DNA of 64,000 nt. Source: a virus. Every line of letters starts with the position of its first letter. Positions within the stretch are counted from its first letter, which is position 1. A program made the position numbers and the translations under genes. Positions 1 to 64,000 of this stretch are shown here, in pieces. The notes beneath the pieces are model-generated. The model made no database searches. It saw only the letters and a program-made list of their open reading frames with translations, and had not been told where the DNA came from. The DNA is taken from IMG/VR virus record IMGVR_UViG_3300023079_000003, one strand, 5' to 3'.

Positions 1-1
1 G

Positions 2-631
2 CAGCTCCTCGGCGCCGCCCTCATGTGGACCGGCGGGCGCACCCGCGAAGACATCACCGGCCGCGACGAACTGGCAGTCTGGGATGCCGCCGCCGAATAC
101 CGGGCCGCCTACGGCGAACCGCCCCTGCACCACCACGCCGGCGACGTCCTCGGCCAGTGCGTGTACCAGCTCCCCACCGGCGGGACCTGCGGCAGGCTGA
201 TCGAGGCATCCGTCCACTACGAGCCGGCGGTCAGCAACCGGCGCACGGTCACGGTCAACCTGGGCAAGCCGGTCCCGCACTCCGCAACCGTCAGGCTCAT
301 CGCCGCCGCAGAGGACTGGCAGCGCACCGCCTACGACCCGGGCATCCCGCAGATGGGCATGGACGCCGTTCTCGAACGGCTCGACCAGGCTGTCACCGCC
401 TACCGGGAGGCGAACGGCCAGCCCCCCCTCAGCGCCGGCGTCCGGTACGGGGAGTCGGCAGTGCCCAAGCTCGGCGGGCCGAGACGCCACGCGGCCGCAT
501 GGCGTCTGCTCACCCGGGCGCGATCCTGGGCCGACGACTACGGCACCCCCGAGGAACTCCCGACCCTGCCCGCACGTGCCCTGTGGGATGCCGTGCAGGA
601 TCACCGCGCCGAGACCCGGGGCAAGCCGTGA
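2..631 (+). CDS. Hypothetical protein, probably 5'-truncated by the window edge
   Basis: Frame is open from the window start (QLLGAALMWT...); stop overlaps the next GTG (GTGA). Confidence 0.7.
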   Translation, partial: QLLGAALMWTGGRTREDITGRDELAVWDAAAEYRAAYGEPPLHHHAGDVLGQCVYQLPTGGTCGRLIEASVHYEPAVSNRRTVTVNLGKPVPHSATVRLIAAAEDWQRTAYDPGIPQMGMDAVLERLDQAVTAYREANGQPPLSAGVRYGESAVPKLGGPRRHAAAWRLLTRARSWADDYGTPEELPTLPARALWDAVQDHRAETRGKP

Positions 632-834
632 GCGACGCCCTGGTCTGGCACCGGGTGAAGGGCGGCTACGACTCCAACGGCCCGTACACGATCCGCCGGC
701 GGGAGGGCTGCTCCCGCACCACCGGCTTCGAGCTGCTGTACGAGGGCGGCGTCCCGCTCTGCCCCACCCACCGCACCCTCACCGCCGCTCAGCACTGCGC
801 TGACGCCCTGAACGAGAAGAGGCTCAACCGATGA
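628..834 (+). CDS. Hypothetical protein (VSDALVWHRVKGG...)
   Basis: C-terminal part of ORF 25..834; GTGA/ATGA coupling at both ends. Confidence 0.65.
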   Translation: MSDALVWHRVKGGYDSNGPYTIRRREGCSRTTGFELLYEGGVPLCPTHRTLTAAQHCADALNEKRLNR

Positions 835-1241
835 TCGACCCCAGAGATACCCAGCCCCGCACCAACACCAAATCCCGCGACCTGCGGATCTTCGACGGCG
901 AGCTGGACGGCTACATCATCACCCTGCCGAACGTCATGCTGCAGGGCGACGTCACCATCACCCACGTCGCCCGACCCGGCGGCGAGCAGTACTGGCGGGC
1001 CACCCAGCCGTACGGCAACGACCTCCCCCACCAGGCGGGCGAGTGGGTCGGCACCGGCGACAGCCAGAACGAGGCGATCATCAACCTCCTCCACGTCCGG
1101 ACCGGCGGCGCCGACCCCGGCCCGGTCATCCGCGCCGCCCGCGCCGTTGCCAAGACCGCCCCCCAGGACGACACCCTCACCGGCCCCAACCGGGTGCTCC
1201 TCGACGCTTTCACTACCTACGAGGCCGGCAGTGCCTTCTAA
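831..1241 (+). CDS. Hypothetical protein
   Basis: ATGA overlap, high GC3 in this frame. Confidence 0.7.
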   Translation: MIDPRDTQPRTNTKSRDLRIFDGELDGYIITLPNVMLQGDVTITHVARPGGEQYWRATQPYGNDLPHQAGEWVGTGDSQNEAIINLLHVRTGGADPGPVIRAARAVAKTAPQDDTLTGPNRVLLDAFTTYEAGSAF

Positions 1242-1524
1242 CCAGGTCATCCACACCACCGACACAGAGGTCTGCGCGCAGCTCCAAGACTGGGCCGACA
1301 CCTACCCCGACTTCACCCCCGAGCAGGCCGCCGCAGACCCCGAGCTGGCCACCGTCGACCGCGTCCGCACCCTGCTCGCCGGCAGACGAGTCGACCCCCT
1401 CCGCGACAAGCTCATCACCGCCGCCCTGACGTACGCGTGGAAGGGCGACGACTCCGTCAAATACCACAACGACCTCATCGACGCCGCAACCGCCTACGAA
1501 GCCAGCAGGAGGACCCGCACATGA
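1231..1524 (+). CDS. Hypothetical protein
   Basis: GTG at 1231 within ORF 1147..1524; coupled to the next ATG. Confidence 0.6.
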   Translation: MPSNQVIHTTDTEVCAQLQDWADTYPDFTPEQAAADPELATVDRVRTLLAGRRVDPLRDKLITAALTYAWKGDDSVKYHNDLIDAATAYEASRRTRT

Positions 1525-1841
1525 CCACACCCGACCTCAAGCTTGTTGCCCAGTTCGTCATGTCCAAGTGCCGGGAGAACAACGCCGGCGGCACCGAGCA
1601 ATCCCAGGTGTACGCCCTGGGCGAGGAGACCGGCGAGTTCGTCGGCGCGATGCGCCGGTGGCGTGGTATGGCCCGCCGGACCGGCACCGAGCAGGACGCC
1701 CAGGCCGAGCTGGCGGACGTCATCCTCTCCGCCTACGGCATGGCCGACGTGATGGGCTGGGACATCGACCGCATCCTCAACGCCAAGATCGAGAAGATCC
1801 TGACCCGAGGCTGGAAGACCGAGGAGCAGCCCGATGCCTGA
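1521..1841 (+). CDS. MazG-like nucleotide pyrophosphohydrolase
   Basis: LGEETGEF...AELADV acidic motif of the all-alpha NTP-PPase family. Confidence 0.75.
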   Translation: MTTPDLKLVAQFVMSKCRENNAGGTEQSQVYALGEETGEFVGAMRRWRGMARRTGTEQDAQAELADVILSAYGMADVMGWDIDRILNAKIEKILTRGWKTEEQPDA

Positions 1842-2046
1842 GCCCATCGAGATCCCCCCGTACGAGCAGGTCGGCATCGACGCCGACGGCCGTCAGGTCA
1901 TCGTCTACCACGACGGCGACGAGGAGTCTCACGTCCGCTTCGACCGCGACGAGATCAACGGCGGCACCTGGGTCCGGTTCGGTCCGACCTCCGGTGACTG
2001 GCAGCTCAAACTCCCCGAGGCGGTGCCCAGTGCCCCGCAGCCTTGA
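1834..2046 (+). CDS. Hypothetical protein
   Basis: Coupled ORF preceded by GAGGAG. Confidence 0.65.
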   Translation: MPEPIEIPPYEQVGIDADGRQVIVYHDGDEESHVRFDRDEINGGTWVRFGPTSGDWQLKLPEAVPSAPQP

Positions 2047-2281
2047 GGTACAGGAGACCGCCCGGCAGCGCATCCGTGACTCTGCCCCCGCCGCCGACGT
2101 CGACCTGTTCCTCGACATGCTCGGGCTCACCCCCGCCAAGCCGGTCGACGCGTCGAAGTGCCCGCACTGCGGGCACAAGCTCAACCTCGACATGCGCCCC
2201 TGCCGGCGCGCCCACTGCCTCCGCGACCGGGGGATCACACCCACACGCGACAAGCAGCGGCCGCAGGAGGTCGACGCCTGA
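2030..2281 (+). CDS. Small Cys/His (Zn-finger-like) protein
   Basis: VDLFLDMLGL followed by CPHC...C...HC. Confidence 0.6.
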   Translation: MPRSLEVQETARQRIRDSAPAADVDLFLDMLGLTPAKPVDASKCPHCGHKLNLDMRPCRRAHCLRDRGITPTRDKQRPQEVDA

Positions 2282-2898
2282 TGGCCATCCCCGACCTGGA
2301 CTTCAAACACCACGCCTCACCGGACGGCTGGTACGGCACCGCCGTCTACGACAAAAACTGGGCCTACCGGTACATGGTCTCGTACGTGTCCCGCGCAGCC
2401 GGCGAGACCATGACGTGGATCATGCTCAACCCGTCGACCGGCAGCCACGACCGCATGGACCCCACCCTCCGCCGCTGCTGGGGCTACGCCCGCGACTGGG
2501 GGTACATCGGCATGTCCGTCATCAACCTGTACGCCCTCCGCGCCACCAACCCCCAGGATCTCCGCCACCACCACGACCCGATCGGCCCGGACAACGACGA
2601 GGTCATCGACAAGCACCTGAACCTGCAGCTCCGAGCCCACGGCAAGGACCACCTCGTGGTCTGCGGGTGGGGCGGCAGCACACCCCGACGGACGGACCGG
2701 CCGCGCGAGGTCTGGGACCGGCTCACCGCCGCCGGTCACGCCCTGACGTCGCTGGGCACCACGGCGAGCGGCCAGCCGGTGCACCCCCTGTACCTGCGCC
2801 GGTCGCTGACCCCGAAGCAGCCGGAGTACCCGCCGCGCACCCACAAGACCACGCTGATGCTGGAGCAGACCTCCCGCAAACTGGGCCGGATGGTCTGA
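2281..2898 (+). CDS. DUF1643 family protein
   Basis: IMLNPST...DPTLRRC.GYARDWG...INLYALRAT.P...CGWG...HPLY signature. Confidence 0.85.
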   Translation: MAIPDLDFKHHASPDGWYGTAVYDKNWAYRYMVSYVSRAAGETMTWIMLNPSTGSHDRMDPTLRRCWGYARDWGYIGMSVINLYALRATNPQDLRHHHDPIGPDNDEVIDKHLNLQLRAHGKDHLVVCGWGGSTPRRTDRPREVWDRLTAAGHALTSLGTTASGQPVHPLYLRRSLTPKQPEYPPRTHKTTLMLEQTSRKLGRMV

Positions 2899-2911
2899 CC
2901 CCGGGGCTGAC

Positions 2912-2948
2912 AAGGGGCCGTACCTGCTCGACTGGGGTGCGGCCCTTT
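2912..2948 (+). terminator. Probable intrinsic terminator
   Basis: AAGGGGCCGTACC...GGTGCGGCCCTTT hairpin directly after the DUF1643 stop. Confidence 0.55.
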
Positions 2949-2981
2949 CGCCTTCCCGAATTTCATCGGATACGCTAAACT
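2947..2981 (+). promoter_or_regulatory. Possible housekeeping-sigma promoter
   Basis: AT-rich patch with TACGCT/TAAACT (TANNNT) hexamers upstream of 3017; -35 is weak. Confidence 0.35.
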
Positions 2982-3016
2982 GATGATATCGCGCCACCTC
3001 CCCAGAGAGGAGCCAC

Positions 3017-3259
3017 ATGCTCCGCGCAGTCTGGCACCACCTCACCGGCACCGTCCGAGGACGCGTCCAGCTCATCCTCCTCGGCACCGCCGGGATCATC
3101 CTGTGGGCCGCAGGAGTCGCCGCCGGGTCCGGCTGGATGCCCGCATCCGGCATCCTCGCCGCCGGCATCCTCGGCTCCGTCCTCGCCACCTCATCCCTGC
3201 CCCTCGGCCAATGGGTCGAGCGCGCATCGATCACCCGGGAGGTCTCCCGCCATGGGTGA
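3017..3259 (+). CDS. Small membrane protein (2 TM)
   Basis: GAGGAG RBS; two hydrophobic stretches. Confidence 0.75.
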   Translation: MLRAVWHHLTGTVRGRVQLILLGTAGIILWAAGVAAGSGWMPASGILAAGILGSVLATSSLPLGQWVERASITREVSRHG

Positions 3260-3533
3260 CGACAACCAGCCCCCCGCCCAGCCCACCGGACTCCTCGGCC
3301 CCTCCATGGCCGCAGCAGGAGTCGCCCTCCTGATGATCGTCGCCGCCGTCACCACCCACCTCGCGCCCATGATCGCCGCCGTGGTGCTCGCCCTGGCAGC
3401 CGTGCTCACCGCGATCCGCGTCGAGACCCTGGCCCAGGACCGGTGGGAGGCCGCCCGATACGCCCCTCACCGCGCCGAGATCGCCGCCGTCGAGGCCGAG
3501 ATCGCCCGCATCCTGGACGGCGACCGTGGCTAA
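3252..3533 (+). CDS. Small membrane protein (2 TM)
   Basis: Hydrophobic hairpin followed by a charged helix. Confidence 0.7.
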   Translation: MGDDNQPPAQPTGLLGPSMAAAGVALLMIVAAVTTHLAPMIAAVVLALAAVLTAIRVETLAQDRWEAARYAPHRAEIAAVEAEIARILDGDRG

Positions 3534-3807
3534 CCGGACAACGATCACCCCCCGCGAAGCAGCGGCGCTCGACCGGCTGCTAGACGCGTACGTCGGCAAC
3601 GAAGAAGCCGACGCCGGCATGGACGACCTCCGGACCCTGCAGCGCAAAGTCCAGCAGCTCGACCAGGACCACACCGCCTACGGGGTCTTCACCGTCCGGG
3701 AGGGCAGCGCATCCCCTCACACCCACAAGTCCCCGGGCGCGTGCTGGGCCGACCCGGACTGCCCGATCTACAGCACCCACCCCGGACGGAGTCAGACCCG
3801 TGACTAA
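3526..3807 (+). CDS. Hypothetical protein
   Basis: Coupled ORF. Confidence 0.65.
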   Translation: MANRTTITPREAAALDRLLDAYVGNEEADAGMDDLRTLQRKVQQLDQDHTAYGVFTVREGSASPHTHKSPGACWADPDCPIYSTHPGRSQTRD

Positions 3808-4045
3808 CCCGCGCCTCACCCCCGCCCAGGTCGAGCTGCTGCGCGACATCGCCACCCACCCGCAGATGTTCGTCCGCACCTACGGCCGGTACGGCAGAAC
3901 CGCCGGCGCGCTCATCCGGCACCACCTCGCCCGGGTGATCTCCGCAAGCCAGTCCGACATCGAGATCGTGATCACCGCGCTGGGCCGGGACGAGGCGACC
4001 CGGCGCGACCTGACCCCCAAGCAGCCGAGCGAGGCAGCCCAGTGA
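3800..4045 (+). CDS. Hypothetical protein (possible winged helix)
   Basis: LTPAQVELLRDI N-terminus; coupled ORF. Confidence 0.65.
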   Translation: MTNPRLTPAQVELLRDIATHPQMFVRTYGRYGRTAGALIRHHLARVISASQSDIEIVITALGRDEATRRDLTPKQPSEAAQ

Positions 4046-4248
4046 ACCGCCGGGACGCGCTGCTCGAAGCCCACGGTGTGGCCGCCGCCGTCATCCGGCA
4101 GTACGTCCGCGACGCCGACGACTGGATCGGGGACGACAAGGAGGAGGACGAGAAGATCCGCACCGCGCTGGGCGAGCTGGCCGACCGTCACGACGCGGCA
4201 GCACACCGCATGTCCAACCCGCCGAGTCCGGGGGTAGACCGTGGCTGA
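4042..4248 (+). CDS. Hypothetical protein
   Basis: GTGA overlap. Confidence 0.65.
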   Translation: MNRRDALLEAHGVAAAVIRQYVRDADDWIGDDKEEDEKIRTALGELADRHDAAAHRMSNPPSPGVDRG

Positions 4249-4568
4249 GGTCGACTGGAGTGCGTACGGGAAATGCCCAGAGGTCCGGTGCCAGGCCGTG
4301 ACCGACAAGGCATGTCGAGACCTGCGAACGGGCCGCACCTCAGACGCCTGTCCCATGCCCTGGAAAGCCAGGCGGCGGCCCCACCACAGTCGGCCCCTAC
4401 TGGCAGGCACGGCTACCTCGGACGCTCCGGGCGCCGAGACTTGCTGGTCATGTTCCAACGGGCTCGGTGACCGGCCGCACTGGCACCCGAGCATCGTCGC
4501 TGCGCAGGCAGCCGCAGCCGAGGCGCGGACGACTAACGCGCCAAATCCGGCGGTGGACCGTGGCTGAG
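4210..4568 (+). repeat. Imperfect 40-bp direct repeat at two consecutive gene junctions (4210-4249 and 4529-4568)
   Basis: 32/40 identical by manual alignment; both copies end GACCGTGGCTGAG. Confidence 0.7.
4241..4567 (+). CDS. Cys/His-rich hypothetical protein
   Basis: CPEVRC...C..., CWSC; flanked by a 40-bp imperfect direct repeat. Confidence 0.6.
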   Translation: MAEVDWSAYGKCPEVRCQAVTDKACRDLRTGRTSDACPMPWKARRRPHHSRPLLAGTATSDAPGAETCWSCSNGLGDRPHWHPSIVAAQAAAAEARTTNAPNPAVDRG

Positions 4569-4763
4569 CACATCAACTGCCCGCATGATCCGGAAGGTGC
4601 GGACGGCAACCCGTTTGCCGCGATGATCTGCTCGCCGGCGGGCTCCGGTCCGGAGATTTCGAGCCACCCGGACTGTGAATGCCCCGGCGGGCCGCACCGC
4701 CGATTCGTCGACCGGACGGGGGCCTGCCCGCTGCACGGGACGACTACCGGTTCAACACCGTGA
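4560..4763 (+). CDS. Cys-rich hypothetical protein
   Basis: GTG start inside the repeat; six Cys. Confidence 0.55.
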   Translation: MAEHINCPHDPEGADGNPFAAMICSPAGSGPEISSHPDCECPGGPHRRFVDRTGACPLHGTTTGSTP

Positions 4764-5092
4764 CCTACCCCGACGCGTACCTCTCCTGCTCGGTCTGCCA
4801 GAACCAGGCAGGAGAGTGGTGCTTCGACTTCGAGGGCTACGTGATGACCGAGGACGGCCTGGTCAACGTGTCCGAACGGCGCCCCACCCCACACAACAAC
4901 CGGAAGATCAGCAAGCGCGCGGACGGCATCGCCGTCCCCCGCCCGAAGCGGGCACCCGCCGGCGCAAACGCCCCCGACCCCCTCGCCCCCAAGGCCAAGC
5001 ACACCCCGTCCGTCCGAGCCCGCCGAGCAGCCGCCCAGCAGGCCACGATCAACGCCTGGTCCGAACTCGCCAAGAAGAGGAACCGATCATGA
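4760..5092 (+). CDS. Zn-finger-like hypothetical protein
   Basis: CSVC...C...H; basic C-terminus. Confidence 0.65.
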   Translation: MTYPDAYLSCSVCQNQAGEWCFDFEGYVMTEDGLVNVSERRPTPHNNRKISKRADGIAVPRPKRAPAGANAPDPLAPKAKHTPSVRARRAAAQQATINAWSELAKKRNRS

Positions 5093-5265
5093 TCTTCACC
5101 CGGCGTGAACTCCTCGCCCTCATCCCCCTCTGCCTGGCCATCGGCGCGCTCTGGGGGATTGCCGGCTACTACCTCGGTATCCACTGGCTCCCCCTGTCCA
5201 TCAGCTCCGCACTCGCCTGCGCCGTGTTCCTCACCGCCTACGCCTACAACCGGGAGCGCGGGTGA
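5089..5265 (+). CDS. Small membrane protein
   Basis: GAGGA RBS; two TM segments. Confidence 0.7.
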   Translation: MIFTRRELLALIPLCLAIGALWGIAGYYLGIHWLPLSISSALACAVFLTAYAYNRERG

Positions 5266-5465
5266 CCTCAGACCAGATCATCAACCGGCTCGGCACCCGC
5301 CGCCGCGAGCTGGGCCTCACCTACGAGCAGGTGGGCGCACGAGCCGGCATGCCCCTGCAGCAGGTGTGGGCTGTCCTGAACCGGAAGAATCAGCCCGGCC
5401 TGCCCGTCCTGATCCGCCTCGCCACCGCCCTGGACCTCCGCGTCGAGATCGGAGACCGACCGTGA
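5262..5465 (+). CDS. XRE/Cro-CI-type helix-turn-helix protein
   Basis: RRRELGLTYEQVGARAGM...V..V.NRKNQPGL..LIRLA.AL pattern. Confidence 0.85.
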   Translation: MTSDQIINRLGTRRRELGLTYEQVGARAGMPLQQVWAVLNRKNQPGLPVLIRLATALDLRVEIGDRP

Positions 5466-6226
5466 CCGACACCCTGACCCTGCTCCCCGAGGGCACCACC
5501 CCGATCGACGGGTCGCACCTGTTCAACACCCCCTGCACGACCGGATGCGGGTCCACGGTCGTCGCCGCCCTCGGCCAGCTCACCACCGCACTGTGCTCCC
5601 CCTGCCGCGTCGACCAGCTCGGCCCCGTCACCCTCCCCCCACCCAACCGGTGTATCTGCGGGTCCGAGAACACCCACCCCTACCCCGCCGGCGCGCGCTG
5701 CGACGACTGCGCCAAGCAGCTCATCCGCAAGGACTGGTACGGGTTCGCCATCCCCCGCGACTGGACGCAGTACGATCCCTCCCGGCTCGCCAACGCCCCG
5801 GTCTGGACCGGTGTGCGCTTCGCCGGAGAGCCCCCACCGGTGTCCGACTTCAACGCCGGATGCCTCGTCCGAACCTGCCACGCCACCTGGCCGCTCAACA
5901 GCTTGGAGGACGCACTCCTCTCCATCCACGCCCACGAGCTGGTCATGCACCGCGAAAACGCCTGGATGGTCGGCGGGGTGGGCGGGTCCAACACCCGGAT
6001 CTGCGACCCCTGCGGCGGCGCCTCACCCGGCGGGTGGGCACTCGTCGAGGGCGAGCGGGTCGAACTCCCCCCGAAGGGCAGCCCGTTCGGCATCACCTTC
6101 AAATCAGCCCGGCACGACCTGTGCCTCAACGGCCACAGTCGCGGCCGGGGCCAGACCTACGAGTGCGACTGCAAGCACCGCACGCCAGACCAGCAGCAAC
6201 CACACCTCAAGGGGAAGAAACAGTGA
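5462..6226 (+). CDS. Multi-Cys (multiple Zn ribbon) hypothetical protein
   Basis: Several CxxC pairs along about 254 aa. Confidence 0.7.
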   Translation: MTDTLTLLPEGTTPIDGSHLFNTPCTTGCGSTVVAALGQLTTALCSPCRVDQLGPVTLPPPNRCICGSENTHPYPAGARCDDCAKQLIRKDWYGFAIPRDWTQYDPSRLANAPVWTGVRFAGEPPPVSDFNAGCLVRTCHATWPLNSLEDALLSIHAHELVMHRENAWMVGGVGGSNTRICDPCGGASPGGWALVEGERVELPPKGSPFGITFKSARHDLCLNGHSRGRGQTYECDCKHRTPDQQQPHLKGKKQ

Positions 6227-6480
6227 CCGAGCCCGCCCGCAAACCCCGCACCCCCCGACCTCCCTCACGGCTGCTCATCCTCGGCCTGATCCTCGTGGCC
6301 GTCTCCATCCCCCAGCGGATCCTCTCCGACAACACCCCCACCACCGTGGTCGCCCTCGCGGTGGCGGTCATCGGCTGCGTCACCATCGCCCGGTACATCC
6401 ACGACACGGTCACCTGGGTGACCGAGCGGTGGGCGCTCGTCCCGACCAGCGAACCTGAGGTGAACCGTGCCGACCACTGA
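6223..6480 (+). CDS. Membrane protein (2 TM)
   Basis: Hydrophobic segments; GTGA overlap. Confidence 0.7.
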   Translation: MTEPARKPRTPRPPSRLLILGLILVAVSIPQRILSDNTPTTVVALAVAVIGCVTIARYIHDTVTWVTERWALVPTSEPEVNRADH

Positions 6481-6781
6481 GCCCGCCGGCGAGGAGTACC
6501 CCATCGGCACCACCATGTGGATCGAGCAGTTCGTCCGCACCACCGCACCCTCCGGTCGGATCCATGACGGCCCGATCAAACGCATCCGCCCCGCCGCGCA
6601 CGTCAACCTGACAGAGGTCATGCGCGCGTTCGCGGAGACCGTCGCCCGGCCCGCCAACCCCGAGCACGCGCGGACCGTCTTCCAGCGGGAGGTGACAGTC
6701 ACCGCCGGCGCGTGGGCGGAGACCGGCATCAAACCCCCGACCACCCGAAGCCGCATGTCCGACCCGGAGAGCCAGGGGTGA
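6467..6781 (+). CDS. Hypothetical protein
   Basis: GAGG RBS; coupled ORF. Confidence 0.65.
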   Translation: MPTTEPAGEEYPIGTTMWIEQFVRTTAPSGRIHDGPIKRIRPAAHVNLTEVMRAFAETVARPANPEHARTVFQREVTVTAGAWAETGIKPPTTRSRMSDPESQG

Positions 6782-7002
6782 TCAACCCGCTCCCACCGCG
6801 CTGCGCCTTCAACGGGGTGCACGCGGTACTCGACCCGGCCCGCACTCGCTACGCCGCCTACAGGGGCTCCTGCGAGTGCGGTGCCTGGTGGACCTCCACG
6901 AACAAAGACCTCGTCTGGCACTACCTGGGCGAGCACATCATCCCGACCCTGATCAGGGAGCTGAACGATGCCCAACACCGCCGCCGCCCTCACCTTCGAT
7001 AA
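6778..7002 (+). CDS. Zn-finger-like hypothetical protein
   Basis: CECG-W...H...H motif. Confidence 0.6.
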   Translation: MINPLPPRCAFNGVHAVLDPARTRYAAYRGSCECGAWWTSTNKDLVWHYLGEHIIPTLIRELNDAQHRRRPHLR

Positions 7003-7255
7003 GAACGTCTACTCCCCCGGCGACACGATCACCGCGACCCTGACCATCACGACCGAGGACCCGGCACCGCGCGCCGTCGGCGTCTCCGGCGAGGGCCGCA
7101 TGTCCGACGGGCAGACCTTCACCTTCGCCGGCTCGCTGGTCATCGACGGCCGCGCCGCCGAGCTGCTCAACACCACCATCAACGAGACCGGCGGCCTGGA
7201 CTGGTCCGTCCAGTCGAGCAACCCCCGGCAGGTCGTCTGGACCGCGACCGCATGA
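6968..7255 (+). CDS. Small beta-sandwich (Ig-like) protein
   Basis: LTFDKNVYSPGDTITATLTI pattern; alternating beta-strand residues. Confidence 0.65.
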   Translation: MPNTAAALTFDKNVYSPGDTITATLTITTEDPAPRAVGVSGEGRMSDGQTFTFAGSLVIDGRAAELLNTTINETGGLDWSVQSSNPRQVVWTATA

Positions 7256-8421
7256 GCATCTACCGGCCGTTCTCCGCAGCCTGGCAGCTCACCAACGGGG
7301 AGCACGGGGAAACCCCCGGCACGGCCAGCACCACCGACCGGGTGCGCGGCGGCTTCTACGTGGCCAGCAACGGCGACCCCAGGTCGGTCACCGGGGAGGC
7401 CCCGCTGCGCGCCATCACCCAGTACCACGCCCTCCACGAACCGGGAACCTCACAGTTCCCCGGCTGGCAGGACACCTGGCGGATGCCCCTCTACCGGCAG
7501 GGGGTCGACCTCACCCTCGTCACCGAGCTGAAGTCCTTCGCCGCCGGCAGCGCCCAGGTCGGCGCCCAGTCGTTCGCCGTCGAGGGCCGCAACTACACGG
7601 TCCCCGCCATGGAAGGCCGCGTGCAGCTCGGATCGAACACCTCGACCACCGGCCCGTGGGCGTACTCCTACGAGCAGGTCTACACCGGGAAGATCGACGG
7701 CCTGCTGCACCGGCTCCTCGCCGCCCTCCGCGCCAAACCGGTCGAGCACGAGATCATCGTGCAGTTCGCGTCCGAGCGCGACACCGACAACCAGTTCGGC
7801 ACCATGAAGCTCGACACCGCCGGAGGACCGGCCATCCGCCGGAGCTGGGCCGAGTCCGATACCCTCGCCCTCAGCGCCTACACGTACGCGATCCGGTGGC
7901 TGCGCGACCCACCCGCCGGCATCCCACCACTCGCCCCCGGGGTGAAGTTCACCCTGGGCTGGGCCGGGCACGACTGGTCCGGGCAGGCTGCGTTCCTGCG
8001 CTCCCACCCGGCGAGCCTGGCCGAGTACATCGACTACGTGCACTGGAACGTCTATCACCACAACACCAGCCGCGCCTCGACCGACCCGGCCACGGCCGCC
8101 CGAGCCCGCCTCGAGGAGACCCTGGCCTTCTACCGGGCGGCACCGCTGGCCATCCGCCGCAAGCCGATCACCGTGTCGGAGTGGGGCGCGCATCCGACCA
8201 TCGCCCCCGGCCAGGCTGACTACATCGCCGCCATGCCCGCAGCCATCAACGCGGTGAACCGCGACCAGCACCAGCGCGGTGAGGGCCAGTACGCCGGGCA
8301 GTTCAACTACTTCCACTCGAACGGCAACTGGGGGGTGTTCGACCCCCCGGCCGCCGGCAGGGCGGCGATCACCACCGCCTACCAGACCGGCCCGTTCACC
8401 CGCCCGAGAGGACGAGCCTGA
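7252..8421 (+). CDS. Glycoside hydrolase, clan GH-A (GH26-like) TIM barrel
   Basis: IIVQFASE (putative acid/base Glu), YIDYVHWNVY, KPITVSEWG (putative nucleophile Glu). Confidence 0.65.
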   Translation: MSIYRPFSAAWQLTNGEHGETPGTASTTDRVRGGFYVASNGDPRSVTGEAPLRAITQYHALHEPGTSQFPGWQDTWRMPLYRQGVDLTLVTELKSFAAGSAQVGAQSFAVEGRNYTVPAMEGRVQLGSNTSTTGPWAYSYEQVYTGKIDGLLHRLLAALRAKPVEHEIIVQFASERDTDNQFGTMKLDTAGGPAIRRSWAESDTLALSAYTYAIRWLRDPPAGIPPLAPGVKFTLGWAGHDWSGQAAFLRSHPASLAEYIDYVHWNVYHHNTSRASTDPATAARARLEETLAFYRAAPLAIRRKPITVSEWGAHPTIAPGQADYIAAMPAAINAVNRDQHQRGEGQYAGQFNYFHSNGNWGVFDPPAAGRAAITTAYQTGPFTRPRGRA

Positions 8422-8960
8422 TGGAGAGCACACCGGGACCTCAGTGGTCGCGGCAGGTCGACGACCACATCCGGCAGATGCAGGACGACGCGGCCCGCGC
8501 GGAGAACCAGCACCGGCAGGTGATCCTCGACCGTGTCAAGTTCGGCATGACGAAGGTCATCACCGAGACGGCCATGTCCGGTGTCCGCGCCTCCGTATCG
8601 GCCGAGCGCGGTTACGGCTACTACGAGCAGCTCGGCGCCAACACCATGATCAAACTCCGGGTCGACATGCTCGCCCAGCAGCACCCACCCCAGACCATCC
8701 GCAACACCGTCCTCGTCCCCCGCCTCGCCACCCCGTGGCAGCACTTCCGCGCCCGACACTGGGACAAATGGTGGATGATGTGGGCGCGGAAACGCCCCCT
8801 CACCTACATCGACGAACCAGTCCCGGTCACGGTCGAGGTCCGCTCGCAGACCCTCTACCCGCACCACCGTCTCGCCCTCGACGACCAGCTCGGTGCCGGC
8901 GCGCTCCGCTTCGACGTCGGCCCCGCCTGGTCGACCTGGACCAACCAGGAGAGCCGGTGA
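8421..8960 (+). CDS. Hypothetical protein
   Basis: TGATG coupling; high GC3. Confidence 0.7.
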   Translation: MESTPGPQWSRQVDDHIRQMQDDAARAENQHRQVILDRVKFGMTKVITETAMSGVRASVSAERGYGYYEQLGANTMIKLRVDMLAQQHPPQTIRNTVLVPRLATPWQHFRARHWDKWWMMWARKRPLTYIDEPVPVTVEVRSQTLYPHHRLALDDQLGAGALRFDVGPAWSTWTNQESR

Positions 8961-9058
8961 GATCGGCAATCCTCTGGGTGTCCGCCCTGGCCATCACCGC
9001 CGGGATCGTCCTGCTGGCCATCGGCCTCACCCGCCTCTACATCGAGAGGACGACCTGA
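8957..9058 (+). CDS. Single-TM microprotein (33 aa)
   Basis: GGAG RBS; VRSAILWVSALAITAGIVLLAIGL. Confidence 0.6.
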   Translation: MRSAILWVSALAITAGIVLLAIGLTRLYIERTT

Positions 9059-9285
9059 TGCACCACCGCCGCTGGTCCGAGCGCGTAGACCGCGTGGGCT
9101 TCGCCGTCGGCTGGACCCTGGTCGTCATCGGCGGCCCCGCCGGCATCCTGCTCCTCCTCGATGCCATCGAGAACCAGCAGATCCCCCTGATCGTCGCCCT
9201 GTTCGCCGGCATCGGAGCGGGCATCCTCGGCGCCCTCCCCGGTTCCGTCGTCATCCTCCTTTGGATGCGCTGGAGAGACCTATGA
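9058..9285 (+). CDS. Membrane protein (2 TM)
   Basis: GAGG RBS; hydrophobic segments. Confidence 0.7.
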   Translation: MHHRRWSERVDRVGFAVGWTLVVIGGPAGILLLLDAIENQQIPLIVALFAGIGAGILGALPGSVVILLWMRWRDL

Positions 9286-9521
9286 TGTGCCGCTCCTGCC
9301 GCGTCGCCGGAAACCTCCTCGGGGTCTGGACCGAGCTGACCCCGAAGCGACTCCGCACCATCGCCGTAGCCCACGAGCACTGCGACTACCCGATCTCCTG
9401 CACCTGCCAGCACCGGCCCCCCGACCCCGGGGTGTCCGAGCGGCAGCAGGCCCTCCTCGACGGGCACCTGGCCCGCCGGGGCGAACTACCGACCCGCCCA
9501 ACGAAAGGCACCACACCGTGA
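9282..9521 (+). CDS. Zn-binding hypothetical protein
   Basis: CRSC...H..C...CTCQH. Confidence 0.65.
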   Translation: MMCRSCRVAGNLLGVWTELTPKRLRTIAVAHEHCDYPISCTCQHRPPDPGVSERQQALLDGHLARRGELPTRPTKGTTP

Positions 9522-10075
9522 AGATCGTCCGACACGACACCGTCCCCCTCTCCGAGCTGGAGGACGCCTGGAAGATGTACGAGAGCACGTTCTCCGAGAT
9601 CAACGGCCTGGCCGTGCAGCGGCACCTCTTCTACCAGCCGGAGTTCGTCGAGGTCTGCCTTGACCCGCGTGTCCAGAAATGGATCGCCTACGACGACCAG
9701 GGGCTCATCCTCGGCATGTCCCTGATCACGAACCAGCTCGACTCGTGGTCGCTGATCAGCCCCGTCTATTTCGAACGCCGCTACCCGGACCGGTTCCACC
9801 GGGGCGCGATCTGGTACATCGGGTTTGTCGGCGTCGACCGCACCCGCAAGGGCTCCCTGCACGTCTTCTCCGCCCTCATCAGCGGCATGTACCCGCAGGT
9901 CCGCGACTCCGCCGGCATGGCCGTCATGGACTTCTGCGCCTACAACGCCGACGTCCGCCGCCTACCCGAGGTCACCCGGGCGCTCCTCACCAAGTTCAAC
10001 CCTCGCACCCGCCACTACGTGCTCGACGCCCAGAGCTTCCACGGCTACACCTTCGACGGAGAGGCGACCGCCTGA
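9518..10075 (+). CDS. GNAT-like fold protein (putative acyltransferase)
   Basis: WIAYDDQG.ILGMSLI...AIWYIGFVGVD.TRKG, resembling GNAT motif A. Confidence 0.5.
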   Translation: MKIVRHDTVPLSELEDAWKMYESTFSEINGLAVQRHLFYQPEFVEVCLDPRVQKWIAYDDQGLILGMSLITNQLDSWSLISPVYFERRYPDRFHRGAIWYIGFVGVDRTRKGSLHVFSALISGMYPQVRDSAGMAVMDFCAYNADVRRLPEVTRALLTKFNPRTRHYVLDAQSFHGYTFDGEATA

Positions 10076-10491
10076 TGCCCATCCACCGCGACCGCCACAC
10101 CCTCCGCCCCGACGCCGACGGCGACCCCGGAGACGTCATGGCCGGGTTCGGCGTGGCCCTGGTCATGGACCTCCACGGCTGCGACCCCGACCTGATTGCC
10201 GACGGCGAGTACATCACCACCTGGGTCAGACAGTTGGTCCAGCGCATCGACATGGTCCCGTACGGAGACCCGATCCTCGCCCACTTCGGCCACGCCAACC
10301 CGACCACCTCCGGGTACACCGTCGTGCAGCTCATCGAGACCTCGTCGATCGTCGCGCACTTCTCCGAAGGCCGGCACTCCGTGCACATCGACGTCTTCTC
10401 CTGCAAGCCGTACGACACGTACGACGCCCTCACCTTCACCGAGGCCACCTTTAAAGCCCAGGCGACCACATACTCAGTCATCCACCGGTAG
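10075..10491 (+). CDS. speD: S-adenosylmethionine decarboxylase-family proenzyme (pyruvoyl-dependent)
   Basis: MDLHGCD...GYTVVQLIETSSIVAHF...HIDVFSCKPYD; cleavage Ser, His and Cys conserved. Confidence 0.85.
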   Translation: MPIHRDRHTLRPDADGDPGDVMAGFGVALVMDLHGCDPDLIADGEYITTWVRQLVQRIDMVPYGDPILAHFGHANPTTSGYTVVQLIETSSIVAHFSEGRHSVHIDVFSCKPYDTYDALTFTEATFKAQATTYSVIHR

Positions 10492-10532
10492 GCCGCTGGC
10501 CTGGGACGCGGGAGCATGTCAAGATCGGCCCT

Positions 10533-11252
10533 GTGCCACATCGCCCAAACCCCCGATCTGGCAGACACCCGCGTCCCAAGGCCCGGCAGCAAACCGCCGA
10601 GCAGCAAACCGCCCTCGACCTGTCCGACGCCGTCGAGGACTGCATGGCCGCCCTCCCCCGCGTACGGCAGCTCCTCCCCGAGCCGGACGGCTCCGGCCCG
10701 CAGACCGGCACGATCGGCCGACACGCCCCCGAGAGCAGCGAGCCCTGGCAAGGCGCCGCAGCAGCCGTCTACTGGACCATTCACTTCGGCGCCCGCCGGC
10801 TCGAGGACGTCCTCCGCGCCGACGTCGGACTCCCCCCGGTCCACCCCGAGCGCGGCGGGTCCGAGGCCAACACGATCAGCGCCCTCGTCCAAATCTCCCG
10901 GCACGGGTCGACCTGCACCGTCGGCACCCTGAAGATCGCCATCCGCCGGGTCACGAACTGGGTGCGGGCGATCAACCGGCTGGACGACCACGACCAGGCG
11001 GAGGACTGGCGCCCCCTGCCCCGCGTTGCCGGCACCCTTCCCCCGGACTGCCCGTTCTGCCAGCTCCTCACCTTGAAGATGAACACCCGGCGTGAAGTCG
11101 TCCGCTGCTTCAACCCGACCTGCAAGGACACCGAGGGCAACCCACCCGTGGCGCGCATGGAGCGCGGCCGCATGTCCGGCATGGCGCAGCTTGTCTTTCG
11201 TGACGGTCGTGAGGTTGACTATCGGGAACTGGCGGAAAATCCCGAGGAGTAA
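10533..11252 (+). CDS. Hypothetical protein with C-terminal Zn ribbon (possible transcriptional regulator); start uncertain
   Basis: CPFC...RCFNPTC; an alternative ATG at 10644 follows GAGGA. Confidence 0.65.
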   Translation: MPHRPNPRSGRHPRPKARQQTAEQQTALDLSDAVEDCMAALPRVRQLLPEPDGSGPQTGTIGRHAPESSEPWQGAAAAVYWTIHFGARRLEDVLRADVGLPPVHPERGGSEANTISALVQISRHGSTCTVGTLKIAIRRVTNWVRAINRLDDHDQAEDWRPLPRVAGTLPPDCPFCQLLTLKMNTRREVVRCFNPTCKDTEGNPPVARMERGRMSGMAQLVFRDGREVDYRELAENPEE

Positions 11253-11257
11253 CCAGC

Positions 11258-12034
11258 GTGACCTACGAAGACCCGCACCCCAGCAAGTCCGGCCACACCC
11301 AGACCCCCGAGCAGATCGCGGAGGAGATCGCCGGGCACGAGCAGGCCATCCACTCCCTCGACCCGCAGCTCTCCGGCGATCCCGCCGTCGATGCCACCGT
11401 GGAACGCATCACCGGCGTCCCCGCCCCTGGCCCGGTCGAGGGGGTCCGCACCCAGGCCGCCCTCACGAACGACGACCAGGTGCGCATCGCCCCCGGGCAG
11501 GAGGAGCAGGCAGCACAGGCCGGGTACTGGATCCCGAACGAGGGGTTCGTCCCGGCCGGTAGCCCCCGCGCCAAGCAGCTCCGCGACCTCGCCATCTACG
11601 GCGGCCCGCCCGCCGGCGACCACACCGACCGCGACCCGGAGATCGACCTCGACCTCGTCGACGCTGAGGACTTCGACACCACCGGCCTCCGGCACGGCCC
11701 CACCGCCGACCAGGTAGTCGCCCTCCGCGCCGGCACCGCCCTCGACCCGATCTGGCACACCACCAAGCCGACCATGGGCGAGATCCGCGACGCCGACCAG
11801 GTCCCCCTGCCCTTCGAGGTCGACGCCGGGGAGTTCATCCGCGCCGGCGCGCACCTGTTCAACGCCATCTACTGGCTCCCCCAGCCGGAGCTGCAGGAGT
11901 TCTTCCGGAGCATGCCCGAGTCGGTGAAGCGCGCCTACGCCCGCGCGCAGGGCGCGTTCCTTCCCGATGACGTCCGCCCCCAGCCCGACGACGAGGACGT
12001 GTACGCCGACGACCAGACCACCAACCCGACCTGA
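11258..12034 (+). CDS. Acidic hypothetical protein
   Basis: GAGGAG RBS; D/E/P-rich. Confidence 0.75.
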   Translation: MTYEDPHPSKSGHTQTPEQIAEEIAGHEQAIHSLDPQLSGDPAVDATVERITGVPAPGPVEGVRTQAALTNDDQVRIAPGQEEQAAQAGYWIPNEGFVPAGSPRAKQLRDLAIYGGPPAGDHTDRDPEIDLDLVDAEDFDTTGLRHGPTADQVVALRAGTALDPIWHTTKPTMGEIRDADQVPLPFEVDAGEFIRAGAHLFNAIYWLPQPELQEFFRSMPESVKRAYARAQGAFLPDDVRPQPDDEDVYADDQTTNPT

Positions 12035-12037
12035 CCC

Positions 12038-12589
12038 ATGAACCGCATGCCCCTCCCCGCGCCCACCGACCCGCCTGAAGAGGTGGGCCGGTGGCGCCTG
12101 GCCGTGGCCGACGAGGACACCCCGCAGCACACCTGGTACCTCGCCCCGGTCGGCGCCCCCCTGCCGCCGATGGTGCTCACCACCGACAGGGAGTTCGACG
12201 AGGACTGGGGGCCGCTGTGGGGGAAGTGGTCGGCCCCGATGGAGGGCAAGGTCGACATCTGGATGCAGGCGTTGGTCGGGGACTGCGCGGTCACCGTTGC
12301 TGAACTCCTCGCCCCCCACCGTGCGGCTCACCCGTCCGACACCCAGGTGGTCCTCACCATCCACCCGCCCTACTACGCCCCCCGGGTCGGCCCCACCCCC
12401 ACCAACCCCCTGCACGTCGTCCGCTTCCGGCTGGGCATCCAGTCCGCGCACAACGACTGGCGGATCATCACCTCCCAGGCATACGTCAGCCTGGCCGACC
12501 TCAAAGCCGCCATCGTCCTCGAGCACGACAACACCAGCGGCGACCTCTACACCCTCATCTACGCCGCCCCACCCCCGGAGCCCCGATGA
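12038..12589 (+). CDS. Hypothetical protein
   Basis: Coupled ORF. Confidence 0.7.
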   Translation: MNRMPLPAPTDPPEEVGRWRLAVADEDTPQHTWYLAPVGAPLPPMVLTTDREFDEDWGPLWGKWSAPMEGKVDIWMQALVGDCAVTVAELLAPHRAAHPSDTQVVLTIHPPYYAPRVGPTPTNPLHVVRFRLGIQSAHNDWRIITSQAYVSLADLKAAIVLEHDNTSGDLYTLIYAAPPPEPR

Positions 12590-13065
12590 CTTACCGCGTC
12601 CGCATCGAGTCCGACCCCACCCGTGACGGTATCCGCGTCTGGCTGGTCGAGGTGCTGAACCTCGACGGCATGCCCATCCGATCGGTAATCGACCCCTCCA
12701 CCGGAGACCACACCGACCTCCCCCCGGCAGGCCAGGCCGCCACCTGGACCGACCTGCCCAGCATCAGCCTCGACGACACCGCCGGTATGGTCCTGCTCGA
12801 CGAGCTGGCCCGGCACTACGCCAAGGCCACCGACAGCGGAGTGACCCGCGACCTTCTCGACCGGGAGCGCGCACGGGTCGACACCCTGATCGGCACGCTC
12901 ACCCGCACCTTGGAGCAGGCCATGTCCCCGCCGGTCACGGTCGACTACCACGCCGGCGAGCAGCCCCCGACGGTCACCCCGCGCACCTGGCCCCGCTACG
13001 TCTTCCCCGACACCAGCGAGGACGGTCGGGGAATGGGGGAGTGGTCCGGGCGGGCCGGTGGATAG
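12586..13065 (+). CDS. Hypothetical protein
   Basis: ATGA overlap. Confidence 0.7.
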   Translation: MTYRVRIESDPTRDGIRVWLVEVLNLDGMPIRSVIDPSTGDHTDLPPAGQAATWTDLPSISLDDTAGMVLLDELARHYAKATDSGVTRDLLDRERARVDTLIGTLTRTLEQAMSPPVTVDYHAGEQPPTVTPRTWPRYVFPDTSEDGRGMGEWSGRAGG

Positions 13066-13366
13066 CACCGACCTGGCCGACCGGCTGATGCGGAAGCTGT
13101 GGCACCGGCGCACCCAACTCGCCTACGAACTGAACGTGCAGTGCAACTACGCGTTCATCGGCCGGGAGATTGAGATGCTGCTCAGGGTCCACGCCCCCCG
13201 CCCGGCCGACCAGCCCCCGTGGGAGACCGGCAGGCTCCCTCCTCTGATGGGCATCGACCTCGTCCCGTCCGACAGCCTCCGCCACGACGAGTGGCAGCTC
13301 CGCGACCAGTCCGGCACGGTCCGGGCCTTCGGCACCCTCACCGACATCCGCGAGGAAACCTCATGA
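13058..13366 (+). CDS. Hypothetical protein
   Basis: Coupled ORF. Confidence 0.65.
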   Translation: MDSTDLADRLMRKLWHRRTQLAYELNVQCNYAFIGREIEMLLRVHAPRPADQPPWETGRLPPLMGIDLVPSDSLRHDEWQLRDQSGTVRAFGTLTDIREETS

Positions 13367-14325
13367 AATTCTTCAACCGGACACCCGAGCCCGACCCGGA
13401 CGACCAGGTGTCCGTGACCATCACCCCGCCCGACGCCGACGGCAAACGCCGCTTCACCCTCACACCCCCGCAGGAGACCCCCGTGCCCGACCAGCAGACC
13501 CCCGACGACGCCTTCGACGGTGGCAGCGCCCTCACCGAGGATCAGTACGCCGCCCGTAAGGCGTGGCAGATGGACCCAGCCGCCCTCGCGGACGAAACCC
13601 CCACAGCCCAGCAGGCCGCCGTGAACGACCCCACCGTCCAGCGGTTCGTCAACGCCCCCGGCGAGGTCCGCCGGCGCATCCGCGACCTGGAAGCAGCCGA
13701 CCTCGCCCCGTCCGAGCACGAGCACGAGCAAGGCCCGGCCATCACCGGCACCCAGCTCACCATCACCCCAGAGGACATCTGCCCCAACTGCGGGCAGCGG
13801 ATGCCCTCCGACGCCGCCCTCCTGCAGGCCGGTGTCGACCTCCTCACCGGCGCGCAGGTTACCGACCAGCTCACCGTCCGCTTCTACGAGATCGTGTTCG
13901 AGCTGGCCCCCGAAGCCCGCGCCCTCTTCGACGACCCCGACGCCGGGAAGTCCTGGCAAGAGCTGGTCGACGTCAACGCCCCGACCGACTCCTGGGGGCG
14001 CAACCAGAGGGACAAGATCGTCTCCTCGATCGCCCTCCTGGCCAAGCACTACGGCGACACCGAGGAAACCAGCGACGACCCCGACTTCCTCGACCGCGCC
14101 CTCGTCTCCATGGGCCGCGCCCACTCCCGGTTCAACCTCACGGTCGAGCACTACGGCATCGTCGGCACCGCCCTGCTCCGCGCACTGCAGGAGTTCGCCG
14201 GCGACGCCTGGACCCCCGCCATGGAGGCCGCCTGGACCCGCGCCTACAAGTACATGGCCGGGACGATGCTGCGCGGCGAGGCAACCCCGAACCGGGGGCA
14301 GACGGGACGCCGGCGGCGGGTATGA
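13363..14325 (+). CDS. Globin-domain protein (acidic N-terminal region, CxxC, then a 3/3 bacterial haemoglobin domain)
   Basis: RFYEIVFELAPEARALF (B10 Tyr, CD1 Phe), NQRDKI (E7 Gln), MGRAHSRFNLTVEHYGIVGTALL (F8 His), WTPAMEAAWTRAY. Confidence 0.9.
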   Translation: MKFFNRTPEPDPDDQVSVTITPPDADGKRRFTLTPPQETPVPDQQTPDDAFDGGSALTEDQYAARKAWQMDPAALADETPTAQQAAVNDPTVQRFVNAPGEVRRRIRDLEAADLAPSEHEHEQGPAITGTQLTITPEDICPNCGQRMPSDAALLQAGVDLLTGAQVTDQLTVRFYEIVFELAPEARALFDDPDAGKSWQELVDVNAPTDSWGRNQRDKIVSSIALLAKHYGDTEETSDDPDFLDRALVSMGRAHSRFNLTVEHYGIVGTALLRALQEFAGDAWTPAMEAAWTRAYKYMAGTMLRGEATPNRGQTGRRRRV

Positions 14326-14738
14326 CCCTCTCGATGATCACCGTCCCGGCCGCAGACCTGCCCGAGCGCTGCCCGCGCGTCGACCAGGCGGCGGCCGAGA
14401 CTGCCGCCCTCTGGGGTGGGGACATGGAGCAGCACCACTACCAGGGTGTGTGGGTGGACGACACTAACGGCGAGCGCCGGCACATCTACGCCCAGTACAC
14501 GAGGGTGACCGACCTGGCCGCACTCCACGGCACCTACACCCCCGTGCGCTGTGGCCATCCCCTGGTTTGGTGGGACGGCGAGTACGACTCGAACTGCATC
14601 CTCCCGACCGGGCACCGCCCCGCCGGCGTGCACTACGACAACCGCTACTGGTACGACGACCACCACACCGCCATCGAGGACCCGTTCATACCCCCGGATC
14701 TCCTCGCCCTCACCGACTACGTCCGGGAGCCCGCATGA
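14322..14738 (+). CDS. Cys/His hypothetical protein
   Basis: RCGH...C.LP.GH..VHY motif. Confidence 0.7.
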   Translation: MTLSMITVPAADLPERCPRVDQAAAETAALWGGDMEQHHYQGVWVDDTNGERRHIYAQYTRVTDLAALHGTYTPVRCGHPLVWWDGEYDSNCILPTGHRPAGVHYDNRYWYDDHHTAIEDPFIPPDLLALTDYVREPA

Positions 14739-15055
14739 TCCAGCAGTTACGGGCGATGCTGCGCCGGCAGCCCGAACCACCCACCCACGACCTCACCCGC
14801 GACGACTACGCGTTTACCCCCCGCAACGGGGGCATGACGGGGTTCGTCGCCTGCTGGTCTGCCGGGTGGCTGGGCAAAACCAAACCCAACCCGGGCGACT
14901 ACCTCATCCTCCGGAACGGTAACCGCAGCTCCCGCTACCAAGTTCGGTCCGTCGACCGCTGCCTCAACGTCGACCCGTCAACCATGTGGACGGCACAGAT
15001 CGAGTTTGCGCCCCGGCTCACCGCCGCCCACCCCGCCGATGAGAGGTGCACGTGA
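14735..15055 (+). CDS. Hypothetical protein
   Basis: GGGAG RBS; ATGA overlap. Confidence 0.7.
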   Translation: MIQQLRAMLRRQPEPPTHDLTRDDYAFTPRNGGMTGFVACWSAGWLGKTKPNPGDYLILRNGNRSSRYQVRSVDRCLNVDPSTMWTAQIEFAPRLTAAHPADERCT

Positions 15056-15261
15056 ACCACTCCACCGCCATGTACCAAACCGCGCTGGCCCACCTCGCCC
15101 GCGCCTCCGGGATCATGGACGGCCTGGCCGAAGCTGCCGACCAGAGCGGTGGTGTCCTCGACTCGCACCGAATCTCCGGGATGCTGCAGCAAGCCGCCAT
15201 CCACGCCCAGATCGGAGCCGGGTACGCCCAGCTCGCTTCCGCACCACCACCAGAGGGGTGA
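15052..15261 (+). CDS. Hypothetical protein
   Basis: Coupled ORF, predicted helical. Confidence 0.6.
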   Translation: MNHSTAMYQTALAHLARASGIMDGLAEAADQSGGVLDSHRISGMLQQAAIHAQIGAGYAQLASAPPPEG

Positions 15262-15674
15262 CAATAACCGCCATGGCCAGAGGCACCGACTGCGCGATCC
15301 ACTCGCACCGCACCCCAGTCCCCCAGGAACGACACCACCTCCAGCCCGTGAGCAGGCGCGGCGAGACCACCGACGACAACCTCGCCCTCGTCTGCGCCAA
15401 CGCCCACGGAAACATCCACTACCTCCTCGACGCGATCGAGAAGGCAGCCGTCGGCCTCATGGCCCGGGTCAAGGAAGGCGACAAGCGCCCGACCTACACC
15501 GACGCGTTCCTCGCCGTCCCCCAGGCCGTGGTCAACACCTACTCGGACGGGGAGCGGAAGCTGGCCCGCGCCGGCTGGCGCCGCTACGGTGCCGACTTCA
15601 TGAAGGGCAAGCTCGCCCGCGAGTGGACCGAGACGACCACCATGGGCATCCTCCGCACGGAGCTGGACGACTGA
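15258..15674 (+). CDS. HNH endonuclease-like protein
   Basis: ERHHLQPVSRRGETTDDNLALVCANAHGNIH. Confidence 0.75.
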   Translation: MTITAMARGTDCAIHSHRTPVPQERHHLQPVSRRGETTDDNLALVCANAHGNIHYLLDAIEKAAVGLMARVKEGDKRPTYTDAFLAVPQAVVNTYSDGERKLARAGWRRYGADFMKGKLAREWTETTTMGILRTELDD

Positions 15675-16039
15675 TGGGCGAGCGTCTGGCCTTCTCCGGG
15701 GTGTACCGACGGTGCCCGACCTGCGGCGCGCCGATCACCATCCCTGCCCCGGAGGGCTGGACGTACGACCTGATCAAGGAAGGCCCGATGACCGGGCCGG
15801 TCCTGTCGTTCGTCACCCCGCACCTCGGCGGGTGCACGTTCGCGGCCACGACCGGCCCGATCTTCGACGGCGACGGCAGGATCGTCGGCCACGCCGTGAA
15901 CGTCCCCTCCGAGTACCTGCAAGACCAGCACCTCGACTTCGCCCCAGCCCCCGGCGAGCCCGACCCCTTCGACTTCTCACCGGGCGGCAAGCTGTACTTC
16001 GCCCCGCCCGGAACCACCGAGTGGAGGCGACTCGCATGA
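15674..16039 (+). CDS. Hypothetical protein with CPTC motif
   Basis: TGATG coupling. Confidence 0.65.
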   Translation: MGERLAFSGVYRRCPTCGAPITIPAPEGWTYDLIKEGPMTGPVLSFVTPHLGGCTFAATTGPIFDGDGRIVGHAVNVPSEYLQDQHLDFAPAPGEPDPFDFSPGGKLYFAPPGTTEWRRLA

Positions 16040-16263
16040 GCCACACCAACCCGTCCGGCACCCTCACCACCATCCGCCCCAGCGTCCACGAGATCATCAA
16101 CCGGACGCTCACCACCATCGCCCTGGTCGTGGGCATCCTCGTCGGCGGTGTCATCCTCTGGTCCGCCATCGCCCTGCACGCCGCCGTGGAGGGCATCGGC
16201 GACAGCCTCCAGCCCAGTAACCCCTCCGTGAACGAGGAGTGCCCGGGTGACTTCGACTGCTGA
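16036..16263 (+). CDS. Single-TM membrane protein
   Basis: GGAGG RBS; IALVVGILVGGVILWSAIAL. Confidence 0.7.
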   Translation: MSHTNPSGTLTTIRPSVHEIINRTLTTIALVVGILVGGVILWSAIALHAAVEGIGDSLQPSNPSVNEECPGDFDC

Positions 16264-16627
16264 CCCCCACACCCCATGGCCGCCACACGGCTGGCGGGTC
16301 GTCATGCGCGCCGCCCGCCGCAACGCCCGCCGGCAAGGTGTCCGGCAGCGGGTGTTCTCCGGCCGCGACAACGACGGCCGCCGCTTCTGGACGTTCGAGG
16401 AGGTGCCCGGTGCCCCGGCGGAATCAGCGTGGTCACGCCGGCACCCCCTGTGCATCTGCCCTGAGCTGACCTTCACGCAGATGCTCTCCGGCCCGAAGCC
16501 CGACATCGACGCCTGCCGCGCGCAGTCCGGCGGGCTCACCCACAAGATCCTCACCCCCGACGAGGCCCGCACCAGCCTGGCCTCCCTCATCAAGCCGCCC
16601 GGACAGGAGAGACCGCCGGATGGCTGA
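16247..16627 (+). CDS. Hypothetical protein; start uncertain
   Basis: Fills the gap between coupled genes; HPLCICPE motif. Confidence 0.55.
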   Translation: MTSTADPHTPWPPHGWRVVMRAARRNARRQGVRQRVFSGRDNDGRRFWTFEEVPGAPAESAWSRRHPLCICPELTFTQMLSGPKPDIDACRAQSGGLTHKILTPDEARTSLASLIKPPGQERPPDG

Positions 16628-16865
16628 CAACAACGCCCTCACCGTCAGGGAAGCCCTCGCAATCCTCGACCCGCCCATTCCGAGGCGCACCCTCGAGCGC
16701 CGGCTGGCCGACCACTGCACACCGCTGCCCGAACGCCGGCACCCGCCCGGCCGTGGCCGACCCGCAGCCGCCTACCTCGTCGAGGACATCTACACCGAGC
16801 ACACCGCATGGGCGAAATCCCAGATCGGGAAACGCCCCGCACGAACCGATGGAGAGACACCGTGA
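16620..16865 (+). CDS. MerR/excisionase-like HTH DNA-binding protein
   Basis: LTVREALAIL...PRRTLERRL...GRGRPAAAY. Confidence 0.6.
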   Translation: MADNNALTVREALAILDPPIPRRTLERRLADHCTPLPERRHPPGRGRPAAAYLVEDIYTEHTAWAKSQIGKRPARTDGETP

Positions 16866-17158
16866 AGAACCACCTGCCCCGCGAACTCGTCACCGTCGTC
16901 CGCCCGGGCGGACACCCGACCGTCACCCGGGTCCGCCGCACGGCCACCTTCCGCCTGGTCGGGGAGCCCGCCACCCGGGCCTGCCCCCACACGATCACCA
17001 CCTGGGACGAGATCACCGACCCCGTGCAGGGCGAGCACCACCGCGAGCGCACCTACCTCCGCCGCACCCTCACCCCGTGCGAGCGGACCGACGGGCACTA
17101 CCGCGACCTCGAGCACCCGGAGAACGCCGCTCACCGGGCAGGGAGCATCACGTGGTGA
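16862..17158 (+). CDS. Hypothetical protein
   Basis: GGAG RBS; GTGA overlap. Confidence 0.65.
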   Translation: MKNHLPRELVTVVRPGGHPTVTRVRRTATFRLVGEPATRACPHTITTWDEITDPVQGEHHRERTYLRRTLTPCERTDGHYRDLEHPENAAHRAGSITW

Positions 17159-17268
17159 AGGCCGGTTGGATGCGCGCCCTCACCGACCGGATGGTTGGCT
17201 GGTACTGGGCGTGGAAGTGGCGCCGCTGGTCCTCGCTGGGCCACCGCCGCGACGACCCACCGGCTTGA
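17152..17268 (+). CDS. Trp/Arg-rich microprotein
   Basis: GGGAG RBS; coupled to the previous gene. Confidence 0.45.
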   Translation: MVKAGWMRALTDRMVGWYWAWKWRRWSSLGHRRDDPPA

Positions 17269-17293
17269 TCAGCAAGCTAGCTGGCGCTATTGT
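17265..17293 (+). promoter_or_regulatory. Housekeeping-sigma promoter heading the biosynthetic operon
   Basis: TTGATC-N17-TATTGT upstream of the GGGAGG RBS and GTG at 17332. Confidence 0.65.
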
Positions 17294-17331
17294 CGCCCCA
17301 ACAGGAGTGTGTCCACAGCCGGGAGGCAACA

Positions 17332-18210
17332 GTGCCCGAAGACCGCCGCCTCGACTACATGCCCCTCACCGAGGTCGCGCGGGCACACCGCAACCCGAAG
17401 AAGCATGACTCCGTCGGCATCGCCCGCAGCATGGACGAGTTCGGAGTTGTCGAGATCCCCGCCCTGGACGAACGCACCGGGCGCCTCGTCGCCGGCCACG
17501 GCCGACTCGACGTGTGGTTGGCGGCGGCGGCCAAGCAGCAGCAGCCGCCCTCCGGGGTGAAGGTCGGACCGGACGGCGTCTGGCTGGTCCCCGTCCTGCG
17601 CGGCTGGGCATCAAAGGACGACGCGCACGCTGAGGCGTACCTCGTCGGCTCGAACCAGCTCACCATCAACGGCGGGTGGGACGATCCCGGCCTGGCCAAG
17701 CTCCTCGACGACCTGGCCGCAGAGGACAACAGCCTCCTCCGGGTCACCGGCTTCGACGACGACCAGCTCGACAAGCTCCTCTCGTCGACCGACACCCTGG
17801 GCGACCCCGCCGGCGGGTTCCTCAAGGACATGGCCTCCCAGCCGTTCGGCCAGACCGTCGAGCAGCAGCCCCCACCCCAGGGGCCACCGGACTACGACTG
17901 GCCCCCGCCACCGCAGACCTACACCCCCGGCGAGCCCGGCGGCGGCGGCGACGAGGAAGGCCCGGTCGGACCGCAGCTCCCCCCGGAGTTCCCGCCCACC
18001 GCGTACGGCCCCGCCGGCACTGCCGCCCAGTACGCCCCGGTCTCCTGGGTTCTCCACGCCGATGCGCGCACCCGGCTCCGCGCGGTCCTCCGCCACCTGC
18101 AGAAGACCCGCGAACTGGCCACCTCCGCCGAAGCCGTCAACGCCCTGGTCGACGACTACATCACCGCGCACAACATCACCATCGAGCAGGCAGAGGAACA
18201 GCCCGCATGA
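17332..18210 (+). CDS. ParB/Srx N-terminal domain protein
   Basis: NPKKHD..GIARS..EFG...DERTGRLVAGHGRL; N.LT..GGWD...L; TGFDDDQL; Pro/Gln linker. Confidence 0.85.
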   Translation: MPEDRRLDYMPLTEVARAHRNPKKHDSVGIARSMDEFGVVEIPALDERTGRLVAGHGRLDVWLAAAAKQQQPPSGVKVGPDGVWLVPVLRGWASKDDAHAEAYLVGSNQLTINGGWDDPGLAKLLDDLAAEDNSLLRVTGFDDDQLDKLLSSTDTLGDPAGGFLKDMASQPFGQTVEQQPPPQGPPDYDWPPPPQTYTPGEPGGGGDEEGPVGPQLPPEFPPTAYGPAGTAAQYAPVSWVLHADARTRLRAVLRHLQKTRELATSAEAVNALVDDYITAHNITIEQAEEQPA

Positions 18211-18686
18211 CCGGCATCCAGATCGTGAACGTCACCCAAACGGCCAGCACCGGCATCCTTGAGGCGCACCTCGGATGGAAGGACGTCCACGGCGCCCCCG
18301 CCGTCGGAATCCCCATGCAGTCGAACGGGCAGCTCGGCGCCGACCTCCTCCACGTCCGCGCCGGCGAGCAGTTCCCCGTGCACACCCACCCCGGGGATCA
18401 CCTGCTCTACTGCGTAGGCGGCCAGGGCACGATCACCGTCGACCAGGTCGTCTACCAGATCCGCCCCGGCGACCTCTACATGGTCGACGGCGCCGTGCCC
18501 CACGCGGTCGGCGCGATCACCGACCACACCATCCTTGCCATCGGCTCCCCCCACAAGCCGGTCGATTCCCCGGAGCGGATGACCTGGTGCGACTGGGAGG
18601 GCAACCCGGTCGAGAAACCGGTCGGCGTCGCCGGCGGCGCGGTACTCCACGATTACGTGTCCCCCGTCCTCCGCCGCATCAAATGA
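18207..18686 (+). CDS. Cupin domain protein
   Basis: FPVHTHPGDHLLYCVGGQG...PGDLYMVDGAVPHAV. Confidence 0.85.
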   Translation: MTGIQIVNVTQTASTGILEAHLGWKDVHGAPAVGIPMQSNGQLGADLLHVRAGEQFPVHTHPGDHLLYCVGGQGTITVDQVVYQIRPGDLYMVDGAVPHAVGAITDHTILAIGSPHKPVDSPERMTWCDWEGNPVEKPVGVAGGAVLHDYVSPVLRRIK

Positions 18687-19837
18687 GCCTTGACCTCACC
18701 GGCCGCCGCTGGCCTGAGGCACCGCGCTCCTCCGAGCGCCTGGCCGTCGCCGAAGCCCTCCAATCCCAGGTGTGGACCGGCGGGCAGTTCACCGAGCTGG
18801 TCGAGCAGCAGATGACAGAGCTGACCGGCGCCCGACACTGCGTGACCTTCAACTCCTGCACCTCCGCACTCCACGCCGTCCTTGCCTCCGACCAGTACGC
18901 GTCGACGACCGGGCGCATCTACACCACCCCCCTGACGTTCGTCGGCACGGTCACCGGCGCCGGGCACCTCGGCTACGACATCGAGTACCGCGACGTCCAC
19001 CCGGACACCCTGAACCTGAACCTGCCACCGGCTAACCCCCTGCCGGTCTACAACGGCCGGATTCTCGCCGTCGACCTTCACGGGGTGCCCCATAGCATCG
19101 ACCGGGATCAGGTCATCACCGACGCGTGCCAGTCGCTCGGCACCACGATCGGCGGCAAGCACCTCGGCGCGCACGGTACGCACTGCTGGTCGTTCTCCTC
19201 GGCCAAGCTCATCGCCGCCCCCGACGGCGGGGCAGTCACCACGAACAATGCCGCCCTCGCCGCCCTGCTCCGCCGGCAACGCGACTACGGGGTACGGACC
19301 CAGACCGTCCCCGGCCGGTCGAACGGCATGATGATGCACCGCGCCGACGGGCACAACTGGCGGCCGTCCGAGCTGACCATGGCCCTCGTTGCCGCCCGAC
19401 TGGAGATCCTCCAATGGGACCGCGACTCCACGGACGGCAACCTCTCCGCCCGCGCGTACCGGGTCGGCACCCGCCTCCACGAGGCCATCGACCTGGCCGG
19501 ACTGTGGAGGCAGCAGACCCGGCCGAACACCCGGGTTGCCTGGCACAAAATCCGGATCGGCCCCCCGAACTGGCAGGAACACTCCGGTGTCCACGCCGCC
19601 AACGAGCTGGGTCACCGCCTCGAGGCCGCTGGTATCCCCGTCCACCGGTGGGGTGCCATCCCCCTTCACCGGCACCCCGCCTACTTCAAGCCGACCTCGT
19701 TCCCGGTCGCGGAAGCCGCCGCCCGGTCGACGTTCTGCCTCGGCACCGAGGACTGCCCCCCGCTCACCTGGACCCCCGAAGAGGTCGAACAGGTGTGCGA
19801 CACCATCATCAAGATCGGGAAGACGGTCAGCGTATGA
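18683..19837 (+). CDS. DegT/DnrJ/EryC1/StrS-family PLP aminotransferase
   Basis: FNSCTSALH, TPLTFVGT, DACQSLG, WSFSSAKLI (PLP lysine), DGGAVTTN. Confidence 0.9.
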   Translation: MSLDLTGRRWPEAPRSSERLAVAEALQSQVWTGGQFTELVEQQMTELTGARHCVTFNSCTSALHAVLASDQYASTTGRIYTTPLTFVGTVTGAGHLGYDIEYRDVHPDTLNLNLPPANPLPVYNGRILAVDLHGVPHSIDRDQVITDACQSLGTTIGGKHLGAHGTHCWSFSSAKLIAAPDGGAVTTNNAALAALLRRQRDYGVRTQTVPGRSNGMMMHRADGHNWRPSELTMALVAARLEILQWDRDSTDGNLSARAYRVGTRLHEAIDLAGLWRQQTRPNTRVAWHKIRIGPPNWQEHSGVHAANELGHRLEAAGIPVHRWGAIPLHRHPAYFKPTSFPVAEAAARSTFCLGTEDCPPLTWTPEEVEQVCDTIIKIGKTVSV

Positions 19838-20973
19838 ACCCGCAGGTCAAGGTCGGCATCATCGGCGTCGGGAACTGCGCGCGCGCCCTCCTCGAAGGCA
19901 CCGCCTACTACCGGGCGCGCGAGTCCGGCACCCAGTTCACCGGCCGCGAGCGCATTGCCGGGCTCATGCACACCATGGTCGGACCGTACGGTCCCGGCGC
20001 GATCGAGCCCGTAGCCGCCTGGGACGTCGACACCGAGAAGGTCGGGAAAGACCTGTGGACCGCGATCCGCTCCGGGCAGAACCTCGACGTCGGCATCCGC
20101 CTCGACCGAGGTGAGGAGCCGGTCGGCGCGGACGTTGAAGTCCAGCGAGCCCCCACCCTCGACGGCACCGGCGCACGCTACCTCGACAAGATCACCCTCG
20201 CGGAGGACTGGCCGAACATCGACGGCCGCGAGGTCGAGCAGCAGATCCGCGACTCCGGCGTGCAGGTGCTCCTGAACTACCTGCCCGTCGGCTCTCAGAC
20301 CGCCACCGAGTGGTGGGCCGAGCGCGCCCTCAACACCGGCTGCGCGTTCGTGAACAACATCCCGGTATTCATCGCCCGGAACCCGACCTGGCGGCAGCGG
20401 TTCCGCGACGCCGGCCTCGCCCTCGTCGGAGACGACATCAAGTCACAGCTCGGCGCCACCTACCTCCACCGCGCCCTCGTGAAGGCGTTCTCGGACCGGG
20501 GCATCACCCTCGACCGCACCTTCCAGCTCAACGTCGGCGGCAACATGGACTTCTACAACATGCTGGAGCGCAGCCGGTTGGTGACGAAGAAGGAGTCCAA
20601 GACCGGCGCCGTCACCGACGCCTACGCCGGCAAGCTCGCCCCCGACAACGTGCACATCGGCCCCTCCGACTACGTGCCGTGGCTGGGCGACACCAAGATC
20701 GCCATCGTCAAGTGCGAAGGCCGGGGGTTCGGCGGGGCGCCGATCGAGGTCGACATGACGATCAAGGTGCCCGACTCCCCGAACAGCGCCGGGGTGGTCA
20801 TCGACGCGGCCCGGCTCGCCCGGTACGCCACCGACCGCAACGACGTGCACGTTGACCGGTGGGTGTCAGCCTGGCTGTTCAAGGCGCCCCCGGCCGACGT
20901 CGCGCAGGAGTCCGACCTGCTGGCCATGCAGCGCCTCGACGACTGGCTGCACGGCGAGGCCGGACTTCGATAG
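19834..20973 (+). CDS. ino1: Inositol-3-phosphate synthase (myo-inositol-1-phosphate synthase)
   Basis: IIGVGNCA, NYLPVGS, GDDIKSQLGAT, QLNVGGNMDF, SKTGAV, DSPNSAG..ID. Confidence 0.95.
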   Translation: MNPQVKVGIIGVGNCARALLEGTAYYRARESGTQFTGRERIAGLMHTMVGPYGPGAIEPVAAWDVDTEKVGKDLWTAIRSGQNLDVGIRLDRGEEPVGADVEVQRAPTLDGTGARYLDKITLAEDWPNIDGREVEQQIRDSGVQVLLNYLPVGSQTATEWWAERALNTGCAFVNNIPVFIARNPTWRQRFRDAGLALVGDDIKSQLGATYLHRALVKAFSDRGITLDRTFQLNVGGNMDFYNMLERSRLVTKKESKTGAVTDAYAGKLAPDNVHIGPSDYVPWLGDTKIAIVKCEGRGFGGAPIEVDMTIKVPDSPNSAGVVIDAARLARYATDRNDVHVDRWVSAWLFKAPPADVAQESDLLAMQRLDDWLHGEAGLR

Positions 20974-21695
20974 TGCCGATCACCCCGTACCTGATCTCCC
21001 TCCCGCGCAGGCAGGACCGGCGGGACGAGTGGGCCACGGCCTGGGACGGGTACGGATTCAACCCACCCCGGGTGATCGACGGCGTTGACGGCTCAGCCCT
21101 CCCGGCGGACCGGGTCGACTCGCACATGAGGACGGCCCTCGCCGCCGGGCACAAGATCAAGCACCGGCGCCACTTCGCCGGCACCCTGGGCTGCCTCCTC
21201 GCCCACCGCGCTGCCTGGCAGACCTGGCTCATGGACAGATCCCCGGGCGGGTATCTCCTGCTCATGGAGGACGACGCCTCCCCCACCCCCGGGCTCACCC
21301 CCGCCCGGTGGCTGCTCGACCTGCAGCAAGCTGTCCGGCAGCTCCCGCCCGGCTGGCTGATGCTGAACCTCGGGGCCAAGGTCCGCAACCAGCCCCGTGA
21401 GGTGCCCGGCGCCCCGAGCCTGGCCTACTCCGGCCGCGACACCCAATGCCTCCACGCCATCCTCTACACGGTCGATGGGGTCATGGCCATGCTCAAGGCC
21501 ACCGCCGACCAGGAGCAGCCCCTCGACTTCGCGTGGCGTCCCGTCCTCGCCGGCGGCAACTGCTACTCGACCCGCCGGTGGCTGGCCATCCAGCGCTGGT
21601 CGTACTCGGACATCTCCCACTTCACCCGGTCGCCGCACCTCGATCACCGGCAGCGCATCGCCCGGTTCCACCAGCCGGAGGTGATCCACCGGTGA
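20973..21695 (+). CDS. Glycosyltransferase family 25-like
   Basis: YLISLPRRQDRR...IDGVDG...GCLLAHRAAW...LLMEDDA...HAILYT. Confidence 0.8.
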   Translation: MPITPYLISLPRRQDRRDEWATAWDGYGFNPPRVIDGVDGSALPADRVDSHMRTALAAGHKIKHRRHFAGTLGCLLAHRAAWQTWLMDRSPGGYLLLMEDDASPTPGLTPARWLLDLQQAVRQLPPGWLMLNLGAKVRNQPREVPGAPSLAYSGRDTQCLHAILYTVDGVMAMLKATADQEQPLDFAWRPVLAGGNCYSTRRWLAIQRWSYSDISHFTRSPHLDHRQRIARFHQPEVIHR

Positions 21696-22483
21696 CCGCC
21701 GACCTGGACGTCATCAACACCTGGACCAACCCCAACCCGGGGCTGCGCCGGCGCACCTACGAGCAGGTGCCGCGCCGGGGCGGCAGGTGGCGGCCGACCT
21801 GGACGGTCGACGGAGTCACGATCAACCGGCCCGGCTGGGACTACGACCGCAACCAGTTCACCGGCGTCCGGAACAACGGCACCGCCTGGACCGCCGACTT
21901 CACCCCCGGGCTGCTCTACACGATCGCCTCCCAGGTGCGCGGCTGGTGCTGGCCCCGCCAGGGCGGCACCCTGTACGAGCTGGCCCAAGCCTCGACCGGG
22001 CAGGTCGTCGAGATCGGCTCCTGCTTCGGCCTCTCCGCCGTGTGGACCGGCTGGGGCATCCGCACCTCGTCCGACCCCGACCGGCGCCTTCATTGCGTCG
22101 ACACCTGGCACAGCCTCGACGTCAGGGGTGACGGCTCCCCCGCCGGGAAGTCCTCCCAGCCGGAGTTCATCCAAAACATGACCTACACCGGCCTCGCCTA
22201 CCACACCTGCCTCCACCAGATGCTCTCCGAACAGGCCGCTGCGACCTGGGACGAGGGACCTGTCGGCATGATCTACATCGACGGCTGGCACACCTACGCC
22301 ATGGCAAAAGCCGACCACCTGTCCTGGCTCCCCCACCTCACCCCCGGCGCGGTAGTCGCCTTCGACGACTGCTCCCCCGCCTGGCCCGGGGTGCTCCGCT
22401 ACCAGCGCGAGCTGGCCGGGCGCGGAGACCACGAGCTGATCGGCCGGGCCGACTCGATGCTCACCTGGAGGTACCGGCCGTGA
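21692..22483 (+). CDS. Class I SAM-dependent methyltransferase (Methyltransf_24-like)
   Basis: VVEIGSCFGLS, HCVDTW, MIYIDGWHTY, LTPGAVVAFDD. Confidence 0.85.
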   Translation: MTADLDVINTWTNPNPGLRRRTYEQVPRRGGRWRPTWTVDGVTINRPGWDYDRNQFTGVRNNGTAWTADFTPGLLYTIASQVRGWCWPRQGGTLYELAQASTGQVVEIGSCFGLSAVWTGWGIRTSSDPDRRLHCVDTWHSLDVRGDGSPAGKSSQPEFIQNMTYTGLAYHTCLHQMLSEQAAATWDEGPVGMIYIDGWHTYAMAKADHLSWLPHLTPGAVVAFDDCSPAWPGVLRYQRELAGRGDHELIGRADSMLTWRYRP

Positions 22484-23310
22484 GAACCGCCCTGAAGGCC
22501 AAGAGCGCCTACCGCAACGAGGACGTCGCCCGGGTGTTCGCCACCATCCGCGACTTCATCAGCGAGGACGAGGCCAACGCCGCCGTCGACCAGGCAGTCC
22601 GCGAGGTCCACCAGACCGTCGGCCTCCGCAACCTCGACCGGGTCGCCTACGGCTGGTCCGGCGGCAAGGACTCCATCGCCCTGCAGGTCGTCATGGAAGC
22701 CGCCGGCGTACAACGGGCCATCCTCGGCACCATCCCCCACCTCGAGTTCAAGGCGTACCTCGACTGGGTCGAGGCGAACCAGCCGGACGGCCTCTACCAC
22801 CACATGAACATGGCACTCGACGTCGATTGGCTGGCCCGGCCCGGAAACGACCGGTACCTGTTCCCCAAGACCTCCCGGCTCGGCTACTTCTGGACCACCG
22901 CCGGCACCCGCGCCGCGCAGAAGGCATACCAGCGGCAGTACGACCCGCCGTTCCAGATTTACGGGCGCCGCTGGGCCGACGGCAACCAGATCGGACCGGA
23001 CGGGTTCTCCGTCTCCGCCGCCACCGGCATCCGCTCCTACAGCCCGCTGAGGGCCTGGTCCCACGAGACCGTCCTCGGCGTAATCCACTACTTCAACCGG
23101 CCTCTCCCTCCCGTGTACGGGTGGCCTCACGGGTGGACCGCCGGCACCGGCACCTGGTGCGGTCGCCGTGTCGGCACCGACGACGAGGCATGGGCCGAGA
23201 CCTGGACCATCGAGTCCGACCGGGTGCGCGAGGCAGCCGACGCCGGAGTGACCGGCGCCGCCGAGTGGATGCAGAGGAACGGCCATGGCCGGACAGAACA
23301 AAAGACCTGA
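22480..23310 (+). CDS. PP-loop / PAPS reductase-family protein
   Basis: YGWSGGKDS, YGRRWAD, SPLRAWSHETV..YF..PLPPVY. Confidence 0.85.
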   Translation: MRTALKAKSAYRNEDVARVFATIRDFISEDEANAAVDQAVREVHQTVGLRNLDRVAYGWSGGKDSIALQVVMEAAGVQRAILGTIPHLEFKAYLDWVEANQPDGLYHHMNMALDVDWLARPGNDRYLFPKTSRLGYFWTTAGTRAAQKAYQRQYDPPFQIYGRRWADGNQIGPDGFSVSAATGIRSYSPLRAWSHETVLGVIHYFNRPLPPVYGWPHGWTAGTGTWCGRRVGTDDEAWAETWTIESDRVREAADAGVTGAAEWMQRNGHGRTEQKT

Positions 23311-24658
23311 GACCTACACCCGGACCGGCCGGGGCGGCGCCGCGCACGTCCTCCCCCGAGTGCAGCTCGACACCGACGTCATGACCCTGGCCAAGGAGCG
23401 CATCGCCATCGCCGCCGAGATCCACGACAACATCCTCGTGGCGTTCTCCGGCGGCAAGGACTCCACCGTCACCCTGCAGCTCACCCTCGCCGTTCTCCAC
23501 GAGAACCCCGAGCTGGGTGCCAAGCACCTGCCGCTGCGGGTCGTGTTCGGGGACGAGGAGTGCATCCCGAAGGAGACCGAGGAGTACGTCCGCCGGGTGT
23601 CGCAGCGGCCGGACGTCCGCCTTGAGTGGTACTGCCTGCCGTTGAAGATGCGCAACGCCTGCTCCCGCAAGCACCCCGAGTGGTGGACGTGGGCGCCCGA
23701 GTCCGAGGAGCTGTGGGCCAGGCCCCTGCCCCCGGAGGCGATCACCCACCTCGACGGCTTCACGAACTGGCCACCCGAAGCCCGCCTGTCGTGGCCGCAG
23801 ACCAACGAACTCCTCGCACCCCCGCACCTCGGGAACGTGTGCATCCTGATGGGCATCCGCGCGCAGGAGTCCCTGACCCGGCTCCGCGCCGTGTCCATCG
23901 CCGGCAAGCGCGAATACAACTGGCTGGTCAAGCAGGGCGGTGGCAACGAAATCCTCAACGGCTCCTCAGGCGGGAACGTGTGGAAGGCGTACCCGATCTA
24001 CGACTGGCTGACCGAGGACGTGTGGACGGCCCCGAAGCGGTTCGGCTGGGACTACAACCACGCCTACGACCTGCTCGCCATGGCCGGGGTCAACCCCGCG
24101 AAGCAGCGATGCTCGCCGGCGTTCGGGGAGGAGCCGATCGGCGGCCTCCACGTCTTCGCCCAAGCCTTCCCTGAGGTGTGGGAGAAGATGGTCTACCGGG
24201 TGCCCGGTGTCGGCTCCGCCTACCGGTACGCCCTCACCGAGCTGTACGGGCACGGCTCCCGCCCGGAGCGCCCGGACGACATGACCTGGCACGACTTCAT
24301 CCTGCACTTCGTGGCCAAGCACCCGGACGGCATGAGGCAGAAGCTCGCCGCCCGGCTGACCGACATCATCCGCCGGCACTACCGGGTCACGTCGAACCCG
24401 ATGCTGGTCAAGGCCCCCCACCCCGACAGCGGCCTCTCCTGGGACTGGCTCCTCATGGTCGCCATGCGCGGGGACACCAAGCAGAGGAAGCAGCCGACGA
24501 ACCGGATCACCCGGGAGCCCGTCGAGTTGAAACGCATGTGGCACCGGTACGCGAAGGAGCTGGACGACACGATCAAGGCAGGCCAGTTCGATATCCTGTC
24601 CTATCCTCGTCACGCCCCCCGCGACCCCTACGCCCTGATCCCTGAGGAGTTCCGGTGA
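23285..24658 (+). CDS. IbrA/YbdN-like PAPS reductase-family protein (DUF3440-type)
   Basis: VAFSGGKDS, WYCLP..MRNACS..WW.W, MGIRAQES..R, YPIYDW.TEDVW, DYN.AYD. Confidence 0.85.
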   Translation: MAGQNKRPETYTRTGRGGAAHVLPRVQLDTDVMTLAKERIAIAAEIHDNILVAFSGGKDSTVTLQLTLAVLHENPELGAKHLPLRVVFGDEECIPKETEEYVRRVSQRPDVRLEWYCLPLKMRNACSRKHPEWWTWAPESEELWARPLPPEAITHLDGFTNWPPEARLSWPQTNELLAPPHLGNVCILMGIRAQESLTRLRAVSIAGKREYNWLVKQGGGNEILNGSSGGNVWKAYPIYDWLTEDVWTAPKRFGWDYNHAYDLLAMAGVNPAKQRCSPAFGEEPIGGLHVFAQAFPEVWEKMVYRVPGVGSAYRYALTELYGHGSRPERPDDMTWHDFILHFVAKHPDGMRQKLAARLTDIIRRHYRVTSNPMLVKAPHPDSGLSWDWLLMVAMRGDTKQRKQPTNRITREPVELKRMWHRYAKELDDTIKAGQFDILSYPRHAPRDPYALIPEEFR

Positions 24659-24960
24659 CCCTTACCGAAGACCCGTCCGACCCGCGACTCACCCACGGAC
24701 CCGACGACGGACCCGCCGCGCAGGCCCCGGTCTACCTGGTCCTGTCGGAGGAGGAGCGAGCCCAGGGTTTCATCCGCCCGGTCCGGCGAACCTACGTGCA
24801 CACGGTCTGTGGTGCGGTCACGACGATGGCCCCGGCGATCGCAGAGACGTACGCGCGCAACCCCGGCTTCTACGGGGCCACCTACTGCACCGGGTGCAGC
24901 CAGCACCTCCCCGTTGGCGAGTTCACCTGGGACGGCGACGGCAGCGTGGTCGGATCATGA
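24655..24960 (+). CDS. Small Zn-finger protein
   Basis: H.VCG..T.M...AETYARNP.FYGATYCTGC..H. Confidence 0.75.
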   Translation: MTLTEDPSDPRLTHGPDDGPAAQAPVYLVLSEEERAQGFIRPVRRTYVHTVCGAVTTMAPAIAETYARNPGFYGATYCTGCSQHLPVGEFTWDGDGSVVGS

Positions 24961-25574
24961 CCGATACCGATCGCCCCGTATCCACCCCTCACCGGGAAGT
25001 CATGACCGATTTTGGTCAGCTCGACCCGGGCGGGTCGGCCCTCTCCCTGGTCGCCCAGCCCGTCAGCAGCATCCAGTGGGTGCCGGCCTCGGCGCTGTCC
25101 GCGAACGACTGGAACCCCAACAAGCAGGCTCCGCCCGAGTTCAGACTGCTGAAGCAGTCCCTGCTCGAGGACGGCTGGACACAGCCGATCGTGGTCCGCG
25201 CCCACGACGACGGCGCCCGCCTGGAGATCGTCGACGGATTCCACCGGTGGACCCTCGCCTCCAAGGACAAGCAGGTCGGCGCGCTCACCACCGTCGACGG
25301 GCAGGTGCTCGTCCCCGTCGTCACCCTGCACGAGACCTCCGACCAGGAGGCCCGCGCCTCGACGATCCGCCACAACCGGGCGCGCGGCACCCACCTCGTG
25401 CTCCGCATGGCCGATATCGTGGCCGCCCTCGTGAAGGCCGGCATGACGACCGAGCAGGTGCAAAAGCAGCTCGGCATGGACGAGGAAGAGGTCGAGCGGC
25501 TCCTCGACCGGGGCAACATGCTCAACCGTGGATCCCGCACCGACGGCAGCTTCGGCACCGGCTGGACAGTCTGA
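24957..25574 (+). CDS. IbrB/YbdM-like ParB domain protein
   Basis: ANDWNPN..APPE..LL..SLLEDGWTQPIV, IVDGFHRW, ASTIRHNRARGTH. Confidence 0.85.
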   Translation: MTDTDRPVSTPHREVMTDFGQLDPGGSALSLVAQPVSSIQWVPASALSANDWNPNKQAPPEFRLLKQSLLEDGWTQPIVVRAHDDGARLEIVDGFHRWTLASKDKQVGALTTVDGQVLVPVVTLHETSDQEARASTIRHNRARGTHLVLRMADIVAALVKAGMTTEQVQKQLGMDEEEVERLLDRGNMLNRGSRTDGSFGTGWTV

Positions 25575-27019
25575 TGACGTACTCCACCAAGGGCCTCTAC
25601 ATCAACGGCGAGTGGGACCAGACCGGCTACGGCAAGGGGATCTACTCGCCCATTGACGGCCGCCTGATCGGCACCGCCTGGTTTGGGCAGATCACCCACC
25701 TCGCCGCCGCCTCCGCAGCCGCCCGCAACGCCCTCGACGGCGAATGGTCCCGGTGGACCGCAGAGGACCGGGCCGCCGCGCTGCGCCGGCTCGCAGACGG
25801 ATTCCACGACCGGCAGCAGGATCTCGGCGCGATGATCCTCGCGGAGGTCGGATCCCCGGTCGACTTCGCGTACGGGCCGCAGATCGACCACCCGCTCCGC
25901 ATCATCAACTACTACGCGTCCGTGGCCGAGAAGTACCGGTTCTCGGAGTCGCGGGTCAACGGGGGCGGGGACGCGCCGGGCACGATCGTCCGCAGGCTCC
26001 CGGTCGGCGCGGTCGGAATCATCACCCCGTGGAACATGCCCCTCAAAACGATCATGATGAAGATGGCGCCCGCGCTCGCCGCCGGGTGCACGGTCGTGAT
26101 CAAACCGGCCGAGGAAACCCCCTTCAACGCCATGGTGCTGGCCGAGCTGGTCGACGCCGCCGGATTCCCGCCCGGCGTGGTCAACGTCGTCCCGGCCGTA
26201 CGCGAGGACGCCGCCTACCTGCCGACCTCGACCTACCTCGACAAGATCGCCTTCACCGGGTCAACCGCCGTCGGCAAGTGGATCGCCCAGCAGTGCGGCG
26301 CCGGCATCCGCCGCTACTCCCTCGAACTGGGCGGCAAGTCCCCGACCGTGCTCCTCCCCGACGCCGACCTCGACGCCTGGGAGGCGTCCGTCCCCTCAGC
26401 CTCCCTGCTCAACAACGGGCAGATTTGCTCGAACCAGACACGCATCCTGTACCCCCGGAAGCTGCAGACCGAGGTCATCCGCCGGCTCGAACGGGTCCTC
26501 GACCGGCAGCGGGTCGGAGACCCCTCCCTCCCGGGCACCACGATGGGGCCGCTCATCACCACCGCCGCAGTCGACCGCTACCACGACGCCCTCAGGGGCG
26601 CTCAGCTCGCCGGCGGCACCGTACGGTACGCGGAGGACGCGGTTGACCCGCGACGCCCCTCAGGGGGCAACTGGGTCACCCCCGCCCTGGTCTCCGGCGT
26701 CGGCCGCGAAGCCCTCATCGCCCGCAAAGAGGTGTTCGGGCCGGTCCTCGTCGCCATGCCGTACGACAACGAGCCGCACGCGGTCGAGCTGGCCAACGAC
26801 TCGCCGTACGGTCTCCACGCCGGCGTCTGGTCCCACCGGAAGTCCGCCGCCCTGGCCGTGGCCAACCGGCTGCGGGTCGGGCAGATCCAGATCAACGGTG
26901 CGGACATGCCGCTGCACACCCCCCTGGGCGGGTTCAAGGAGTCCGGCTGGGGCCGCGAGCTGGGACCTGAGGGCATGACCGGCTACCTCGAAACCAGTGC
27001 GACGGTGGCCTCATGGTGA
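25574..27019 (+). CDS. NAD(P)+-dependent aldehyde dehydrogenase
   Basis: ITPWNMP, KPAEETP, FTGSTAVG, ELGGKSP, NGQICS, EVFGPV, GGFKESGWGRE. Confidence 0.95.
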   Translation: MTYSTKGLYINGEWDQTGYGKGIYSPIDGRLIGTAWFGQITHLAAASAAARNALDGEWSRWTAEDRAAALRRLADGFHDRQQDLGAMILAEVGSPVDFAYGPQIDHPLRIINYYASVAEKYRFSESRVNGGGDAPGTIVRRLPVGAVGIITPWNMPLKTIMMKMAPALAAGCTVVIKPAEETPFNAMVLAELVDAAGFPPGVVNVVPAVREDAAYLPTSTYLDKIAFTGSTAVGKWIAQQCGAGIRRYSLELGGKSPTVLLPDADLDAWEASVPSASLLNNGQICSNQTRILYPRKLQTEVIRRLERVLDRQRVGDPSLPGTTMGPLITTAAVDRYHDALRGAQLAGGTVRYAEDAVDPRRPSGGNWVTPALVSGVGREALIARKEVFGPVLVAMPYDNEPHAVELANDSPYGLHAGVWSHRKSAALAVANRLRVGQIQINGADMPLHTPLGGFKESGWGRELGPEGMTGYLETSATVASW

Positions 27020-27501
27020 TGCGCAACGACATGGCGTTCCGGGCCGAGGTCGCCAAGCGCCGGGCCGAGGCCATCAAGCTCCGGCTGGCCGGGGCCACCT
27101 ACCAGCAGATCGCAGACTCCGAGCTGTACCCGGAGGGCACCCACAGGTCGCAAGCGTTCGTCGACATCAAACGCGCCCTGCAGGAGCACCAGGCTGAACT
27201 GCACGCCGACGTCGAGCTGCTGCGCACCGAGGACCTGCTCCGGCTCGACCGGCTGAACCTCGCCATGTGGCAGCGCGCGATCGGCGGCGACGTCCGCGCG
27301 GCAACGCTTTGCTTGAAGATCATCGAGCAGCGGAGCAAGCTCACGGGTACCGAGGCGCCCCAGCGCCACGCCTGGGAGAGCGAGTCCGATATTGACCGCG
27401 CCATACGAGACCTTCGAGAGCAGCTCGGCGAACCGGGACGACAAGGTCCGCCTGCTATCGAAACTGGAGGAGTTGCAGAGGCTTCGCCGACTGGCGACTG
27501 A
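27013..27501 (+). CDS. terS: Terminase small subunit (HTH type)
   Basis: RRAEAIKLRLAGATYQQIA...RLDRL..AMW..A..GD..A....IEQRSKL.G; lies directly upstream of TerL. Confidence 0.7.
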   Translation: MVMRNDMAFRAEVAKRRAEAIKLRLAGATYQQIADSELYPEGTHRSQAFVDIKRALQEHQAELHADVELLRTEDLLRLDRLNLAMWQRAIGGDVRAATLCLKIIEQRSKLTGTEAPQRHAWESESDIDRAIRDLREQLGEPGRQGPPAIETGGVAEASPTGD

Positions 27502-29038
27502 ACAGGCCCGCGCACGCTTCCTTGAGGTCAACCCCACCCCCGGGGTGTTCGCCCGGCGGATGCAACGCAACGTCAAGCAGACGCCGGCGCTTGACGCGAT
27601 CGACCGCGAGCTGGTCCGCCTCTCCCGCGTCCCGCTTGACCGTGGGCGGCTCATGGTGTTCGTCCCGCCACAGGAGGGCAAGTCCACCCGGGTCTCCTGC
27701 TGGTACCCGCTGTGGCGGCTCGCCCAGGACCCGACCCTCCGCATCGCCATCGTGTCCTACAACCAGGACAAGGCCCGCCGGTGGGGGCGCTGGCTCCGGG
27801 CCGCGATCCGAGGCTTCCCCGAGCTGGGCCTGACCCTGAAGAACGACAGCCGCGCATCTGACCACTTCGAGCTGACCTCCGGCGGGTCCGTCCTGTGCGT
27901 CGGTGTCGGCGGCGGCATCACCGGCGAACCGGTCGATGAGATGATCATCGACGACCCGGTGCGCGGCCGGGCCGAGGCAGAGTCCCCCCGCTACCGGGAA
28001 GCGGCCTGGGAGTGGTGGGAGTCGAACGGGGCCACCCGGTTGTCCTCCCGGGGCCGGGTGGTCCTCATGCTCACCCGCTGGCACGCGGACGACCTCGCCG
28101 GCAGGCTCATCAAGAACGAGCCCATGGAGTGGCACGTCCTGCGCATCCCCGCCATCCGGCACCCCGAACTGCCGGTCATCCGAGGGCACGACGGCGCCTC
28201 CGTCTACGACCCCAACGGTGAACTGATCTCCGTCCAGAACCGCAGGCCCGGCTACTACAAGGAGCTGAAGGCCAAACGGTCCGGGTACGTGTGGCGGTCG
28301 GTCTACGACCAGGACCCCGTGGCCGCAGAGGGCAACCTGTTCAAGCGCGACGACTTCCGGTTCTGGCAGCCGCTCCCGCGTGACCCGGCCCGGGTCGACG
28401 CCCTCTCCGGTGCGCGCATCCAGCTCCCCGACATCGGCGTCAACATCTACCTCGCGGACTACTGGCGGTTCATCACCGTCGACCTGGCCGCGTCGAAGAA
28501 GACCAGCGCCGACTTCACCGTCTGCTCCGTGTGGATGATCTTCGACGGGCACCTGATCCTCCTCGACCGCGTCCGAGGCCGGATCGAGGAGGCCGCGCAC
28601 TGGGACATGCTGCGCCCCCTCGTCGCTAAGTGGGCCGCCCCTGACGTGTTCGTCGAGCGAGGGTTCATCGGCACCACCCTCGTCATCGACGCCACGAAGC
28701 ACAACATCCGCATCCAGCCGGTCGACCCCGACACGGACAAGGTCACCCGGGCGCTGCCGGCGACCTACCGCACCGCCTCGCACACCTGCTGGTTCCCCGC
28801 CCAGGTCGACTGGCTGGACGAGTGGCTGGACGAACTGGCCGAGTTCCCCCAGGGCGCCCACGATGACCAGGTCGACACGTTCGCGTACGCGGCCCGCATC
28901 GCCTCCGCGCACTGGCTCCCCCCGGAGTCCCCCAAGCGCGAGACCGAGCAGACCGCAACGGCGGCCTCCGACCTGGCGTTCCAAGCCTCGACCGGGCAGT
29001 CCGGCGGGGTCGACTTCTTCAAGAACTGGCCTGTCTAG
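27392..29038 (+). CDS. terL: Terminase large subunit
   Basis: PPQEGKS Walker A, IIDDPVRG Walker B, TRWHADDLAG, VDLA...DFT, FPQGAHDDQVD. Confidence 0.95.
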   Translation: MTAPYETFESSSANRDDKVRLLSKLEELQRLRRLATEQARARFLEVNPTPGVFARRMQRNVKQTPALDAIDRELVRLSRVPLDRGRLMVFVPPQEGKSTRVSCWYPLWRLAQDPTLRIAIVSYNQDKARRWGRWLRAAIRGFPELGLTLKNDSRASDHFELTSGGSVLCVGVGGGITGEPVDEMIIDDPVRGRAEAESPRYREAAWEWWESNGATRLSSRGRVVLMLTRWHADDLAGRLIKNEPMEWHVLRIPAIRHPELPVIRGHDGASVYDPNGELISVQNRRPGYYKELKAKRSGYVWRSVYDQDPVAAEGNLFKRDDFRFWQPLPRDPARVDALSGARIQLPDIGVNIYLADYWRFITVDLAASKKTSADFTVCSVWMIFDGHLILLDRVRGRIEEAAHWDMLRPLVAKWAAPDVFVERGFIGTTLVIDATKHNIRIQPVDPDTDKVTRALPATYRTASHTCWFPAQVDWLDEWLDELAEFPQGAHDDQVDTFAYAARIASAHWLPPESPKRETEQTATAASDLAFQASTGQSGGVDFFKNWPV

Positions 29039-29047
29039 GAGGCACCC

Positions 29048-29212
29048 GTGTCCGCTCTCGCCGCCGTCATCTTCTTCGCCCTGGCCCTGATCCTCGACGT
29101 CCTCGACCAGTCCGGCGACCTGGTGTCGACCTTCACCCTGGCCGGGCTGCTCTGCATCGCCCTGCACCTCACCGGATTCATCACCGCCGGACCGTGGACC
29201 CGCCGGCAGTGA
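29048..29212 (+). CDS. Small 2-TM membrane protein (54 aa, not in the ORF track)
   Basis: VSALAAVIFFALALILDVLDQSGDLVSTFTLAGLLCIALHL...; AGGAGG RBS. Confidence 0.7.
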   Translation: MSALAAVIFFALALILDVLDQSGDLVSTFTLAGLLCIALHLTGFITAGPWTRRQ

Positions 29213-29958
29213 CCTACCCCCGGCCGTACCGGCTCCTCGGGTCGAACAGCGAACTCGCCGGGGAGCGCATCCTGAACTGGTCGCTCCCCGCCTGGGCCGG
29301 GCGGCTCAAGGACGGCCGCACCTACAACACCTGCCCGCAGGCCGGCGTCTGCCACCTCGCCTGCTACGCCCTGTCCGGCACCTACCGGTTCTCCAACGTC
29401 CGAGCCCGGCACGAGGCCAACCTGGCGTACGTCCTCGACGACCTCCCCCGCTGGCACGACCACATGTGCTGGGAGCTGTCCCGCCGCAAGCGCACCTTCA
29501 CCTGGGTTCGCATCCACGACTCCGGCGACTTCTTCTCGGACGACTACACCAACGCCTGGCTGTCGATCATCCGGAACACCCCCGAGATGGCCTTCTACGC
29601 CTACACCAAAGAGGTCGACCGGTTCCGGCGTCTCGTCGAGCCCGACCCGCCCGGGAACTTCCTCTGGGCGTACTCCTGGGGCGGTAAGCAGGATCGTCAG
29701 CTTGATGACCAGCGCGACCGGGTAGCGGACGTCTTCCCCGACATGGCGTCCATGCAGGCCGCCGGCTACTCCGACCAGTCCGAGTCCGACGTCCTCGCCG
29801 TCACCGGCCCGAGGCAGGTGGGCATCCACGTGAACAACATCCCCCACCTGAAGAAGAAGCAGGGGCCGCGATCATTCCGGGCGTGGCAGCGGGAGGCAGA
29901 CGCCAAGCACGATCAGCGCGGCCAGCGGGCCAACGGCACCAGCATCGACCGGAGCTGA
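29209..29958 (+). CDS. GP88-family protein
   Basis: WSLPA...TCPQAGVCHLACYA...WVRIHDSGDFF...FYAYTK. Confidence 0.75.
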   Translation: MTYPRPYRLLGSNSELAGERILNWSLPAWAGRLKDGRTYNTCPQAGVCHLACYALSGTYRFSNVRARHEANLAYVLDDLPRWHDHMCWELSRRKRTFTWVRIHDSGDFFSDDYTNAWLSIIRNTPEMAFYAYTKEVDRFRRLVEPDPPGNFLWAYSWGGKQDRQLDDQRDRVADVFPDMASMQAAGYSDQSESDVLAVTGPRQVGIHVNNIPHLKKKQGPRSFRAWQREADAKHDQRGQRANGTSIDRS

Positions 29959-30251
29959 TCGGTCATCGCCTGCTGCGCCCGGGCGGCCGTGGTCAGCACC
30001 GCATCGGACACCAGGGCAACCCCCGGGAACACGAGCTGGGCGTGCTCCGGGTGGTCCTCGAACCAGTGCTGGACCATCGGGATCTCCCACGCCACACGGG
30101 TCATCTTCAGCGTGTAGGTGCCGTTTGTGCCCCAGGTCGTGGTCATCTGCGCGGGCGGCTCGATCACGTTGAACGGGCACCACGGGCAGTCATGCTGATG
30201 AGACGGCCCGAAGGCAGTCGTCGAGTCATCGGTGCGGGTCAGGTCAGACAT
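29913..30251 (-). CDS. Hypothetical protein (reverse island)
   Basis: GGAG RBS; CPWC; overlaps the GP88 3' end. Confidence 0.6.
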   Translation of the reverse strand: MSDLTRTDDSTTAFGPSHQHDCPWCPFNVIEPPAQMTTTWGTNGTYTLKMTRVAWEIPMVQHWFEDHPEHAQLVFPGVALVSDAVLTTAARAQQAMTDQLRSMLVPLARWPR

Positions 30252-30465
30252 TGAGGCTCCAGACGAAACCGGCGAGCGAGAGCAGCCCGGCCGTGGCGAA
30301 GACCCCGCCGACGGCGAGCAGGATGTGCCGGCGCGGATACCGGGTCGACCGGTCGGCCGCGAGCAGCCCGACAGCGGCGAGACCGGCAAGGAGCGCGTAC
30401 GTGGGCAGCACGTACAGGTAGAACTCGATCGGCGCCCCGGACGGGTCGGTCCACGGCTCACTCAT
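30244..30465 (-). CDS. Membrane protein (2 TM)
   Basis: Hydrophobic hairpin; coupled. Confidence 0.7.
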   Translation of the reverse strand: MSEPWTDPSGAPIEFYLYVLPTYALLAGLAAVGLLAADRSTRYPRRHILLAVGGVFATAGLLSLAGFVWSLNV

Positions 30466-30667
30466 CGAGCAGCACCGTGACGAAGCAGTGCCCGGTGAAC
30501 GGGTCGATGATCGAGTCAAGGCAGGTGCCGATCACCTGGTTCTCGTGGTCGACCGTCACCCACCCGCCGCAACCGGCGCAGGTCTCCACCGCCGGCACGA
30601 TGTTCAGCTCAACCTCAGTCACCGGGCAGGTGGGCGTGGCCGTGCACTTCACCAGGTACTTAGCCAT
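30458..30667 (-). CDS. Small Cys-rich protein
   Basis: C...TC...CAGCG...C...HC. Confidence 0.65.
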   Translation of the reverse strand: MAKYLVKCTATPTCPVTEVELNIVPAVETCAGCGGWVTVDHENQVIGTCLDSIIDPFTGHCFVTVLLDE

Positions 30668-30700
30668 CGTTCCGGGCCAGCTCCGGGTGGGGCGGCGCGC

Positions 30701-30832
30701 TCATTCGGCACCTCGGTGGCGGATGCTCCGAGTGTCGTGACGGGTCACCCAGCAGGCGGCCGCCCAACCGATCCCACCGGCCAGCACGACGCCCAACACG
30801 GTCAGCAGCAGGGCCGAAGCCGCAGGGCTCAT
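30701..30832 (-). CDS. Single-TM microprotein (43 aa, not in the ORF track)
   Basis: MSPAASALLLTVLGVVLAGGIGWAAACW...; ATGA overlap with the upstream gene. Confidence 0.55.
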   Translation of the reverse strand: MSPAASALLLTVLGVVLAGGIGWAAACWVTRHDTRSIRHRGAE

Positions 30833-31038
30833 CGGACCAACCCCGGGTAACCCTCGACCACGATCTCCTCAAGCTCGGTGAGCATCCGTTCCTTCTCCTC
30901 CCGGGTAGGGATGAAGACGTGCGGGTGCACGGTCGACCGCTGCACGTCGTCGAAGGTCAGCCCGCAGTTGTCGGGCAGCCCGGCCGTGTCCTTCAGGAAC
31001 TCGTCCATGCCGTTCGCGGTGCGGATCACGACTTCCAA
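30829..31038 (-). CDS. Hypothetical protein
   Basis: GGAGG at the start; coupled. Confidence 0.65.
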   Translation of the reverse strand: MEVVIRTANGMDEFLKDTAGLPDNCGLTFDDVQRSTVHPHVFIPTREEKERMLTELEEIVVEGYPGLVR

Positions 31039-31457
31039 CCCTCCGGTGGGACTTCGACCAGGTCCGGTTCACCCACCCTGGCCAGGTAGCCGGCGGCGAT
31101 GAACTCGATCATCGCGTCGAGGCTCTTGAACTGGTTTCGGGCGAGCATCCCCTCTGCCCCCTTATCTTCCCACCACCTGGCGCAATTAGCACGTGCGATC
31201 TCACGCGCGCGCTCCTCGGTGATGTCGACAAAGACCCTGCTCCCGGCCGGTGGCCGGTAGTCCGGCCGTGGCACATCGGCCGTCCAGTTCACATGCGTCG
31301 CCGCCTTCCCGCTACGCAGCGTGATCACAAACGGTGTCACCCCGTCACGCGAGTTCCACACCTGCTCCTCTTCCGTGCCGTCATCCGACCGGTACGTCAT
31401 CACGCAATACCGCTCCCGGTGCAAATACCCGGGCTGACCTGCAAGTTCATCGCTCAT
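31026..31457 (-). CDS. Hypothetical protein
   Basis: GGTGG RBS; first gene of the reverse island. Confidence 0.7.
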   Translation of the reverse strand: MSDELAGQPGYLHRERYCVMTYRSDDGTEEEQVWNSRDGVTPFVITLRSGKAATHVNWTADVPRPDYRPPAGSRVFVDITEERAREIARANCARWWEDKGAEGMLARNQFKSLDAMIEFIAAGYLARVGEPDLVEVPPEGWKS

Positions 31458-31486
31458 CCCACCACCGTAAAGGAGGACACCCCACC

Positions 31487-32812
31487 GTGGCATTTGCCGA
31501 AGCACCTCGCGTTGCCGCCGGTTACGTGTCCGAGGACTACCTCTATGGCGCGACCACCCAAGACCTCATGGAGTCCGTGCCGGCACTGGCCTGGCCTGAC
31601 TCCGTCCGCACCTACAACGCGATGCGCTTCGACCCGCAGATCCAGGGCGTCCTCTCCGCCTACTCCCTGCCCCTGCAGTCCGCCGACTACCTGCTCAACC
31701 CGAAGGGCTGCCGAGACGAGGTCGTCGAGCTGTGCGCCGGCGCGTACGGGATGCAGATCCTCGGGGACAACGACGGCCCTGGCCCATTCGTCCGGCGCGG
31801 CGTCCAGTGGGCCGACCACCTCCGCCTCGCCCTGCTCATGCTCCCGTTCGGCCACATGCCGTTCGCCTTCTCAGGTGACATCGAGGGCACCCCCCGCCGC
31901 TACCGGCTCAAGGTGCTGTCCGAGCGGATGCCCCAGACGATCACGAAGATCGAGGTCACACGGCAGGGCGAACTGTCCGACGTCTGGCAGTTCGGGGAGA
32001 AAGACCCGATGAAGGCCAACGCCCTGCTCTGGTACGTCCACAACCGGGAGGGCGCGAACTGGGTCGGCCAGTCGATGCTGCGCTCCGCATACGCCCCCTG
32101 GCTGATCAAGCACGAGATGTGGCGGGTCCTGGCCACCAGCTCCCGCCGGTTCGGCATGGGCATCCCCGCCGTCGAGGCACCCCCCGGCGGCACCGACGCG
32201 CAGGTCCAAGAAGCAGCCCGGCTTGCGGCCGCCATGCGGGTCGGAGACACCGCCGGCATGGGCCTGCCCTCCGGGTTCATCGCCAAGATCGTCGGCATGA
32301 CCGGGTCGGTGCCCGACACCCTGGCCTTCGTCCGCTACCTCGACCAGCAGATCGCCCAGTCCGTCCTCGCGTCCGTCCTCACCCTCGACGCCACCCCGAA
32401 CGGGTCGCGCGCACTCGGGGACACCCTCGTCGGCCTGCTGAAGATGTCCTGGCTGGCCACCGCGAGGGAGATCATCTACCCCGCGAACAACCTCCTGGCC
32501 AAGCTGGTCGACTGGAACTTCGGGGAGAACGAGCCGGTCCCCTCCATCCAGGTGACCAACCTCAACCGGCCCGAGATCACCGCCGAAGCCGTCAAGGCCC
32601 TCATGGACGCCGGCGCGGTCAAGTACGACCCGAACCTCGAGGCCGCCATCCGGGAGAACTACCAGCTCCCCGAGCGCGACGAGACGTACGTCCCCCCGGC
32701 GCCGCCGCAGATCGGCCCCGCCCCCACAGACCCGCCGGAGGGCGAGCCCGCCGGCGTCGGCAAGACCACCACCACAACGACCGCCCCCGCCACCGAACCC
32801 GCAGGCGCCTGA
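31487..32812 (+). CDS. Portal protein (Mu gp29/DUF935-like)
   Basis: AAGGAGG RBS; MRFDPQIQGVL, G.S.LR.AY.PWLIK, RFGMGIP, GSRALG; position after TerL. Confidence 0.85.
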   Translation: MAFAEAPRVAAGYVSEDYLYGATTQDLMESVPALAWPDSVRTYNAMRFDPQIQGVLSAYSLPLQSADYLLNPKGCRDEVVELCAGAYGMQILGDNDGPGPFVRRGVQWADHLRLALLMLPFGHMPFAFSGDIEGTPRRYRLKVLSERMPQTITKIEVTRQGELSDVWQFGEKDPMKANALLWYVHNREGANWVGQSMLRSAYAPWLIKHEMWRVLATSSRRFGMGIPAVEAPPGGTDAQVQEAARLAAAMRVGDTAGMGLPSGFIAKIVGMTGSVPDTLAFVRYLDQQIAQSVLASVLTLDATPNGSRALGDTLVGLLKMSWLATAREIIYPANNLLAKLVDWNFGENEPVPSIQVTNLNRPEITAEAVKALMDAGAVKYDPNLEAAIRENYQLPERDETYVPPAPPQIGPAPTDPPEGEPAGVGKTTTTTTAPATEPAGA

Positions 32813-32823
32813 AAGGACCAGCC

Positions 32824-34194
32824 ATGCCCCCAGTCAACGAGCAGCCGACACCCCGCCGGCGGGTACGACTCCTCGCCAACATGGAGGAGGAGTTCATCGA
32901 GCCCGGTGTGCGCACCGAGGACGAGACCGCCTCCGTCGCCAAGATTTACTTCTACGACGAGGTCGGCGGCTGGGGCGTCTGGCCGGACGAGTTCCAGCGG
33001 CAGCTCTCCCGCATCACCGCACCGGTCATCGAGCTGCACATCCACTCGCCCGGCGGTGACGCCTTCGACGGCATCGCCATCTACAACATGCTCCGGCAGC
33101 ACGACGCCAAGGTGAACGTCGTGGTCGACGGTCTCGCCGCGTCCGCAGCGTCCGTCATCGCCATGGCCGGTGACCGCATCCAGATGTCCAAGGGCTCCCA
33201 GCTCATGGTCCACGACGCCTGGGGCATGTCCGTCGGCCCGGCCGACGAGATGGAGAAGATGGCCGGTGAGCTGAACCGGATGTCGGACCAGATCGCCGGG
33301 ATCTACCAGGCCCGCGCCGGCGGCACCGTCAAGGGCTGGCGCAAGGCCATGACCGAGGAGTCCTGGTACTCGGACAAGGAAGCGGTCGAGGCAGGGCTGG
33401 CCACGCACGTCGAGCCGAAGCAGACCGCCGCGAAGAACCGGTGGGCCACCGGCGAAATCTTCGCCTACGCAGGCCGGGAAGAGGCGGGCGAGCCCGACTT
33501 CCCCGGCGGCCGGAAGAAGCCCACCCCCGTATCTCCTGCTGCCGCCGCGCAGCAGATGGCCGCCGCCGCCAAGGCGCGCAGAGCGGCACTCGAAACCCCC
33601 GACGCCAACCAGGCGACCGGGTCCACCACCAATCCAGAGGAGGCGCCGACCATGCCGGTTGACGTCGCAAAGCTCCGGGAAGCGTTGGGCCTGGCGCCCG
33701 AGGCTGCCACCGACGCGGCTGTGGAGACGTTCGGTAACGCTCTCTCCGCAGCCCTGAGCGGCGGGGCCACCGCTCCCGCCACCACCACGCCGGCGGCGGC
33801 CACCGCCCCGGCCAACACCACGCAGACCGACCTCGTGCCCCCGCCGCAGGTCAACGCCGCCGGGCGCGAGTCCGGTGCGGTCCTGCTCGACCCCGACACC
33901 CTCCGCAAGCTGCAGGAGTCCGCGCAGAAGGGCGAAACCGCCTGGGCGCAGATGAAGCGCAACGAGCGGGACGGGGTCATCCTCGCCGCGATCAACGCCG
34001 GGAAGTTCCCCCCGGAGCGCGAGGAGTACTGGAAGCAGCTCTGGGACCGCGACCCGGACGGCACCCGGGCCAGCATCGAGCAGCTCGCGTCCAACGTCAT
34101 CCCCGTGCTGTCCGCCGGCTACCTCGGTGACGACAGCGCCCACCGCTCGCGCGACGCGCAGGCGTACGCGGGCCTGTACGGCGAGGAGGGCTAA
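32824..34194 (+). CDS. ClpP-type head maturation protease fused to a scaffolding domain
   Basis: HIHSPGGDAFDGIAIYN, GLAASAASVIAMAG, MVHD, EESWYS..EAVEAGLA; C-terminal AINAGKFPP. Confidence 0.9.
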   Translation: MPPVNEQPTPRRRVRLLANMEEEFIEPGVRTEDETASVAKIYFYDEVGGWGVWPDEFQRQLSRITAPVIELHIHSPGGDAFDGIAIYNMLRQHDAKVNVVVDGLAASAASVIAMAGDRIQMSKGSQLMVHDAWGMSVGPADEMEKMAGELNRMSDQIAGIYQARAGGTVKGWRKAMTEESWYSDKEAVEAGLATHVEPKQTAAKNRWATGEIFAYAGREEAGEPDFPGGRKKPTPVSPAAAAQQMAAAAKARRAALETPDANQATGSTTNPEEAPTMPVDVAKLREALGLAPEAATDAAVETFGNALSAALSGGATAPATTTPAAATAPANTTQTDLVPPPQVNAAGRESGAVLLDPDTLRKLQESAQKGETAWAQMKRNERDGVILAAINAGKFPPEREEYWKQLWDRDPDGTRASIEQLASNVIPVLSAGYLGDDSAHRSRDAQAYAGLYGEEG

Positions 34195-34199
34195 GCCTG

Positions 34200-34580
34200 A
34201 TGCCCGACTACACGCCAGTCCACACCGGCGGGGCCATCCCGTTCACCTCTCAGGCGTCGGTCGACGTGATCGGTGGCCGACTGGTCGCCGTCACCGGCGC
34301 CAACACGGTCGGCCCCGCCGGCGCAGCCTCCGCGATCGTGCTCGGCGTGGCCGCGCACGACGCCCTGGCCAACACCAAGGTCGCAGTGTGGCCGATCCGG
34401 AACGTCACCCACCAGATCACCTCGACCGGCACGATCGCCGCCGCTGACGGCATCGTCTCTGGCGCGGCCGGTGTCGCAGCGACCGCCGTGGTCGCCACCG
34501 CCGCCGCTGCCGGCACCCTCCTCGGCATTGCCGAGACCGGGGCGACCGGCGGTAACGAAGTTCGGTTCCTGGGCCGCTAG
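34200..34580 (+). CDS. Capsid decoration (cement) protein 1, DUF2190-like
   Basis: MPDYTP...TSQAS..V.GGRLV.VTG..TV...LGVA.HD; located just before the MCP. Confidence 0.7.
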   Translation: MPDYTPVHTGGAIPFTSQASVDVIGGRLVAVTGANTVGPAGAASAIVLGVAAHDALANTKVAVWPIRNVTHQITSTGTIAAADGIVSGAAGVAATAVVATAAAAGTLLGIAETGATGGNEVRFLGR

Positions 34581-34583
34581 CTC

Positions 34584-35039
34584 ATGACCGACTACACCCC
34601 CATCGCCCTGCCCGGCCAGACCTGGACGTTCCAGGCGTCGACCGCCATCGCCGGCGGCGACATGGTCGAGATCACGGGCAACAACGCGGTGGGCAAAGTC
34701 GCCACTCTCGCCTCACGGGCCTTCATCGGCGTCGCCAACAACGACACGGCGATCGGAGCCAAGGTGACCGTCACCCTGGCCCACGCCATCCACGAGTCGA
34801 TCGCGGACGGGACGGTGGCGGCGGGCGACCAGCTCACCACCACCAACACCGCCAACCGCCAGGTGAAGTCACTCGGCGCCGCAGCGCTGAACGTCGACGT
34901 CACCGGCACCCCCTCCGAAGCCACCATCGAGGCATTCAACCCGGCCATCAACACGGCCGTGAACCAGGCACGAGCCATCATCGGCATCGCCCTCACCGGG
35001 GCTGCCGACAACGCGTTGGTCCGCTGGGCTCAGCGGTAA
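34584..35039 (+). CDS. Capsid decoration (cement) protein 2, paralogue of protein 1
   Basis: MTDYTP...TFQAS.AI.GGDMV.ITG...V...IGVA.ND. Confidence 0.7.
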   Translation: MTDYTPIALPGQTWTFQASTAIAGGDMVEITGNNAVGKVATLASRAFIGVANNDTAIGAKVTVTLAHAIHESIADGTVAAGDQLTTTNTANRQVKSLGAAALNVDVTGTPSEATIEAFNPAINTAVNQARAIIGIALTGAADNALVRWAQR

Positions 35040-35062
35040 GCCGACGGGAATAGGGGAAAGGT

Positions 35063-35995
35063 ATGCCGCACATTTACCCGCCGGCTGCACCCACCATCAC
35101 CGGCGACGTCATCACCATCAGCAGGTTCCTCAACAGCCCCGCCGCCGTCGCGCGGCGCCTGCGGACCCTCGCTGAGAACCGCTTCATCGCGGACGCACTC
35201 CTCACCGGCCGCTACGAGGTCGCCGGCGGGTCGCTGCTCTACGAGCAGACCGAGTCGATGTTCACGAACCGGCCGCCGGAGATCGTCGGCCCCGGTGCCG
35301 AATACCCGCGCTCGGCGGCAACGCCCGGCACGGCCGCGATGGCGTCGGTCAGCAAGTGGGGCCAGGACGTCCCGGTGACGGACGAGCACATCGGCCGCTA
35401 CGGTCGGCGCGCGGTCGACGTCGCCATGCTCAAGATCGTCAACTACCTGGTCAAGCAGGTCGACACGATCTCCCTGGCGGCGATCAACGCCGCGATCACC
35501 AACACCGCAGGCGCGACCGGCGGCGGCGGCTGGTCCGGTGCCAGCGCGGACCCGCTGCTCGACCTCATGCTCGCGCAGGCCGCGATCATCGGCCAGGACC
35601 AGGGTTACGACCCGGACACCGTCGTGATGTCCGACGTGGCGTACGCGCGCCTCGTCTCCAACCAGAAGATCATCGCGGGTCTGACCCGTGAGAACGACAA
35701 CAGCATCACCCGCACCGGTGACGTTCTCGTCATCGCGGGTCTGCGCATCCTGCCGACCAACAACCTGCCGGGCGGTGCAGCGACGAGCGTCTTCGTCGTC
35801 GACTCCACCATGCTCGGCGGCATCGGCTACGAGCGCATCCCGTCGCCCGAGTACCAGGGCGACCCGGCGAACGGCGTGGAGTCGTGGTCGCGCCGCGACC
35901 CGTCCGCGAACGACCAGTGGATCGTGCGAGGCCGGCGTCCCATGGTGCCGGTCGTGCAGGAGCCCGGCGCAGGCTACAAGATCACCGGCGTCTAG
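35063..35995 (+). CDS. Major capsid protein (HK97 fold)
   Basis: 310 aa; size and position; KWG.D..VTDE...R, PDTVVM, LRILPTNNLP. Confidence 0.85.
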   Translation: MPHIYPPAAPTITGDVITISRFLNSPAAVARRLRTLAENRFIADALLTGRYEVAGGSLLYEQTESMFTNRPPEIVGPGAEYPRSAATPGTAAMASVSKWGQDVPVTDEHIGRYGRRAVDVAMLKIVNYLVKQVDTISLAAINAAITNTAGATGGGGWSGASADPLLDLMLAQAAIIGQDQGYDPDTVVMSDVAYARLVSNQKIIAGLTRENDNSITRTGDVLVIAGLRILPTNNLPGGAATSVFVVDSTMLGGIGYERIPSPEYQGDPANGVESWSRRDPSANDQWIVRGRRPMVPVVQEPGAGYKITGV

Positions 35996-36008
35996 ATCCG
36001 CATCCCCT

Positions 36009-36038
36009 CCGGGCCGCCCGCACAGCCGGGCGGCCCGG
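36009..36038 (+). terminator. 12-bp GC stem-loop after the MCP (U-less terminator or attenuator)
   Basis: CCGGGCCGCCCG-cacagc-CGGGCGGCCCGG. Confidence 0.6.
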
Positions 36039-36078
36039 CCAGATCGCGGCTACGGGCCGCAGAAGGTGAGACACCCCC

Positions 36079-36633
36079 ATGGCACTGCGCATCGTCTGGG
36101 ACAAGGCCAACGTCGATGTCAAGGTCGGCGTAACGAAGGACGGCCTGCCCGTCTACGAGGGGAAGCTCCTCTCCCGCAACGAGGAGGTCCCCGAGGCGCC
36201 GAACGTCTCCGAGTTCCAGCGGTTCATCCTCGTCTCGATCGGCGCCGCGAAGGAGGACGGCCTGGCCTCCAAGCTGGTCGCCGCCGCAGAGGCCCGCGAG
36301 CAGGAGGTGGCCCCGGCCGTCGTCCTGACCCCGGAGCAGCCGCCCTCCCCGGCCGCGCCGGCTGGTGGTCTGGGCGACTTCACCGGAGGTGCCGAGCAGA
36401 CCTCGGGCACCGTCCAGGGCCAGACCAGCCCGGAGAACACCACCCCGCCCGCACCCGAGGCCGGGGCCGAACTCCCCGAGCGGCCGGAAGACCGGGCCAA
36501 CAAGCCGGTCTGGGAGGACTACGCCGTGGCGCTCGGCTTCGACCGCGCGCTCGCGGAGTCCGAGACCAAGGCCAAGCTGATCAAGGACGCCGACCTGCGG
36601 CGCGCCGAGCTTGAGGAGACCCGGAAGGCATGA
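36079..36633 (+). CDS. Hypothetical head-region protein with a C-terminal short helical motif
   Basis: NKPVWEDYAVALG...AESETKAKLI. Confidence 0.75.
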   Translation: MALRIVWDKANVDVKVGVTKDGLPVYEGKLLSRNEEVPEAPNVSEFQRFILVSIGAAKEDGLASKLVAAAEAREQEVAPAVVLTPEQPPSPAAPAGGLGDFTGGAEQTSGTVQGQTSPENTTPPAPEAGAELPERPEDRANKPVWEDYAVALGFDRALAESETKAKLIKDADLRRAELEETRKA

Positions 36634-36869
36634 GCGACCGCCCGGAAGACGGGCCTTCGTTCGCGGAGAAGGTCCGCTCCATCGGCTACCTGTCGACGGG
36701 GCGGACCCGAGCCGTGATCTCCGAGGGCCGCAGCCACCCCGAGACCGGGGCGGCGTGGAAAAAGATCACCACCGAGGCCGGGTCGACCACCGAGCACAAC
36801 ACCCGCGATGACCGGGTGGACGCGACCGTGACCCCCGAGTCCGTCACGATCATCCGCAGGGAGGAGTAG
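36630..36869 (+). CDS. Hypothetical protein
   Basis: ATGA overlap. Confidence 0.65.
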   Translation: MSDRPEDGPSFAEKVRSIGYLSTGRTRAVISEGRSHPETGAAWKKITTEAGSTTEHNTRDDRVDATVTPESVTIIRREE

Positions 36870-36871
36870 CC

Positions 36872-37264
36872 GTGGCCAAGCCCAAGACCTACCGGGACGC
36901 CGTCGAGCAGGCGAACGCCCTGGTTGCCGAGGCGCGCCTGGCCGACCCCGAGGAGCACTTCCCGTACAAGCTGGACGAGGCAACGGCCTGGCTCGAGGCC
37001 GGCGCACCCGCCGGTCCGGGCGCGCCCGGGCAGCTCGACGGCACGGACGACACCTCCCGCACCCCGGCGGACTACACGTCGCAGCAGATCATCGACGCCT
37101 CCGCCGACTACGTCGAAGCTCAGGCCGCCTACCTCACCCACCCCAACGACGACACCCGGGGCGACTACGAGTCGGCCCGCGACCGCCTGCAGGCGGCCCG
37201 GCTCGACCACCGGCAGCACCGCACCGGCGGGTTCGTCATCGGCGCAGCAGCACGGAGGGTCTGA
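36872..37264 (+). CDS. Hypothetical protein
   Basis: GGAGGAG RBS. Confidence 0.7.
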   Translation: MAKPKTYRDAVEQANALVAEARLADPEEHFPYKLDEATAWLEAGAPAGPGAPGQLDGTDDTSRTPADYTSQQIIDASADYVEAQAAYLTHPNDDTRGDYESARDRLQAARLDHRQHRTGGFVIGAAARRV

Positions 37265-37266
37265 CC

Positions 37267-37734
37267 ATGGCCGTTACCGTCTCGGGCCTGTACGTGGCCA
37301 ACATGATCGACGTCCTCGACGCCACCCAGCTCGCCATCGACCTCAGCCTCACCTCGCACAAGCTGTCCCTGCTGTCGAACTCGGCCACCCCGAACTTCGA
37401 CACCGACGTCACGTGGAACAGCACCAACGAGGTGTTCGGTACCGGCTGGGCCACCGGCGGTGTCGCTTTGTCCGCCGCAGCCGCAGGCGGCACCTCGGCC
37501 GTCCCGACCCTGACGATCTCCCCGACCGGCACGGCCATGTACGACATGAACGACGTGGCCGTGGCATCGACCACCCTCACCAACGCCCGCGCGGTCCGGC
37601 TCTACGCGGACGCACTCGCCGGCGACAACCTCATCGTGCTGGTCAACTTCGGGGCAGACTTCTCGACCAGCAACGGCACGTTCGGCATCCAGTGGGCCGC
37701 CGCCGGTGTCTTCACGATCGACCTGACCCCCTGA
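37267..37734 (+). CDS. Putative virion structural protein (fibre base or adaptor)
   Basis: beta-rich; TNEV.GTG..TGG..L...NFG.D..TSNGTF.I.W; located in the head module. Confidence 0.6.
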   Translation: MAVTVSGLYVANMIDVLDATQLAIDLSLTSHKLSLLSNSATPNFDTDVTWNSTNEVFGTGWATGGVALSAAAAGGTSAVPTLTISPTGTAMYDMNDVAVASTTLTNARAVRLYADALAGDNLIVLVNFGADFSTSNGTFGIQWAAAGVFTIDLTP

Positions 37735-37735
37735 C

Positions 37736-38212
37736 ATGGGCCTCCCCCTGTACGACGCCTCCGTGCGCACCTCGCAGGTCACCTCCGGGCAGGTGCTCTG
37801 CGCACTGCTCGGCCCTACCGGCGCGGTCGGGACCGCACGCGCCATCCGTATCCGGCAGGTCATCATCAGCAACACCACGGCGACAGGGTTCGGGGTAGGG
37901 CTGGGCCTGGCCGGTGGTGCCGGCGCAACCCCCGGCGGAGGCGCCGGTTCACCACCCGGCGTTCGCAGAGGATCCTCCGCGATCGACACCCCCTCCGTGG
38001 CGGCGAACCTCTACACCACCTACGCCACCCAGCCCACCGTCCCCTCGATCTACGCCTTCCGGCTGTGGGTTCCCGGGTCGTCGATGGTCGTGCTGCCGTT
38101 CGCGGACGGTGACGAGCTGGTGGTCCCACCGGCGGCCACCCCGCTGCCCTTCTGCATCTGGAACACCGGCACCGGGCAGATTGCCGACGTGTCGCTCACC
38201 TGGGAGGAGTAG
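37736..38212 (+). CDS. Putative virion structural protein
   Basis: Gly/Ala/Thr beta-rich; lies between structural genes. Confidence 0.55.
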   Translation: MGLPLYDASVRTSQVTSGQVLCALLGPTGAVGTARAIRIRQVIISNTTATGFGVGLGLAGGAGATPGGGAGSPPGVRRGSSAIDTPSVAANLYTTYATQPTVPSIYAFRLWVPGSSMVVLPFADGDELVVPPAATPLPFCIWNTGTGQIADVSLTWEE

Positions 38213-38215
38213 CCC

Positions 38216-40759
38216 ATGGGGGTGGTCGGTCCCGGAGGTGGAACCACCTACGTCGGACCCATCGTCGGACCAGGCGCCCGGCCGCAGGCCATCCCCGTCC
38301 TCTACACGCAGGCCGCCGCCGACGCCACGATCGCCCCGGCCGCAGTCGCCGCCACCACCAGCATCCCCGTCGCCGGCGGCACCTTCTGGCAGCAGACATT
38401 CGACCAGGGCACCAACGGCGCCACGATCACCACCGGCAACTCCGACGGTGCCGGCACCACCCCGGACTCGAACCCGTTCACGTTCGTGTCGATCGCCGCG
38501 ACCGGCACGGCCACCTACTCGACCACCGCCTTCCGGGGGGCCATGGCCGGGCGGTTCTCCTCCGGCGGCACCGCCGGTCTGGTCTACGGGGAGCGGCTGC
38601 TCGGTACGAACTCCGCGCAGCCGTTGTACGTGCGCCTCCGCTTCCAGATGCCCGTCCTGCCCGGCGACTCGACCGGCATCCGCCCCATGGTCATCACCGA
38701 CGGGGTCGGCGCGTTCCAGCTCGACATCCGCCTGAACAACGCGGGCAAGGCCGCCCTCTACACCGGCACCGGCTCCCTGGTCGCACTGTCGACCACCACC
38801 TACGCGGCAGGTGACTGGGTCGACGTCGGCGCCTCGCTGAAGACGATCTCCGCTTCCGTGGGCGTGTCCGAGCTGGTGCTGTTCAACGCCGGCGGCAGCA
38901 TCATCGAGACCATCACCTCCGGGTCGATCGACACCATCCGGGGCGGCGGCGCGCAGAAGCTGCAGGTCGGCATGATCCGCTCCGGGATCACCTCGTTCGC
39001 CGTGCTGATCGACGACGTGGCCATCAGCACCGCCGGGTACCCGCAGTGGCCGACCTCGACCGGGACGACCGCGCTCCCGGCCAGCGTCACCACGACCGCC
39101 GCGATCACAGCCCCCGCCTTGTGGTCCGACAGCAGCCCGACACCGGCCGCCGTCCCGGCCGTGAGCACCGTCAGCGCCCCCCTGCTCCTCTCCGATACGT
39201 CGGTAACCCCGGGCGTGGTCCCGGCCGTGACGGCGATCCCAGCCGCCGGCGCGCAGGTCTCCCGCACCAGCACCCCCGCCGTGGTGTTGGCCGTGACCGT
39301 CGTGCCCGCACCGACTGTGAGGCTCGGCGTCCTCCCGGCACCGGCCGTGGTCACTGCGGTGACCGGGGTGGGCGCGACCACGAGAACCGCAACCGTCCAG
39401 TTGACCGCGACCGCCGTGCCCGCCGTGACCTCGGTGCCGGCACCCGCGACGCAGACGGGCAGCACCCTCGCCCCGCCGACCGTCGCAGCAGCAACCGTGC
39501 TGCCGGGCGCGACACCGGCCGGGAGCACCACGGCTGGGGGGAACACGGTGGTAGCTGCCGTTACCGTCCCCTCGCACGCGGTAGGCGCCGGTGCCGGCGC
39601 GGCCCCCACGACCGTGGCCGCCGTGACCACGGTCCCCGCCACCGCACTGGCATCCGCCGCCGCAACGATCCCCGGCACCGTGGCCGCTGCCACCGCGATC
39701 CCCACTCCGACCGTGGCGACGTCGGCCGCCGGCACAGCAGCACCGCCGACGGTCACAGCCACCTCGAGCATTCCGGCCCCGGCCCTGTCGACCGGGCTCA
39801 CCGCCGCCCCGGCCGTGGTTGCTGCAGCAACCACAGTGCCCGCACCCACGGTCCGGCTGGCTGTCCTCCCCGCACCCGCGCAGGTCGCCGCCGTGACCGC
39901 AATCCCCGCACCAGGTCTCCGTACGGGGTCCACCGTCCTGCCCGGCACGGTCACCGCGCTGACCACCGTCGGCTCCCCGCAGGCAGGGGCGGGCAACGCC
40001 GCCCAGCCCCCACCGGTCACCGCGACCGCAACTGTGGGCGCGCCGGCGCTGACGACCTCGACGATCAGCAGCCCCGCCACCGTCACAGGTGCCGCCGCGA
40101 TCACCGCCCCCGCTCTCACCGCAGCAGCCCTCCCCACACCTGCACCAGTGGCCGGGACGGCGAGCATCCCCGGCGCGGAGATCCAGCGGACGGCCCTGGC
40201 CACCCCCGGTGTGGTCGCCGCAACCTCGGGCATCCCGGCGCCGGTCGTGGGGTCGGAGAACCGCGCGCTCCCCGGCACGGTCGCCGCGACCTCGGGCATC
40301 CCGGCCGCGACCATCCGGCTGTCCTCCGCCGTCACCCCGGCCACGGTCGGTGCGCTCGCCCAGATCGCCGCCGTGCAGGCCCTCACCTCGGTCCGGCTCG
40401 CCCCCAGCACGGTGACCGCCACCTCCACGATCGGCGGGGCCGCGTCCGGGCGGGTCGGCATCCTGCCCCTCGCCGTGACCGCGACGACCACGATCGGCGG
40501 GGCCGTACGCATCGGCATCGCCGTCCCCGCGAGCACCGTCACCGCCTGGGCGGCCATCCCCGAGCCCAAGCACACGGTCGGGCAGGTAGTCACCGCCACC
40601 GGCACCTACGAGCTGGGGGGCCTACCGCAGCCGCACAGCCTGGCCACCACCGCCCAGACCAGGATCTTGACCAACACGCCGGCGACGGCGACCGTCACCA
40701 GCAGCAGCCCGGCACCGGTGGCGGTGACCGGGGAGTCCCCGCCCGGAAGGGTCACCTGA
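38216..40759 (+). CDS. Putative virion fibre: N-terminal LamG/jelly-roll-like domain plus about 23 22-aa Ala/Thr/Val/Pro repeats
   Basis: YVRLRF...W.DV...IDDVAIS domain, then xxPxxVxAxTxIPAP repeats. Confidence 0.7.
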   Translation: MGVVGPGGGTTYVGPIVGPGARPQAIPVLYTQAAADATIAPAAVAATTSIPVAGGTFWQQTFDQGTNGATITTGNSDGAGTTPDSNPFTFVSIAATGTATYSTTAFRGAMAGRFSSGGTAGLVYGERLLGTNSAQPLYVRLRFQMPVLPGDSTGIRPMVITDGVGAFQLDIRLNNAGKAALYTGTGSLVALSTTTYAAGDWVDVGASLKTISASVGVSELVLFNAGGSIIETITSGSIDTIRGGGAQKLQVGMIRSGITSFAVLIDDVAISTAGYPQWPTSTGTTALPASVTTTAAITAPALWSDSSPTPAAVPAVSTVSAPLLLSDTSVTPGVVPAVTAIPAAGAQVSRTSTPAVVLAVTVVPAPTVRLGVLPAPAVVTAVTGVGATTRTATVQLTATAVPAVTSVPAPATQTGSTLAPPTVAAATVLPGATPAGSTTAGGNTVVAAVTVPSHAVGAGAGAAPTTVAAVTTVPATALASAAATIPGTVAAATAIPTPTVATSAAGTAAPPTVTATSSIPAPALSTGLTAAPAVVAAATTVPAPTVRLAVLPAPAQVAAVTAIPAPGLRTGSTVLPGTVTALTTVGSPQAGAGNAAQPPPVTATATVGAPALTTSTISSPATVTGAAAITAPALTAAALPTPAPVAGTASIPGAEIQRTALATPGVVAATSGIPAPVVGSENRALPGTVAATSGIPAATIRLSSAVTPATVGALAQIAAVQALTSVRLAPSTVTATSTIGGAASGRVGILPLAVTATTTIGGAVRIGIAVPASTVTAWAAIPEPKHTVGQVVTATGTYELGGLPQPHSLATTAQTRILTNTPATATVTSSSPAPVAVTGESPPGRVT
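39067..40570 (+). repeat. Degenerate 66-bp (22-aa) coding repeat array, about 23 units
   Basis: e.g. TPAAVPAVSTVSAP / TPGVVPAVTAIPAA / APAVVAAATTVPAP / LPGTVAATSGIPAA. Confidence 0.75.
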
Positions 40760-41517
40760 TGTCCCAGACCGTCTACACCGTCGGCAACCCGATCACCTCC
40801 CGCATCAAGCTCGGCGTCACCCCCGACGTGTCGACGATCGTCACGCTGCAGGTGCTCCGCCCCGACGGCACTGCCATCGCAACCCCGGCGATCTCCGCCT
40901 GGTCCGGTGACGGCGGCGACGAGAAAGCCGCCCAGTGGTACGCCACCAACGACGGCCAGTCCGGCGGCCTCGTCGACCTGGCCGACGGCGACTGGGTTGC
41001 CATCTGGTCCGTGACCGGGACCGGGGCGGTGGTGGCCGCGAAGGTCTTCAACGTCGTGCCCCTGCCCGCCGCCGGCGCACGCCCCGAGTGGTTGCCGTTC
41101 CTCTCCCAGGTGGCCGGGCACGTCCCGTGGCTGACCGTCGACCAGGTGACCGTGGGCTCCGACCTGTACCTCAACACCTTCAACGGCAACACCCAACCAA
41201 CCGACGAGACCGCGCAGCAGCACATCGACCAGGCGGCCACCCCGGTCGTCGCCATCATCACCTCACTGCCCGCCCGGCTGATCCCGTTCGCCCGGGCGGT
41301 GGTCGCACTCCGCGCGGCAGCATCCATTGCCCGCGCCTTCCCGAACCGGTTCGACAACGCACTCGCCATCGCCGCAGCCCTCGACAAGCAGGCCACCTCC
41401 GACTACAAGATCCTCACCGAGCAGCTCGAGGACGAGGGGGTCGTGCCCGGCGAGGCCGGCAAGCCCTGGTGGTCGTTCCCCACCCCGGTCGCCTACCCGG
41501 GCGACCACAACCTGTGA
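40759..41517 (+). CDS. Head-to-tail adaptor with N-terminal Ig-like domain
   Basis: C-terminal helical AQQHIDQAA...ARAVVALRAAASI; position. Confidence 0.6.
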   Translation: MSQTVYTVGNPITSRIKLGVTPDVSTIVTLQVLRPDGTAIATPAISAWSGDGGDEKAAQWYATNDGQSGGLVDLADGDWVAIWSVTGTGAVVAAKVFNVVPLPAAGARPEWLPFLSQVAGHVPWLTVDQVTVGSDLYLNTFNGNTQPTDETAQQHIDQAATPVVAIITSLPARLIPFARAVVALRAAASIARAFPNRFDNALAIAAALDKQATSDYKILTEQLEDEGVVPGEAGKPWWSFPTPVAYPGDHNL

Positions 41518-41530
41518 AGGAGTAACACCC

Positions 41531-41857
41531 ATGGCCGACTACCCGGCGCAGGGCACGCGAGGCTCGCAGTCCCCGACCGCGCTCACCCGGCGCACCGGCT
41601 CCGCCGCCTCCGACCGAGTCCCCGCCGCCTCGCGGGTCGTCTTCAACAACACCGGTGCCGGCGCGCACGTCATCACCCTCACCAACACCGGCACCTACAA
41701 GGGCCGCACGGTCGGCAACGTCACGATCAACGTGGCCGCCGGCGCGGGCGCCGAATACACCATCGACCCGGACCTCGACGGTGACGGCGACGGGTACGTG
41801 GCCGTCGCCATCGACGGCACCGCCACCGAGGTCACCTACTTCGTCCTGGGAGCCTGA
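41531..41857 (+). CDS. Small beta-rich virion protein
   Basis: AAGGAG RBS; VVFNNTG...ITL...VAAG. Confidence 0.6.
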   Translation: MADYPAQGTRGSQSPTALTRRTGSAASDRVPAASRVVFNNTGAGAHVITLTNTGTYKGRTVGNVTINVAAGAGAEYTIDPDLDGDGDGYVAVAIDGTATEVTYFVLGA

Positions 41858-41859
41858 TC

Positions 41860-42381
41860 ATGGTCTACGAACCCCGCGACTACACCGCCCTCGTCGTCAT
41901 CACCCACAACGCGGCGGCCGTGGCCTTCCCCGGCGACGGCGTCACCCGCTACCAGGTCGAGGGCCTGGGGCTCAAGGTCGGCGTGCAGGTCAAGCCCGAG
42001 CGGACCGGGCTGGTCGACCTGCCGGACAAGGGCGACACCCGCGACGCCTGGTACAACTACGCGGTCAACCAGCCGGAGGTGGACGTCGCCTCCCTCGACG
42101 ACATGACCCGCGCGCAGCTCATCGCGGCGTTCTCCGGTGAGGAGCCCGCCGAGGAGGTCGTCCTCACCCCGCCGGCGCACAACGCGAAGAAGGCGGACTG
42201 GGTCGCCTACGCCATCCGCCGGGAGCCCGCGCTCACCGAGGAGGACGCCAACAAGCTGACCCGCGAGGAGCTGATCGCCCGGTACGACACTGGCGGCACG
42301 CTCGACCAGGAGGAGTCGCAGGGCCTTCAGCGGGTGCCGGTCGTCGACCCCGACGCCGACGGTCAGCCGAAGCAGAAGTAG
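41860..42381 (+). CDS. Hypothetical protein with two copies of a short helical motif
   Basis: RDAWYNYAV...DDMTRAQLIA and KADWVAYAI...NKLTREELIA. Confidence 0.7.
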   Translation: MVYEPRDYTALVVITHNAAAVAFPGDGVTRYQVEGLGLKVGVQVKPERTGLVDLPDKGDTRDAWYNYAVNQPEVDVASLDDMTRAQLIAAFSGEEPAEEVVLTPPAHNAKKADWVAYAIRREPALTEEDANKLTREELIARYDTGGTLDQEESQGLQRVPVVDPDADGQPKQK

Positions 42382-42387
42382 CCGGTC

Positions 42388-42807
42388 GTGGTCCGCTTCG
42401 TCTGGGACCGGGGGTGGGAGGGCACCCTCAAGCGCGAGGGCAAGTCGCGCGTGGCCGCTGCCGCCGGCATGGGCCGGGAGGAGATGAAGCGCAACATGCC
42501 CGTCTCCGAGGACGGCTCCGGCGGTCGACCGCCCGGGTATGCCCGCGCCAGCGTCGAGGTCATCGAGGGCGGGTCCGGGCCGGGCTACTACTTCGACGCC
42601 GGCGCGACCGCGCGGACCGAGGACGGCTTCCCCTACCCCGCCGTGCTCGAGTTCGGGTCGGCCCCTCACGTCATCACGTCGAAGGGCGACTACCCGCTGC
42701 GGGACAAGCACGGCAACGTGTTCGGCAAGACCGTCAACCACCCGGGCACGCCGGAGTACGCCTGGTGCCGGCGGGCCATCGCGGAGATTGAGGGGCGGGA
42801 GCTGTGA
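42388..42807 (+). CDS. HK97 gp10-like tail completion protein
   Basis: YPAVLEFGS.PH.I...V.HPGT. Confidence 0.75.
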   Translation: MVRFVWDRGWEGTLKREGKSRVAAAAGMGREEMKRNMPVSEDGSGGRPPGYARASVEVIEGGSGPGYYFDAGATARTEDGFPYPAVLEFGSAPHVITSKGDYPLRDKHGNVFGKTVNHPGTPEYAWCRRAIAEIEGREL

Positions 42808-43241
42808 CCTCGGTTGCCGACGCGGAGGCCGTTGCCTGCGAGTGGATCAACAGCCGGTCGGGGACGCTGGTCGGCCCGACCCACCCGCTGGCCAAGGGCG
42901 CGCTCCTGAACCGCATGGAGGGCCACCCGCCCGCACCGTACGCGTACGTGTCCGCGCCCACCCCGGCGACGAGGGCGTTCGGCGTGGAGTCGCCGGCGAT
43001 GCGCGCCCCCGTGTCGTTCCAGGTCTACGCCGCGTCGAAGCAAGGGGCGTGTGACGGGGCCATGGCCCTGGTCGAGGAGATGATCACGGAGCTTGACGGG
43101 GTGGCGAAACTGATCACCCTGCCGCGCGGCGAGCAGGTGTGGATCCTGGTCGCGGACGAGATCGAGGGGCCTTCGTGGCAGCCCGACCTCAGGTCCCCCC
43201 GGTACGTCGTCACGGCCGACCTGTACCTGCAGCCGGAGTGA
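42804..43241 (+). CDS. Tail terminator
   Basis: DAEAVACEWI...VSFQVYA...RYVVTADL; lies before the major tail gene. Confidence 0.65.
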   Translation: MTSVADAEAVACEWINSRSGTLVGPTHPLAKGALLNRMEGHPPAPYAYVSAPTPATRAFGVESPAMRAPVSFQVYAASKQGACDGAMALVEEMITELDGVAKLITLPRGEQVWILVADEIEGPSWQPDLRSPRYVVTADLYLQPE

Positions 43242-43270
43242 CCGCCGCCCGCTGATCACTTTGTGACACG

Positions 43271-43352
43271 TGGTGGGCCGGGGCGGGAGTTGAACCCGCA
43301 CTCACCCCTGACTGTGGGGTCCTCTGCCCGAGAGATGCCCAGCCCGCGACCC
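43271..43352 (-). tRNA. Atypical tRNA-like gene (anticodon-loop centre AGU, Thr-like); possibly degenerate
   Basis: GCGGG-TTCAACT-CCCGC T-arm; encoded 3' ACCA; ACCCC/GGGGT stem with 7-nt loop; 8-bp acceptor with a bulge; non-canonical D-arm. Confidence 0.6.
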
Positions 43353-43490
43353 ACCGGTGTTGCTCAGTGGGGGCTCCACGCCACTCAGGCAGATTCCTTG
43401 CGGACCCCGTGATCCTGGCGCGCTTCGCTGATCTTTATACGCCACACCTGTGACGTCTTAGGTGCACAACCCGCGATCACCCCCCGGGAT

Positions 43491-43506
43491 TGTGACTCAC
43501 CTCACG
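43491..43506. promoter_or_regulatory. CRP/GlxR-like operator
   Basis: TGTGA-N6-TCACG, one mismatch to TGTGA-N6-TCACA, in the 390-bp intergenic region. Confidence 0.3.
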
Positions 43507-43632
43507 AAAAAAGAGTGTCGGTCGACCTCACGCAGAACCCTCCCCAGCACTCACAGATTCCCGCACCGGCAAGAGCCGGAGGCGGGCCTCCCCAACCCCA
43601 AGGAGCCAAGGGCTCCGGAGAGGAACGCGGCC

Positions 43633-44211
43633 ATGCCCGCAGCAGTTGTCCCCAAGAACGCACTCTCGCTCGGCGCCGGTTACCTGTACTGGGCGGCGAT
43701 CGGAGTATCCGAGCCCGGCTGGACCGTCACCGGCTCCGTCTTCACCGACGCGTGGACCGGCTGGTCCCTGCTCGGCATCACCCGAGAAGGCCACGAGCTG
43801 ACCTACGAGATCAACACCGACACCATCGAAGCGGCCGAGTACCTCGACCCGCTCATGTACGTCACCACCGGGCGTAACGGCGGCATGTCATTCGACATGA
43901 TGCAGGTCCACGCCCAGAACTTCCGCCGGGCCATCAACGCCGGCACCCCGTCGACCACCGGCTCGGGCACCACGCTGCGCACCACCGTCCGCCCACCGGC
44001 GGCTGGTGCTGAGCTGCGCTGCCAGCTCGGCTGGGAGTCTCAGGCCAACGACGAGCGCCTGATCGCCATGCAGTGCTTCCAGTCCGGCACGATCTCCGTC
44101 CAGCGCCGCAAGGGCGCCGACAACGCGTCCATCCCGGTCGAGTACCGGTTCGAGATCGACGCCAACGGCGACCCCTTCCGCTACGAGACCGCAGGGACGC
44201 TCCGTGGCTGA
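43633..44211 (+). CDS. Major tail (tube) protein
   Basis: LSLGAG.LY.A.IG...W..LG.T.EG....Y, DPL; position. Confidence 0.85.
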   Translation: MPAAVVPKNALSLGAGYLYWAAIGVSEPGWTVTGSVFTDAWTGWSLLGITREGHELTYEINTDTIEAAEYLDPLMYVTTGRNGGMSFDMMQVHAQNFRRAINAGTPSTTGSGTTLRTTVRPPAAGAELRCQLGWESQANDERLIAMQCFQSGTISVQRRKGADNASIPVEYRFEIDANGDPFRYETAGTLRG

Positions 44212-44950
44212 GGCGATGAACGGCACCATCCTCAACGCGCAGGGCAGACCGTTCGGCCCGCCCCCCGGTGGGTGGCCTGCCGCACCCGCCACCGCGACCG
44301 CGCCGGCACAGCTCTCGTTCACCTCGCAGCCGCCGGTCAACGCCGCCTCGATGCACACCATCCAGCAGACGGAGGAGGGCGTCGCCCAGGACGACCCGGC
44401 CGCCGACCCGAACATGGTGCTGTTCAAGGTGCGCGGCTCCAACGACCCCGGCCGCTACTTCCGGATGTCCGACCGCATCGGCCTCATGCCGCTGCTGCGG
44501 TTCGCGCACTCGGCCCGAGGCGGCGTCGACTCGACAGACCCGAAAGCCCTCATCGCCCTGTACGACATGATCGCGGACTGCATCGACCAGAACCGGCCGC
44601 AGCGGCTCGCCATCAACCCCGAGACGGGGCAGGGCTACCTCGACCCGAACACCGGCCAACCGGCGATGGAGGATGCCGGCCCGTCCCAGTGGGACGACTT
44701 CCAGGACTACGCCACAGCCGAGAAGGCTGACGACGAAGACCTCATGGAAATGGTCGGGACGGTGATCGAGAAGATCTCGGCGCGCTCAAAAGCGCAGCGT
44801 GGCAGCTCGCCGGGTGGGCAGGCGCCCACCTCGACGAACTCGAAGGACGTCTCACCCTCGCAGGCCACCGCGCCGGCGACGGGTGGCCGGGTGCCCGAGG
44901 GCATGGAAGGGCTGGTCTCGGTCAGCTCTCTGGTCCAAGGTCAGCCCTAG
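44204..44950 (+). CDS. Tail assembly chaperone (G)
   Basis: Lies between the tube and TMP genes; L.RFA...YD.I..CI...W.DFQ..A. Confidence 0.75.
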   Translation: MAEAMNGTILNAQGRPFGPPPGGWPAAPATATAPAQLSFTSQPPVNAASMHTIQQTEEGVAQDDPAADPNMVLFKVRGSNDPGRYFRMSDRIGLMPLLRFAHSARGGVDSTDPKALIALYDMIADCIDQNRPQRLAINPETGQGYLDPNTGQPAMEDAGPSQWDDFQDYATAEKADDEDLMEMVGTVIEKISARSKAQRGSSPGGQAPTSTNSKDVSPSQATAPATGGRVPEGMEGLVSVSSLVQGQP

Positions 44951-45162
44951 ACGAGCTGCCACTCCGGGTCATCCTCAACGTCGTCTACGCGCTCCTCGTC
45001 GATGGGCTCGACGCCAAGGAGCGTGAGCAGTTCGACGCTGACCTCGCCGCTGGCGTGGAAGGCGGCTGGGCGCAGGTCTCGCAGACCGCGCTCACGCGAC
45101 TGGATCACATAGCCGACGTGCAGGAGGGCATCGAACCGACAGCCCGGGTCGAGGAGACCTAA
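44788..45162 (+). CDS. -1 frame extension of the tail assembly chaperone (GT)
   Basis: Open -1 frame WQLAGWAGAHLDELEGRL...LDELPLRVILNVVYALL... ends at the TMP start (TAATG); no start codon of its own. Confidence 0.65.
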   Translation, partial: KSAAWQLAGWAGAHLDELEGRLTLAGHRAGDGWPGARGHGRAGLGQLSGPRSALDELPLRVILNVVYALLVDGLDAKEREQFDADLAAGVEGGWAQVSQTALTRLDHIADVQEGIEPTARVEET

Positions 45163-48100
45163 TGGCCGCATTGATGACCGTCTTTGCCCGCTTCCGGCCC
45201 GACACCACGGGGTTCAAGCAGGAGGCAGAGGCAAAACTCCGCGCGATGAATCTGGACGCCGCCTCCGGCCTGCTCGGTAAGCGGGCCGGCGCGGTGGCAT
45301 CCAAGGCGTTTGGCGACTCGTTCGGTGACGGCGTGGGGAAGGCTGCCGAGGACGGATTCGCCAAGGACGGCAAGAGCACCGCCGCCGCCGAGAAATCCGG
45401 CAAGCGGTCCAGCGACGCCTTCGGCAAGGGCTTCGCCGACAGAGGCGGCACGTTCGCCCGGGTCATCGCCACCATGGTCGCCAAGACCACGGTGTTCGGT
45501 GCCGGCATCGCCACCGCCACCACGCCCGTCCTCAACTTCACAGCAGCTCTGCTCCCGGCGACGGGAGCCCTCCTCGCCGTGCCCGCAGCCCTTGCCGCTG
45601 CGAGCGCGGCGGCTTTCACGTTCAAGGCCGCGACCGACGGCGTCGGCAAGGCCATCAGCAAGGGCCTCGGGCCGGGCGGTGACGCCTATGAGAAGGCCCT
45701 CGACCTGCTGACGCCGGCGCAGCGGAAGTTCACCGAGGAGGTCGTCAGCCTGGGCGACGCCCTCACCGAGATGAACGACCGTGCGGCGCAGCCGTTCTTC
45801 GAGAAGCTGATCGGGCAGGTGCGCCCGCTCGCGGACATCTACCTGCCGCTGCTGGGCGACAAGATGGCCAAGCTGGCACCCGAGATATCGCAGATCGGGC
45901 TGGAGTTCATCAACGTCGCCAAGCAGGGCGCAACGGTCAACACCGTGGCCTCCGTGTTCGACAAGACCTCCGCCTCCGTCAAGGCCGTGTCCGCAGTGAC
46001 CGGCCCGGCCACAATCGCCCTGCGGGACCTCCTCGACGCCACCATCAACCGGTCGGCCAGTGTGTCCGCCGGCTTCCAGACCATGGCCCTACGCGCCGCC
46101 GCCTACGTGTCCGAGGCGTCCAAGTCCGGCGCGGTCAACGACGCCATCGACTCCGGCATCACCGTCCTCAAGGATCTCGGAGCGATCCTGCGCGACGTCG
46201 GGTTCATCTTCGGCACCGTGTTCAACGCCGCCACCGCCGGGTCGAACACCCTGCTCGGCAACCTCCGCAGCCTGGTCAACCAGACCGCGAACTTCTTCTC
46301 CCAAGCCTCGACCGGGCAGGCGCTCACCGAGGTCTTCTCGACCCTGAACACCCTGGGCGCCGCCTTCCGCACCAGCCTCGGTGCGGTCCTCCCGGCCATC
46401 GCCACGTCACTGCAGGAGGTGGCACCGTCGCTGCGCGAGCTGGCGCCGGTGGCCGCGCAGCTCGTGGTCGCGCTCGCCCCGCTGCTGCCGTACTTCGTCC
46501 AGCTCACCAACATCGTCATCCAGGCGCTCATCCCCGGCCTGGCCGCCCTCGTCGGCTGGCTGTCCCGCAACGAAGAGGTGGCCAAGGTCATCGCCACCGT
46601 GCTCGGCGGCCTGGTCCTCTCGATGAAGGCGCACGCCGCAGCGACCGCAGTGTCCGCGACCGCCACCCGGAGCTGGGCCGCCGCAACGGCCGTGGCCGCC
46701 ACCGCCAACAAGGTGTGGAACTCGACCTTCGTCACCCGCATCCGGGTGTGGGCGATCGACACCGCCGCACAGATCAAGAACCTCGCCGCGACCTCCGCGA
46801 GCACCGTGGCCATCGGCGCGCAGCGCATCGCCATGGTCGCCTCGACCGTGGCCACCCGCATCGCTGCGATCTCGACCACCGCCTTCGGGGTCGCACTCCG
46901 CTTCGCCATGGGACCGATCGGTCTCATCATCACGGCCGTCGCCCTGCTGGCCGCCGGCATCGTCTACCTCTACAAGAACAACGAGACGTTCCGGAAGATC
47001 GTCGACAAGGTCTGGGCGGCCATCAAGGTCGCGGTCAAGGCCACCGCCGACTTCATCACCGGCACGGTCTGGCCCGCGCTCAAGGCCGCCTGGTCGGGGA
47101 TCGCCGCCGGCGCAATGTGGCTCTACAACAACGCGATCAAGCCCGCCTGGTCCGGGATCCAAACCGCTGTCGGAGTCGCCGTCGGCCTGGTCAAGGGCTA
47201 CATCAGCATCGTCTCGGCCGTCTTCCGCACCGTGGCGGCCGTGGCGACCTGGCTCTACCAGAACATCTTCTCGCCGGTCTTCAAGGCAATCGCCAAGGTG
47301 ATCGAGATCTGGTGGTTCGCGGTCCGGATCGTCTTCACGGCCTTCAAGAATGTCGGCGTGTTCCTGATCCAGAACACGATCAGAGGGGCGCAGAAGGTCT
47401 TCCAGGTGGTGTTCGGGGCGATCGTCGCATACATCCAGGGGTGGTGGGCTGGGGTCAAGTTCGTGTTCGGCCTGTTCACCCAGTACGTGGTCGGCCCGTG
47501 GGTGCGGACCGTACGAGCGATCGGCACGTTCTTCGCCAACGTCTTCACTGGCATCGCCAACTTCGTGTCCGGCTGGTGGCGGCGCATCCGCGACTACTTC
47601 ATCAACCTCAAGAACTTCTGGACGACCGTCTTCTATCTCGCCGCCAACGCCCTCCGCGACAAGATCAACAACATCGTCGAGGCCGTCCGCGCCCGAGTCG
47701 CCGGCTGGGTCGAGAAGATCCGGGGCTACTTCAACGTCGTGGCCAACATCTGGCGCGGCCTGGCCTCGATCTTCACCGACGCCTACAACGCCAAGATCAA
47801 GCCCCTGTTCGACAGGTTCCTCGGCTTCATCAACAAGGACGTCGTCGGCGGATTCCGCACCGGAGTCAAGGCCATCGGCAAGGCATGGGAGGGCGTCCGC
47901 GACGCAGCCAAGAAGCCGGTCGCCTTCGTGGTCAACTCCGTGATCAACCCCTTCATCGGCGGGCTCAACGCCGCCGCGAAGTTCGTCGGCCTCAAAGATC
48001 AGCTCCCCAAGATCGCCGGATTCGCCGGCGGCGGGCGCATCCCCGGCCCCGACAGCCTGACCGGCGACAACCGGCTCGCTCGTATCAAGGGCACCGGCAA

Positions 48101-49151
48101 GGAGATCGCCGTAGCGACCGGCGAGTTCATCAACAACGTCCGGTCGACCCGCGCCAATCGGGGCCTGCTCGAGGTCATCAACCGCAAGCGCGGGAAGGTC
48201 TCGCGCAACGACGTCGACCCGTACCTCGACGGCTACGCCGACGGCGGCTCGGTCGGAGACAAGATCACCGGCTTCTTCGGCAAGGTCATCAAGGGCGCCA
48301 AGGGCCTCGGCAACTTCGTCACCAACCCCGGCGAGGGCCTGAAGAAGATCGCAGAGGCAGCCCTCTCCAAGATCCCCGGTGCGGACTCCGGCCTCGGCAA
48401 GACCGTCGCCGGCGCAGCCCGCAAGACGATCGGCGGGATCGGAGACTGGCTCAAGGACAAGGTCACTGGCGGGTTCGGGCTCACCGGCGGCAACGGCTCC
48501 TCGTTCGGCAAATGGCCGTCCAGCCCCGGCGCGCAGCGCGGCGACTCCGGGGTCTGGCGCCGGGTGGTCCAGCTCATCCGCTCGACCGGCCCCATGTCCG
48601 GCGCGTTCGGCAACGGCTACCGACCCGGCGACCCGAAGTGGCACGGGTCCGGCCGGGCGGTCGACTGGATGGGCTTCAACCAGGACCGGCTCGCCACCTA
48701 CCTCGCCCGGCTCAAGCCCCTTGAGCTGATCCACCGGACCAACCAGCGCGACTACGCCTACACGAGGGGCCGCAACCGAGGCAGCTTCAACAACGCCCTG
48801 ATGCAGGCCCACCGCAACCACATCCACATCGCGTTCAAGCTGGGCGGCCTGGTCGACAAGCTCTCCGGGATGATGGCCGGATTCCGCAACGGCGGGCCGG
48901 TCAAGCTCATGGACCAGGGCGGCCGGTGGCCGTCCGGCACCGTCCGCGCCAACCAGTCCGGCTACGACGAGCACGTGCTGACCGGCGGCCCCGGTGGGGA
49001 CATGGCGCAGATGATCGCCCTGCTGGCCGCGATCCTCGACGCGCTCGGCGGGATGGGCGATGACGTGGCCGCAGCGCTCTCGACCAACGCGCGACGCGGC
49101 CTGCAGAAGGCCCGGAGCCTCGGCACCGGACAGGTGGTCAACCCGACATGA
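45162..49151 (+). CDS. Tape measure protein with a C-terminal M15-like peptidase domain
   Basis: 1329 aa, Ala/Gly-rich with aromatic-periodic repeats; DPKWHGSGRAVD...HRNHIHIA. Confidence 0.92.
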   Translation: MAALMTVFARFRPDTTGFKQEAEAKLRAMNLDAASGLLGKRAGAVASKAFGDSFGDGVGKAAEDGFAKDGKSTAAAEKSGKRSSDAFGKGFADRGGTFARVIATMVAKTTVFGAGIATATTPVLNFTAALLPATGALLAVPAALAAASAAAFTFKAATDGVGKAISKGLGPGGDAYEKALDLLTPAQRKFTEEVVSLGDALTEMNDRAAQPFFEKLIGQVRPLADIYLPLLGDKMAKLAPEISQIGLEFINVAKQGATVNTVASVFDKTSASVKAVSAVTGPATIALRDLLDATINRSASVSAGFQTMALRAAAYVSEASKSGAVNDAIDSGITVLKDLGAILRDVGFIFGTVFNAATAGSNTLLGNLRSLVNQTANFFSQASTGQALTEVFSTLNTLGAAFRTSLGAVLPAIATSLQEVAPSLRELAPVAAQLVVALAPLLPYFVQLTNIVIQALIPGLAALVGWLSRNEEVAKVIATVLGGLVLSMKAHAAATAVSATATRSWAAATAVAATANKVWNSTFVTRIRVWAIDTAAQIKNLAATSASTVAIGAQRIAMVASTVATRIAAISTTAFGVALRFAMGPIGLIITAVALLAAGIVYLYKNNETFRKIVDKVWAAIKVAVKATADFITGTVWPALKAAWSGIAAGAMWLYNNAIKPAWSGIQTAVGVAVGLVKGYISIVSAVFRTVAAVATWLYQNIFSPVFKAIAKVIEIWWFAVRIVFTAFKNVGVFLIQNTIRGAQKVFQVVFGAIVAYIQGWWAGVKFVFGLFTQYVVGPWVRTVRAIGTFFANVFTGIANFVSGWWRRIRDYFINLKNFWTTVFYLAANALRDKINNIVEAVRARVAGWVEKIRGYFNVVANIWRGLASIFTDAYNAKIKPLFDRFLGFINKDVVGGFRTGVKAIGKAWEGVRDAAKKPVAFVVNSVINPFIGGLNAAAKFVGLKDQLPKIAGFAGGGRIPGPDSLTGDNRLARIKGTGKEIAVATGEFINNVRSTRANRGLLEVINRKRGKVSRNDVDPYLDGYADGGSVGDKITGFFGKVIKGAKGLGNFVTNPGEGLKKIAEAALSKIPGADSGLGKTVAGAARKTIGGIGDWLKDKVTGGFGLTGGNGSSFGKWPSSPGAQRGDSGVWRRVVQLIRSTGPMSGAFGNGYRPGDPKWHGSGRAVDWMGFNQDRLATYLARLKPLELIHRTNQRDYAYTRGRNRGSFNNALMQAHRNHIHIAFKLGGLVDKLSGMMAGFRNGGPVKLMDQGGRWPSGTVRANQSGYDEHVLTGGPGGDMAQMIALLAAILDALGGMGDDVAAALSTNARRGLQKARSLGTGQVVNPT

Positions 49152-49525
49152 CCGTCCTCATCCTCAACAAGCTCTACATCAACCGCGTCGACACGGGGGA
49201 GCTGATCTCCGGGGCGTCCGGGCGGGGGCGCACCCAGGCGTTCGGCTCCCCCGCCTACGAGAATCGGTCCTACGCCAACGGGCGGCAGCGGACGGTGAGC
49301 GCGGTCGGGGAGACCGGGCACATCCCCTACACCCTCATCCGCATGGACCTGGCCACCTGCCTGAAGCTGCGCCTCTGGAAGAAGATCACCGTCCAGGTGC
49401 GCGACCACCGAGGTCAGAAGTGGTTCGGCACGTTCGGGGCGGTCGACATCAGCGAGTACATGCCCGCCGACCTGTACGCCGCGTCCTTCACCCTCGACCT
49501 CGTGACCTTCACGGAAGGTGTCTGA
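49148..49525 (+). CDS. Minor tail protein (distal tail-like)
   Basis: Directly after the TMP; beta-rich. Confidence 0.65.
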   Translation: MTVLILNKLYINRVDTGELISGASGRGRTQAFGSPAYENRSYANGRQRTVSAVGETGHIPYTLIRMDLATCLKLRLWKKITVQVRDHRGQKWFGTFGAVDISEYMPADLYAASFTLDLVTFTEGV

Positions 49526-50661
49526 TGCAGCCCGTGGTCGACGGCCCCAGGGTCGGCGTGGTCACCTCAGCCCAGGTGGTCGACCTCCTGCAGAAGTCGG
49601 CCTCGACCACCATCGGCGCCGGGCTCGAACTGGTCGACCTCGCCGGCAACGTCCTCGAAGATCTCTCCGGAGATCTGGCCGGGGGCGGGATCACCCGCAA
49701 CAGCTACGCCGACCTGCACGCCTCCGCGCACTTCGACCTGTCCCGGCAGCTCGCCTGGGGCGCCGACCTCGTCCGCCCGTACGTGACCGTCGCGGACAAC
49801 GCCAGCACCGCCCGGTTCAACCTGGGCGTCTACCACCTCTCGACCCCGAACCGGCCGCGAGGCTCGGACATCACCACCTACTCGGTCGACGGCTACGACC
49901 TGCTCCTCCGCCTGAACCAGCCGGTCGGGGACGCCTTCTCTGTCGCGGCCGGCACCTCCTACCTCACCGCCATCAAGGGCATCCTCGCCCAGCTCGGCTA
50001 CGTCCTCGTGATCGTCGACCCGGCCGCCGCCGACAAGGTGCTCCCCACCCCGAGAGCCTGGGTCTTCGACGACCAGGTCACCTGGCTGCGGATCGTGAAC
50101 GAGCTGCTGGCCTCGATCGGGTACGCCGGCATCTGGTCAGACTGGAACGGCTACCTGCGCTGCCACCCGTACGTGCTCCCCCAGGACCGGGCCATCGAGT
50201 GGACCTACACCGATGACGTGGCATCGACGATGCTCGCCGCCGGCGGCGAGATCATCGAGGACTACTTCACCGCCCCCAACCGGTGGGTGGTGTTCCGATC
50301 CAACGTCGCTGACGACGTCGCCCCCGTCGAGGGCGCCGGGATCTACACGTACGTGAACGAGACGATCGGGAAGACCTCGGTGGCCGAGCGCGGCGGCCTG
50401 GTCATCACCAAGGTCATCGGGGTCGACGCCGCCGACCAGCCGTCCCTCATCGCGGCCGCGAACCAGATCATCCAGCAGGACACCTCGATCCCGGAGGTGT
50501 GGAACATCAGCACCGCCCTCAACCCGTTGCACTGGCACTTCGATCGCATCTACGTGAAGGACGCGTACGGGATCGTCGATGCGCAGGTCACGAGCTGGTC
50601 CTACAAGTTCGCGCCCGATATCAGTGACATGGAGCAGGAGTGGCGGGTGATCGCCCGGTGA
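49525..50661 (+). CDS. Minor tail protein (hub/Tal-like)
   Basis: V.GYD.L.RL, WL..VNELLASIGY..IW.D.NG; position. Confidence 0.7.
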   Translation: MQPVVDGPRVGVVTSAQVVDLLQKSASTTIGAGLELVDLAGNVLEDLSGDLAGGGITRNSYADLHASAHFDLSRQLAWGADLVRPYVTVADNASTARFNLGVYHLSTPNRPRGSDITTYSVDGYDLLLRLNQPVGDAFSVAAGTSYLTAIKGILAQLGYVLVIVDPAAADKVLPTPRAWVFDDQVTWLRIVNELLASIGYAGIWSDWNGYLRCHPYVLPQDRAIEWTYTDDVASTMLAAGGEIIEDYFTAPNRWVVFRSNVADDVAPVEGAGIYTYVNETIGKTSVAERGGLVITKVIGVDAADQPSLIAAANQIIQQDTSIPEVWNISTALNPLHWHFDRIYVKDAYGIVDAQVTSWSYKFAPDISDMEQEWRVIAR

Positions 50662-51356
50662 GCTACGACGACGAGTTGATCCGGATCATCGACGAGCGCA
50701 TGTCGCTCTACAAGATGAAGACGGTCAGCCAGGGCACCTGCATCACCCGCGACACCGAAGGTCCCGGTGCGACCGTCACCTTCGACGGCGCCACCTCGCC
50801 CGTCTCGGTCAAGGTCATGGGCGACTGCTTCTGCCAGCCCGACGATCGGGTGGTGGCCGGGAAGTACGGGTCGGACTGGCTGATCATCGGCTCGTTCTCC
50901 TCGACCGCTTTCGGGGAAGCGAACCGGGCACTGGACAACCTGTCCGTGGCTACCGGCGCGCTGACCTCGAGCACGTTCGTCGACCTCACCGAGTTCGGCA
51001 CCGTGCAGTTCGACAAGACGTTCGACAACACGTTCGTCCGCATGGGCCTTCAAGCCCAGGCGTTCGTGACAGGTGCGACAGCCAAGCCGTTCTGGGCGCT
51101 GCGGTTCACCCCGATCGCCGGCGGGATCGGCTACACCCCCGCCGACATCCCGTTCGGCGGCATCAACATCAACCAGCTCTCGACGCACACCAGCTACACC
51201 ACCTTCCGCCGGGTCACCAACATCCCCGCCGGGTCGTACACCGTGAGCATGAGGTGGAGGAGGGTGTCGGGCTCCGGGTCGGTCTTTGCCGACACCAACG
51301 ACTCGTACGCCGTCGAGCTGGACGAGAACGTCCGCGCATCCGTCCCGATCCTGTAG
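50658..51356 (+). CDS. Minor tail protein (OB-fold spike-like N-terminus)
   Basis: ATVTFDG...QPDDRVV...W.IIGS. Confidence 0.6.
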   Translation: MSYDDELIRIIDERMSLYKMKTVSQGTCITRDTEGPGATVTFDGATSPVSVKVMGDCFCQPDDRVVAGKYGSDWLIIGSFSSTAFGEANRALDNLSVATGALTSSTFVDLTEFGTVQFDKTFDNTFVRMGLQAQAFVTGATAKPFWALRFTPIAGGIGYTPADIPFGGININQLSTHTSYTTFRRVTNIPAGSYTVSMRWRRVSGSGSVFADTNDSYAVELDENVRASVPIL

Positions 51357-51365
51357 GGGGAGGCC

Positions 51366-53972
51366 ATGGCCACCGTCACCACGACCACCATCACTGACTC
51401 GATCGCCGTCCCCGGGAATGCGCCGATCGTCCGCTCGTACCTGGCCGGGTCGCTCGACTACCTGTTCGTTGCGGTGCGCACCGCGACCGACACCCTGACC
51501 ATCTACCGGTCGACGAACTCCGGCAGCTCGTGGTCCTCCTACTCGACCTACACGCACACGGGCCTGGCCGAGTGGTCCTCCCTGTTCATCGACTTCAACG
51601 GGTTCATGAATCTCGCCTACCGGGTGAGCACGACCGGCGGCGGCGGCACCGACACGATCTGGTACGTCCGGATGCGGGTGTCGAACGGGTCGTGGTCGAG
51701 CCCGTTGCAGACCTCGGGCAGCGACTCGAACGGCGGCACCGCCGGCGCGACCTGGCAGGGAGTCGACATCGCGTGCGTCCGCAACCCGAACGGGTCGATG
51801 GCCATCGCCGTCGCCGGGGCGCGCACCCAGGGCACCACCCGGTACGGGGTGACCGTCATGGGCGTGTCGGTCACCGAGGACGGAAGCATCTACCTCAACA
51901 ACAACATCGTGTCGACCAACCGATCGTTCTGGATCTCCGGCACCGCGCCCGGCCGGTCCGGGGTGTCGATCGACATCGAGCACACCGGGAACGGCTTCTC
52001 GGGGTCGACCCCGAACCTGTGGCTGACCTGGGGGCGCAACACCACCCGCATGGTCAAGATGACGTGGAAGGGCTCGGCTCAGGGATGGCAGGGGCCTTCG
52101 TCGGACATCACCCTGCGGGCGACCAACCCGACCTCGCTGGACGCGGTCGCCGGCAGGTGGGACGGCGCCCGGTGGATGGTCCCGATCCCCTCGCCCGACG
52201 ACACCACCAGGCTGCGCATCTACCAGCGGAACCAGGCGAACACCGCAACCATCACGATCGACACCCCCGTGCACCCGCAGGGCACGATCCGCCGGTTCGC
52301 CCTGTCGTACGACTTCGTCACCCGCAACCTCAGGGCGTTCGCGGTCGGCACCAGCACCGACGTCCTCTACTACGTCGACTACGTGCGGCAGACCGCGAGC
52401 TGGACATCCTGGCTGACCGTCGTCGCCTCCGCCGTGTCCAGCTCCGGGCAGGAGTGGGGGGTGCGCCGGGGCGGCTCCTCGGACAACGCCCGGATCGACA
52501 TCATCACGAACTCCGGCGCCTCCTCCCCGTTCACGGTCACCCACACCGCGCAGACCGTGTCGACAGCCCCGGCCATCGCCCGGTTCGACTACTCGGCCGT
52601 GCCGTACCTGAACGGCGGTGCCGCCGACGTCGCCGCCACCCTCACCCTGAACTGGATCTTCTCGGACCAGGACCCGGGGCAGACTCAGGGCTCCTACGCG
52701 ATCAGCCGGCAGATCGGTGTCGGCGCACTCGCCTACTGGAACGCGACCTCGAGCACGTGGGTTGCCAGCGAGGTGCAGAACTCCTCGACGACGCCGTCCG
52801 TGACCTTCGCATCGGCGTGGGCGTCCGGGACTGACGACCCGTACACGTTCCGGGTGAAGGTGTGGGACTCGACGGGGCTGACCTCCGCCGGCTACTCCGA
52901 CGCCCTGCAGCTCACCCCATCGGTCAAGGTCAACCCGACGATCGTGACCCCCGTGGCCGCGTCGACGATCACCTCCGACACGGTGACCATGACGTGGACG
53001 GTGTCGGAGGAGACCGCGATCCGGGTGACCCTGTTCGACACCACCAACGGGGTGTTCCTCCACGACTCCGGGAAGATCAACTACACGGGGACGTCGTACA
53101 CCGTGCCGGTGCGGGTCTCGACCGGCACGGCCTGCAACCTCAGCCTGTGGACCTACAACAACGAAGGGTTGGCCAGCACCCAGCAGACCAGGGCCTTCAA
53201 CGTGGCCTACGCGGTCCCGCCAGCGGTTACCTCGACGTTCGTCCCCTCGACCACCCTGGGAACCATCACCGTCACCCCCGTCGTCCTCGCGCCGGTGGGC
53301 GCGCAGCCGGCGATCGTCGACCAGGACTTGTGGCGCCGCGAGGCCACCACCCCCGTGCTCAACCCGAACCCGTCGATGGACGGGAACATCACCGGGTGGG
53401 CGTACGGCGGTGGAGGAACCCCCGGCACCCTGTCGTACTCGACCACCCAGGCCCACGACGGCCCCGGGTCGGTCCGCTACGTGCCCAACGCCGCCGGGTC
53501 CGCGCTGCCGCAGGTCGAGCAGGCCACCTACATCGACATCGTGCCTGGCCAGCTCTACTACGCGTCGGCGTGGATGCGACCCGACACGGTCAACAAACCC
53601 CTCGTCCTATTGATCAACTACTACACGGCTGGGCTGGCGTTCATCTCCTCGATCACCTACGTCATGAGCAACATCGTCGCCGGCGGGTGGCACTTCCTGG
53701 AGTTCTACGCCGACCCCGGAGCAGTGCCCACGGCCACGAAGCTGCGGGTCGCCGTCGGGGAGTCCTCGACCCCGGCCGCCGTCGACGCCTTCTACGCCGA
53801 CGAGATCAAGATCGAGGTCTACAACCCTGACCTCGGCGTCAGGCTGAAGCAGGACTCCGCGCCCGGAGCCTCCTACCCCGACTGGGGGCCACGGCACGGC
53901 GTCGAGCACGAGTACCGCTGGATCACCACGGGTGCGAACGGGACCACCGGCATCGGCCCGTGGACAAGCTGA
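51366..53972 (+). CDS. Large tail fibre/receptor-binding protein with a C-terminal CBM-like domain
   Basis: Ser/Thr beta-rich; LNPNPS.DGNITGW...YYASAWMR...W.FLE...FYAD. Confidence 0.7.
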   Translation: MATVTTTTITDSIAVPGNAPIVRSYLAGSLDYLFVAVRTATDTLTIYRSTNSGSSWSSYSTYTHTGLAEWSSLFIDFNGFMNLAYRVSTTGGGGTDTIWYVRMRVSNGSWSSPLQTSGSDSNGGTAGATWQGVDIACVRNPNGSMAIAVAGARTQGTTRYGVTVMGVSVTEDGSIYLNNNIVSTNRSFWISGTAPGRSGVSIDIEHTGNGFSGSTPNLWLTWGRNTTRMVKMTWKGSAQGWQGPSSDITLRATNPTSLDAVAGRWDGARWMVPIPSPDDTTRLRIYQRNQANTATITIDTPVHPQGTIRRFALSYDFVTRNLRAFAVGTSTDVLYYVDYVRQTASWTSWLTVVASAVSSSGQEWGVRRGGSSDNARIDIITNSGASSPFTVTHTAQTVSTAPAIARFDYSAVPYLNGGAADVAATLTLNWIFSDQDPGQTQGSYAISRQIGVGALAYWNATSSTWVASEVQNSSTTPSVTFASAWASGTDDPYTFRVKVWDSTGLTSAGYSDALQLTPSVKVNPTIVTPVAASTITSDTVTMTWTVSEETAIRVTLFDTTNGVFLHDSGKINYTGTSYTVPVRVSTGTACNLSLWTYNNEGLASTQQTRAFNVAYAVPPAVTSTFVPSTTLGTITVTPVVLAPVGAQPAIVDQDLWRREATTPVLNPNPSMDGNITGWAYGGGGTPGTLSYSTTQAHDGPGSVRYVPNAAGSALPQVEQATYIDIVPGQLYYASAWMRPDTVNKPLVLLINYYTAGLAFISSITYVMSNIVAGGWHFLEFYADPGAVPTATKLRVAVGESSTPAAVDAFYADEIKIEVYNPDLGVRLKQDSAPGASYPDWGPRHGVEHEYRWITTGANGTTGIGPWTS

Positions 53973-53982
53973 GAGGAACACC

Positions 53983-54411
53983 ATGCCCACCGACCTCGGA
54001 GCACACACCTGGCTTCAGCTCATCGGCGTCCAGGGGGAAACCCCGGAGAACCTCATGGTCTACGCCGGCAGGCTCATCGGCCTCACCGAGCAGCAGGTCG
54101 CCGTCTTCCCCACCGACCACTTCGACATCCTGATCATCGACGGCCAGCAGGTGCCCGGCTACTACACCTCCCCGGGCGGCAACGAGCACTTCTGGTTCAT
54201 GCAGCCGTTCCCCGACCCGAACCAGCAGGCCGTCGACATCATCCCCGGCCAGCAGGGCTGGGCCGACCCGAACGCCAAGCAGGTCTACTACAACATCGGC
54301 TCCGCCCTGCTCGGCCTGGGCGTGCCCGGTGCGAACGTCCGCGCCGGCCTCAAGCAGCTCTACGACGCCGCCGTCCAGAACCACGTCACCCAGCAGCAGG
54401 GCGGATCATGA
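53983..54411 (+). CDS. Hypothetical protein
   Basis: GAGGA RBS; lies before the lysin. Confidence 0.7.
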   Translation: MPTDLGAHTWLQLIGVQGETPENLMVYAGRLIGLTEQQVAVFPTDHFDILIIDGQQVPGYYTSPGGNEHFWFMQPFPDPNQQAVDIIPGQQGWADPNAKQVYYNIGSALLGLGVPGANVRAGLKQLYDAAVQNHVTQQQGGS

Positions 54412-56192
54412 CCGTAACGCTCGGGGACTACGCCCAGTGGCAGGAGACTCTGACGCCGGCGGATTTCGTGCGCGCCGGTCTCGACGGCATCAACTTCAAG
54501 ACCTCCCACGGGCTCGGTCAGAAGAGTGTGCACCCGAAGATCGTGCAGCGGATCGCCGAGGCCCGAGCGCTGCGAATGCCGATCGCCTCGTTCCACTACC
54601 TGACCGCTGAGGGGTCCGGCCGCGCGCAGGCCGAGTACGCGTATTCGCGCCTGGTCGCCCTCGGCCTGCAGCACAACACCGTGCACCAGGTCGACTGCGA
54701 GGCGGACGCCACCTACGCGATCCTCACCGAGTACGTCACCACCATGCGCAAATTGCTCGGTCGCCCCGTCGTGATCTATTCGGCAGACTGGTGGTGGATC
54801 CCACGAGGATGGGCCGGGAGCACGCTCAGCCCGTACGTGTGGTCCGCGCCCAACACCGGGTACACCACTGGGTACCCGGGAGACACGTCGCCGCTGTGGG
54901 CCTGTGGATGGGGCGGATGGCCGACCATGGCCATCCTGCAGTACGAGGTCGGCCCTCTCCGCTACCCGGGAGGTAGCACCAGCGGCGACCTCAAGGTGAG
55001 CAAGTCTGCGATCCGCGACCTCGCGGTGTGGGCTGCTCTGGCAGGAGGACAGATGACACAGCCCGTGTGCGACGTCGGAGACCTCGAGCAGTTCTCCGGC
55101 GCGACCGTGGCCGACCCGTGGCTGAGCCCGCAGGGCTGGCCGGTGACGACAACCCTGAAGGAGTGGCGGCCCGAGCTGCCACCGGGAATGCCCCGGGCGG
55201 TGGCAGCGCGCGCGGCGTGGCTGGTGGTGCCGGCGCTCAACGCCCTGCTCGCGGAGCTGAACGACGTCGCCCCCGACCGCGACAAGTCCTCGGACGGGTC
55301 AATCGGGGACACCAGCCACTCGGCCCGCCCCTCCGGGCACAACCCCGACGAGACCGGCAGCCCCGAGGACACCGACTCCGACAGCATCAACGAGGTCAGG
55401 GCCAGGGACTTCGACAAGGACCTGAACCGGCCCGGCCTGTCGATGGAGATGGTGGCCCAGTACCTCGTGGCCGAGTGCCGCGCGGGCCGGATCACATGGA
55501 TCAAGTACCTGATCTTCAACAAGCGCATCTGGCGCGCCGCCACGGGCTGGGTCACCCAGGTCTACACCGGGTCCAACCCGCACGACCACCACATGCACGT
55601 GTCCTGCAAGTCGGACACGACCAGCGAGAACACCACACGGAAGGTTGGCCTGGCCAGCCTCCTCGAGGAGGACGAGTTCATGGCATTCATCGAGAACCGC
55701 AGCCAGTTCCAGACGGAGCTGACGGCCTGGGCGGAGACCGGCGCCGGTCGCAACGCCCTCGCCGTCGCCGTGCTGGCCCACGACCCCGGGAAGAACGCCG
55801 ACGGGTCGATCAAGCCGGGCGGGGTGGCCAACCCTGGCGACGACGCGGCCACCAACCCGACAATCGGTCCCGGCTGGGCGCTGAACCGGGCGGCCGTGTC
55901 CGCGATCCTCGCCTACCAGATCCGCGACCGGGCCGACGCCGCGAACCGGGCACTTGCCAGCCTGGCCACCACCGTCGGGCAGGTGCTCGCCAAGGTCACC
56001 CAGGACGACGGCGACCGGGCCGCGATCGAGCAGGAGATCGCAGAGGTGCAGACCGCCCTTGCCGGCACACCGCAGGCGACGGTAGACGCGCTCGGTGCCT
56101 CGGATGCCAGCCCGGAGGAGAAGGCGGCCCTGCTGCGCGCCGCCCTCGGTGCGGACGCGGTCGAAGTCGGCCAGCTTCTGGCGGCGGGCTGA
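54408..56192 (+). CDS. Endolysin: GH25 muramidase plus M15-like peptidase plus C-terminal domain
   Basis: GINFKTSHG, SFHYL, VDCE, VIYS, LQY; DGSIGD.SH..RPSGHNPD, RARDFD, YTGSNPHDHHMHVS. Confidence 0.85.
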   Translation: MTVTLGDYAQWQETLTPADFVRAGLDGINFKTSHGLGQKSVHPKIVQRIAEARALRMPIASFHYLTAEGSGRAQAEYAYSRLVALGLQHNTVHQVDCEADATYAILTEYVTTMRKLLGRPVVIYSADWWWIPRGWAGSTLSPYVWSAPNTGYTTGYPGDTSPLWACGWGGWPTMAILQYEVGPLRYPGGSTSGDLKVSKSAIRDLAVWAALAGGQMTQPVCDVGDLEQFSGATVADPWLSPQGWPVTTTLKEWRPELPPGMPRAVAARAAWLVVPALNALLAELNDVAPDRDKSSDGSIGDTSHSARPSGHNPDETGSPEDTDSDSINEVRARDFDKDLNRPGLSMEMVAQYLVAECRAGRITWIKYLIFNKRIWRAATGWVTQVYTGSNPHDHHMHVSCKSDTTSENTTRKVGLASLLEEDEFMAFIENRSQFQTELTAWAETGAGRNALAVAVLAHDPGKNADGSIKPGGVANPGDDAATNPTIGPGWALNRAAVSAILAYQIRDRADAANRALASLATTVGQVLAKVTQDDGDRAAIEQEIAEVQTALAGTPQATVDALGASDASPEEKAALLRAALGADAVEVGQLLAAG

Positions 56193-56196
56193 GATC

Positions 56197-56640
56197 ATGC
56201 CGCTGCGGAGGACGTACCGCGCGCTCAGGCACCAGGTCGGCTACCGGGGGACAGTCCTGCTGGCGTTCGGATTCCTTGACCTCGGCTACGGGTACGGGCT
56301 GCTGTACCCGGACCGGGCCACGTCGCGCGGTCCGTCCTTCGCCTACTACGACAGCGTGCTGTCCAGCAACATCTGGGGGCTGCTCTGGCTCATCGCCGGC
56401 GTCGTCCTGATCTGGCACGCGTTCCGGCGGGACGACAAGGTCGGCTACGTGGTGGCGATCGTCGTGAAGGTGTGGTGGTCGTCCTTCAACCTGATCGGCT
56501 GGTGGACGTGGCCGGGCATGGAGCGAGGATGGGTCACGGGTGTGATCTTCGCGGTGTTCGGGGTGTTCGTGTTCAGTGAGGCGTCTCGCCCGGAGCCGCA
56601 CCCTCATGTGACGGAGCTGGACGACGAGGAGATCGAATGA
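56197..56640 (+). CDS. 4-TM membrane protein (lysis cassette)
   Basis: Four hydrophobic segments. Confidence 0.75.
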   Translation: MPLRRTYRALRHQVGYRGTVLLAFGFLDLGYGYGLLYPDRATSRGPSFAYYDSVLSSNIWGLLWLIAGVVLIWHAFRRDDKVGYVVAIVVKVWWSSFNLIGWWTWPGMERGWVTGVIFAVFGVFVFSEASRPEPHPHVTELDDEEIE

Positions 56641-57008
56641 GGTTGGAGACCCGGGACTTCTTGTCGATCCTGGCGCTGCTCGCGTCGGTCGTGCTGGGCG
56701 TCATCACCGCGCGCAACGGCCGCCGTGGTGTCGAGACCGGGCAGGAGAACCTGAAGCTGCAGAAGCTCAAGCACACCGAGGACCGGGTCACCGAGCTGGA
56801 AGGTAAGGTCGCCAAGGCCAACGGCACGATCGAGTCGTTACAGCGCAAACTGCGGGTGACGACAGAGCTGGCCGACCAGGCAACCGCCGAGTGGACCGCC
56901 CTATCGATCTTCATACACCGGCCCGGGATGACCCTCGACCGGGTGAAGGATTATGTCGGCCCGCCCACCGCCGAGCCGGCGACCGGTGGGGGAAGGCCGA
57001 GCAAGTGA
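56637..57008 (+). CDS. N-terminal TM plus coiled-coil protein
   Basis: FLSILALLASVVLGVI followed by a heptad region. Confidence 0.7.
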   Translation: MRLETRDFLSILALLASVVLGVITARNGRRGVETGQENLKLQKLKHTEDRVTELEGKVAKANGTIESLQRKLRVTTELADQATAEWTALSIFIHRPGMTLDRVKDYVGPPTAEPATGGGRPSK

Positions 57009-57601
57009 CCGACCCGCCCGGTTGGACGACGGCGACTCTCCACGCCCACATGGCGGAGATCATCCAACTGTTCCGGCAGCAGATCGACCGGCAGTGGGCG
57101 GATGAACGCCGGGCCGTTGACATTGCGCTCCGAGCCCACGACGAGGCGCTGAGGGTCGCCGCGCTCACCTCCGAGAAGGCGATCACCGCCGCCCTCGCCG
57201 CGCAGAAGGAAGCCGTCGGGATCGCCCAGGCTTTCGCGGACCAGCGGGCCGCGTCGATGAACGAGTGGCGCAAGTCCCTCGATGACGTCCTTACCAAGGC
57301 CATGCCCCGGCAGGAGGCGGAGGCCGCGATCCAGCGGGCCACCGAACGCATCCAGGAGTTGGTGCTGAACCAGCAGCACATGGTGTCCCGGCAGGAGTTG
57401 GACATGGCCCGGACCCGGGACGCCGAACGCATCACCGAGCAGAGCGCCAGGATCACGGAGCTGACCACGCGGCTGACCAAGGTCGAGTCCTTGGCCGCCG
57501 GCGCGGACAAGAACAGGGCGGCGATCTTCGCTGCGCTCGGCATCGCCACCAGCCTCATCGTCGCCGTGATCGTGGTGCTCAACTTCATCACCCGGGCGTA
57601 G
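57005..57601 (+). CDS. Coiled-coil protein with a C-terminal TM anchor
   Basis: Long helix, then AAIFAALGIATSLIVAVIVVLNFI. Confidence 0.7.
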   Translation: MTDPPGWTTATLHAHMAEIIQLFRQQIDRQWADERRAVDIALRAHDEALRVAALTSEKAITAALAAQKEAVGIAQAFADQRAASMNEWRKSLDDVLTKAMPRQEAEAAIQRATERIQELVLNQQHMVSRQELDMARTRDAERITEQSARITELTTRLTKVESLAAGADKNRAAIFAALGIATSLIVAVIVVLNFITRA

Positions 57602-57619
57602 CCCGCAAGGAGGACGACC

Positions 57620-58192
57620 ATGACCTCATCCGACCAGCCCACCCCCGGCTTTGACTCCGAGCTGGCGATCCGAGCCGTCTCGGCCACGACCTGGGCGCTC
57701 ACCGCACCGCTGGTGTGGACGGGCAACCAGGGCGACACGTTCACCGTGCCGGCAGGGTTCGTGACCGACTTCGCCACCTCGCCGCGCATCCTTCACTGGC
57801 GGGTGCTGCCGTACGGGCCGTACACCCGGGCGGCCGTCCTGCACGACTGGCTGCTCGTGTCGCTGGCCAAGTGGCAGGACGCCAAGGACTCCGGCGCGGT
57901 CATGGACTGGGACCCGCCGGCGAACTCCCGCGACACCGACGGCATCTTCCGGGTGGCGATGCGACACCTCGGCACCCCGTGGGCCACGCGGTGGACCATG
58001 TGGGCTGCGGTCCGGCTCGCCGCTCTGACCAACCACCGCCGGGCGTACGGGCGGCAGTTCGCCCGAGACCTGCCCCGGGTGGCCGGGATCTGCCTCATCG
58101 CCATCCCGATCAACATCCTCGGCGTGGTCGGCGTTGGCCTGTCCCTGCTCCTCGGGGCGCCGTTCGGTCTGATCAAGCCGCGTCGACACTGA
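57620..58192 (+). CDS. DUF1353 domain protein with a C-terminal TM
   Basis: VPAGFVTDFATSPR, AAVLHDWL, D.IFR.AM, WAAVR. Confidence 0.8.
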   Translation: MTSSDQPTPGFDSELAIRAVSATTWALTAPLVWTGNQGDTFTVPAGFVTDFATSPRILHWRVLPYGPYTRAAVLHDWLLVSLAKWQDAKDSGAVMDWDPPANSRDTDGIFRVAMRHLGTPWATRWTMWAAVRLAALTNHRRAYGRQFARDLPRVAGICLIAIPINILGVVGVGLSLLLGAPFGLIKPRRH

Positions 58193-58237
58193 TCGATCTA
58201 CTATCAGCCTGACCCGCACGAACCCCTGGGAGGGGAC

Positions 58238-58549
58238 ATGACCACACCCACGCCGCAGCCCGAGAAGACCTCGGTCGGCAACACCGGCGCCTCACTGCTC
58301 CGCACCTACGTCATGCTCGGCGTCGGCTACTTCCTGACCTGGCTGGCCCGCCGCAACAACATCGTCCTCGACGAGCAGTCGTCGCAGGCCCTGGTGCTCG
58401 GCATCAGCGGTCTGATCACCGCCGCCTACTACACGGTGGTGCGGCTACTCGAATCGAAGTCGAAGGTGTTCGGTTGGTTCCTCGGCCTGGCCACCTCCCC
58501 GAAGTACGCGCCGACGGACGCACCCGCGCAGACCCCGGCCGCTCCCTGA
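58238..58549 (+). CDS. Holin (actinophage type)
   Basis: SLLRTYV..GVG.FLTWL...AAYY..VR.LE...GWFLG....P.Y; GGAGG RBS. Confidence 0.75.
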   Translation: MTTPTPQPEKTSVGNTGASLLRTYVMLGVGYFLTWLARRNNIVLDEQSSQALVLGISGLITAAYYTVVRLLESKSKVFGWFLGLATSPKYAPTDAPAQTPAAP

Positions 58550-58629
58550 TCTACCGCCACCTCTGGTACGCTGCGGTTGCAGACCAGGGCCGTCCGTCCC
58601 CCTGCAGCGCCGGCGCAGGCGCACCCCCC

Positions 58630-58670
58630 GGCCTCGTCCTCGGCCCCCGCGCATCCCCGAGGACGAGGCC
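58630..58670 (+). terminator. 14-bp perfect stem-loop ending the late operon
   Basis: GGCCTCGTCCTCGG...CCGAGGACGAGGCC. Confidence 0.55.
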
Positions 58671-58770
58671 GCATAATCTACAAAAAAACACACCGCAGGT
58701 AGACCGTGAGCCCCCGGGCCGCATCCAGAAATGGAGCGGTACCCGGGGGCTCTCGCACGTGGCGGAAAAT

Positions 58771-58785
58771 TGGTAGGGTTCATGC
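58771..58785 (+). promoter_or_regulatory. Extended -10 promoter giving a probably leaderless mRNA
   Basis: TGG-TAGGGT followed by 6 nt, then ATG at 58786; no Shine-Dalgarno sequence. Confidence 0.5.
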
Positions 58786-59223
58786 ATGACCTTCTATCGA
58801 CGAGCAGCCGTTGCGGCTGCCGCCCTCGCCCTGACCGGTGTCTCGCTGTTCTCCGCCCCGCAGCAGGCTTCCGCCGGCGTCCCGCCCACTCCCGAAGGCC
58901 CCTCGGCCAAGCAGGTCCAGGACGCGGGCCGTGCCAAGCCCGCCAACTGCCCGGCCAGCTCCCTGTGCATGTACAACGACGCGAACTACTACGGCGGCCA
59001 GGACAACCGCCTCGCCCGCGCCAACGGCACCTGTGACGGCGTGGCGTACAACGACCAGATCAGCTCGATCTGGAACGGCTCGGGCAAGAGCGTCCGGTTC
59101 TACAACGACGCCGGCTGCACGGGGCAGGCGTACTCGCTGCCCAACGGCAGCGGGTCGGCGTACCTGACGATCACCCACCCCACTCAGTCGGACGAGATCA
59201 CCTCGTTCAAGTGGGGCGCCTGA
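58786..59223 (+). CDS. Secreted peptidase inhibitor family I36 (beta/gamma-crystallin-like) protein
   Basis: Signal peptide ending AQQASA; CPASSLCMYNDANY.G, NDQISSIWN.SG..VRFY.D.GCTG. Confidence 0.8.
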   Translation: MTFYRRAAVAAAALALTGVSLFSAPQQASAGVPPTPEGPSAKQVQDAGRAKPANCPASSLCMYNDANYYGGQDNRLARANGTCDGVAYNDQISSIWNGSGKSVRFYNDAGCTGQAYSLPNGSGSAYLTITHPTQSDEITSFKWGA

Positions 59224-59240
59224 CCTTCCCCCTTCCCCGC

Positions 59241-59279
59241 AGCGTCCCCGGCCTTTTCCCAGGCCGGGGGCGCTTTTTT
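59241..59279 (+). terminator. Intrinsic terminator
   Basis: AGCG-CCCCGGCC...GGCCGGGG-CGCT followed by TTTTT. Confidence 0.8.
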
Positions 59280-59291
59280 GTGCCCGGACCA

Positions 59292-59338
59292 CTTGACCCC
59301 CGTTGGTCGCGCGTGCGAGAATAAACAGGTAAGCAAGA
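59292..59338 (+). promoter_or_regulatory. Conserved phage promoter, copy 1
   Basis: TTGACC-N18-GAGAAT with TGn; downstream ACAGGTAAGC. Confidence 0.65.
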
Positions 59339-59370
59339 CACCGGGAACCACAACCCAGAAGGAGAAAGTC

Positions 59371-59928
59371 ATGGCCACCACCACGAAGCCCCGCCTCAGC
59401 TACCGGGGCCAGGCGTTCGCCGCCGCCGACACCCACAACGTCACCCTCGCGGTCGACGACACCCAACCGGGCCTCACCGGCACGGCCACCGCCCCGGCGG
59501 GCTTCGTGTTCACGGCCAGCAGCACCCACACGATCTCCTTCGCCTACGACGGCAAGCGCGAGGCCGCCTGGCCGAAGCTGGCCAAGCTCATGAAGGCCGG
59601 GACCTCCCCGTGCACCTGCACAGCCTGCACGCTGGCCCTCGCCGTGGCCGACCCCGCCCCGGCCGGTCTGGTCTCCGCGACCGGCATCCTCACCGGCCTG
59701 GCCGACGCCGTCATCGGCACCCTCACCGCCCGGCAGCAGACCGGGTACAAGCGCACCAGCCGCCCCTACGGCCCGTACCTGGCGGCCGACGTCCGCGCCG
59801 ACTACCACAAGGGCTGGGCGCTCGCCGGTGCCAAGCAGTCCATCCCCGCCGACGCCTCGACCGCCCTGCAGGCCGGGTTCTGGGACCGCAAGGCCAGCGC
59901 CGCCCCGTGGTCCTCCCTGGCCGCCTGA
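59371..59928 (+). CDS. Hypothetical protein
   Basis: AAGGAG RBS; CTCTAC motif. Confidence 0.75.
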   Translation: MATTTKPRLSYRGQAFAAADTHNVTLAVDDTQPGLTGTATAPAGFVFTASSTHTISFAYDGKREAAWPKLAKLMKAGTSPCTCTACTLALAVADPAPAGLVSATGILTGLADAVIGTLTARQQTGYKRTSRPYGPYLAADVRADYHKGWALAGAKQSIPADASTALQAGFWDRKASAAPWSSLAA

Positions 59929-59941
59929 CCTCTTTCGGTGG

Positions 59942-59972
59942 AGCCCCGGCGCTGCGATAGGCCGGGGCTTTC
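59942..59972 (+). terminator. Intrinsic terminator
   Basis: AGCCCCGGC...GCCGGGGCT-TTCT. Confidence 0.7.
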
Positions 59973-59983
59973 TCCTGGGAACC

Positions 59984-60029
59984 CTTGACCCCGGTGGTCT
60001 CGCGTGCGAGACTAGACAGGTAAGCGAGA
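59984..60029 (+). promoter_or_regulatory. Conserved phage promoter, copy 2
   Basis: TTGACC-N17-GAGACT with TGn; downstream ACAGGTAAGC. Confidence 0.65.
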
Positions 60030-60050
60030 GACGACAGAAAGAAGAGACCG

Positions 60051-60287
60051 ATGATCCTCTCCGCCACCGCCCGCATCATTTCCTTCGGCCGCCGGATCGG
60101 CGGGCAGATCCCCGTCACCGACCCGAACGGCCAGTTGATCGGCAAGGTCGACCTGGTCCGTGGGTTCGCCCACTACCACGGCATCGGCGCCCACGCCGGA
60201 TTCACCGCCGTCATCCGCGACGGACTCCCCGGCCTCGAAAAGGCCCTGGCCGACGGCGTCCAGAACGGCCGCGACGACCGGAACTGA
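60051..60287 (+). CDS. Hypothetical protein
   Basis: Downstream of promoter copy 2. Confidence 0.7.
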   Translation: MILSATARIISFGRRIGGQIPVTDPNGQLIGKVDLVRGFAHYHGIGAHAGFTAVIRDGLPGLEKALADGVQNGRDDRN

Positions 60288-60328
60288 AACCCCCCGCCCT
60301 TGCACCACCTCTCCCCGAGGAGCACCCG

Positions 60329-60631
60329 ATGATCGACACCCGCACCCTGCCCGAGCCCCGGATGAACTGGTCCCCGGTCGTCTCCCGTGGCCCGATCTGC
60401 GGCTACTGCAAGGCCCGCCACCTGAACGTCACCGCGATCCGCGACTGCTACGACGCCGGCCTGCGCTACGAGTCCGACCTCGAGCAGATCGCCGCCGAGC
60501 ACGCCGCAGAGCTGGCCGCCGAGCGCTGGCACGAGGACCGTGGCTGGGACGCGGCCCGCGCCGACGAGGCGATCGAGGCCGCGCGCGGAGTCATCCCGTT
60601 CCACGAGGCGTACGCCGCAGCCCTCGCCTGA
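60329..60631 (+). CDS. Zn-finger-like hypothetical protein
   Basis: GAGGAG RBS; CGYC...H...C. Confidence 0.7.
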   Translation: MIDTRTLPEPRMNWSPVVSRGPICGYCKARHLNVTAIRDCYDAGLRYESDLEQIAAEHAAELAAERWHEDRGWDAARADEAIEAARGVIPFHEAYAAALA

Positions 60632-60678
60632 TAGGGTCGGGTTCGCAGCCCCGCCGAAGTTGATGCCCCCGCAACACA

Positions 60679-60711
60679 GAAGCCCCCGACCCGTGATGGG
60701 TTGGGGGCTTC
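60679..60711. terminator. Bidirectional terminator between convergent units
   Basis: GAAGCCCCCGACCC-gtgat-GGGTTGGGGGCTTC. Confidence 0.7.
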
Positions 60712-60760
60712 GTCGTGCGACCATCGGTGCGTCACCAGGCTGGCGGACCTGATGTCCCGG

Positions 60761-61561
60761 TCAGGATAGAACGCGCCGTGCCATCTGCTCCGGGTAGCCG
60801 GACATCTGCGGGGTCTGCGGGTAGTCCTCCGCCGGCAGCGCCTTGCGGATCGCCGCGAACCAGGTGTTGTACGTGGCCCGGCCACTGAGCCCGGCCAGGG
60901 CGTCGATGGCCACGCGGGTGAACGCCCCGTTGGGCCGGCGGCCGAAGTACGCGTCGTACGAGAACTCGGCATCCCGGCATCCGGCGATCAGCAGCCCGGC
61001 ATTTCTCGACCGGCCGGTGGTCGGGGCCGCCTGGGCTGCCGCCGCCTGCCGCAGGTCCCTGCCGCCCAGGAACACCGACGGCGGGAGGAACCGTGCCCGG
61101 CGGTGGGTCTTCGTCCCCCGGGGGTTCAGCGGGGCCATCAGCCGGGCGACGGTGCCCGAGTGGCACGAGTCGGAGATGAACACCACCCCGGCGTCCGTGG
61201 GGCGGCCGGAGAGGAGGACGAACAGGTCGTCGTCGAGGATCGGCCCGGAGTTCATGATGTCGTGCGGGACCAGCGCCTCGTCCCGGCCGTCGACCTCGTC
61301 GCCGTTGGTGTCGGGCATCCACGTCCCGTGCCCGGAGTAGGTGATGACCACGGTGTCGCCGGCGGTGGCCCCGCCGAGCACCCGCTCGATCTCCGAGGTG
61401 ATGCCCTCGTAGGTGGCGCCGGAGTCGAACAGCCGGAACGTGATCGCCCCCCGGGCGGCGAGCTGGTCGGACCAGTCCTGGGCGTCATTCACGCAGCCGT
61501 GGAGGTCGGAGTCGGTGCCGGGGTAGTCGTTGATGCCGATGTGCAGTGAGCGGAGTGTCAC
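60761..61561 (-). CDS. Caspase-family (peptidase C14, metacaspase-like) protease
   Basis: LHIGINDY...LHGCVNDA, YSGHG, DEAL.P.D, ISDSCHSGT; His-Cys dyad intact. Confidence 0.92.
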   Translation of the reverse strand: MTLRSLHIGINDYPGTDSDLHGCVNDAQDWSDQLAARGAITFRLFDSGATYEGITSEIERVLGGATAGDTVVITYSGHGTWMPDTNGDEVDGRDEALVPHDIMNSGPILDDDLFVLLSGRPTDAGVVFISDSCHSGTVARLMAPLNPRGTKTHRRARFLPPSVFLGGRDLRQAAAAQAAPTTGRSRNAGLLIAGCRDAEFSYDAYFGRRPNGAFTRVAIDALAGLSGRATYNTWFAAIRKALPAEDYPQTPQMSGYPEQMARRVLS

Positions 61562-61572
61562 GGGTTTCCTTA

Positions 61573-62073
61573 CTAGTCGGGGCAGTTCCCGCAGTGCTGC
61601 GGGAGAACGCCGGGGCACACCGTGGCGATCTTGCCGGCGGTGGCGATGAGGGACGCGCCCGCGAGGAGGGCGGCGATGCCGAGCGCGGGAACGAGCAGGG
61701 CGTTGGCGACGGCACCGCCGGTGGCGTACCCGGCCACGGCGGACGCGCCGAACAGGATGCCGGCGGCGCCGACCCACCGGGTGGCGTGCCTGGCCCAGAC
61801 CGGCCAGTACGCCCACCCGCCGGGGATCTTCGTGGGGGACAGGACGACCAGCTCGATCGAGGCGACGTAACCGCGCGCGCCGCGCAGCTCCGTCCGCAGC
61901 GGGCCGCGCCGGAGCAGGGTGCCCGCCGCGACGTGCTCGGCCAGCCGGTTACGGACGAACGCCGGCGACCCGCTCACCTTGTCGAGGGTGATCTGCCGCA
62001 GGGTGCCGTCCCACAGCTCGACGTGCTTGCCGATCATGTCGTCCTGCACGCGGGCGAGTTCGAGGGTGCTCAT
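61573..62073 (-). CDS. Membrane protein (2 C-terminal TM plus a Cys-rich tail)
   Basis: AAAGGA RBS; CPGVLPQHCGNC. Confidence 0.7.
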   Translation of the reverse strand: MSTLELARVQDDMIGKHVELWDGTLRQITLDKVSGSPAFVRNRLAEHVAAGTLLRRGPLRTELRGARGYVASIELVVLSPTKIPGGWAYWPVWARHATRWVGAAGILFGASAVAGYATGGAVANALLVPALGIAALLAGASLIATAGKIATVCPGVLPQHCGNCPD

Positions 62074-62300
62074 CGGTGGTCCTTTCGGGTGGGGAGGAAA
62101 CTGCCGAAGGTGCTCCGCAGGGCGAACGTCGCCCCGGCGGCGAAGACTCCGGCGCCGAGCAGGCCCATCGGGTAGGAGGAGAGGAGCATTCCTCCCAGCC
62201 CGGCGGTGGCGATGCCCATGAAGTCGACGGTGTTCAGGTCCCGGTGGTAGCAGACCAGGACGCCGAGCCCGATCCCGGTCAGGAAGATCACCGTCGCCAT
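62070..62300 (-). CDS. Small membrane protein
   Basis: Hydrophobic; ATGA overlap. Confidence 0.65.
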   Translation of the reverse strand: MATVIFLTGIGLGVLVCYHRDLNTVDFMGIATAGLGGMLLSSYPMGLLGAGVFAAGATFALRSTFGSFLPTRKDHR

Positions 62301-62530
62301 TCGGACCCCTGCAGCTCCCACGGGTCGCCGGCGGCGGTGTCGCCGTCCCAGCCCCGGATGGTCAGCCCGTCCAGCTCGAACAGGTTCATCGACCGGGATT
62401 CGGCGTAGTCGACGAGGAGCTGCGCGAGCTGGTCCTCGACCGGGGCGGCCGGGAGTGCGGGTGGGGCGGAGCCCTGCTCGAGGACAACACCACCCGGGGC
62501 GAAAATCTCGTATACGAGAGGAGAGGTCAT
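62288..62530 (-). CDS. Hypothetical protein (leaderless)
   Basis: ATG lies 6 nt after the -10 hexamer. Confidence 0.65.
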   Translation of the reverse strand: MTSPLVYEIFAPGGVVLEQGSAPPALPAAPVEDQLAQLLVDYAESRSMNLFELDGLTIRGWDGDTAAGDPWELQGSEWRR

Positions 62531-62565
62531 CTGCCTATGATAGGCGCGAGGTGGCGGAAAGTCAC
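62531..62565 (-). promoter_or_regulatory. Leftward promoter of the metacaspase operon
   Basis: GTGACT-N17-TATCAT-N6-ATG. Confidence 0.65.
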
Positions 62566-62782
62566 TGCGTGTGCTACGGCCCCTGCTGGTGCGGGCCGGT
62601 CCCGGACGGCGCCCCGTGAGGCTTGTGCTTCAACCGGCCGAGCCACCATCCGCGACGGGCGAGGTGCACGGCCAGAGGCGCCCCAAGCCGGTCGTACGGG
62701 CGGCACCCGGACACGTGCAAGATCCGGCGAAACAGGACCCTCTCCATGGGCAGGAGGATAGGCCACCCCACCCGTCCGTAGG

Positions 62783-63796
62783 GTGATCTTCATGGCACAG
62801 ACTCGACTCGACCTGGTCCGATCAGAGCAGGAGCACCGCTACCGGTGGCGTGGAGCCCACCGACCCGAGCCGCTGTTGCAGGGAACGGGCCAGCGCGCGG
62901 CGATGCTCGTCATCGTCACCGGCCTCCTGGCCACGCCGACCGTGTTCACGGTCCAGCTCACCGCCCGGCACAACCAGGAGGTCCGCGAGGACTCCCTGTC
63001 CGGGCTACGCCTTCCACAGCGACCTGAGGTGACCCTGCCGCCGATCGTGCCCTCCCCGACGATCCCGGTCCAGCCGGCACCCCCGGTCCGTCCGGCCATC
63101 CCACCGGACACACGGGCGGACACCCGGGAGGACAACCCGCCTGTCAGAAAACGTAAAGCCCCAGCTCAACCCCACCGCTTTACACCACCTGACAGGGACA
63201 CCCGGCAGGTCATCCGACCTGCCGTTCGGCAGGCCACCGAACCCCTCCGAACAGCACCGAACCTTGCCCGTCGGACAGTTGCGGACACCGTCGGACAGGT
63301 CGAGGAGATCCTCGGGCCGATCCGCCGGCAGGCCGCCCGCGTCCTCCCCGAACTCCCAGACCTGGGAGAAGCCGGGAGCAGCCTGGGAGCAAACCACCGG
63401 CGGGAGGAGGTGCCGTGCCGTCCGCGCTCGCACCGGGCCGGGCAGCACAGAAAAAGTGCCCACCCCCACGAGGGGGATGGGCACCACCGGAACCGCCGGT
63501 CAGATACCGCCGTGCACCGTCGCGTAGTACAGGAGCCACCCGCCGCCGGCGATCAGCACGGCCATCAGCAGGGCGAGAAGGCCGAGGGTGCGAAGGTTCG
63601 ACATGAGGGTCGACACCCACGACGTCATCGCGGCGTAGTGGTGCCGGGCACGCTCGACCGCGTACATGGCCTTGATCATCTGCCGGTTGAACGCCCACGA
63701 CGAAACGAACCCGACCACCACACCAACAGCGATCATCCACAGGTCTCGGGTCGTCATGACTCGACCTCCCGGTCCGGGAAGATCCGCAGCTCGTAA
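62783..63796 (+). CDS. Possible single-TM Pro-rich protein; the 3' third overlaps a convergent gene and is doubtful
   Basis: MLVIVTGLLATPTVFTV TM followed by a Pro-rich tract; GC3 bias only in the 5' part. Confidence 0.4.
   Translation: MIFMAQTRLDLVRSEQEHRYRWRGAHRPEPLLQGTGQRAAMLVIVTGLLATPTVFTVQLTARHNQEVREDSLSGLRLPQRPEVTLPPIVPSPTIPVQPAPPVRPAIPPDTRADTREDNPPVRKRKAPAQPHRFTPPDRDTRQVIRPAVRQATEPLRTAPNLARRTVADTVGQVEEILGPIRRQAARVLPELPDLGEAGSSLGANHRREEVPCRPRSHRAGQHRKSAHPHEGDGHHRNRRSDTAVHRRVVQEPPAAGDQHGHQQGEKAEGAKVRHEGRHPRRHRGVVVPGTLDRVHGLDHLPVERPRRNEPDHHTNSDHPQVSGRHDSTSRSGKIRSS
63451..63484 (-). terminator. Intrinsic terminator of the leftward genes
   Basis: GTGCCCA-TCCCCC...GGGGG-TGGGCAC followed by TTTTT on the minus strand. 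Confidence 0.7.
63500..63757 (-). CDS. Membrane protein (2 TM)
   Basis: GGAGG RBS; two hydrophobic segments. Confidence 0.75.
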   Translation of the reverse strand: MTTRDLWMIAVGVVVGFVSSWAFNRQMIKAMYAVERARHHYAAMTSWVSTLMSNLRTLGLLALLMAVLIAGGGWLLYYATVHGGI

Positions 63797-63996
63797 TCGC
63801 CGAGCAGTGCCGGGCGGACGTTCAGCTCAGCCCACGTCCACAACCAGGAGCGCACCCGGTACGCCTGCCCGTGCACCCACACCTCAGCCCAACCATCCCG
63901 AAGCCGGAACGGCCCGGACCCGCCCACCCCATCAGGGAGGGGCCGGGCCAGCCGGCGCACCGCCAACCGGTCGACCACCGACCAGCCGGGCCGCAC
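63754..63996 (-). CDS. Hypothetical protein; may extend past the window
   Basis: Coupled to the downstream gene (ATGA). Confidence 0.55.
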   Translation of the reverse strand: MRPGWSVVDRLAVRRLARPLPDGVGGSGPFRLRDGWAEVWVHGQAYRVRSWLWTWAELNVRPALLGDYELRIFPDREVES

Positions 63997-64000
63997 GGCA

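What the first reader, a model, noticed from the sequence alone, without database searches (positions are those of the whole stretch)
17265..27019. Eleven-gene phage biosynthetic operon fused to the packaging genes: candidate new DNA (or virion) hypermodification system
Seen: one promoter (TTGATC-N17-TATTGT) is followed by tightly overlapped genes for ParB, cupin, DegT aminotransferase, Ino1, GT25, SAM methyltransferase, a PP-loop protein, an IbrA-like PP-loop protein, a Zn finger, an IbrB-like ParB and an ALDH. The ALDH stop overlaps the TerS start, and catalytic motifs look intact. Known: ParB plus PP-loop enzyme pairings beside terminases occur in phage DNA-modification loci, and PP-loop ATPases activate acids or bases by adenylation. 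Inference: the operon builds an amino-cyclitol or sugar group, methylates or glycosylates it, and the PP-loop/ParB proteins attach it to DNA around packaging. For example, ALDH makes an acid, a PP-loop adenylates it, and the amine forms an amide. I know of no described phage system with this gene set.
Basis: partly seen in the sequence, partly recalled or inferred. Interest (0 to 1): 0.92.

Follow-up and report, generated by a model that had tools for sequence, protein, structure and literature searches.

The report
Phage aminocyclitol PP-loop/ParB modification module
A leaf-litter actinobacterial phage carries, directly ahead of its DNA-packaging genes, a conserved and undescribed gene block that joins inositol-ring and amine-making enzymes to two ATP-activating enzymes and two ParB-like proteins; it most likely attaches a new kind of chemical group to the phage's own DNA, but no experiment has yet shown this.

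Summary
Eleven same-strand genes at 17290-27019 overlap by 1-26 bp and run into TerS/TerL. The domain calls are confirmed and the catalytic motifs I checked are intact. The proposed promoter is weak (8 of 12 consensus positions).

The block is modular rather than one fixed eleven-gene system:
- **Universal core (four genes):** ParB/Srx-A (g1), a cysteine-free PP-loop ATPase (g7), IbrA and IbrB. It sits before the terminase in phages and prophages of Actinomycetota and Bacteroidota and in unassigned metagenomic phage contigs.
- **Supply pair:** DegT plus a fast-evolving phage clade of Ino1, present in eight actinophage lineages and near none of 39 cellular Ino1 genes.
- **Variable tailoring genes:** cupin, methyltransferase, ALDH and g9, plus GT25, which is a 713-bp cassette present or absent among ~99%-identical strains.

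New support for a DNA target: the Ino1 homologues of three other phage lineages lie inside known DNA-hypermodification clusters (AADT in Cr30, 5-hmdU DNA kinases in RP13, FolE/QueC/TGT in Stenotrophomonas phages). IbrA-IbrB binding is supported by modelling (0.78 against 0.00 for the best control).

The ALDH-acid-amide example cannot be the core mechanism, because the ALDH is unique to this phage. No paper I could search describes this system. DNA modification is still an inference (about 0.5).

The parts
17265..17293 (+). Promoter-like string TTGATC-N17-TATTGT (weak, unverified)
   Evidence: The sequence is present. It matches 8 of 12 consensus positions, below the scanner threshold.
17332..18210 (+). 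g1, ParB/Srx-A: ParB-type N-domain, Pro-rich linker, C-terminal helical domain (alternative start TTG 17290). Core component.
   Evidence: phrog_498/620 at 1e-21. PADLOC MTase_II ParB domain at 1.2e-13. Homologues head or sit inside every module, including the distant ones (A4).
18207..18686 (+). g2, cupin (possible keto-isomerase or epimerase). Accessory.
   Evidence: Cupin_2 5.6e-13. Shared only with L005/L015 and L011.
18683..19837 (+). g3, DegT/DnrJ/EryC1/StrS PLP aminotransferase. Supply pair.
   Evidence: PF01041 2.7e-41. SFSSAK with Lys175. Adjacent to Ino1 in all actinophage loci long enough to show it. Distant from every characterised subfamily.
19834..20973 (+). g4, phage-clade myo-inositol-1-phosphate-synthase homologue. 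Supply pair.
   Evidence: 1GR0 1.5e-96 with the catalytic blocks conserved. TIGR03450 361 bits against a cutoff of 638. phrog_33138 1.7e-84. Actinophage clade supported 100/100 on a stem of 2.56 substitutions per site.
20973..21695 (+). g5, GT25-like glycosyltransferase. Optional cassette.
   Evidence: PF01755 1.7e-5. A 713-bp presence/absence polymorphism among ~99%-identical strains and within single samples.
21692..22483 (+). g6, class I SAM methyltransferase (Methyltransf_24). Accessory.
   Evidence: PF13578 2.4e-21. Motif I intact. Shared with L011 and L095 only.
22480..23310 (+). g7, cysteine-free PP-loop ATP pyrophosphatase (PAPS-reductase/FAD-synthase-like fold). Core component.
   Evidence: SGGKDS invariant and no conserved Cys (A2). 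AF2 pLDDT 95.5. Foldseek matches CysH, FAD synthase, NcsA and GMP synthetase at 3e-6 to 5e-4. The family is mostly viral.
23285..24658 (+). g8, IbrA-type PP-loop ATPase with DUF3440 domain. Core component.
   Evidence: PF01507 plus PF11922. phrog_2302 8e-80. Conserved residues in A1 and A5. Modelled complex with IbrB.
24655..24960 (+). g9, 101-aa protein with HxxC...CxxC (possible Zn ribbon). Specific to this lineage.
   Evidence: No family match. No homologue in related loci. Stable in the near-identical strains.
24957..25574 (+). g10, IbrB-type ParB/Srx protein with an HTH-like segment and a C-terminal docking tail. Core component.
   Evidence: PF02195. phrog_2159 4e-60. NPN, DGFHR and NRARGTH invariant (A6). 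Tail residues 178-205 contact the invariant YDW surface of IbrA.
25574..27019 (+). g11, aldehyde dehydrogenase. Tailoring or moron gene specific to this lineage.
   Evidence: PF00171 4.7e-123. Catalytic E251 and C285 present. Absent from all other module lineages but stable in this phage's population.
27013..27501 (+). Small terminase subunit; its start overlaps the ALDH stop.
   Evidence: Homologues lie just before TerL in L005, L007, L009 and L011. Weak HTH_23 match.
27560..29038 (+). Large terminase subunit (alternative start TTG 27473).
   Evidence: Terminase_6N 9e-7. The gene caller starts it at window position 27560.
29194..29958 (+). GP88/DUF5131-like protein that travels with the module; its membership is uncertain.
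   Evidence: PF17338 1.5e-53. It lies immediately upstream of the module in L006, L008/L010 and L009. A DUF5131 gene lies a few kb upstream in L012 and L014.

Best explanation
This is a late-expressed module, co-transcribed with the terminase genes, that chemically modifies the phage's own DNA after replication and before packaging.

Shown here:
- A four-gene core (ParB/Srx-A g1, Cys-free PP-loop ATPase g7, PP-loop ATPase IbrA g8, ParB/Srx-B IbrB g10) is conserved ahead of terS/terL in very different phages.
- In actinophages it is always combined with a phage-specific Ino1 clade and a DegT aminotransferase.
- Further enzymes vary from phage to phage.
- IbrB is modelled to dock on IbrA through its conserved C-terminal tail.

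Inferred mechanism:
1. Ino1 cyclises glucose-6-phosphate to a cyclitol phosphate.
2. A keto form of the cyclitol is transaminated by DegT to an inosamine-type amine. The keto form would come from a host dehydrogenase, or from an Ino1/cupin variant that releases the inosose intermediate.
3. In this phage the amine is then tailored: methylated (g6), optionally glycosylated (g5), and possibly processed by the ALDH.
4. The PP-loop enzymes use ATP to adenylate an oxygen on DNA, either a base carbonyl (as TilS or GMP synthetase do on their substrates) or a backbone phosphate (as proposed for DndC). Alternatively, one of them converts the cyclitol phosphate to an ADP-activated donor, as FAD synthase does with FMN.
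5. The ParB/Srx partners give access to double-stranded DNA, as shown for 5mYOX-ParB and reported for DpdA-DpdB.
6. The amine displaces AMP and leaves a cyclitol adduct, which would protect the DNA from host nucleases.

Gut-phage versions of the core replace the biosynthetic supply genes with a solute symporter. That suggests one platform with interchangeable sources of the adduct.
For: Operon structure with overlapping genes running into TerS/TerL and no internal + strand terminator.

Core conservation. DegT-Ino1-g7-IbrA-IbrB occur in the same order in L005/L015, L006, L007, L008/L010/L016, L009 and L011; the short contig L095 shows Ino1-MT-g7-IbrA and L025 shows Ino1-g7. g7, two ParB genes and IbrA lie before the terminase in L012, L013, L014, L017 and L019.

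Specificity control. None of 39 cellular-type Ino1 loci of at least 8 kb has DegT, g7 or IbrA nearby, while every phage-type locus has g7. The phage Ino1 clade is supported 100/100 on a stem of 2.56 substitutions per site.

Link to DNA:
- Ino1 in Cr30 follows an amino acid:DNA transferase (PF18724, 1.3e-52), a TAGT-like glycosyltransferase (weak, below the Pfam cutoff) and a dGTP diphosphohydrolase domain.
- Ino1 in RP13 lies between HMUDK_hel (3e-47) and HMUD2 (1.4e-13).
- Ino1 in Marzo lies between FolE and QueC/TGT/QueC.
- The ParB domain of g1 is the type fused to DNA methyltransferases.
- ParB activators of phage DNA dioxygenases are experimentally shown (PMC13229309). DndB/DndC and DpdA/DpdB are further ParB-containing DNA-modification systems.
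- Structural kin of g7 include archaeal PUA-PAPS-reductase fusions.

Chemistry. g7 has an intact PP-loop and no conserved Cys, so it is neither a reductase nor a thiolase. IbrA has no Fe-S-type Cys cluster conserved across the family.

Complex. IbrA-IbrB ipSAE is 0.78 against 0.00 for the best of 3 controls. That mark was reached by 51 of 78 solved complexes and 2 of 108 mismatched pairs. The runs agree in at least 77% of contacts and the partner pLDDT is at least 68.
Against: There is no direct evidence that any nucleic acid is modified. All public runs that hold the phage are short-read and kept as contigs.

No PP-loop enzyme is known to aminate DNA. IbrA matches DndC only at the PP-loop (26.6 bits against a cutoff of 290).

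No base-flipping or obvious DNA-binding enzyme domain was identified, and the IbrA model is poor (pLDDT 62).

The phage lacks an inositol dehydrogenase and a monophosphatase, so the route from Ino1 product to DegT substrate is incomplete.

ParB/Srx domains also occur in enzymes that act on proteins or small molecules (sulfiredoxin, serine kinase; my own knowledge). The E. coli IbrAB pair was named for an effect on gene expression (my own knowledge).

Ino1's neighbours in the large T4-like phages lie in regions rich in DNA-metabolism genes, so part of that association could be positional.
Confidence: 0.5

Rival explanations
1. The module makes a free small molecule. This could be an aminocyclitol-type metabolite, an inositol-derived thiol or lipid precursor, or a conjugate ligated by the PP-loop enzymes. 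It would reprogramme the host or act on competitors. Under this reading the IbrA/IbrB pair acts as a regulator or as a small-molecule kinase/ligase, not on DNA.
For: MIPS plus a DegT-family transaminase is the classical entry to inosamines in actinomycete aminocyclitol antibiotics (established knowledge; PDB 7B0D, a glutamine-scyllo-inositol transaminase, is among the DegT matches). The accessory genes (methyltransferase, glycosyltransferase, ALDH, and an AMP-binding/methyltransferase fusion in L011) look like natural-product tailoring. PP-loop enzymes of this fold adenylate small molecules (FAD synthase, GMP synthetase). An SSF symporter in the gut-phage versions handles a small solute.
Against: The four-gene core keeps its position directly before the terminase across unrelated terminase types. 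It includes two ParB/Srx proteins, one of which is of the type fused to DNA methyltransferases. Phage Ino1 elsewhere is embedded in DNA-hypermodification clusters, not metabolite clusters. No export, resistance or dehydrogenase/phosphatase genes are present.
Confidence: 0.2
2. The module modifies a macromolecule other than DNA. Candidates are virion proteins (as in glycosylated actinobacteriophages), the cell envelope (to block superinfection), or tRNA, since PP-loop enzymes classically modify tRNA bases.
For: Structural kin of g7 include PUA (RNA-binding) fusions and the tRNA thiolases NcsA and TtuA. Late co-expression with virion genes would suit virion decoration.
Against: GT25 is absent from the minimal modules (L008/L010, L006, L009) and is polymorphic among ~99%-identical strains, so glycosyl transfer by it cannot be the core function. 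g7 lacks the cysteines of the tRNA thiolases. I know of no precedent for ParB/Srx partners in protein or envelope glycosylation. The association of Ino1 with DNA-modification enzymes in other phages points to DNA.
Confidence: 0.2
3. The metabolic genes are recently captured host DNA with no function for the phage, sitting by chance beside an IbrAB pair.
For: The ALDH is a full-length cellular-type enzyme found in no related module. GC content and codon use match the rest of the window.
Against: DegT and Ino1 recur with the core in eight lineages at 36-67% identity and in the same order. Phage Ino1 forms its own long-branched clade. All catalytic motifs checked are intact. Genes overlap by 1-26 bp. 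The ALDH is itself stable across strains.
Confidence: 0.03

Closest known systems
Dnd/Ssp DNA phosphorothioation (DndB ParB-like plus DndC PP-loop ATPase; SspD)
   Same: It pairs a ParB/Srx-superfamily protein (DGQHR in DndB, DGFHR in IbrB) with a PAPS-reductase-family PP-loop ATP pyrophosphatase that acts on DNA. ATP is spent to activate an oxygen for substitution.
   Different: No cysteine desulfurase, DndD or DndE was found in the operon. IbrA scores 26.6 bits against a cutoff of 290 for DndC and lacks a family-wide Fe-S Cys set. Here there are two PP-loop and two ParB proteins plus amine-making rather than sulfur-mobilising enzymes. The system is phage-borne and next to the terminase, not a host defence island.
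Phage ParB-dependent 5mYOX thymine dioxygenases and thymidine hypermodification clusters (5-HMUDK, AADT)
   Same: A ParB homologue with an N-domain and a C-terminal domain, but no classical DNA-binding domain, activates a post-replicative DNA-modifying enzyme (PMC13229309). An oxygen is turned into a leaving group and displaced by an amine. Ino1 homologues lie in such clusters in Cr30 and RP13.
   Different: No dioxygenase, 5-hmdU kinase or AADT was found in this operon. Activation would be by adenylation through PP-loop enzymes rather than phosphorylation. The amine would be a cyclitol amine rather than an amino acid or polyamine.
Dpd / phage 7-deazaguanine DNA modification (DpdA TGT, DpdB ParB-like ATPase, QueC PP-loop)
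   Same: It combines PP-loop ATPases (QueC) with a ParB-like ATPase and a dedicated small-molecule supply pathway. Stenotrophomonas phages place an Ino1 homologue inside this cluster.
   Different: No TGT/DpdA, FolE, QueD or QueE was found in the operon. The PP-loop proteins here belong to the PAPS-reductase family (PF01507), not the QueC family (PF06508).
E. coli prophage IbrA/IbrB and the IbrAB pairs of cultured phages (Streptococcus, Flavobacterium, Mycobacterium and others)
   Same: g8 and g10 are members of these families (phrog_2302 8e-80; phrog_2159 4e-60; PF01507 plus PF11922; PF02195). 223 phage records carry an IbrA homologue.
   Different: The cultured-phage pairs lack the g7-type second PP-loop protein, which gave one uncultured hit among 50,697 phage records, and they lack Ino1 and DegT. 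I found no paper that establishes their biochemical function.
Actinomycete aminocyclitol pathways (streptomycin, spectinomycin, hygromycin A: MIPS, phosphatase, inositol dehydrogenase, DegT-family transaminase)
   Same: MIPS plus a DegT/StrS-family aminotransferase, with methyltransferase and glycosyltransferase tailoring.
   Different: The phosphatase and the dehydrogenase are absent. The setting is a phage late operon. The partners are PP-loop/ParB proteins rather than antibiotic assembly, export or resistance genes.
tRNA lysidine/agmatidine synthetases and GMP synthetase (PP-loop amination chemistry)
   Same: This is the proposed chemistry: a PP-loop enzyme adenylates a base carbonyl and an amine displaces AMP. 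TilS (1NI5) and GMP synthetase are among the fold matches.
   Different: The similarity is only at fold level (12-18% identity). The substrate here would be double-stranded DNA with a ParB helper, for which there is no precedent.

Membership tests
IbrA/IbrB-type pair (PAPS_reduct plus DUF3440 protein with a ParB_N protein) | PP-loop SGGKDS motif with a PF01507 N-domain and a PF11922 (DUF3440) C-domain | tested here: met
   PF01507 1.3e-11 and PF11922 1.9e-8, both above their cutoffs. phrog_2302 8.2e-80. SGGKDS invariant.
IbrA/IbrB-type pair (PAPS_reduct plus DUF3440 protein with a ParB_N protein) | Adjacent ParB/Srx-domain partner with a DGxHR motif | tested here: met
   PF02195 at 27.5 bits against a cutoff of 26.3. 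phrog_2159 4e-60. DGFHR invariant. Modelled complex 0.78 against 0.00 for the best control.
Dnd DNA phosphorothioation system | DndC equivalog (PP-loop with Fe-S cysteines) | tested here: not met
   TIGR03183 scores 26.6 bits against a cutoff of 290.4, and the PADLOC DndC match covers only the PP-loop. Only C117, and a cysteine at or next to position 126, are conserved family-wide.
Dnd DNA phosphorothioation system | Cysteine desulfurase DndA/IscS, and DndD and DndE in the cluster | tested here: not met
   None of the eleven operon proteins or the flanking genes gave such a domain.
7-deazaguanine (Dpd/phage DpdA) DNA modification | TGT-family DpdA plus preQ0 synthesis genes (FolE, QueD, QueE, QueC) | tested here: not met
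   No such domains in the operon or in the upstream region. They are present beside Ino1 in phage Marzo.
Thymidine hypermodification (5-hmdU pathway) | 5-hmdU DNA kinase and/or amino acid:DNA transferase, with a 5-hmdU source | tested here: not met
   No PF18723, PF18747 or PF18724 hit in the window proteins scanned. They are present beside Ino1 in RP13 and Cr30.
myo-Inositol-1-phosphate synthase (MIPS) | MIPS fold and conserved catalytic blocks (GDDIKSQ, NVGGNMDF, KKxSKT, DSPNSAG) | tested here: met
   PF01658 1.2e-31. Alignment to M. tuberculosis Ino1 1GR0 at 1.5e-96 with all blocks conserved.
myo-Inositol-1-phosphate synthase (MIPS) | Equivalog-level score to actinobacterial Ino1 (same function as the cellular enzyme) | tested here: not met
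   TIGR03450 scores 360.9 bits against a cutoff of 638. It forms a separate clade on a stem of 2.56 substitutions per site. The second-best structure is the five-membered-cyclitol-phosphate synthase 6K96. The product could therefore differ.
Aminocyclitol (inosamine) biosynthetic pathway | MIPS, inositol monophosphatase, inositol dehydrogenase and DegT-family transaminase all present | tested here: not met
   Only MIPS and DegT are present. No phosphatase or Gfo/Idh/MocA dehydrogenase is found in the phage. Host enzymes could supply them, which I cannot test here.
Phage DNA hypermodification system (functional class) | Non-canonical nucleoside present in virion DNA | not testable with these tools
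   Only short-read metagenome contigs hold this phage. This needs LC-MS/MS or native long-read data.
Actinobacteriophage virion glycosylation | A glycosyltransferase is a constant, required component | tested here: not met
   GT25 is absent from L006, L008/L010 and L009, and is a 713-bp indel among ~99%-identical strains.

The most novel reading that the evidence does not exclude
The four-gene core (two ParB/Srx proteins plus two PAPS-reductase-family PP-loop ATPases) is a previously unrecognised, widespread phage platform. It would install amine adducts on DNA by adenylation and displacement, a DNA counterpart of lysidine/agmatidine or GMP-synthetase chemistry, or a phosphoramidate counterpart of phosphorothioation. 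The adduct supply would be interchangeable: biosynthesis by Ino1 plus DegT in actinophages, import by an SSF symporter in gut phages. In this phage the product would be the first cyclitol (inosamine)-bearing DNA. Ino1 would then be a shared supplier of cyclitol groups to at least three chemically different phage DNA-hypermodification routes (PP-loop/ParB, 5-hmdU kinase/AADT, and 7-deazaguanine).
Probability: 0.35. Interest if true: 0.95.

Novelty: new variant of a known kind. Interest (0 to 1): 0.82.

Why it matters
Phage DNA hypermodifications set the rules of restriction, CRISPR and other nuclease-based defence, and they have given useful enzymes. All known routes start from 5-hydroxymethyl-pyrimidines, 7-deazaguanine, or direct methyl, glycosyl or acyl transfer. 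If this module acts on DNA, it adds two new things:
- a new activation chemistry (PP-loop adenylation helped by ParB/Srx partners);
- a new class of adduct (cyclitol amines).

It would also assign a function to the IbrA/IbrB genes that are annotated in hundreds of phage genomes (223 records) but have no established biochemical role in the literature I could search. And it would explain why inositol-phosphate-synthase genes occur in phages of Stenotrophomonas, Caulobacter and Ralstonia next to known DNA-modification enzymes.

The question is directly testable. Cultured strains (Streptomyces sp. NRRL B-1347, Actinomadura sp. K4S16) carry prophages with the minimal and extended versions. Even if the target is not DNA, this is a conserved phage pathway that couples aminocyclitol synthesis to PP-loop ligases, and nothing like it has been described.

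Tried and rejected
- Megablast of the operon against 50,697 phage records gave no hit.
- The 'nearest virus record' G001 turned out to be the same sequence (window 31229 onward at 100% identity). It says nothing about whether relatives carry the operon.
- Sequence searches of g7 and IbrA against PDB chains gave nothing.
- The IbrA AF2 model from 10 sequences was poor (pLDDT 62). Its Foldseek matches (FAD synthase, LarE, TilS, CysD at E about 1e-2) show only the generic PP-loop fold.
- PHROG and Pfam scans of the upstream early genes found no precursor-base enzymes.
- Literature searches for IbrA/IbrB, DUF3440, PAPS reductase with ParB, and inositol with hypermodification found no functional study. 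A search for PDB code 8GYH returned only irrelevant papers.
- Public runs are short-read leaf-litter and soil metagenomes kept as contigs, so no modification signal or transcript information can be read.

Ideas rejected:
- ALDH as the obligatory supplier of an acid for the PP-loop enzymes, because the ALDH is unique to this lineage.
- Fe-S or persulfide chemistry for g7, because the family has no conserved Cys.
- The IbrB tail as a Gly-Gly carrier tail. It ends FxxGWTV in the actinophage group and varies further away, so it looks like a docking peptide.

Full report
**1. What is there**

The window is about 70% G+C. It reads as a siphophage or prophage of an actinobacterium: small, tightly packed early genes, then the block in question, then TerS/TerL, a Mu-type portal, a ClpP-type protease and a capsid protein. 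A third-position G+C frame plot gives eleven clean + strand coding segments between 17.2 and 27.0 kb. The start codons nearest each preceding stop give overlaps of 1-26 bp at every junction. The ALDH stop lies inside the TerS start cluster. An independent gene caller on near-identical contigs reports the same protein lengths for g5 to TerS.

- cupin, DegT, Ino1, GT25 (just above its cutoff) and Methyltransf_24;
- a PP-loop protein with no Pfam hit, g7 (phrog_424);
- IbrA (PAPS_reduct plus DUF3440), IbrB (ParB_N) and a full-length ALDH.

g1 has no Pfam hit. It matches ParB PHROGs, and it matches the ParB domain that is fused to type II DNA methyltransferases. The catalytic signatures I checked are intact.

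The proposed promoter string exists at 17265-17293, but it matches only 8 of 12 consensus positions and does not pass the scanner. Its position argues that g1 starts at GTG 17332, behind a GGGAGG Shine-Dalgarno. No + strand terminator-like site lies between g1 and the end of TerL.

**2. Origin**

The window's own assembly is not held. The 'nearest' viral record G001 is simply the same sequence from window position 31229 onward. Exact copies of the proteins occur on contigs of up to about 68 kb. The sequence is found in at least a dozen leaf-litter metagenomes. Relatives of the module are prophages in Streptomyces sp. NRRL B-1347 and Actinomadura sp. K4S16.

**3. The block is modular**

tblastn of the operon proteins against loci recovered through Ino1 and g7 shows DegT-Ino1-g7-IbrA-IbrB in the same order, headed by a g1-type protein and followed by TerS/TerL, in these loci:
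- L005/L015, L006, L007, L008/L010/L016, L009 and L011;
- the short contigs L095 and L025, as far as they reach.

That makes eight lineages including the window, at 36-81% identity.

The other genes vary:
- the cupin is shared with two lineages, a GT25-like gene with two, and the methyltransferase with two;
- the ALDH and g9 are shared with none;
- L006 and L009 carry a second IbrA paralogue, and L011 carries an AMP-binding/methyltransferase fusion.

GT25 is a 713-bp cassette cut exactly at the gene boundaries. It is present in some strains that are 99.2% identical and absent from others. Both forms occur in one leaf-litter sample. The ALDH and g9 are stable in both forms.

**4. A wider four-gene core**

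Distant g7 homologues (32-39% identity) lead to phage and prophage loci from Bacteroidota and unassigned metagenomic contigs (L012, L013, L014, L017, L019). In four of them (L012, L013, L014, L019), g7, a g1-type ParB/Srx protein (there ending in a CPxCG ribbon), an IbrB and an IbrA sit directly before TerS/TerL. In L017, tblastn found g7, IbrA and IbrB before the terminase; I did not test it for a g1-type gene. The terminases belong to different families. None of these loci has Ino1 or DegT.

In L012, L014 and L019 the position upstream of g7 is taken by a sodium:solute symporter plus a protein of about 200 aa. One further contig has a glutamine amidotransferase after g7.

g7-type proteins are almost absent from cultured phages: one uncultured hit in 50,697 records. 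IbrA homologues, in contrast, occur in 223 records.

**5. Properties of the core proteins**

- **g7.** It folds with high confidence (pLDDT 95.5) into a PP-loop domain. The closest structures are PAPS/APS reductases, FAD synthase, the tRNA thiolases NcsA and TtuA, and GMP synthetase. The family has an invariant SGGKDS and no conserved cysteine. That excludes CysH-type reduction and Fe-S thiolation. It leaves adenylation followed by attack of an N- or O-nucleophile, or adenylyl transfer to a phosphate. Its structural kin include archaeal PUA-PAPS-reductase fusions.
- **IbrA.** It keeps the PP-loop and many invariant Arg, Trp and Asp residues. Across the family only one or two cysteines are conserved. 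It matches DndC and BrxP only at the PP-loop itself.
- **IbrB.** It keeps the NPN, DGFHR and NRARGTH motifs, and in the actinophage group it ends in a conserved FxxGWTV tail.
- **IbrA-IbrB complex.** In the controlled prediction the pair scored 0.78, against 0.00 for the best of three controls. That mark was reached by 51 of 78 solved complexes and 2 of 108 mismatched pairs. The runs agree in at least 77% of contacts and the partner pLDDT is at least 68. The IbrB tail lies on the invariant Y239-D240-W241...W247 surface of IbrA, near the PP-loop lysine. The model supports binding; it does not show it.

**6. The supply pair**

g4 aligns with M. tuberculosis Ino1 along its whole length with the catalytic blocks conserved. 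It scores well below the equivalog cutoff. In a tree with 77 cellular Ino1 sequences, the eight actinophage proteins form a clade supported 100/100 on a stem of 2.56 substitutions per site, against a median terminal branch of 0.11.

As a control, none of 39 cellular-type Ino1 loci of at least 8 kb has a DegT, g7 or IbrA homologue nearby.

The DegT is far from every characterised subfamily. The phage encodes no inositol monophosphatase or dehydrogenase. The keto-cyclitol that a transaminase needs must therefore come from host enzymes, or from a variant Ino1/cupin activity. This step is inferred.

**7. Why DNA is the most likely target**

The strongest new evidence comes from other phages. The Ino1 homologues of three proteobacterial phage lineages (35-41% and 31% identity, same PHROG) lie inside DNA-hypermodification clusters of different kinds:
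- In Caulobacter phage Cr30, Ino1 directly follows an amino acid:DNA transferase (PF18724, 1.3e-52), a TAGT-like glycosyltransferase (a weak match below the Pfam cutoff) and a dATP/dGTP diphosphohydrolase domain. All three are annotated as hypothetical.
- In Ralstonia phage RP13, Ino1 lies between a 5-hmdU DNA kinase (3e-47) and a 5-hmdU DNA kinase 2 (1.4e-13).
- In Stenotrophomonas phage Marzo and its relatives, Ino1 lies between GTP cyclohydrolase and QueC/TGT/QueC.

Further support:
- ParB homologues are experimentally shown activators of phage post-replicative thymine dioxygenases on double-stranded DNA (PMC13229309).
- DpdB and DndB are ParB-type partners in two other DNA-modification systems.
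- The g1 ParB domain is of the type fused to DNA methyltransferases.
- The core keeps its place before the packaging genes across unrelated terminase families.

I found no paper that describes a cyclitol DNA adduct, or the function of phage IbrAB-type modules.

**8. Mechanism proposed and its status**

Shown: the gene content, order, conservation, intact motifs and modelled IbrA-IbrB contact.

Inferred:
1. Ino1 makes a cyclitol phosphate.
2. DegT makes an inosamine-type amine.
3. The methyltransferase, the optional GT25 and the ALDH tailor it in this phage.
4. The PP-loop enzymes spend ATP to adenylate an oxygen on DNA, either a base carbonyl or a backbone phosphate. Alternatively, one of them makes an ADP-activated cyclitol.
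5. The ParB/Srx partners give access to duplex DNA.
6. The amine displaces AMP.

Late co-expression with the terminase would place the reaction on replicated DNA before packaging.

**9. Rivals**

- **A free aminocyclitol-type metabolite, with IbrAB as regulators or small-molecule enzymes (0.2).** This fits the natural-product look of the accessory genes. It does not explain the two ParB/Srx proteins, the terminase linkage, or Ino1's neighbours in other phages.
- **A non-DNA macromolecular target, such as virion glycosylation, the envelope or tRNA (0.2).** This is weakened by the dispensability of GT25 and by the lack of thiolase cysteines in g7.
- **Captured host DNA (0.03).** This is contradicted by conservation in eight lineages.

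**10. Verdict**

The block is best described as a new, conserved phage module whose closest functional analogues are ParB-assisted DNA-modification systems, but it fails the membership tests for each of them. DNA modification remains unproven: about 0.5 for the DNA reading in general, and about 0.35 for the specific reading of a new PP-loop amination platform with a cyclitol adduct. The decisive experiment is nucleoside mass spectrometry of virion DNA from the cultured lysogens.

Noticed in passing
L002:4904-9182 (Caulobacter phage Cr30, KF301602.1): Three genes annotated as hypothetical directly upstream of Ino1 are a dATP/dGTP diphosphohydrolase domain protein (5e-34), an amino acid:DNA transferase (PF18724, 1.3e-52) and a weak TAGT-like glycosyltransferase. 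Cr30 therefore probably carries an undescribed thymidine hypermodification.
   Followed up: partly
L024:1924-11544 (Ralstonia phage RP13, LC554890.1): Ino1 is flanked by two genes annotated as hypothetical that are 5-hmdU DNA kinases (HMUDK_hel 3e-47; HMUD2 1.4e-13). An Acb1-like anti-CBASS protein (8.7e-15) lies in the same stretch.
   Followed up: partly
L012:7937-10004, L014:6966-9033, L019:7813-9935: Gut and Bacteroidota-type phages place a sodium:solute symporter (SSF) and a protein of about 200 aa directly upstream of the PP-loop/ParB core. The ~200 aa protein has weak outer-membrane beta-barrel matches in L019. A phage-encoded solute importer tied to this module is unusual.
   Followed up: partly
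window 20979-21693: The GT25 gene is a 713-bp cassette bounded by short microhomology (CCGATGACC / CCGGTGACC) at the start codons of g5 and g6. Its loss fuses the g5 start to the g6 body. Both forms coexist in one metagenome.
   Followed up: yes
window 13363-14325: A 320-aa protein with a C-terminal globin domain (PF00042, 4e-10), which is unusual in a phage.
   Followed up: no
window 10075-10491: A pyruvoyl-type S-adenosylmethionine decarboxylase homologue (PF02675, 3.8e-18) lies about 7 kb upstream of the operon. The ALDH also scores well against aminobutyraldehyde dehydrogenase models, so a link to polyamine-type amines is conceivable but untested.
   Followed up: no
window 29194-29958; L006:6916-7695; L008:7086-7844; L009:7092-7868: A GP88 (PF17338, related to DUF5131) gene travels with the module. 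It lies after TerL in the window but immediately upstream of the g1-type gene in the other actinophages. DUF5131 genes also lie a few kb upstream in L012 and L014.
   Followed up: partly
window 17152-17268: A possible small ORF of about 38 codons in frame with high GC3 fills most of the 'intergenic' gap before g1. Its stop (TGA 17266-17268) lies inside the proposed -35 hexamer, so transcription may simply continue from the upstream genes.
   Followed up: no
window 20509-20570: Metagenome contig depth rises 20- to 60-fold over this short stretch. It is the conserved Ino1 core (NVGGNMDF region) shared with cellular Ino1 genes of other organisms, so this is a mapping artefact and not a feature of the phage.
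   Followed up: yes
window 1521-1841 and 2281-2898: A MazG-like pyrophosphohydrolase (weak precomputed Pfam hit) and a DUF1643 protein (8e-35) lie in the early region. MazG-type enzymes sometimes accompany non-canonical nucleotide metabolism in phages.
   Followed up: no
L006:11904-13301 and L009:11929-13323: Two actinophage lineages carry a second IbrA paralogue (PAPS_reduct plus DUF3440) between g7 and IbrA, giving three PP-loop enzymes in one module.
   Followed up: partly

What the first reader, a model, noticed from the sequence alone, without database searches (positions are those of the whole stretch)
17265..27019. Eleven-gene phage biosynthetic operon fused to the packaging genes: candidate new DNA (or virion) hypermodification system
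Seen: one promoter (TTGATC-N17-TATTGT) is followed by tightly overlapped genes for ParB, cupin, DegT aminotransferase, Ino1, GT25, SAM methyltransferase, a PP-loop protein, an IbrA-like PP-loop protein, a Zn finger, an IbrB-like ParB and an ALDH. The ALDH stop overlaps the TerS start, and catalytic motifs look intact. Known: ParB plus PP-loop enzyme pairings beside terminases occur in phage DNA-modification loci, and PP-loop ATPases activate acids or bases by adenylation. Inference: the operon builds an amino-cyclitol or sugar group, methylates or glycosylates it, and the PP-loop/ParB proteins attach it to DNA around packaging. For example, ALDH makes an acid, a PP-loop adenylates it, and the amine forms an amide. 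I know of no described phage system with this gene set.
Basis: partly seen in the sequence, partly recalled or inferred. Interest (0 to 1): 0.92.

Follow-up and report, generated by a model that had tools for sequence, protein, structure and literature searches.

The report
Phage aminocyclitol PP-loop/ParB modification cassette
Just upstream of its DNA-packaging genes, this high-GC phage carries a gene cassette seen in at least 13 actinobacterial phages and prophages. It pairs inositol and amino-sugar-type biosynthesis enzymes with two ATP-pyrophosphatases and two ParB-like proteins. It most likely attaches an unusual chemical group to phage DNA, but no experiment has yet shown this.

Summary
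The eleven genes are real, in the stated order, tightly overlapped, and run straight into TerS/TerL. The claimed promoter is only an 8/12 consensus match and is not supported.

Six of the genes form a conserved, mobile core: ParB-like A, DegT aminotransferase, Ino1, a small PAPS-reductase-like PP-loop protein ("G_PP"), IbrA and IbrB. This core recurs with the same synteny in 13 distinct actinobacterial phage or prophage loci, on at least three unrelated terminase backbones.
- Cupin, GT25 and Methyltransf_24 are frequent accessories.
- ALDH is shared only with the closest relative.
- The Zn-ribbon gene is unique to this window.

A wider module (G_PP, ParB, IbrA, IbrB) occurs in 17 further loci, many from low-GC contigs. 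There it usually sits beside an SSF transporter, and again mostly beside terminase.

Several links point to DNA modification:
- One cassette is contiguous with a complete QueC-DpdA-QueD-QueE-FolE cluster.
- One has a DNA-methyltransferase-like gene inserted.
- A T4-like phage places ino1 inside its 7-deazaguanine cluster.
- ParB-A resembles the ParB domain of DNA methyltransferases.

Neither PP-loop protein has a conserved cysteine cluster, so Dnd-type sulfur chemistry is unlikely.

My best reading is post-replicative DNA hypermodification with an inositol-derived amine (confidence about 0.4). No paper I found describes this system.

The parts
17265..17293 (+). Promoter-like TTGATC-N17-TATTGT (weak, unverified)
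   Evidence: Present in the sequence. It is an 8/12 match, below the scan threshold, and it overlaps the stop of small ORF 17152-17268.
17332..18210 (+). ParB-like protein A: N-terminal ParB nucleotide-binding-type domain, Pro-rich linker, small C-terminal domain, and no DNA-binding domain recognised by any family search. It lies upstream of DegT in all 13 actinobacterial cassettes and is the first cassette gene in 12 (in L006 an SSF gene lies between).
   Evidence: phrog_620/498 E~4e-21. PADLOC Type II MTase N-terminal ParB region, 1.2e-13. Homologues upstream of DegT in all related loci. SD GGGAGG lies before GTG 17332.
18207..18686 (+). Cupin_2 protein with an HxHxxxD...H metal motif; frequent accessory
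   Evidence: Pfam Cupin_2 5.6e-13. Homologues at 55-77% identity in L004, L020, L048, L050, L051, L054 and L055, and 46% in L023.
18683..19837 (+). DegT/DnrJ/EryC1/StrS-family PLP aminotransferase (core)
   Evidence: Pfam 2.7e-41. The lysine in 'SFSSAK' aligns with ArnB's 'SFHAIK' lysine. Always directly upstream of Ino1 in the 13 loci.
19834..20973 (+). myo-Inositol-3-phosphate synthase homologue, Ino1 (core)
   Evidence: Pfam PF01658 1.2e-31. TIGR03450 361 bits, below the equivalog cut-off of 638. Full-length match to M. tuberculosis Ino1 1gr0, 1.5e-96. Phage clade is 60-74% identical to the window's copy, against 49% for host ino1.
20973..21695 (+). GT25-like glycosyltransferase with an EDD motif; accessory
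   Evidence: Pfam Glyco_transf_25 25.2 bits (cut-off 24); phrog_2835. Weak homologues in L004 (x2), L006, L053 (x2) and L055.
21692..22483 (+). Methyltransf_24 SAM-dependent methyltransferase; accessory
   Evidence: Pfam 2.4e-21. Same position in L048 (49% identity) and L054 (39%).
22480..23310 (+). G_PP: small PAPS-reductase-like PP-loop ATP pyrophosphatase (core of the wider module)
   Evidence: phrog_424. ESM Atlas PAPS_reduct clusters. AF2 pLDDT 95; fold matches CysH, TtuA, FMN adenylyltransferase and GMP synthase. YGWSGGKD is invariant and there is no conserved Cys. 69 relatives found.
23285..24658 (+). IbrA-like PP-loop protein (PAPS_reduct + DUF3440) (core)
   Evidence: Pfam PF01507 + PF11922. 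phrog_2302 8e-80. Weak DndC similarity at the PP-loop only. No conserved Cys cluster.
24655..24960 (+). 101-aa protein with H-x2-C ... C-x2-C (possible Zn ribbon); unique to this window
   Evidence: No family hit and no homologue in any related locus. Strong SD GAGGAG and a GTGA overlap with the IbrA stop.
24957..25574 (+). IbrB-like ParB/Srx-domain protein (core)
   Evidence: Pfam ParB_N; phrog_2159 4e-60. DGxHRW and HNRARG motifs are near-invariant.
25574..27019 (+). NAD(P)-dependent aldehyde dehydrogenase; lineage-specific accessory
   Evidence: Pfam Aldedh 4.7e-123. No specific NCBIfam equivalog. Found only in the closest relative L048/L049, at 60% identity and the same position.
27013..27501 (+). 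Putative small terminase subunit; its start overlaps the ALDH stop
   Evidence: Position and size; weak HTH_23. Homologues sit directly upstream of TerL in L004, L005, L007, L008, L048 and L053.
27473..29038 (+). Large terminase subunit
   Evidence: Terminase_6N; tblastn to annotated terminases.

Best explanation
The region is an expanded version of a phage 'IbrAB-type' nucleic-acid modification module, and most likely hypermodifies the phage's own DNA after replication.

Shown:
- A conserved four-protein core of two PP-loop ATP pyrophosphatases (G_PP, IbrA) and two ParB/Srx-fold proteins (ParB-A, IbrB).
- In actinobacterial phages this core brackets a translationally coupled DegT aminotransferase-Ino1 pair.

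Inferred mechanism:
1. Ino1 makes inositol-3-phosphate from glucose-6-phosphate.
2. After oxidation (by a host enzyme, by the cupin, or via the enzyme's own inosose intermediate), DegT converts the keto-cyclitol into an aminocyclitol.
3. A PP-loop enzyme adenylates an oxygen on the acceptor, either a base carbonyl or carboxyl or a phosphate. This is the chemistry of TilS, QueC, GMP synthase and FMN adenylyltransferase.
4. The amine, or the phospho-cyclitol, displaces AMP.
5. The ParB-like partners load or activate the enzymes on double-stranded DNA, as ParB-like activators do for phage thymine dioxygenases.

GT25, the methyltransferase, the cupin and ALDH tailor the group in particular lineages. 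Placement at the head of the packaging genes suggests middle-to-late expression, so that DNA is modified before or during packaging.
For: 1. Conservation. The order ParB-A/[cupin]/DegT/Ino1/[GT25 or MTase]/G_PP/IbrA/IbrB recurs in 12 other loci. These include prophages of Actinomadura sp. K4S16, Streptomyces sp. NRRL B-1347, S. sp. HUCO-GS316 and S. chilikensis. They sit on different terminase backbones: TerL is 81% identical in L048, 36% in L053, and gives no tblastn hit in L004, L005, L007, L008, L050 or L052.
2. Wider module. G_PP-ParB-IbrA-IbrB occurs in a further 17 of the 34 loci fetched with G_PP, many from low-GC contigs. There it mostly lies just upstream of TerS/TerL, with an SSF transporter, or an ABC permease plus SsuA/TauA-like binding protein, next to it.
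3. Links to DNA modification:
- L055 continues in overlapping reading frames from IbrB into QueC-DpdA (phrog_887, 1e-45)-QueD-QueE-FolE.
- L054 has a phrog_363 DNA-methyltransferase-like gene between IbrA and IbrB.
- Stenotrophomonas phage Moby has ino1 inside FolE-ino1-x-QueC-DpdA-QueE.
- The ParB-A N-domain matches the ParB domain of a Type II DNA methyltransferase model (1.2e-13) and phrog_498.
4. Precedent. Phage ParB-like proteins with a nucleotide-binding domain and a C-terminal domain but no DNA-binding domain activate post-replicative DNA base-modifying enzymes. Those clusters co-occur with glycosyltransferases (31%), ParBs (27%), terminases (19%), O-methyltransferases and aminotransferases (PMC13229309). 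DndB/DndC and DpdB are other ParB-plus-modification pairings (PMC12839542 and PMC10853773).
5. Chemistry.
- The PP-loop is invariant in both enzymes, and no conserved Cys cluster exists. This fits adenylation followed by attack of a non-sulfur nucleophile.
- Other variants carry a weak GATase_6-like gene (E 3e-4, below cut-off; L023) or an Ldh_2 dehydrogenase (L032) next to G_PP. This points to a variable small-molecule co-substrate.
6. The phage Ino1 clade is distinct from host ino1. MTase and ALDH are retained at 49% and 60% identity in a diverged relative, so they are under selection.
Against: - No result here shows that DNA is the target; all evidence is gene context and fold.
- IbrA/IbrB have no known biochemistry. 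E. coli IbrAB are annotated as co-activators of prophage gene expression (feature note), and YbdNM has no assigned function.
- The window has no queC, dpdA, queD, queE or folE. No TET/JBP or thymidylate-synthase-like gene turned up among the larger upstream ORFs I scanned. So no acceptor-generating enzyme is evident.
- Ino1 looks like an orthodox MIPS. No inositol dehydrogenase or phosphatase is encoded, so the step that gives DegT a ketone is missing.
- GT25 and Methyltransf_24 are typical of glycan decoration.
- The links to 7-deazaguanine genes rest on one cassette and one T4-like lineage. Moby, Cr30 and RP13 have ino1 without DegT or PAPS_reduct.
- In L006 the SSF transporter and DegT+Ino1 occur together, so 'import or synthesise the same substrate' is not a clean pattern.
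- The PAPS-reductase/FMNAT fold fits adenylyl transfer onto a small-molecule phosphate equally well.
Confidence: 0.4

Rival explanations
1. There are two unrelated units. The sugar and cyclitol genes (cupin, DegT, Ino1, GT25, methyltransferase, ALDH) decorate virion proteins or the host envelope, as in mycobacteriophage virion glycosylation, or boost host inositol and mycothiol supply. The IbrAB-type genes do something separate, such as late-gene activation or help with packaging.
For: - IbrA/IbrB occur in 223 phage records without any biosynthetic genes.
- GT25 and Methyltransf_24 are glycan-type enzymes.
- IbrAB are annotated as co-activators of prophage gene expression.
- Ino1 occurs alone in large phages.
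- The position next to structural genes would suit virion decoration.
Against: - DegT-Ino1 is bracketed by ParB-A upstream and G_PP-IbrA-IbrB downstream in all 13 loci, across unrelated terminase backbones, with overlapping stops and starts.
- All 5 viral contigs found with the Ino1 query carry the whole core.
- GT25 and the methyltransferase are absent from many cassettes, so no transferase for a protein or lipid target is conserved.
- G_PP is essentially never found without IbrA/IbrB.
Confidence: 0.2
2. The cassette makes a diffusible small molecule, not a polymer modification. A ParB/Srx-fold kinase and FMNAT/CysD-like adenylyltransferases convert a cyclitol phosphate or an imported solute into a nucleotide-activated or amidated metabolite. 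That product could be an aminocyclitol-type inhibitor, a decoy for host immune signalling, or a cofactor.
For: - The nearest folds for G_PP and IbrA include FMN adenylyltransferase/FAD synthase, ATP sulfurylase CysD and PAPS reductase, which act on small phospho- or sulfo-compounds.
- The Ino1 product is a phosphate ester.
- ParB/Srx-fold enzymes include small-molecule kinases (sulfiredoxin and archaeal serine kinase, from my own knowledge).
- Transporters sit next to the module in low-GC phages.
- L054 adds an AMP-binding (ANL) enzyme fused to a methyltransferase.
Against: - The ParB-A domain is most similar to the ParB domains fused to DNA methyltransferases.
- One cassette is contiguous with the dpdA/queCDE cluster and one has a DNA MTase-like insertion.
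- The module keeps its position beside terminase across many phage types.
- No export or self-resistance gene is seen.
Confidence: 0.15
3. The PP-loop/ParB core modifies RNA, either tRNA or phage transcripts. This would parallel TilS, TtuA, NcsA or ThiI-type enzymes, and the cyclitol amine would be added to a nucleoside in RNA.
For: - Structural neighbours of G_PP include the tRNA thiolases TtuA and NcsA, and archaeal PUA-PAPS-reductase fusions.
- TilS/MesJ appears among weak IbrA matches.
- An effect on gene expression would fit the IbrAB 'co-activator' name.
Against: - No RNA-binding domain (PUA, THUMP or TilS C-terminal) was detected.
- The partners are ParB-type proteins, which are known from DNA systems.
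- The neighbours are DNA modification and packaging genes.
Confidence: 0.08
4. The accessory genes are a recently captured piece of host DNA (a moron) with no joint function.
For: ALDH and the Zn protein are absent from nearly all related cassettes. The ALDH resembles ordinary bacterial aldehyde dehydrogenases.
Against: - Base composition and GC3 are uniform with the rest of the phage.
- Every junction overlaps or abuts.
- The core is conserved in 13 loci.
- ALDH and the methyltransferase are kept at 60% and 49% identity in a relative whose TerL is 81% identical.
- Phage Ino1 is distinct from host ino1.
Confidence: 0.05

Closest known systems
IbrA/IbrB (E. coli prophage 'co-activators'; K-12 paralogues YbdN/YbdM) and their phage homologues (phrog_2302 / phrog_2159)
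   Same: Genes 23285-24658 and 24957-25574 are members. They show PAPS_reduct + DUF3440 next to a ParB_N protein, with strong PHROG matches. The pair is common in phages, often near terminase or genome ends.
   Different: Here the pair is joined by a second PP-loop protein (G_PP), a second ParB-like protein and a DegT-Ino1 pair. G_PP is almost absent from cultured-phage records: 1 unannotated metagenomic record. No biochemical function is known for the family.
Phage post-replicative hypermodification clusters built on 5mYOX (TET/JBP) dioxygenases with ParB-like activators (PMC13229309)
   Same: A ParB-like protein with an N-terminal nucleotide-binding-type domain and a C-terminal domain but no recognised DNA-binding domain. 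It co-occurs with glycosyltransferase, O-methyltransferase and aminotransferase genes, beside terminase genes.
   Different: No TET/JBP dioxygenase was found. The candidate DNA-acting enzymes are PP-loop ATP pyrophosphatases. The donor pathway is cyclitol-based, not nucleotide-sugar or amino-acid based.
Dnd phosphorothioation (DndB ParB-like + DndC PAPS-reductase-like)
   Same: A ParB-fold protein is paired with a PAPS-reductase-family PP-loop ATPase that acts on DNA. IbrA gives weak DndC hits.
   Different: There is no conserved cysteine dyad or Fe-S ligands (against PMC10853773). No DndA, DndD or DndE partners are present. The similarity is limited to the PP-loop.
Phage and bacterial 7-deazaguanine DNA modification (FolE, QueD, QueE, QueC, DpdA, with DpdB ParB-like)
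   Same: A PP-loop enzyme (QueC) adenylates a carboxyl group and an amine displaces AMP; a ParB-like ATPase assists insertion. One cassette (L055) is fused to such a cluster, and Moby has ino1 inside one.
   Different: The window has none of these genes. G_PP and IbrA are not QueC (no PF06508 hit).
PP-loop amination/amidation enzymes (TilS lysidine synthase, GMP synthase, NAD synthetase, QueC) and PAPS-reductase-fold adenylyltransferases (FMNAT, CysD)
   Same: SGGKDS PP-loop and the alpha/beta ATP-pyrophosphatase fold. This is the proposed chemistry: adenylate an oxygen, then displace AMP with a nucleophile.
   Different: Only fold-level similarity (TM about 0.3-0.5, 12-19% identity). The substrate-binding parts are unrelated.
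Aminocyclitol biosynthesis in actinomycetes (Ino1 + inositol dehydrogenase + DegT-family inosose aminotransferase, e.g. the StsC type)
   Same: Ino1 plus a DegT-family aminotransferase. A glutamine:scyllo-inosose transaminase is among the PDB matches (7b0d, 6.6e-13).
   Different: No phosphatase, inositol dehydrogenase, kinase or amidinotransferase is encoded. DegT is about equally distant from NDP-sugar aminotransferases. The context is a phage packaging region, not an antibiotic gene cluster.

Membership tests
IbrA/IbrB pair | PAPS_reduct PP-loop domain followed by DUF3440 in one protein | tested here: met
   PF01507 1.3e-11 + PF11922 1.9e-8; phrog_2302 8e-80.
IbrA/IbrB pair | Adjacent ParB_N (ParB/Srx) partner gene | tested here: met
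   PF02195 27.5 bits; phrog_2159 4e-60. Separated from IbrA only by the 101-aa gene.
IbrA/IbrB pair | Activates prophage gene expression (the phenotype that named the family) | not testable with these tools
   Needs genetics. Only annotation text was seen.
Dnd phosphorothioation (DndC/DndB) | DndC-specific cysteine dyad / Fe-S ligands | tested here: not met
   No Cys is invariant. Only IbrA C117 reaches about 90%, and G_PP has none at that level. The feature is described in PMC10853773.
Dnd phosphorothioation (DndC/DndB) | DndA cysteine desulfurase and DndD/DndE partners in the locus | tested here: not met
   None among the eleven genes or their flanks.
7-deazaguanine DNA modification | DpdA (TGT-like) plus FolE/QueD/QueE/QueC | tested here: not met
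   tblastn of the L055 set against the window gave nothing below E 0.4. The cluster is present only in relative L055.
5mYOX/ParB hypermodification clusters | TET/JBP-type Fe(II)/2OG dioxygenase | tested here: not met
   No such Pfam hit in the operon or in the ten largest upstream ORFs. The cupin is Cupin_2, not TET/JBP. Smaller ORFs were not scanned.
5mYOX/ParB hypermodification clusters | ParB-like partner with a nucleotide-binding domain + C-terminal domain and no DNA-binding domain | tested here: inconclusive
   The architecture of ParB-A fits: N-domain, Pro-rich linker, about 60-aa C-domain. I made no direct comparison with the published ParBs.
myo-Inositol-3-phosphate synthase (MIPS) | Full-length homology, including the NAD-binding GxGxxA motif and the catalytic-domain motifs | tested here: met
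   1gr0 1.5e-96 over residues 3-370, with GVGNCA, GDDIKSQ.GAT, QLNVGGNMDF and DSPNSAGV blocks identical. PF01658 is over cut-off.
myo-Inositol-3-phosphate synthase (MIPS) | Equivalog-level score (same function as cellular Ino1) | tested here: not met
   TIGR03450 gives 361 bits against a cut-off of 638. The related fold also makes five-membered cyclitol phosphates (6k96), so the product is not certain.
DegT/DnrJ/EryC1/StrS aminotransferases | Family domain plus the PLP-binding lysine | tested here: met
   PF01041 2.7e-41. The lysine in SFSSAK aligns with the lysine of ArnB's SFHAIK motif; its identity as the PLP lysine is from my memory. The substrate class (NDP-sugar or inosose) is not resolved.
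Phage DNA hypermodification system (general) | A non-canonical nucleoside in virion DNA that depends on these genes | not testable with these tools
   Requires LC-MS/MS and genetics.

The most novel reading that the evidence does not exclude
The widespread but unexplained IbrA/IbrB family, together with G_PP and ParB-A, is a new class of post-replicative DNA-modifying machinery. In it, PP-loop ATP pyrophosphatases adenylate DNA, and ParB-like partners load them. In these actinophages it installs an inositol-derived aminocyclitol, which would be the first cyclitol-bearing DNA hypermodification. In the low-GC phages it installs an imported solute.
Probability: 0.22. Interest if true: 0.92.

Novelty: new variant of a known kind. 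Interest (0 to 1): 0.72.

Why it matters
IbrA/IbrB-type PP-loop plus ParB pairs occur in hundreds of phage genomes and in E. coli K-12 (YbdNM) with no known biochemistry. This cassette gives them a concrete, testable context: a dedicated Ino1-DegT supply line, and a physical link in one relative to a 7-deazaguanine cluster.

If the target is DNA, this would add both a new enzymology (ATP-pyrophosphatase-driven, ParB-assisted) and a new chemical class (cyclitol) to phage DNA hypermodification. That has consequences for evasion of restriction and CRISPR, for sequencing artefacts, and for tools that label DNA.

If the target is something else, it still defines a mobile, terminase-linked phage metabolic module that no paper I found describes.

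Cultured strains carrying the cassette in phage-like regions offer a starting point for experiments: Streptomyces sp. NRRL B-1347, S. chilikensis, Streptomyces sp. HUCO-GS316 and Actinomadura sp. K4S16.

Tried and rejected
- Megablast of the region against 50,697 phage records found no match.
- The nearest held record, G001, is 99% identical to the window but covers only 31229-64000. It says nothing about the operon.
- A search for fused (longer) forms of G_PP found none.
- PDB sequence and profile searches for G_PP and IbrA gave only generic PP-loop hits. Foldseek gave only the generic PAPS-reductase/FMNAT/TtuA fold.
- Pattern scans of IMG/VR for ALDH and the methyltransferase found nothing. 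Both were later found in L048 and L054 through exact-protein look-ups.
- The complex prediction for G_PP with ParB-A gave no verdict (score 0.00). It is not used as evidence either way.
- Dnd-like sulfur chemistry was rejected for lack of conserved cysteines.
- A 7-deazaguanine pathway in the window was rejected.
- 'The transporter replaces Ino1+DegT' does not hold as a clean rule, because L006 has both.
- Cr30 and RP13 ino1 neighbourhoods are uninformative.
- Literature searches for IbrA/IbrB, DUF3440, PAPS reductase + ParB, inositol + hypermodification, and ybdN/ybdM found no functional description. One wanted paper (PMC4241021) is not held.
- A survey of 301 Streptomyces species genomes found G_PP only in the seed genome, so the cassette is rare there.

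Full report
**Setting.** The window is about 70% GC throughout. Nearly all of it is coded on the + strand.
- About 17 kb of small genes comes first, mostly without family matches.
- The region in question follows.
- Then come TerS, TerL, a GP88-family protein, a Mu-like portal and structural genes.
- No cultured phage matches at the DNA level. The best TerL matches are about 35% identical, from actinobacterial and cyanobacterial phages.
- An IMG/VR fragment (G001) is 99% identical to 31229-64000 but stops short of the operon.

**The observation.** GC3 frame plots and start-codon inspection give eleven genes between 17332 and 27019. Their stops and starts overlap by 1-26 nt at nine of the ten internal junctions, and the tenth abuts with no gap. 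The ALDH stop lies inside the TerS start cluster ATGGTGATG (27013-27021). No + strand terminator-like site lies inside.

- Over Pfam cut-off: Cupin_2, DegT, Inos-1-P_synth, Glyco_transf_25 (barely), Methyltransf_24, PAPS_reduct + DUF3440, ParB_N and Aldedh.
- The first gene and the 276-aa 'PP-loop protein' (here G_PP) are recognised only by PHROGs, PADLOC and the ESM Atlas, as ParB-like and PAPS-reductase-like.
- The 101-aa gene has no relatives. Its zinc finger is only an HxxC...CxxC pattern.
- Catalytic motifs are intact where I could check them.

The promoter is the weak point.
- The two hexamers are there but match 8/12, and the consensus scan reports no site in 16 kb.
- The -35 hexamer overlaps the stop of a 38-codon ORF (17152-17268) that is itself coupled to the gene before it.
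- The transcription unit may therefore start further upstream.

**Comparative genomics: the core.** Searching IMG/VR with Ino1 returned five contigs, and all five carry DegT, Ino1, G_PP, IbrA and IbrB in the same order. Searching with G_PP returned 29 viral and 5 genomic loci. Exact-protein look-ups of further G_PP relatives added seven annotated neighbourhoods.

After removing duplicates, 13 loci including the window share this order: ParB-A, [cupin], DegT, Ino1, [GT25-like and/or Methyltransf_24], G_PP, IbrA (sometimes duplicated), IbrB. In 10 of the 13, TerS and TerL follow.

The four loci in named genomes are phage-like regions of Actinomadura sp. K4S16, Streptomyces sp. NRRL B-1347, Streptomyces sp. 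HUCO-GS316 and S. chilikensis.

The backbones differ.
- L048 is a true relative: TerL 81%, portal 74%, and it shares the globin gene.
- L053's TerL is 36% identical.
- Six others give no TerL match at all.

The cassette therefore moves as a unit yet keeps its place beside the packaging genes.

Accessory genes across the 13 loci:

| Gene | Loci carrying it |
|---|---|
| cupin | 7 |
| GT25-like | 5 |
| Methyltransf_24 | 3 |
| ALDH | 2 (window and L048, 60% identity) |
| Zn protein | 1 (window only) |

The two host genomes I searched each carry a prophage Ino1 (66-69% identical to the window's) and a housekeeping ino1 (49%). The phage gene is thus an old phage lineage, not a recent capture. G_PP was found in only 1 of 301 Streptomyces species genomes.

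**Comparative genomics: the wider module.** In the other G_PP loci, many from low-GC contigs (including Bacteroidota, Prevotellaceae and Oscillospiraceae MAGs), the usual order is:
1. SSF-family transporter
2. sometimes a signal-peptide protein
3. G_PP
4. a roughly 200-aa ParB-like protein with a C-terminal CPxCG ribbon
5. IbrA
6. IbrB
7. TerS, TerL and portal

- The ParB-like protein aligns with the window's first gene. The core is therefore two PP-loop enzymes plus two ParB-fold proteins.
- The transporter is nearest to DUR3 urea and CHT1 choline transporters.
- Two loci instead carry an ABC permease plus an SsuA/TauA-like binding protein.
- L023 has a GATase_6-like gene (E 3e-4, below cut-off) and a cupin after G_PP.
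- L032 has a 3-dehydro-L-gulonate-2-dehydrogenase-like enzyme.
- L054 has an AMP-binding/methyltransferase fusion.

This is a constant core beside variable small-molecule genes, as expected for a system that attaches a lineage-specific group to a common target. It is not a clean 'import or synthesise' alternation, because L006 has both the SSF transporter and DegT-Ino1.

**What points to DNA.**
1. In L055 the cassette runs through a 68-codon gene straight into QueC, a DpdA homologue (phrog_887, 1e-45), QueD, QueE and FolE, all with overlapping junctions. That is a complete phage 7-deazaguanine DNA-modification cluster.
2. In L054 a DNA-methyltransferase-like gene (phrog_363) sits between IbrA and IbrB.
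3. In the unrelated T4-like Stenotrophomonas phage Moby, ino1 (41% identical) lies inside FolE-ino1-x-QueC-DpdA-QueE. That genome has neither DegT nor PAPS_reduct.
4. The ParB-A N-domain is most similar to the ParB domains fused to DNA methyltransferases.
5. A 2026 study showed that phage ParB-like proteins lacking a DNA-binding domain activate post-replicative thymine dioxygenases on dsDNA. Such clusters co-occur with glycosyltransferases, ParBs, terminases, O-methyltransferases and aminotransferases (PMC13229309).
6. DndB/DndC and DpdB are further ParB-plus-modification pairings.

**What the enzymes say about chemistry.**
- G_PP folds with high confidence (pLDDT 95) and IbrA reasonably (82).
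- Both match only the generic PAPS-reductase/FMN-adenylyltransferase/TtuA/GMP-synthase ATP-pyrophosphatase fold.
- The PP-loop is invariant. No cysteine is invariant in either family, and only IbrA C117 reaches about 90%. This argues against DndC-type or CysH-type sulfur chemistry.
- It favours plain adenylation followed by attack of another nucleophile.
- The fold cannot tell whether the adenylated oxygen is a base carbonyl or carboxyl (as in TilS, QueC or GMP synthase) or a phosphate (as in FMNAT or CysD).
- Ino1 looks like an orthodox MIPS. DegT has its lysine aligned with ArnB's, but its substrate class is unresolved.
- No encoded enzyme supplies the ketone that DegT needs. This step is inferred: a host dehydrogenase, the cupin, or release of the inosose-phosphate intermediate.

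**Verdict.** The gene list is right. The idea of a co-functioning phage biosynthetic and modification cassette next to the packaging genes is supported for a six-gene core, with cupin, GT25 and the methyltransferase as recurrent accessories. The ALDH-based example mechanism and the single promoter are not supported.

I put about 0.4 on post-replicative DNA hypermodification with an inositol-derived group. The rivals are:
- separate glycan decoration plus an unrelated IbrAB function (0.2)
- a diffusible nucleotide-activated or amidated metabolite (0.15)
- RNA modification (0.08)
- functionless captured DNA (0.05)

I found no paper describing this cassette or the biochemistry of IbrA/IbrB. The case is directly testable, because four cultured actinomycetes carry related cassettes in phage-like regions.

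Noticed in passing
window 13363-14325 (+): A 320-aa phage protein with a C-terminal globin domain (PF00042, 4.2e-10). A 40%-identical homologue with the same Pfam hit sits at the same relative position in the related contig L048 (1348-2268). A phage-encoded globin looks unusual to me.
   Followed up: partly
window 2281-2898 (+): DUF1643 protein (PF07799, 8e-35) among the early genes. From memory this family may belong to the uracil-DNA-glycosylase-like superfamily, which would be relevant to base modification. I did not check this.
   Followed up: no
window 29209-29958 (+); L005 6916-7695; L007 7086-7844; L008 7194-7868; L053 3591-4364: A GP88-family protein (PF17338, 1.5e-53; weak DUF5131 similarity; Cys-rich N-terminus). 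It lies after TerL in the window but immediately upstream of ParB-A in four other cassettes. It may be a further component of the system.
   Followed up: partly
window 17152-17268 (+): A 38-codon Trp-rich ORF. It leaves only 63 nt before ParB-A.
   Followed up: partly
window 29913-31148 (-): Five small minus-strand ORFs (40-84 aa) sit between GP88 and the portal gene, interrupting an otherwise + strand late region. Two have homologues at the same place in L048.
   Followed up: no
L013 7478-10004; L016; L042 (low-GC relatives): Phage-encoded SSF-family transporter (nearest PDB matches are DUR3 urea and CHT1 choline transporters). It is followed by a 202-aa signal-peptide protein directly upstream of G_PP. 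Together they look like a phage-borne uptake route.
   Followed up: partly
L005 11946-14692; L008 11929-14736; L020 10588-13316: IbrA is tandemly duplicated in three related loci. Both copies are 52-54% identical to the window's IbrA.
   Followed up: no
L051 8991-9992: Ino1 is called as two pieces (58 aa + 232 aa) in this contig. This could be a frameshift, a decaying copy, or an assembly error.
   Followed up: no
L045 (Stenotrophomonas phage Moby) 6201-11615: ino1 is embedded in the FolE-QueC-DpdA-QueE cluster of a T4-like phage. The published description of a sister phage treats ino1 as an unrelated bacterial acquisition (PMC9025141). It may be part of a 7-deazaguanine derivative pathway.
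   Followed up: partly
window 60761-63882 (-): The right end of the window switches to minus-strand genes. This may be a lysogeny or early module. I did not annotate it.
   Followed up: no
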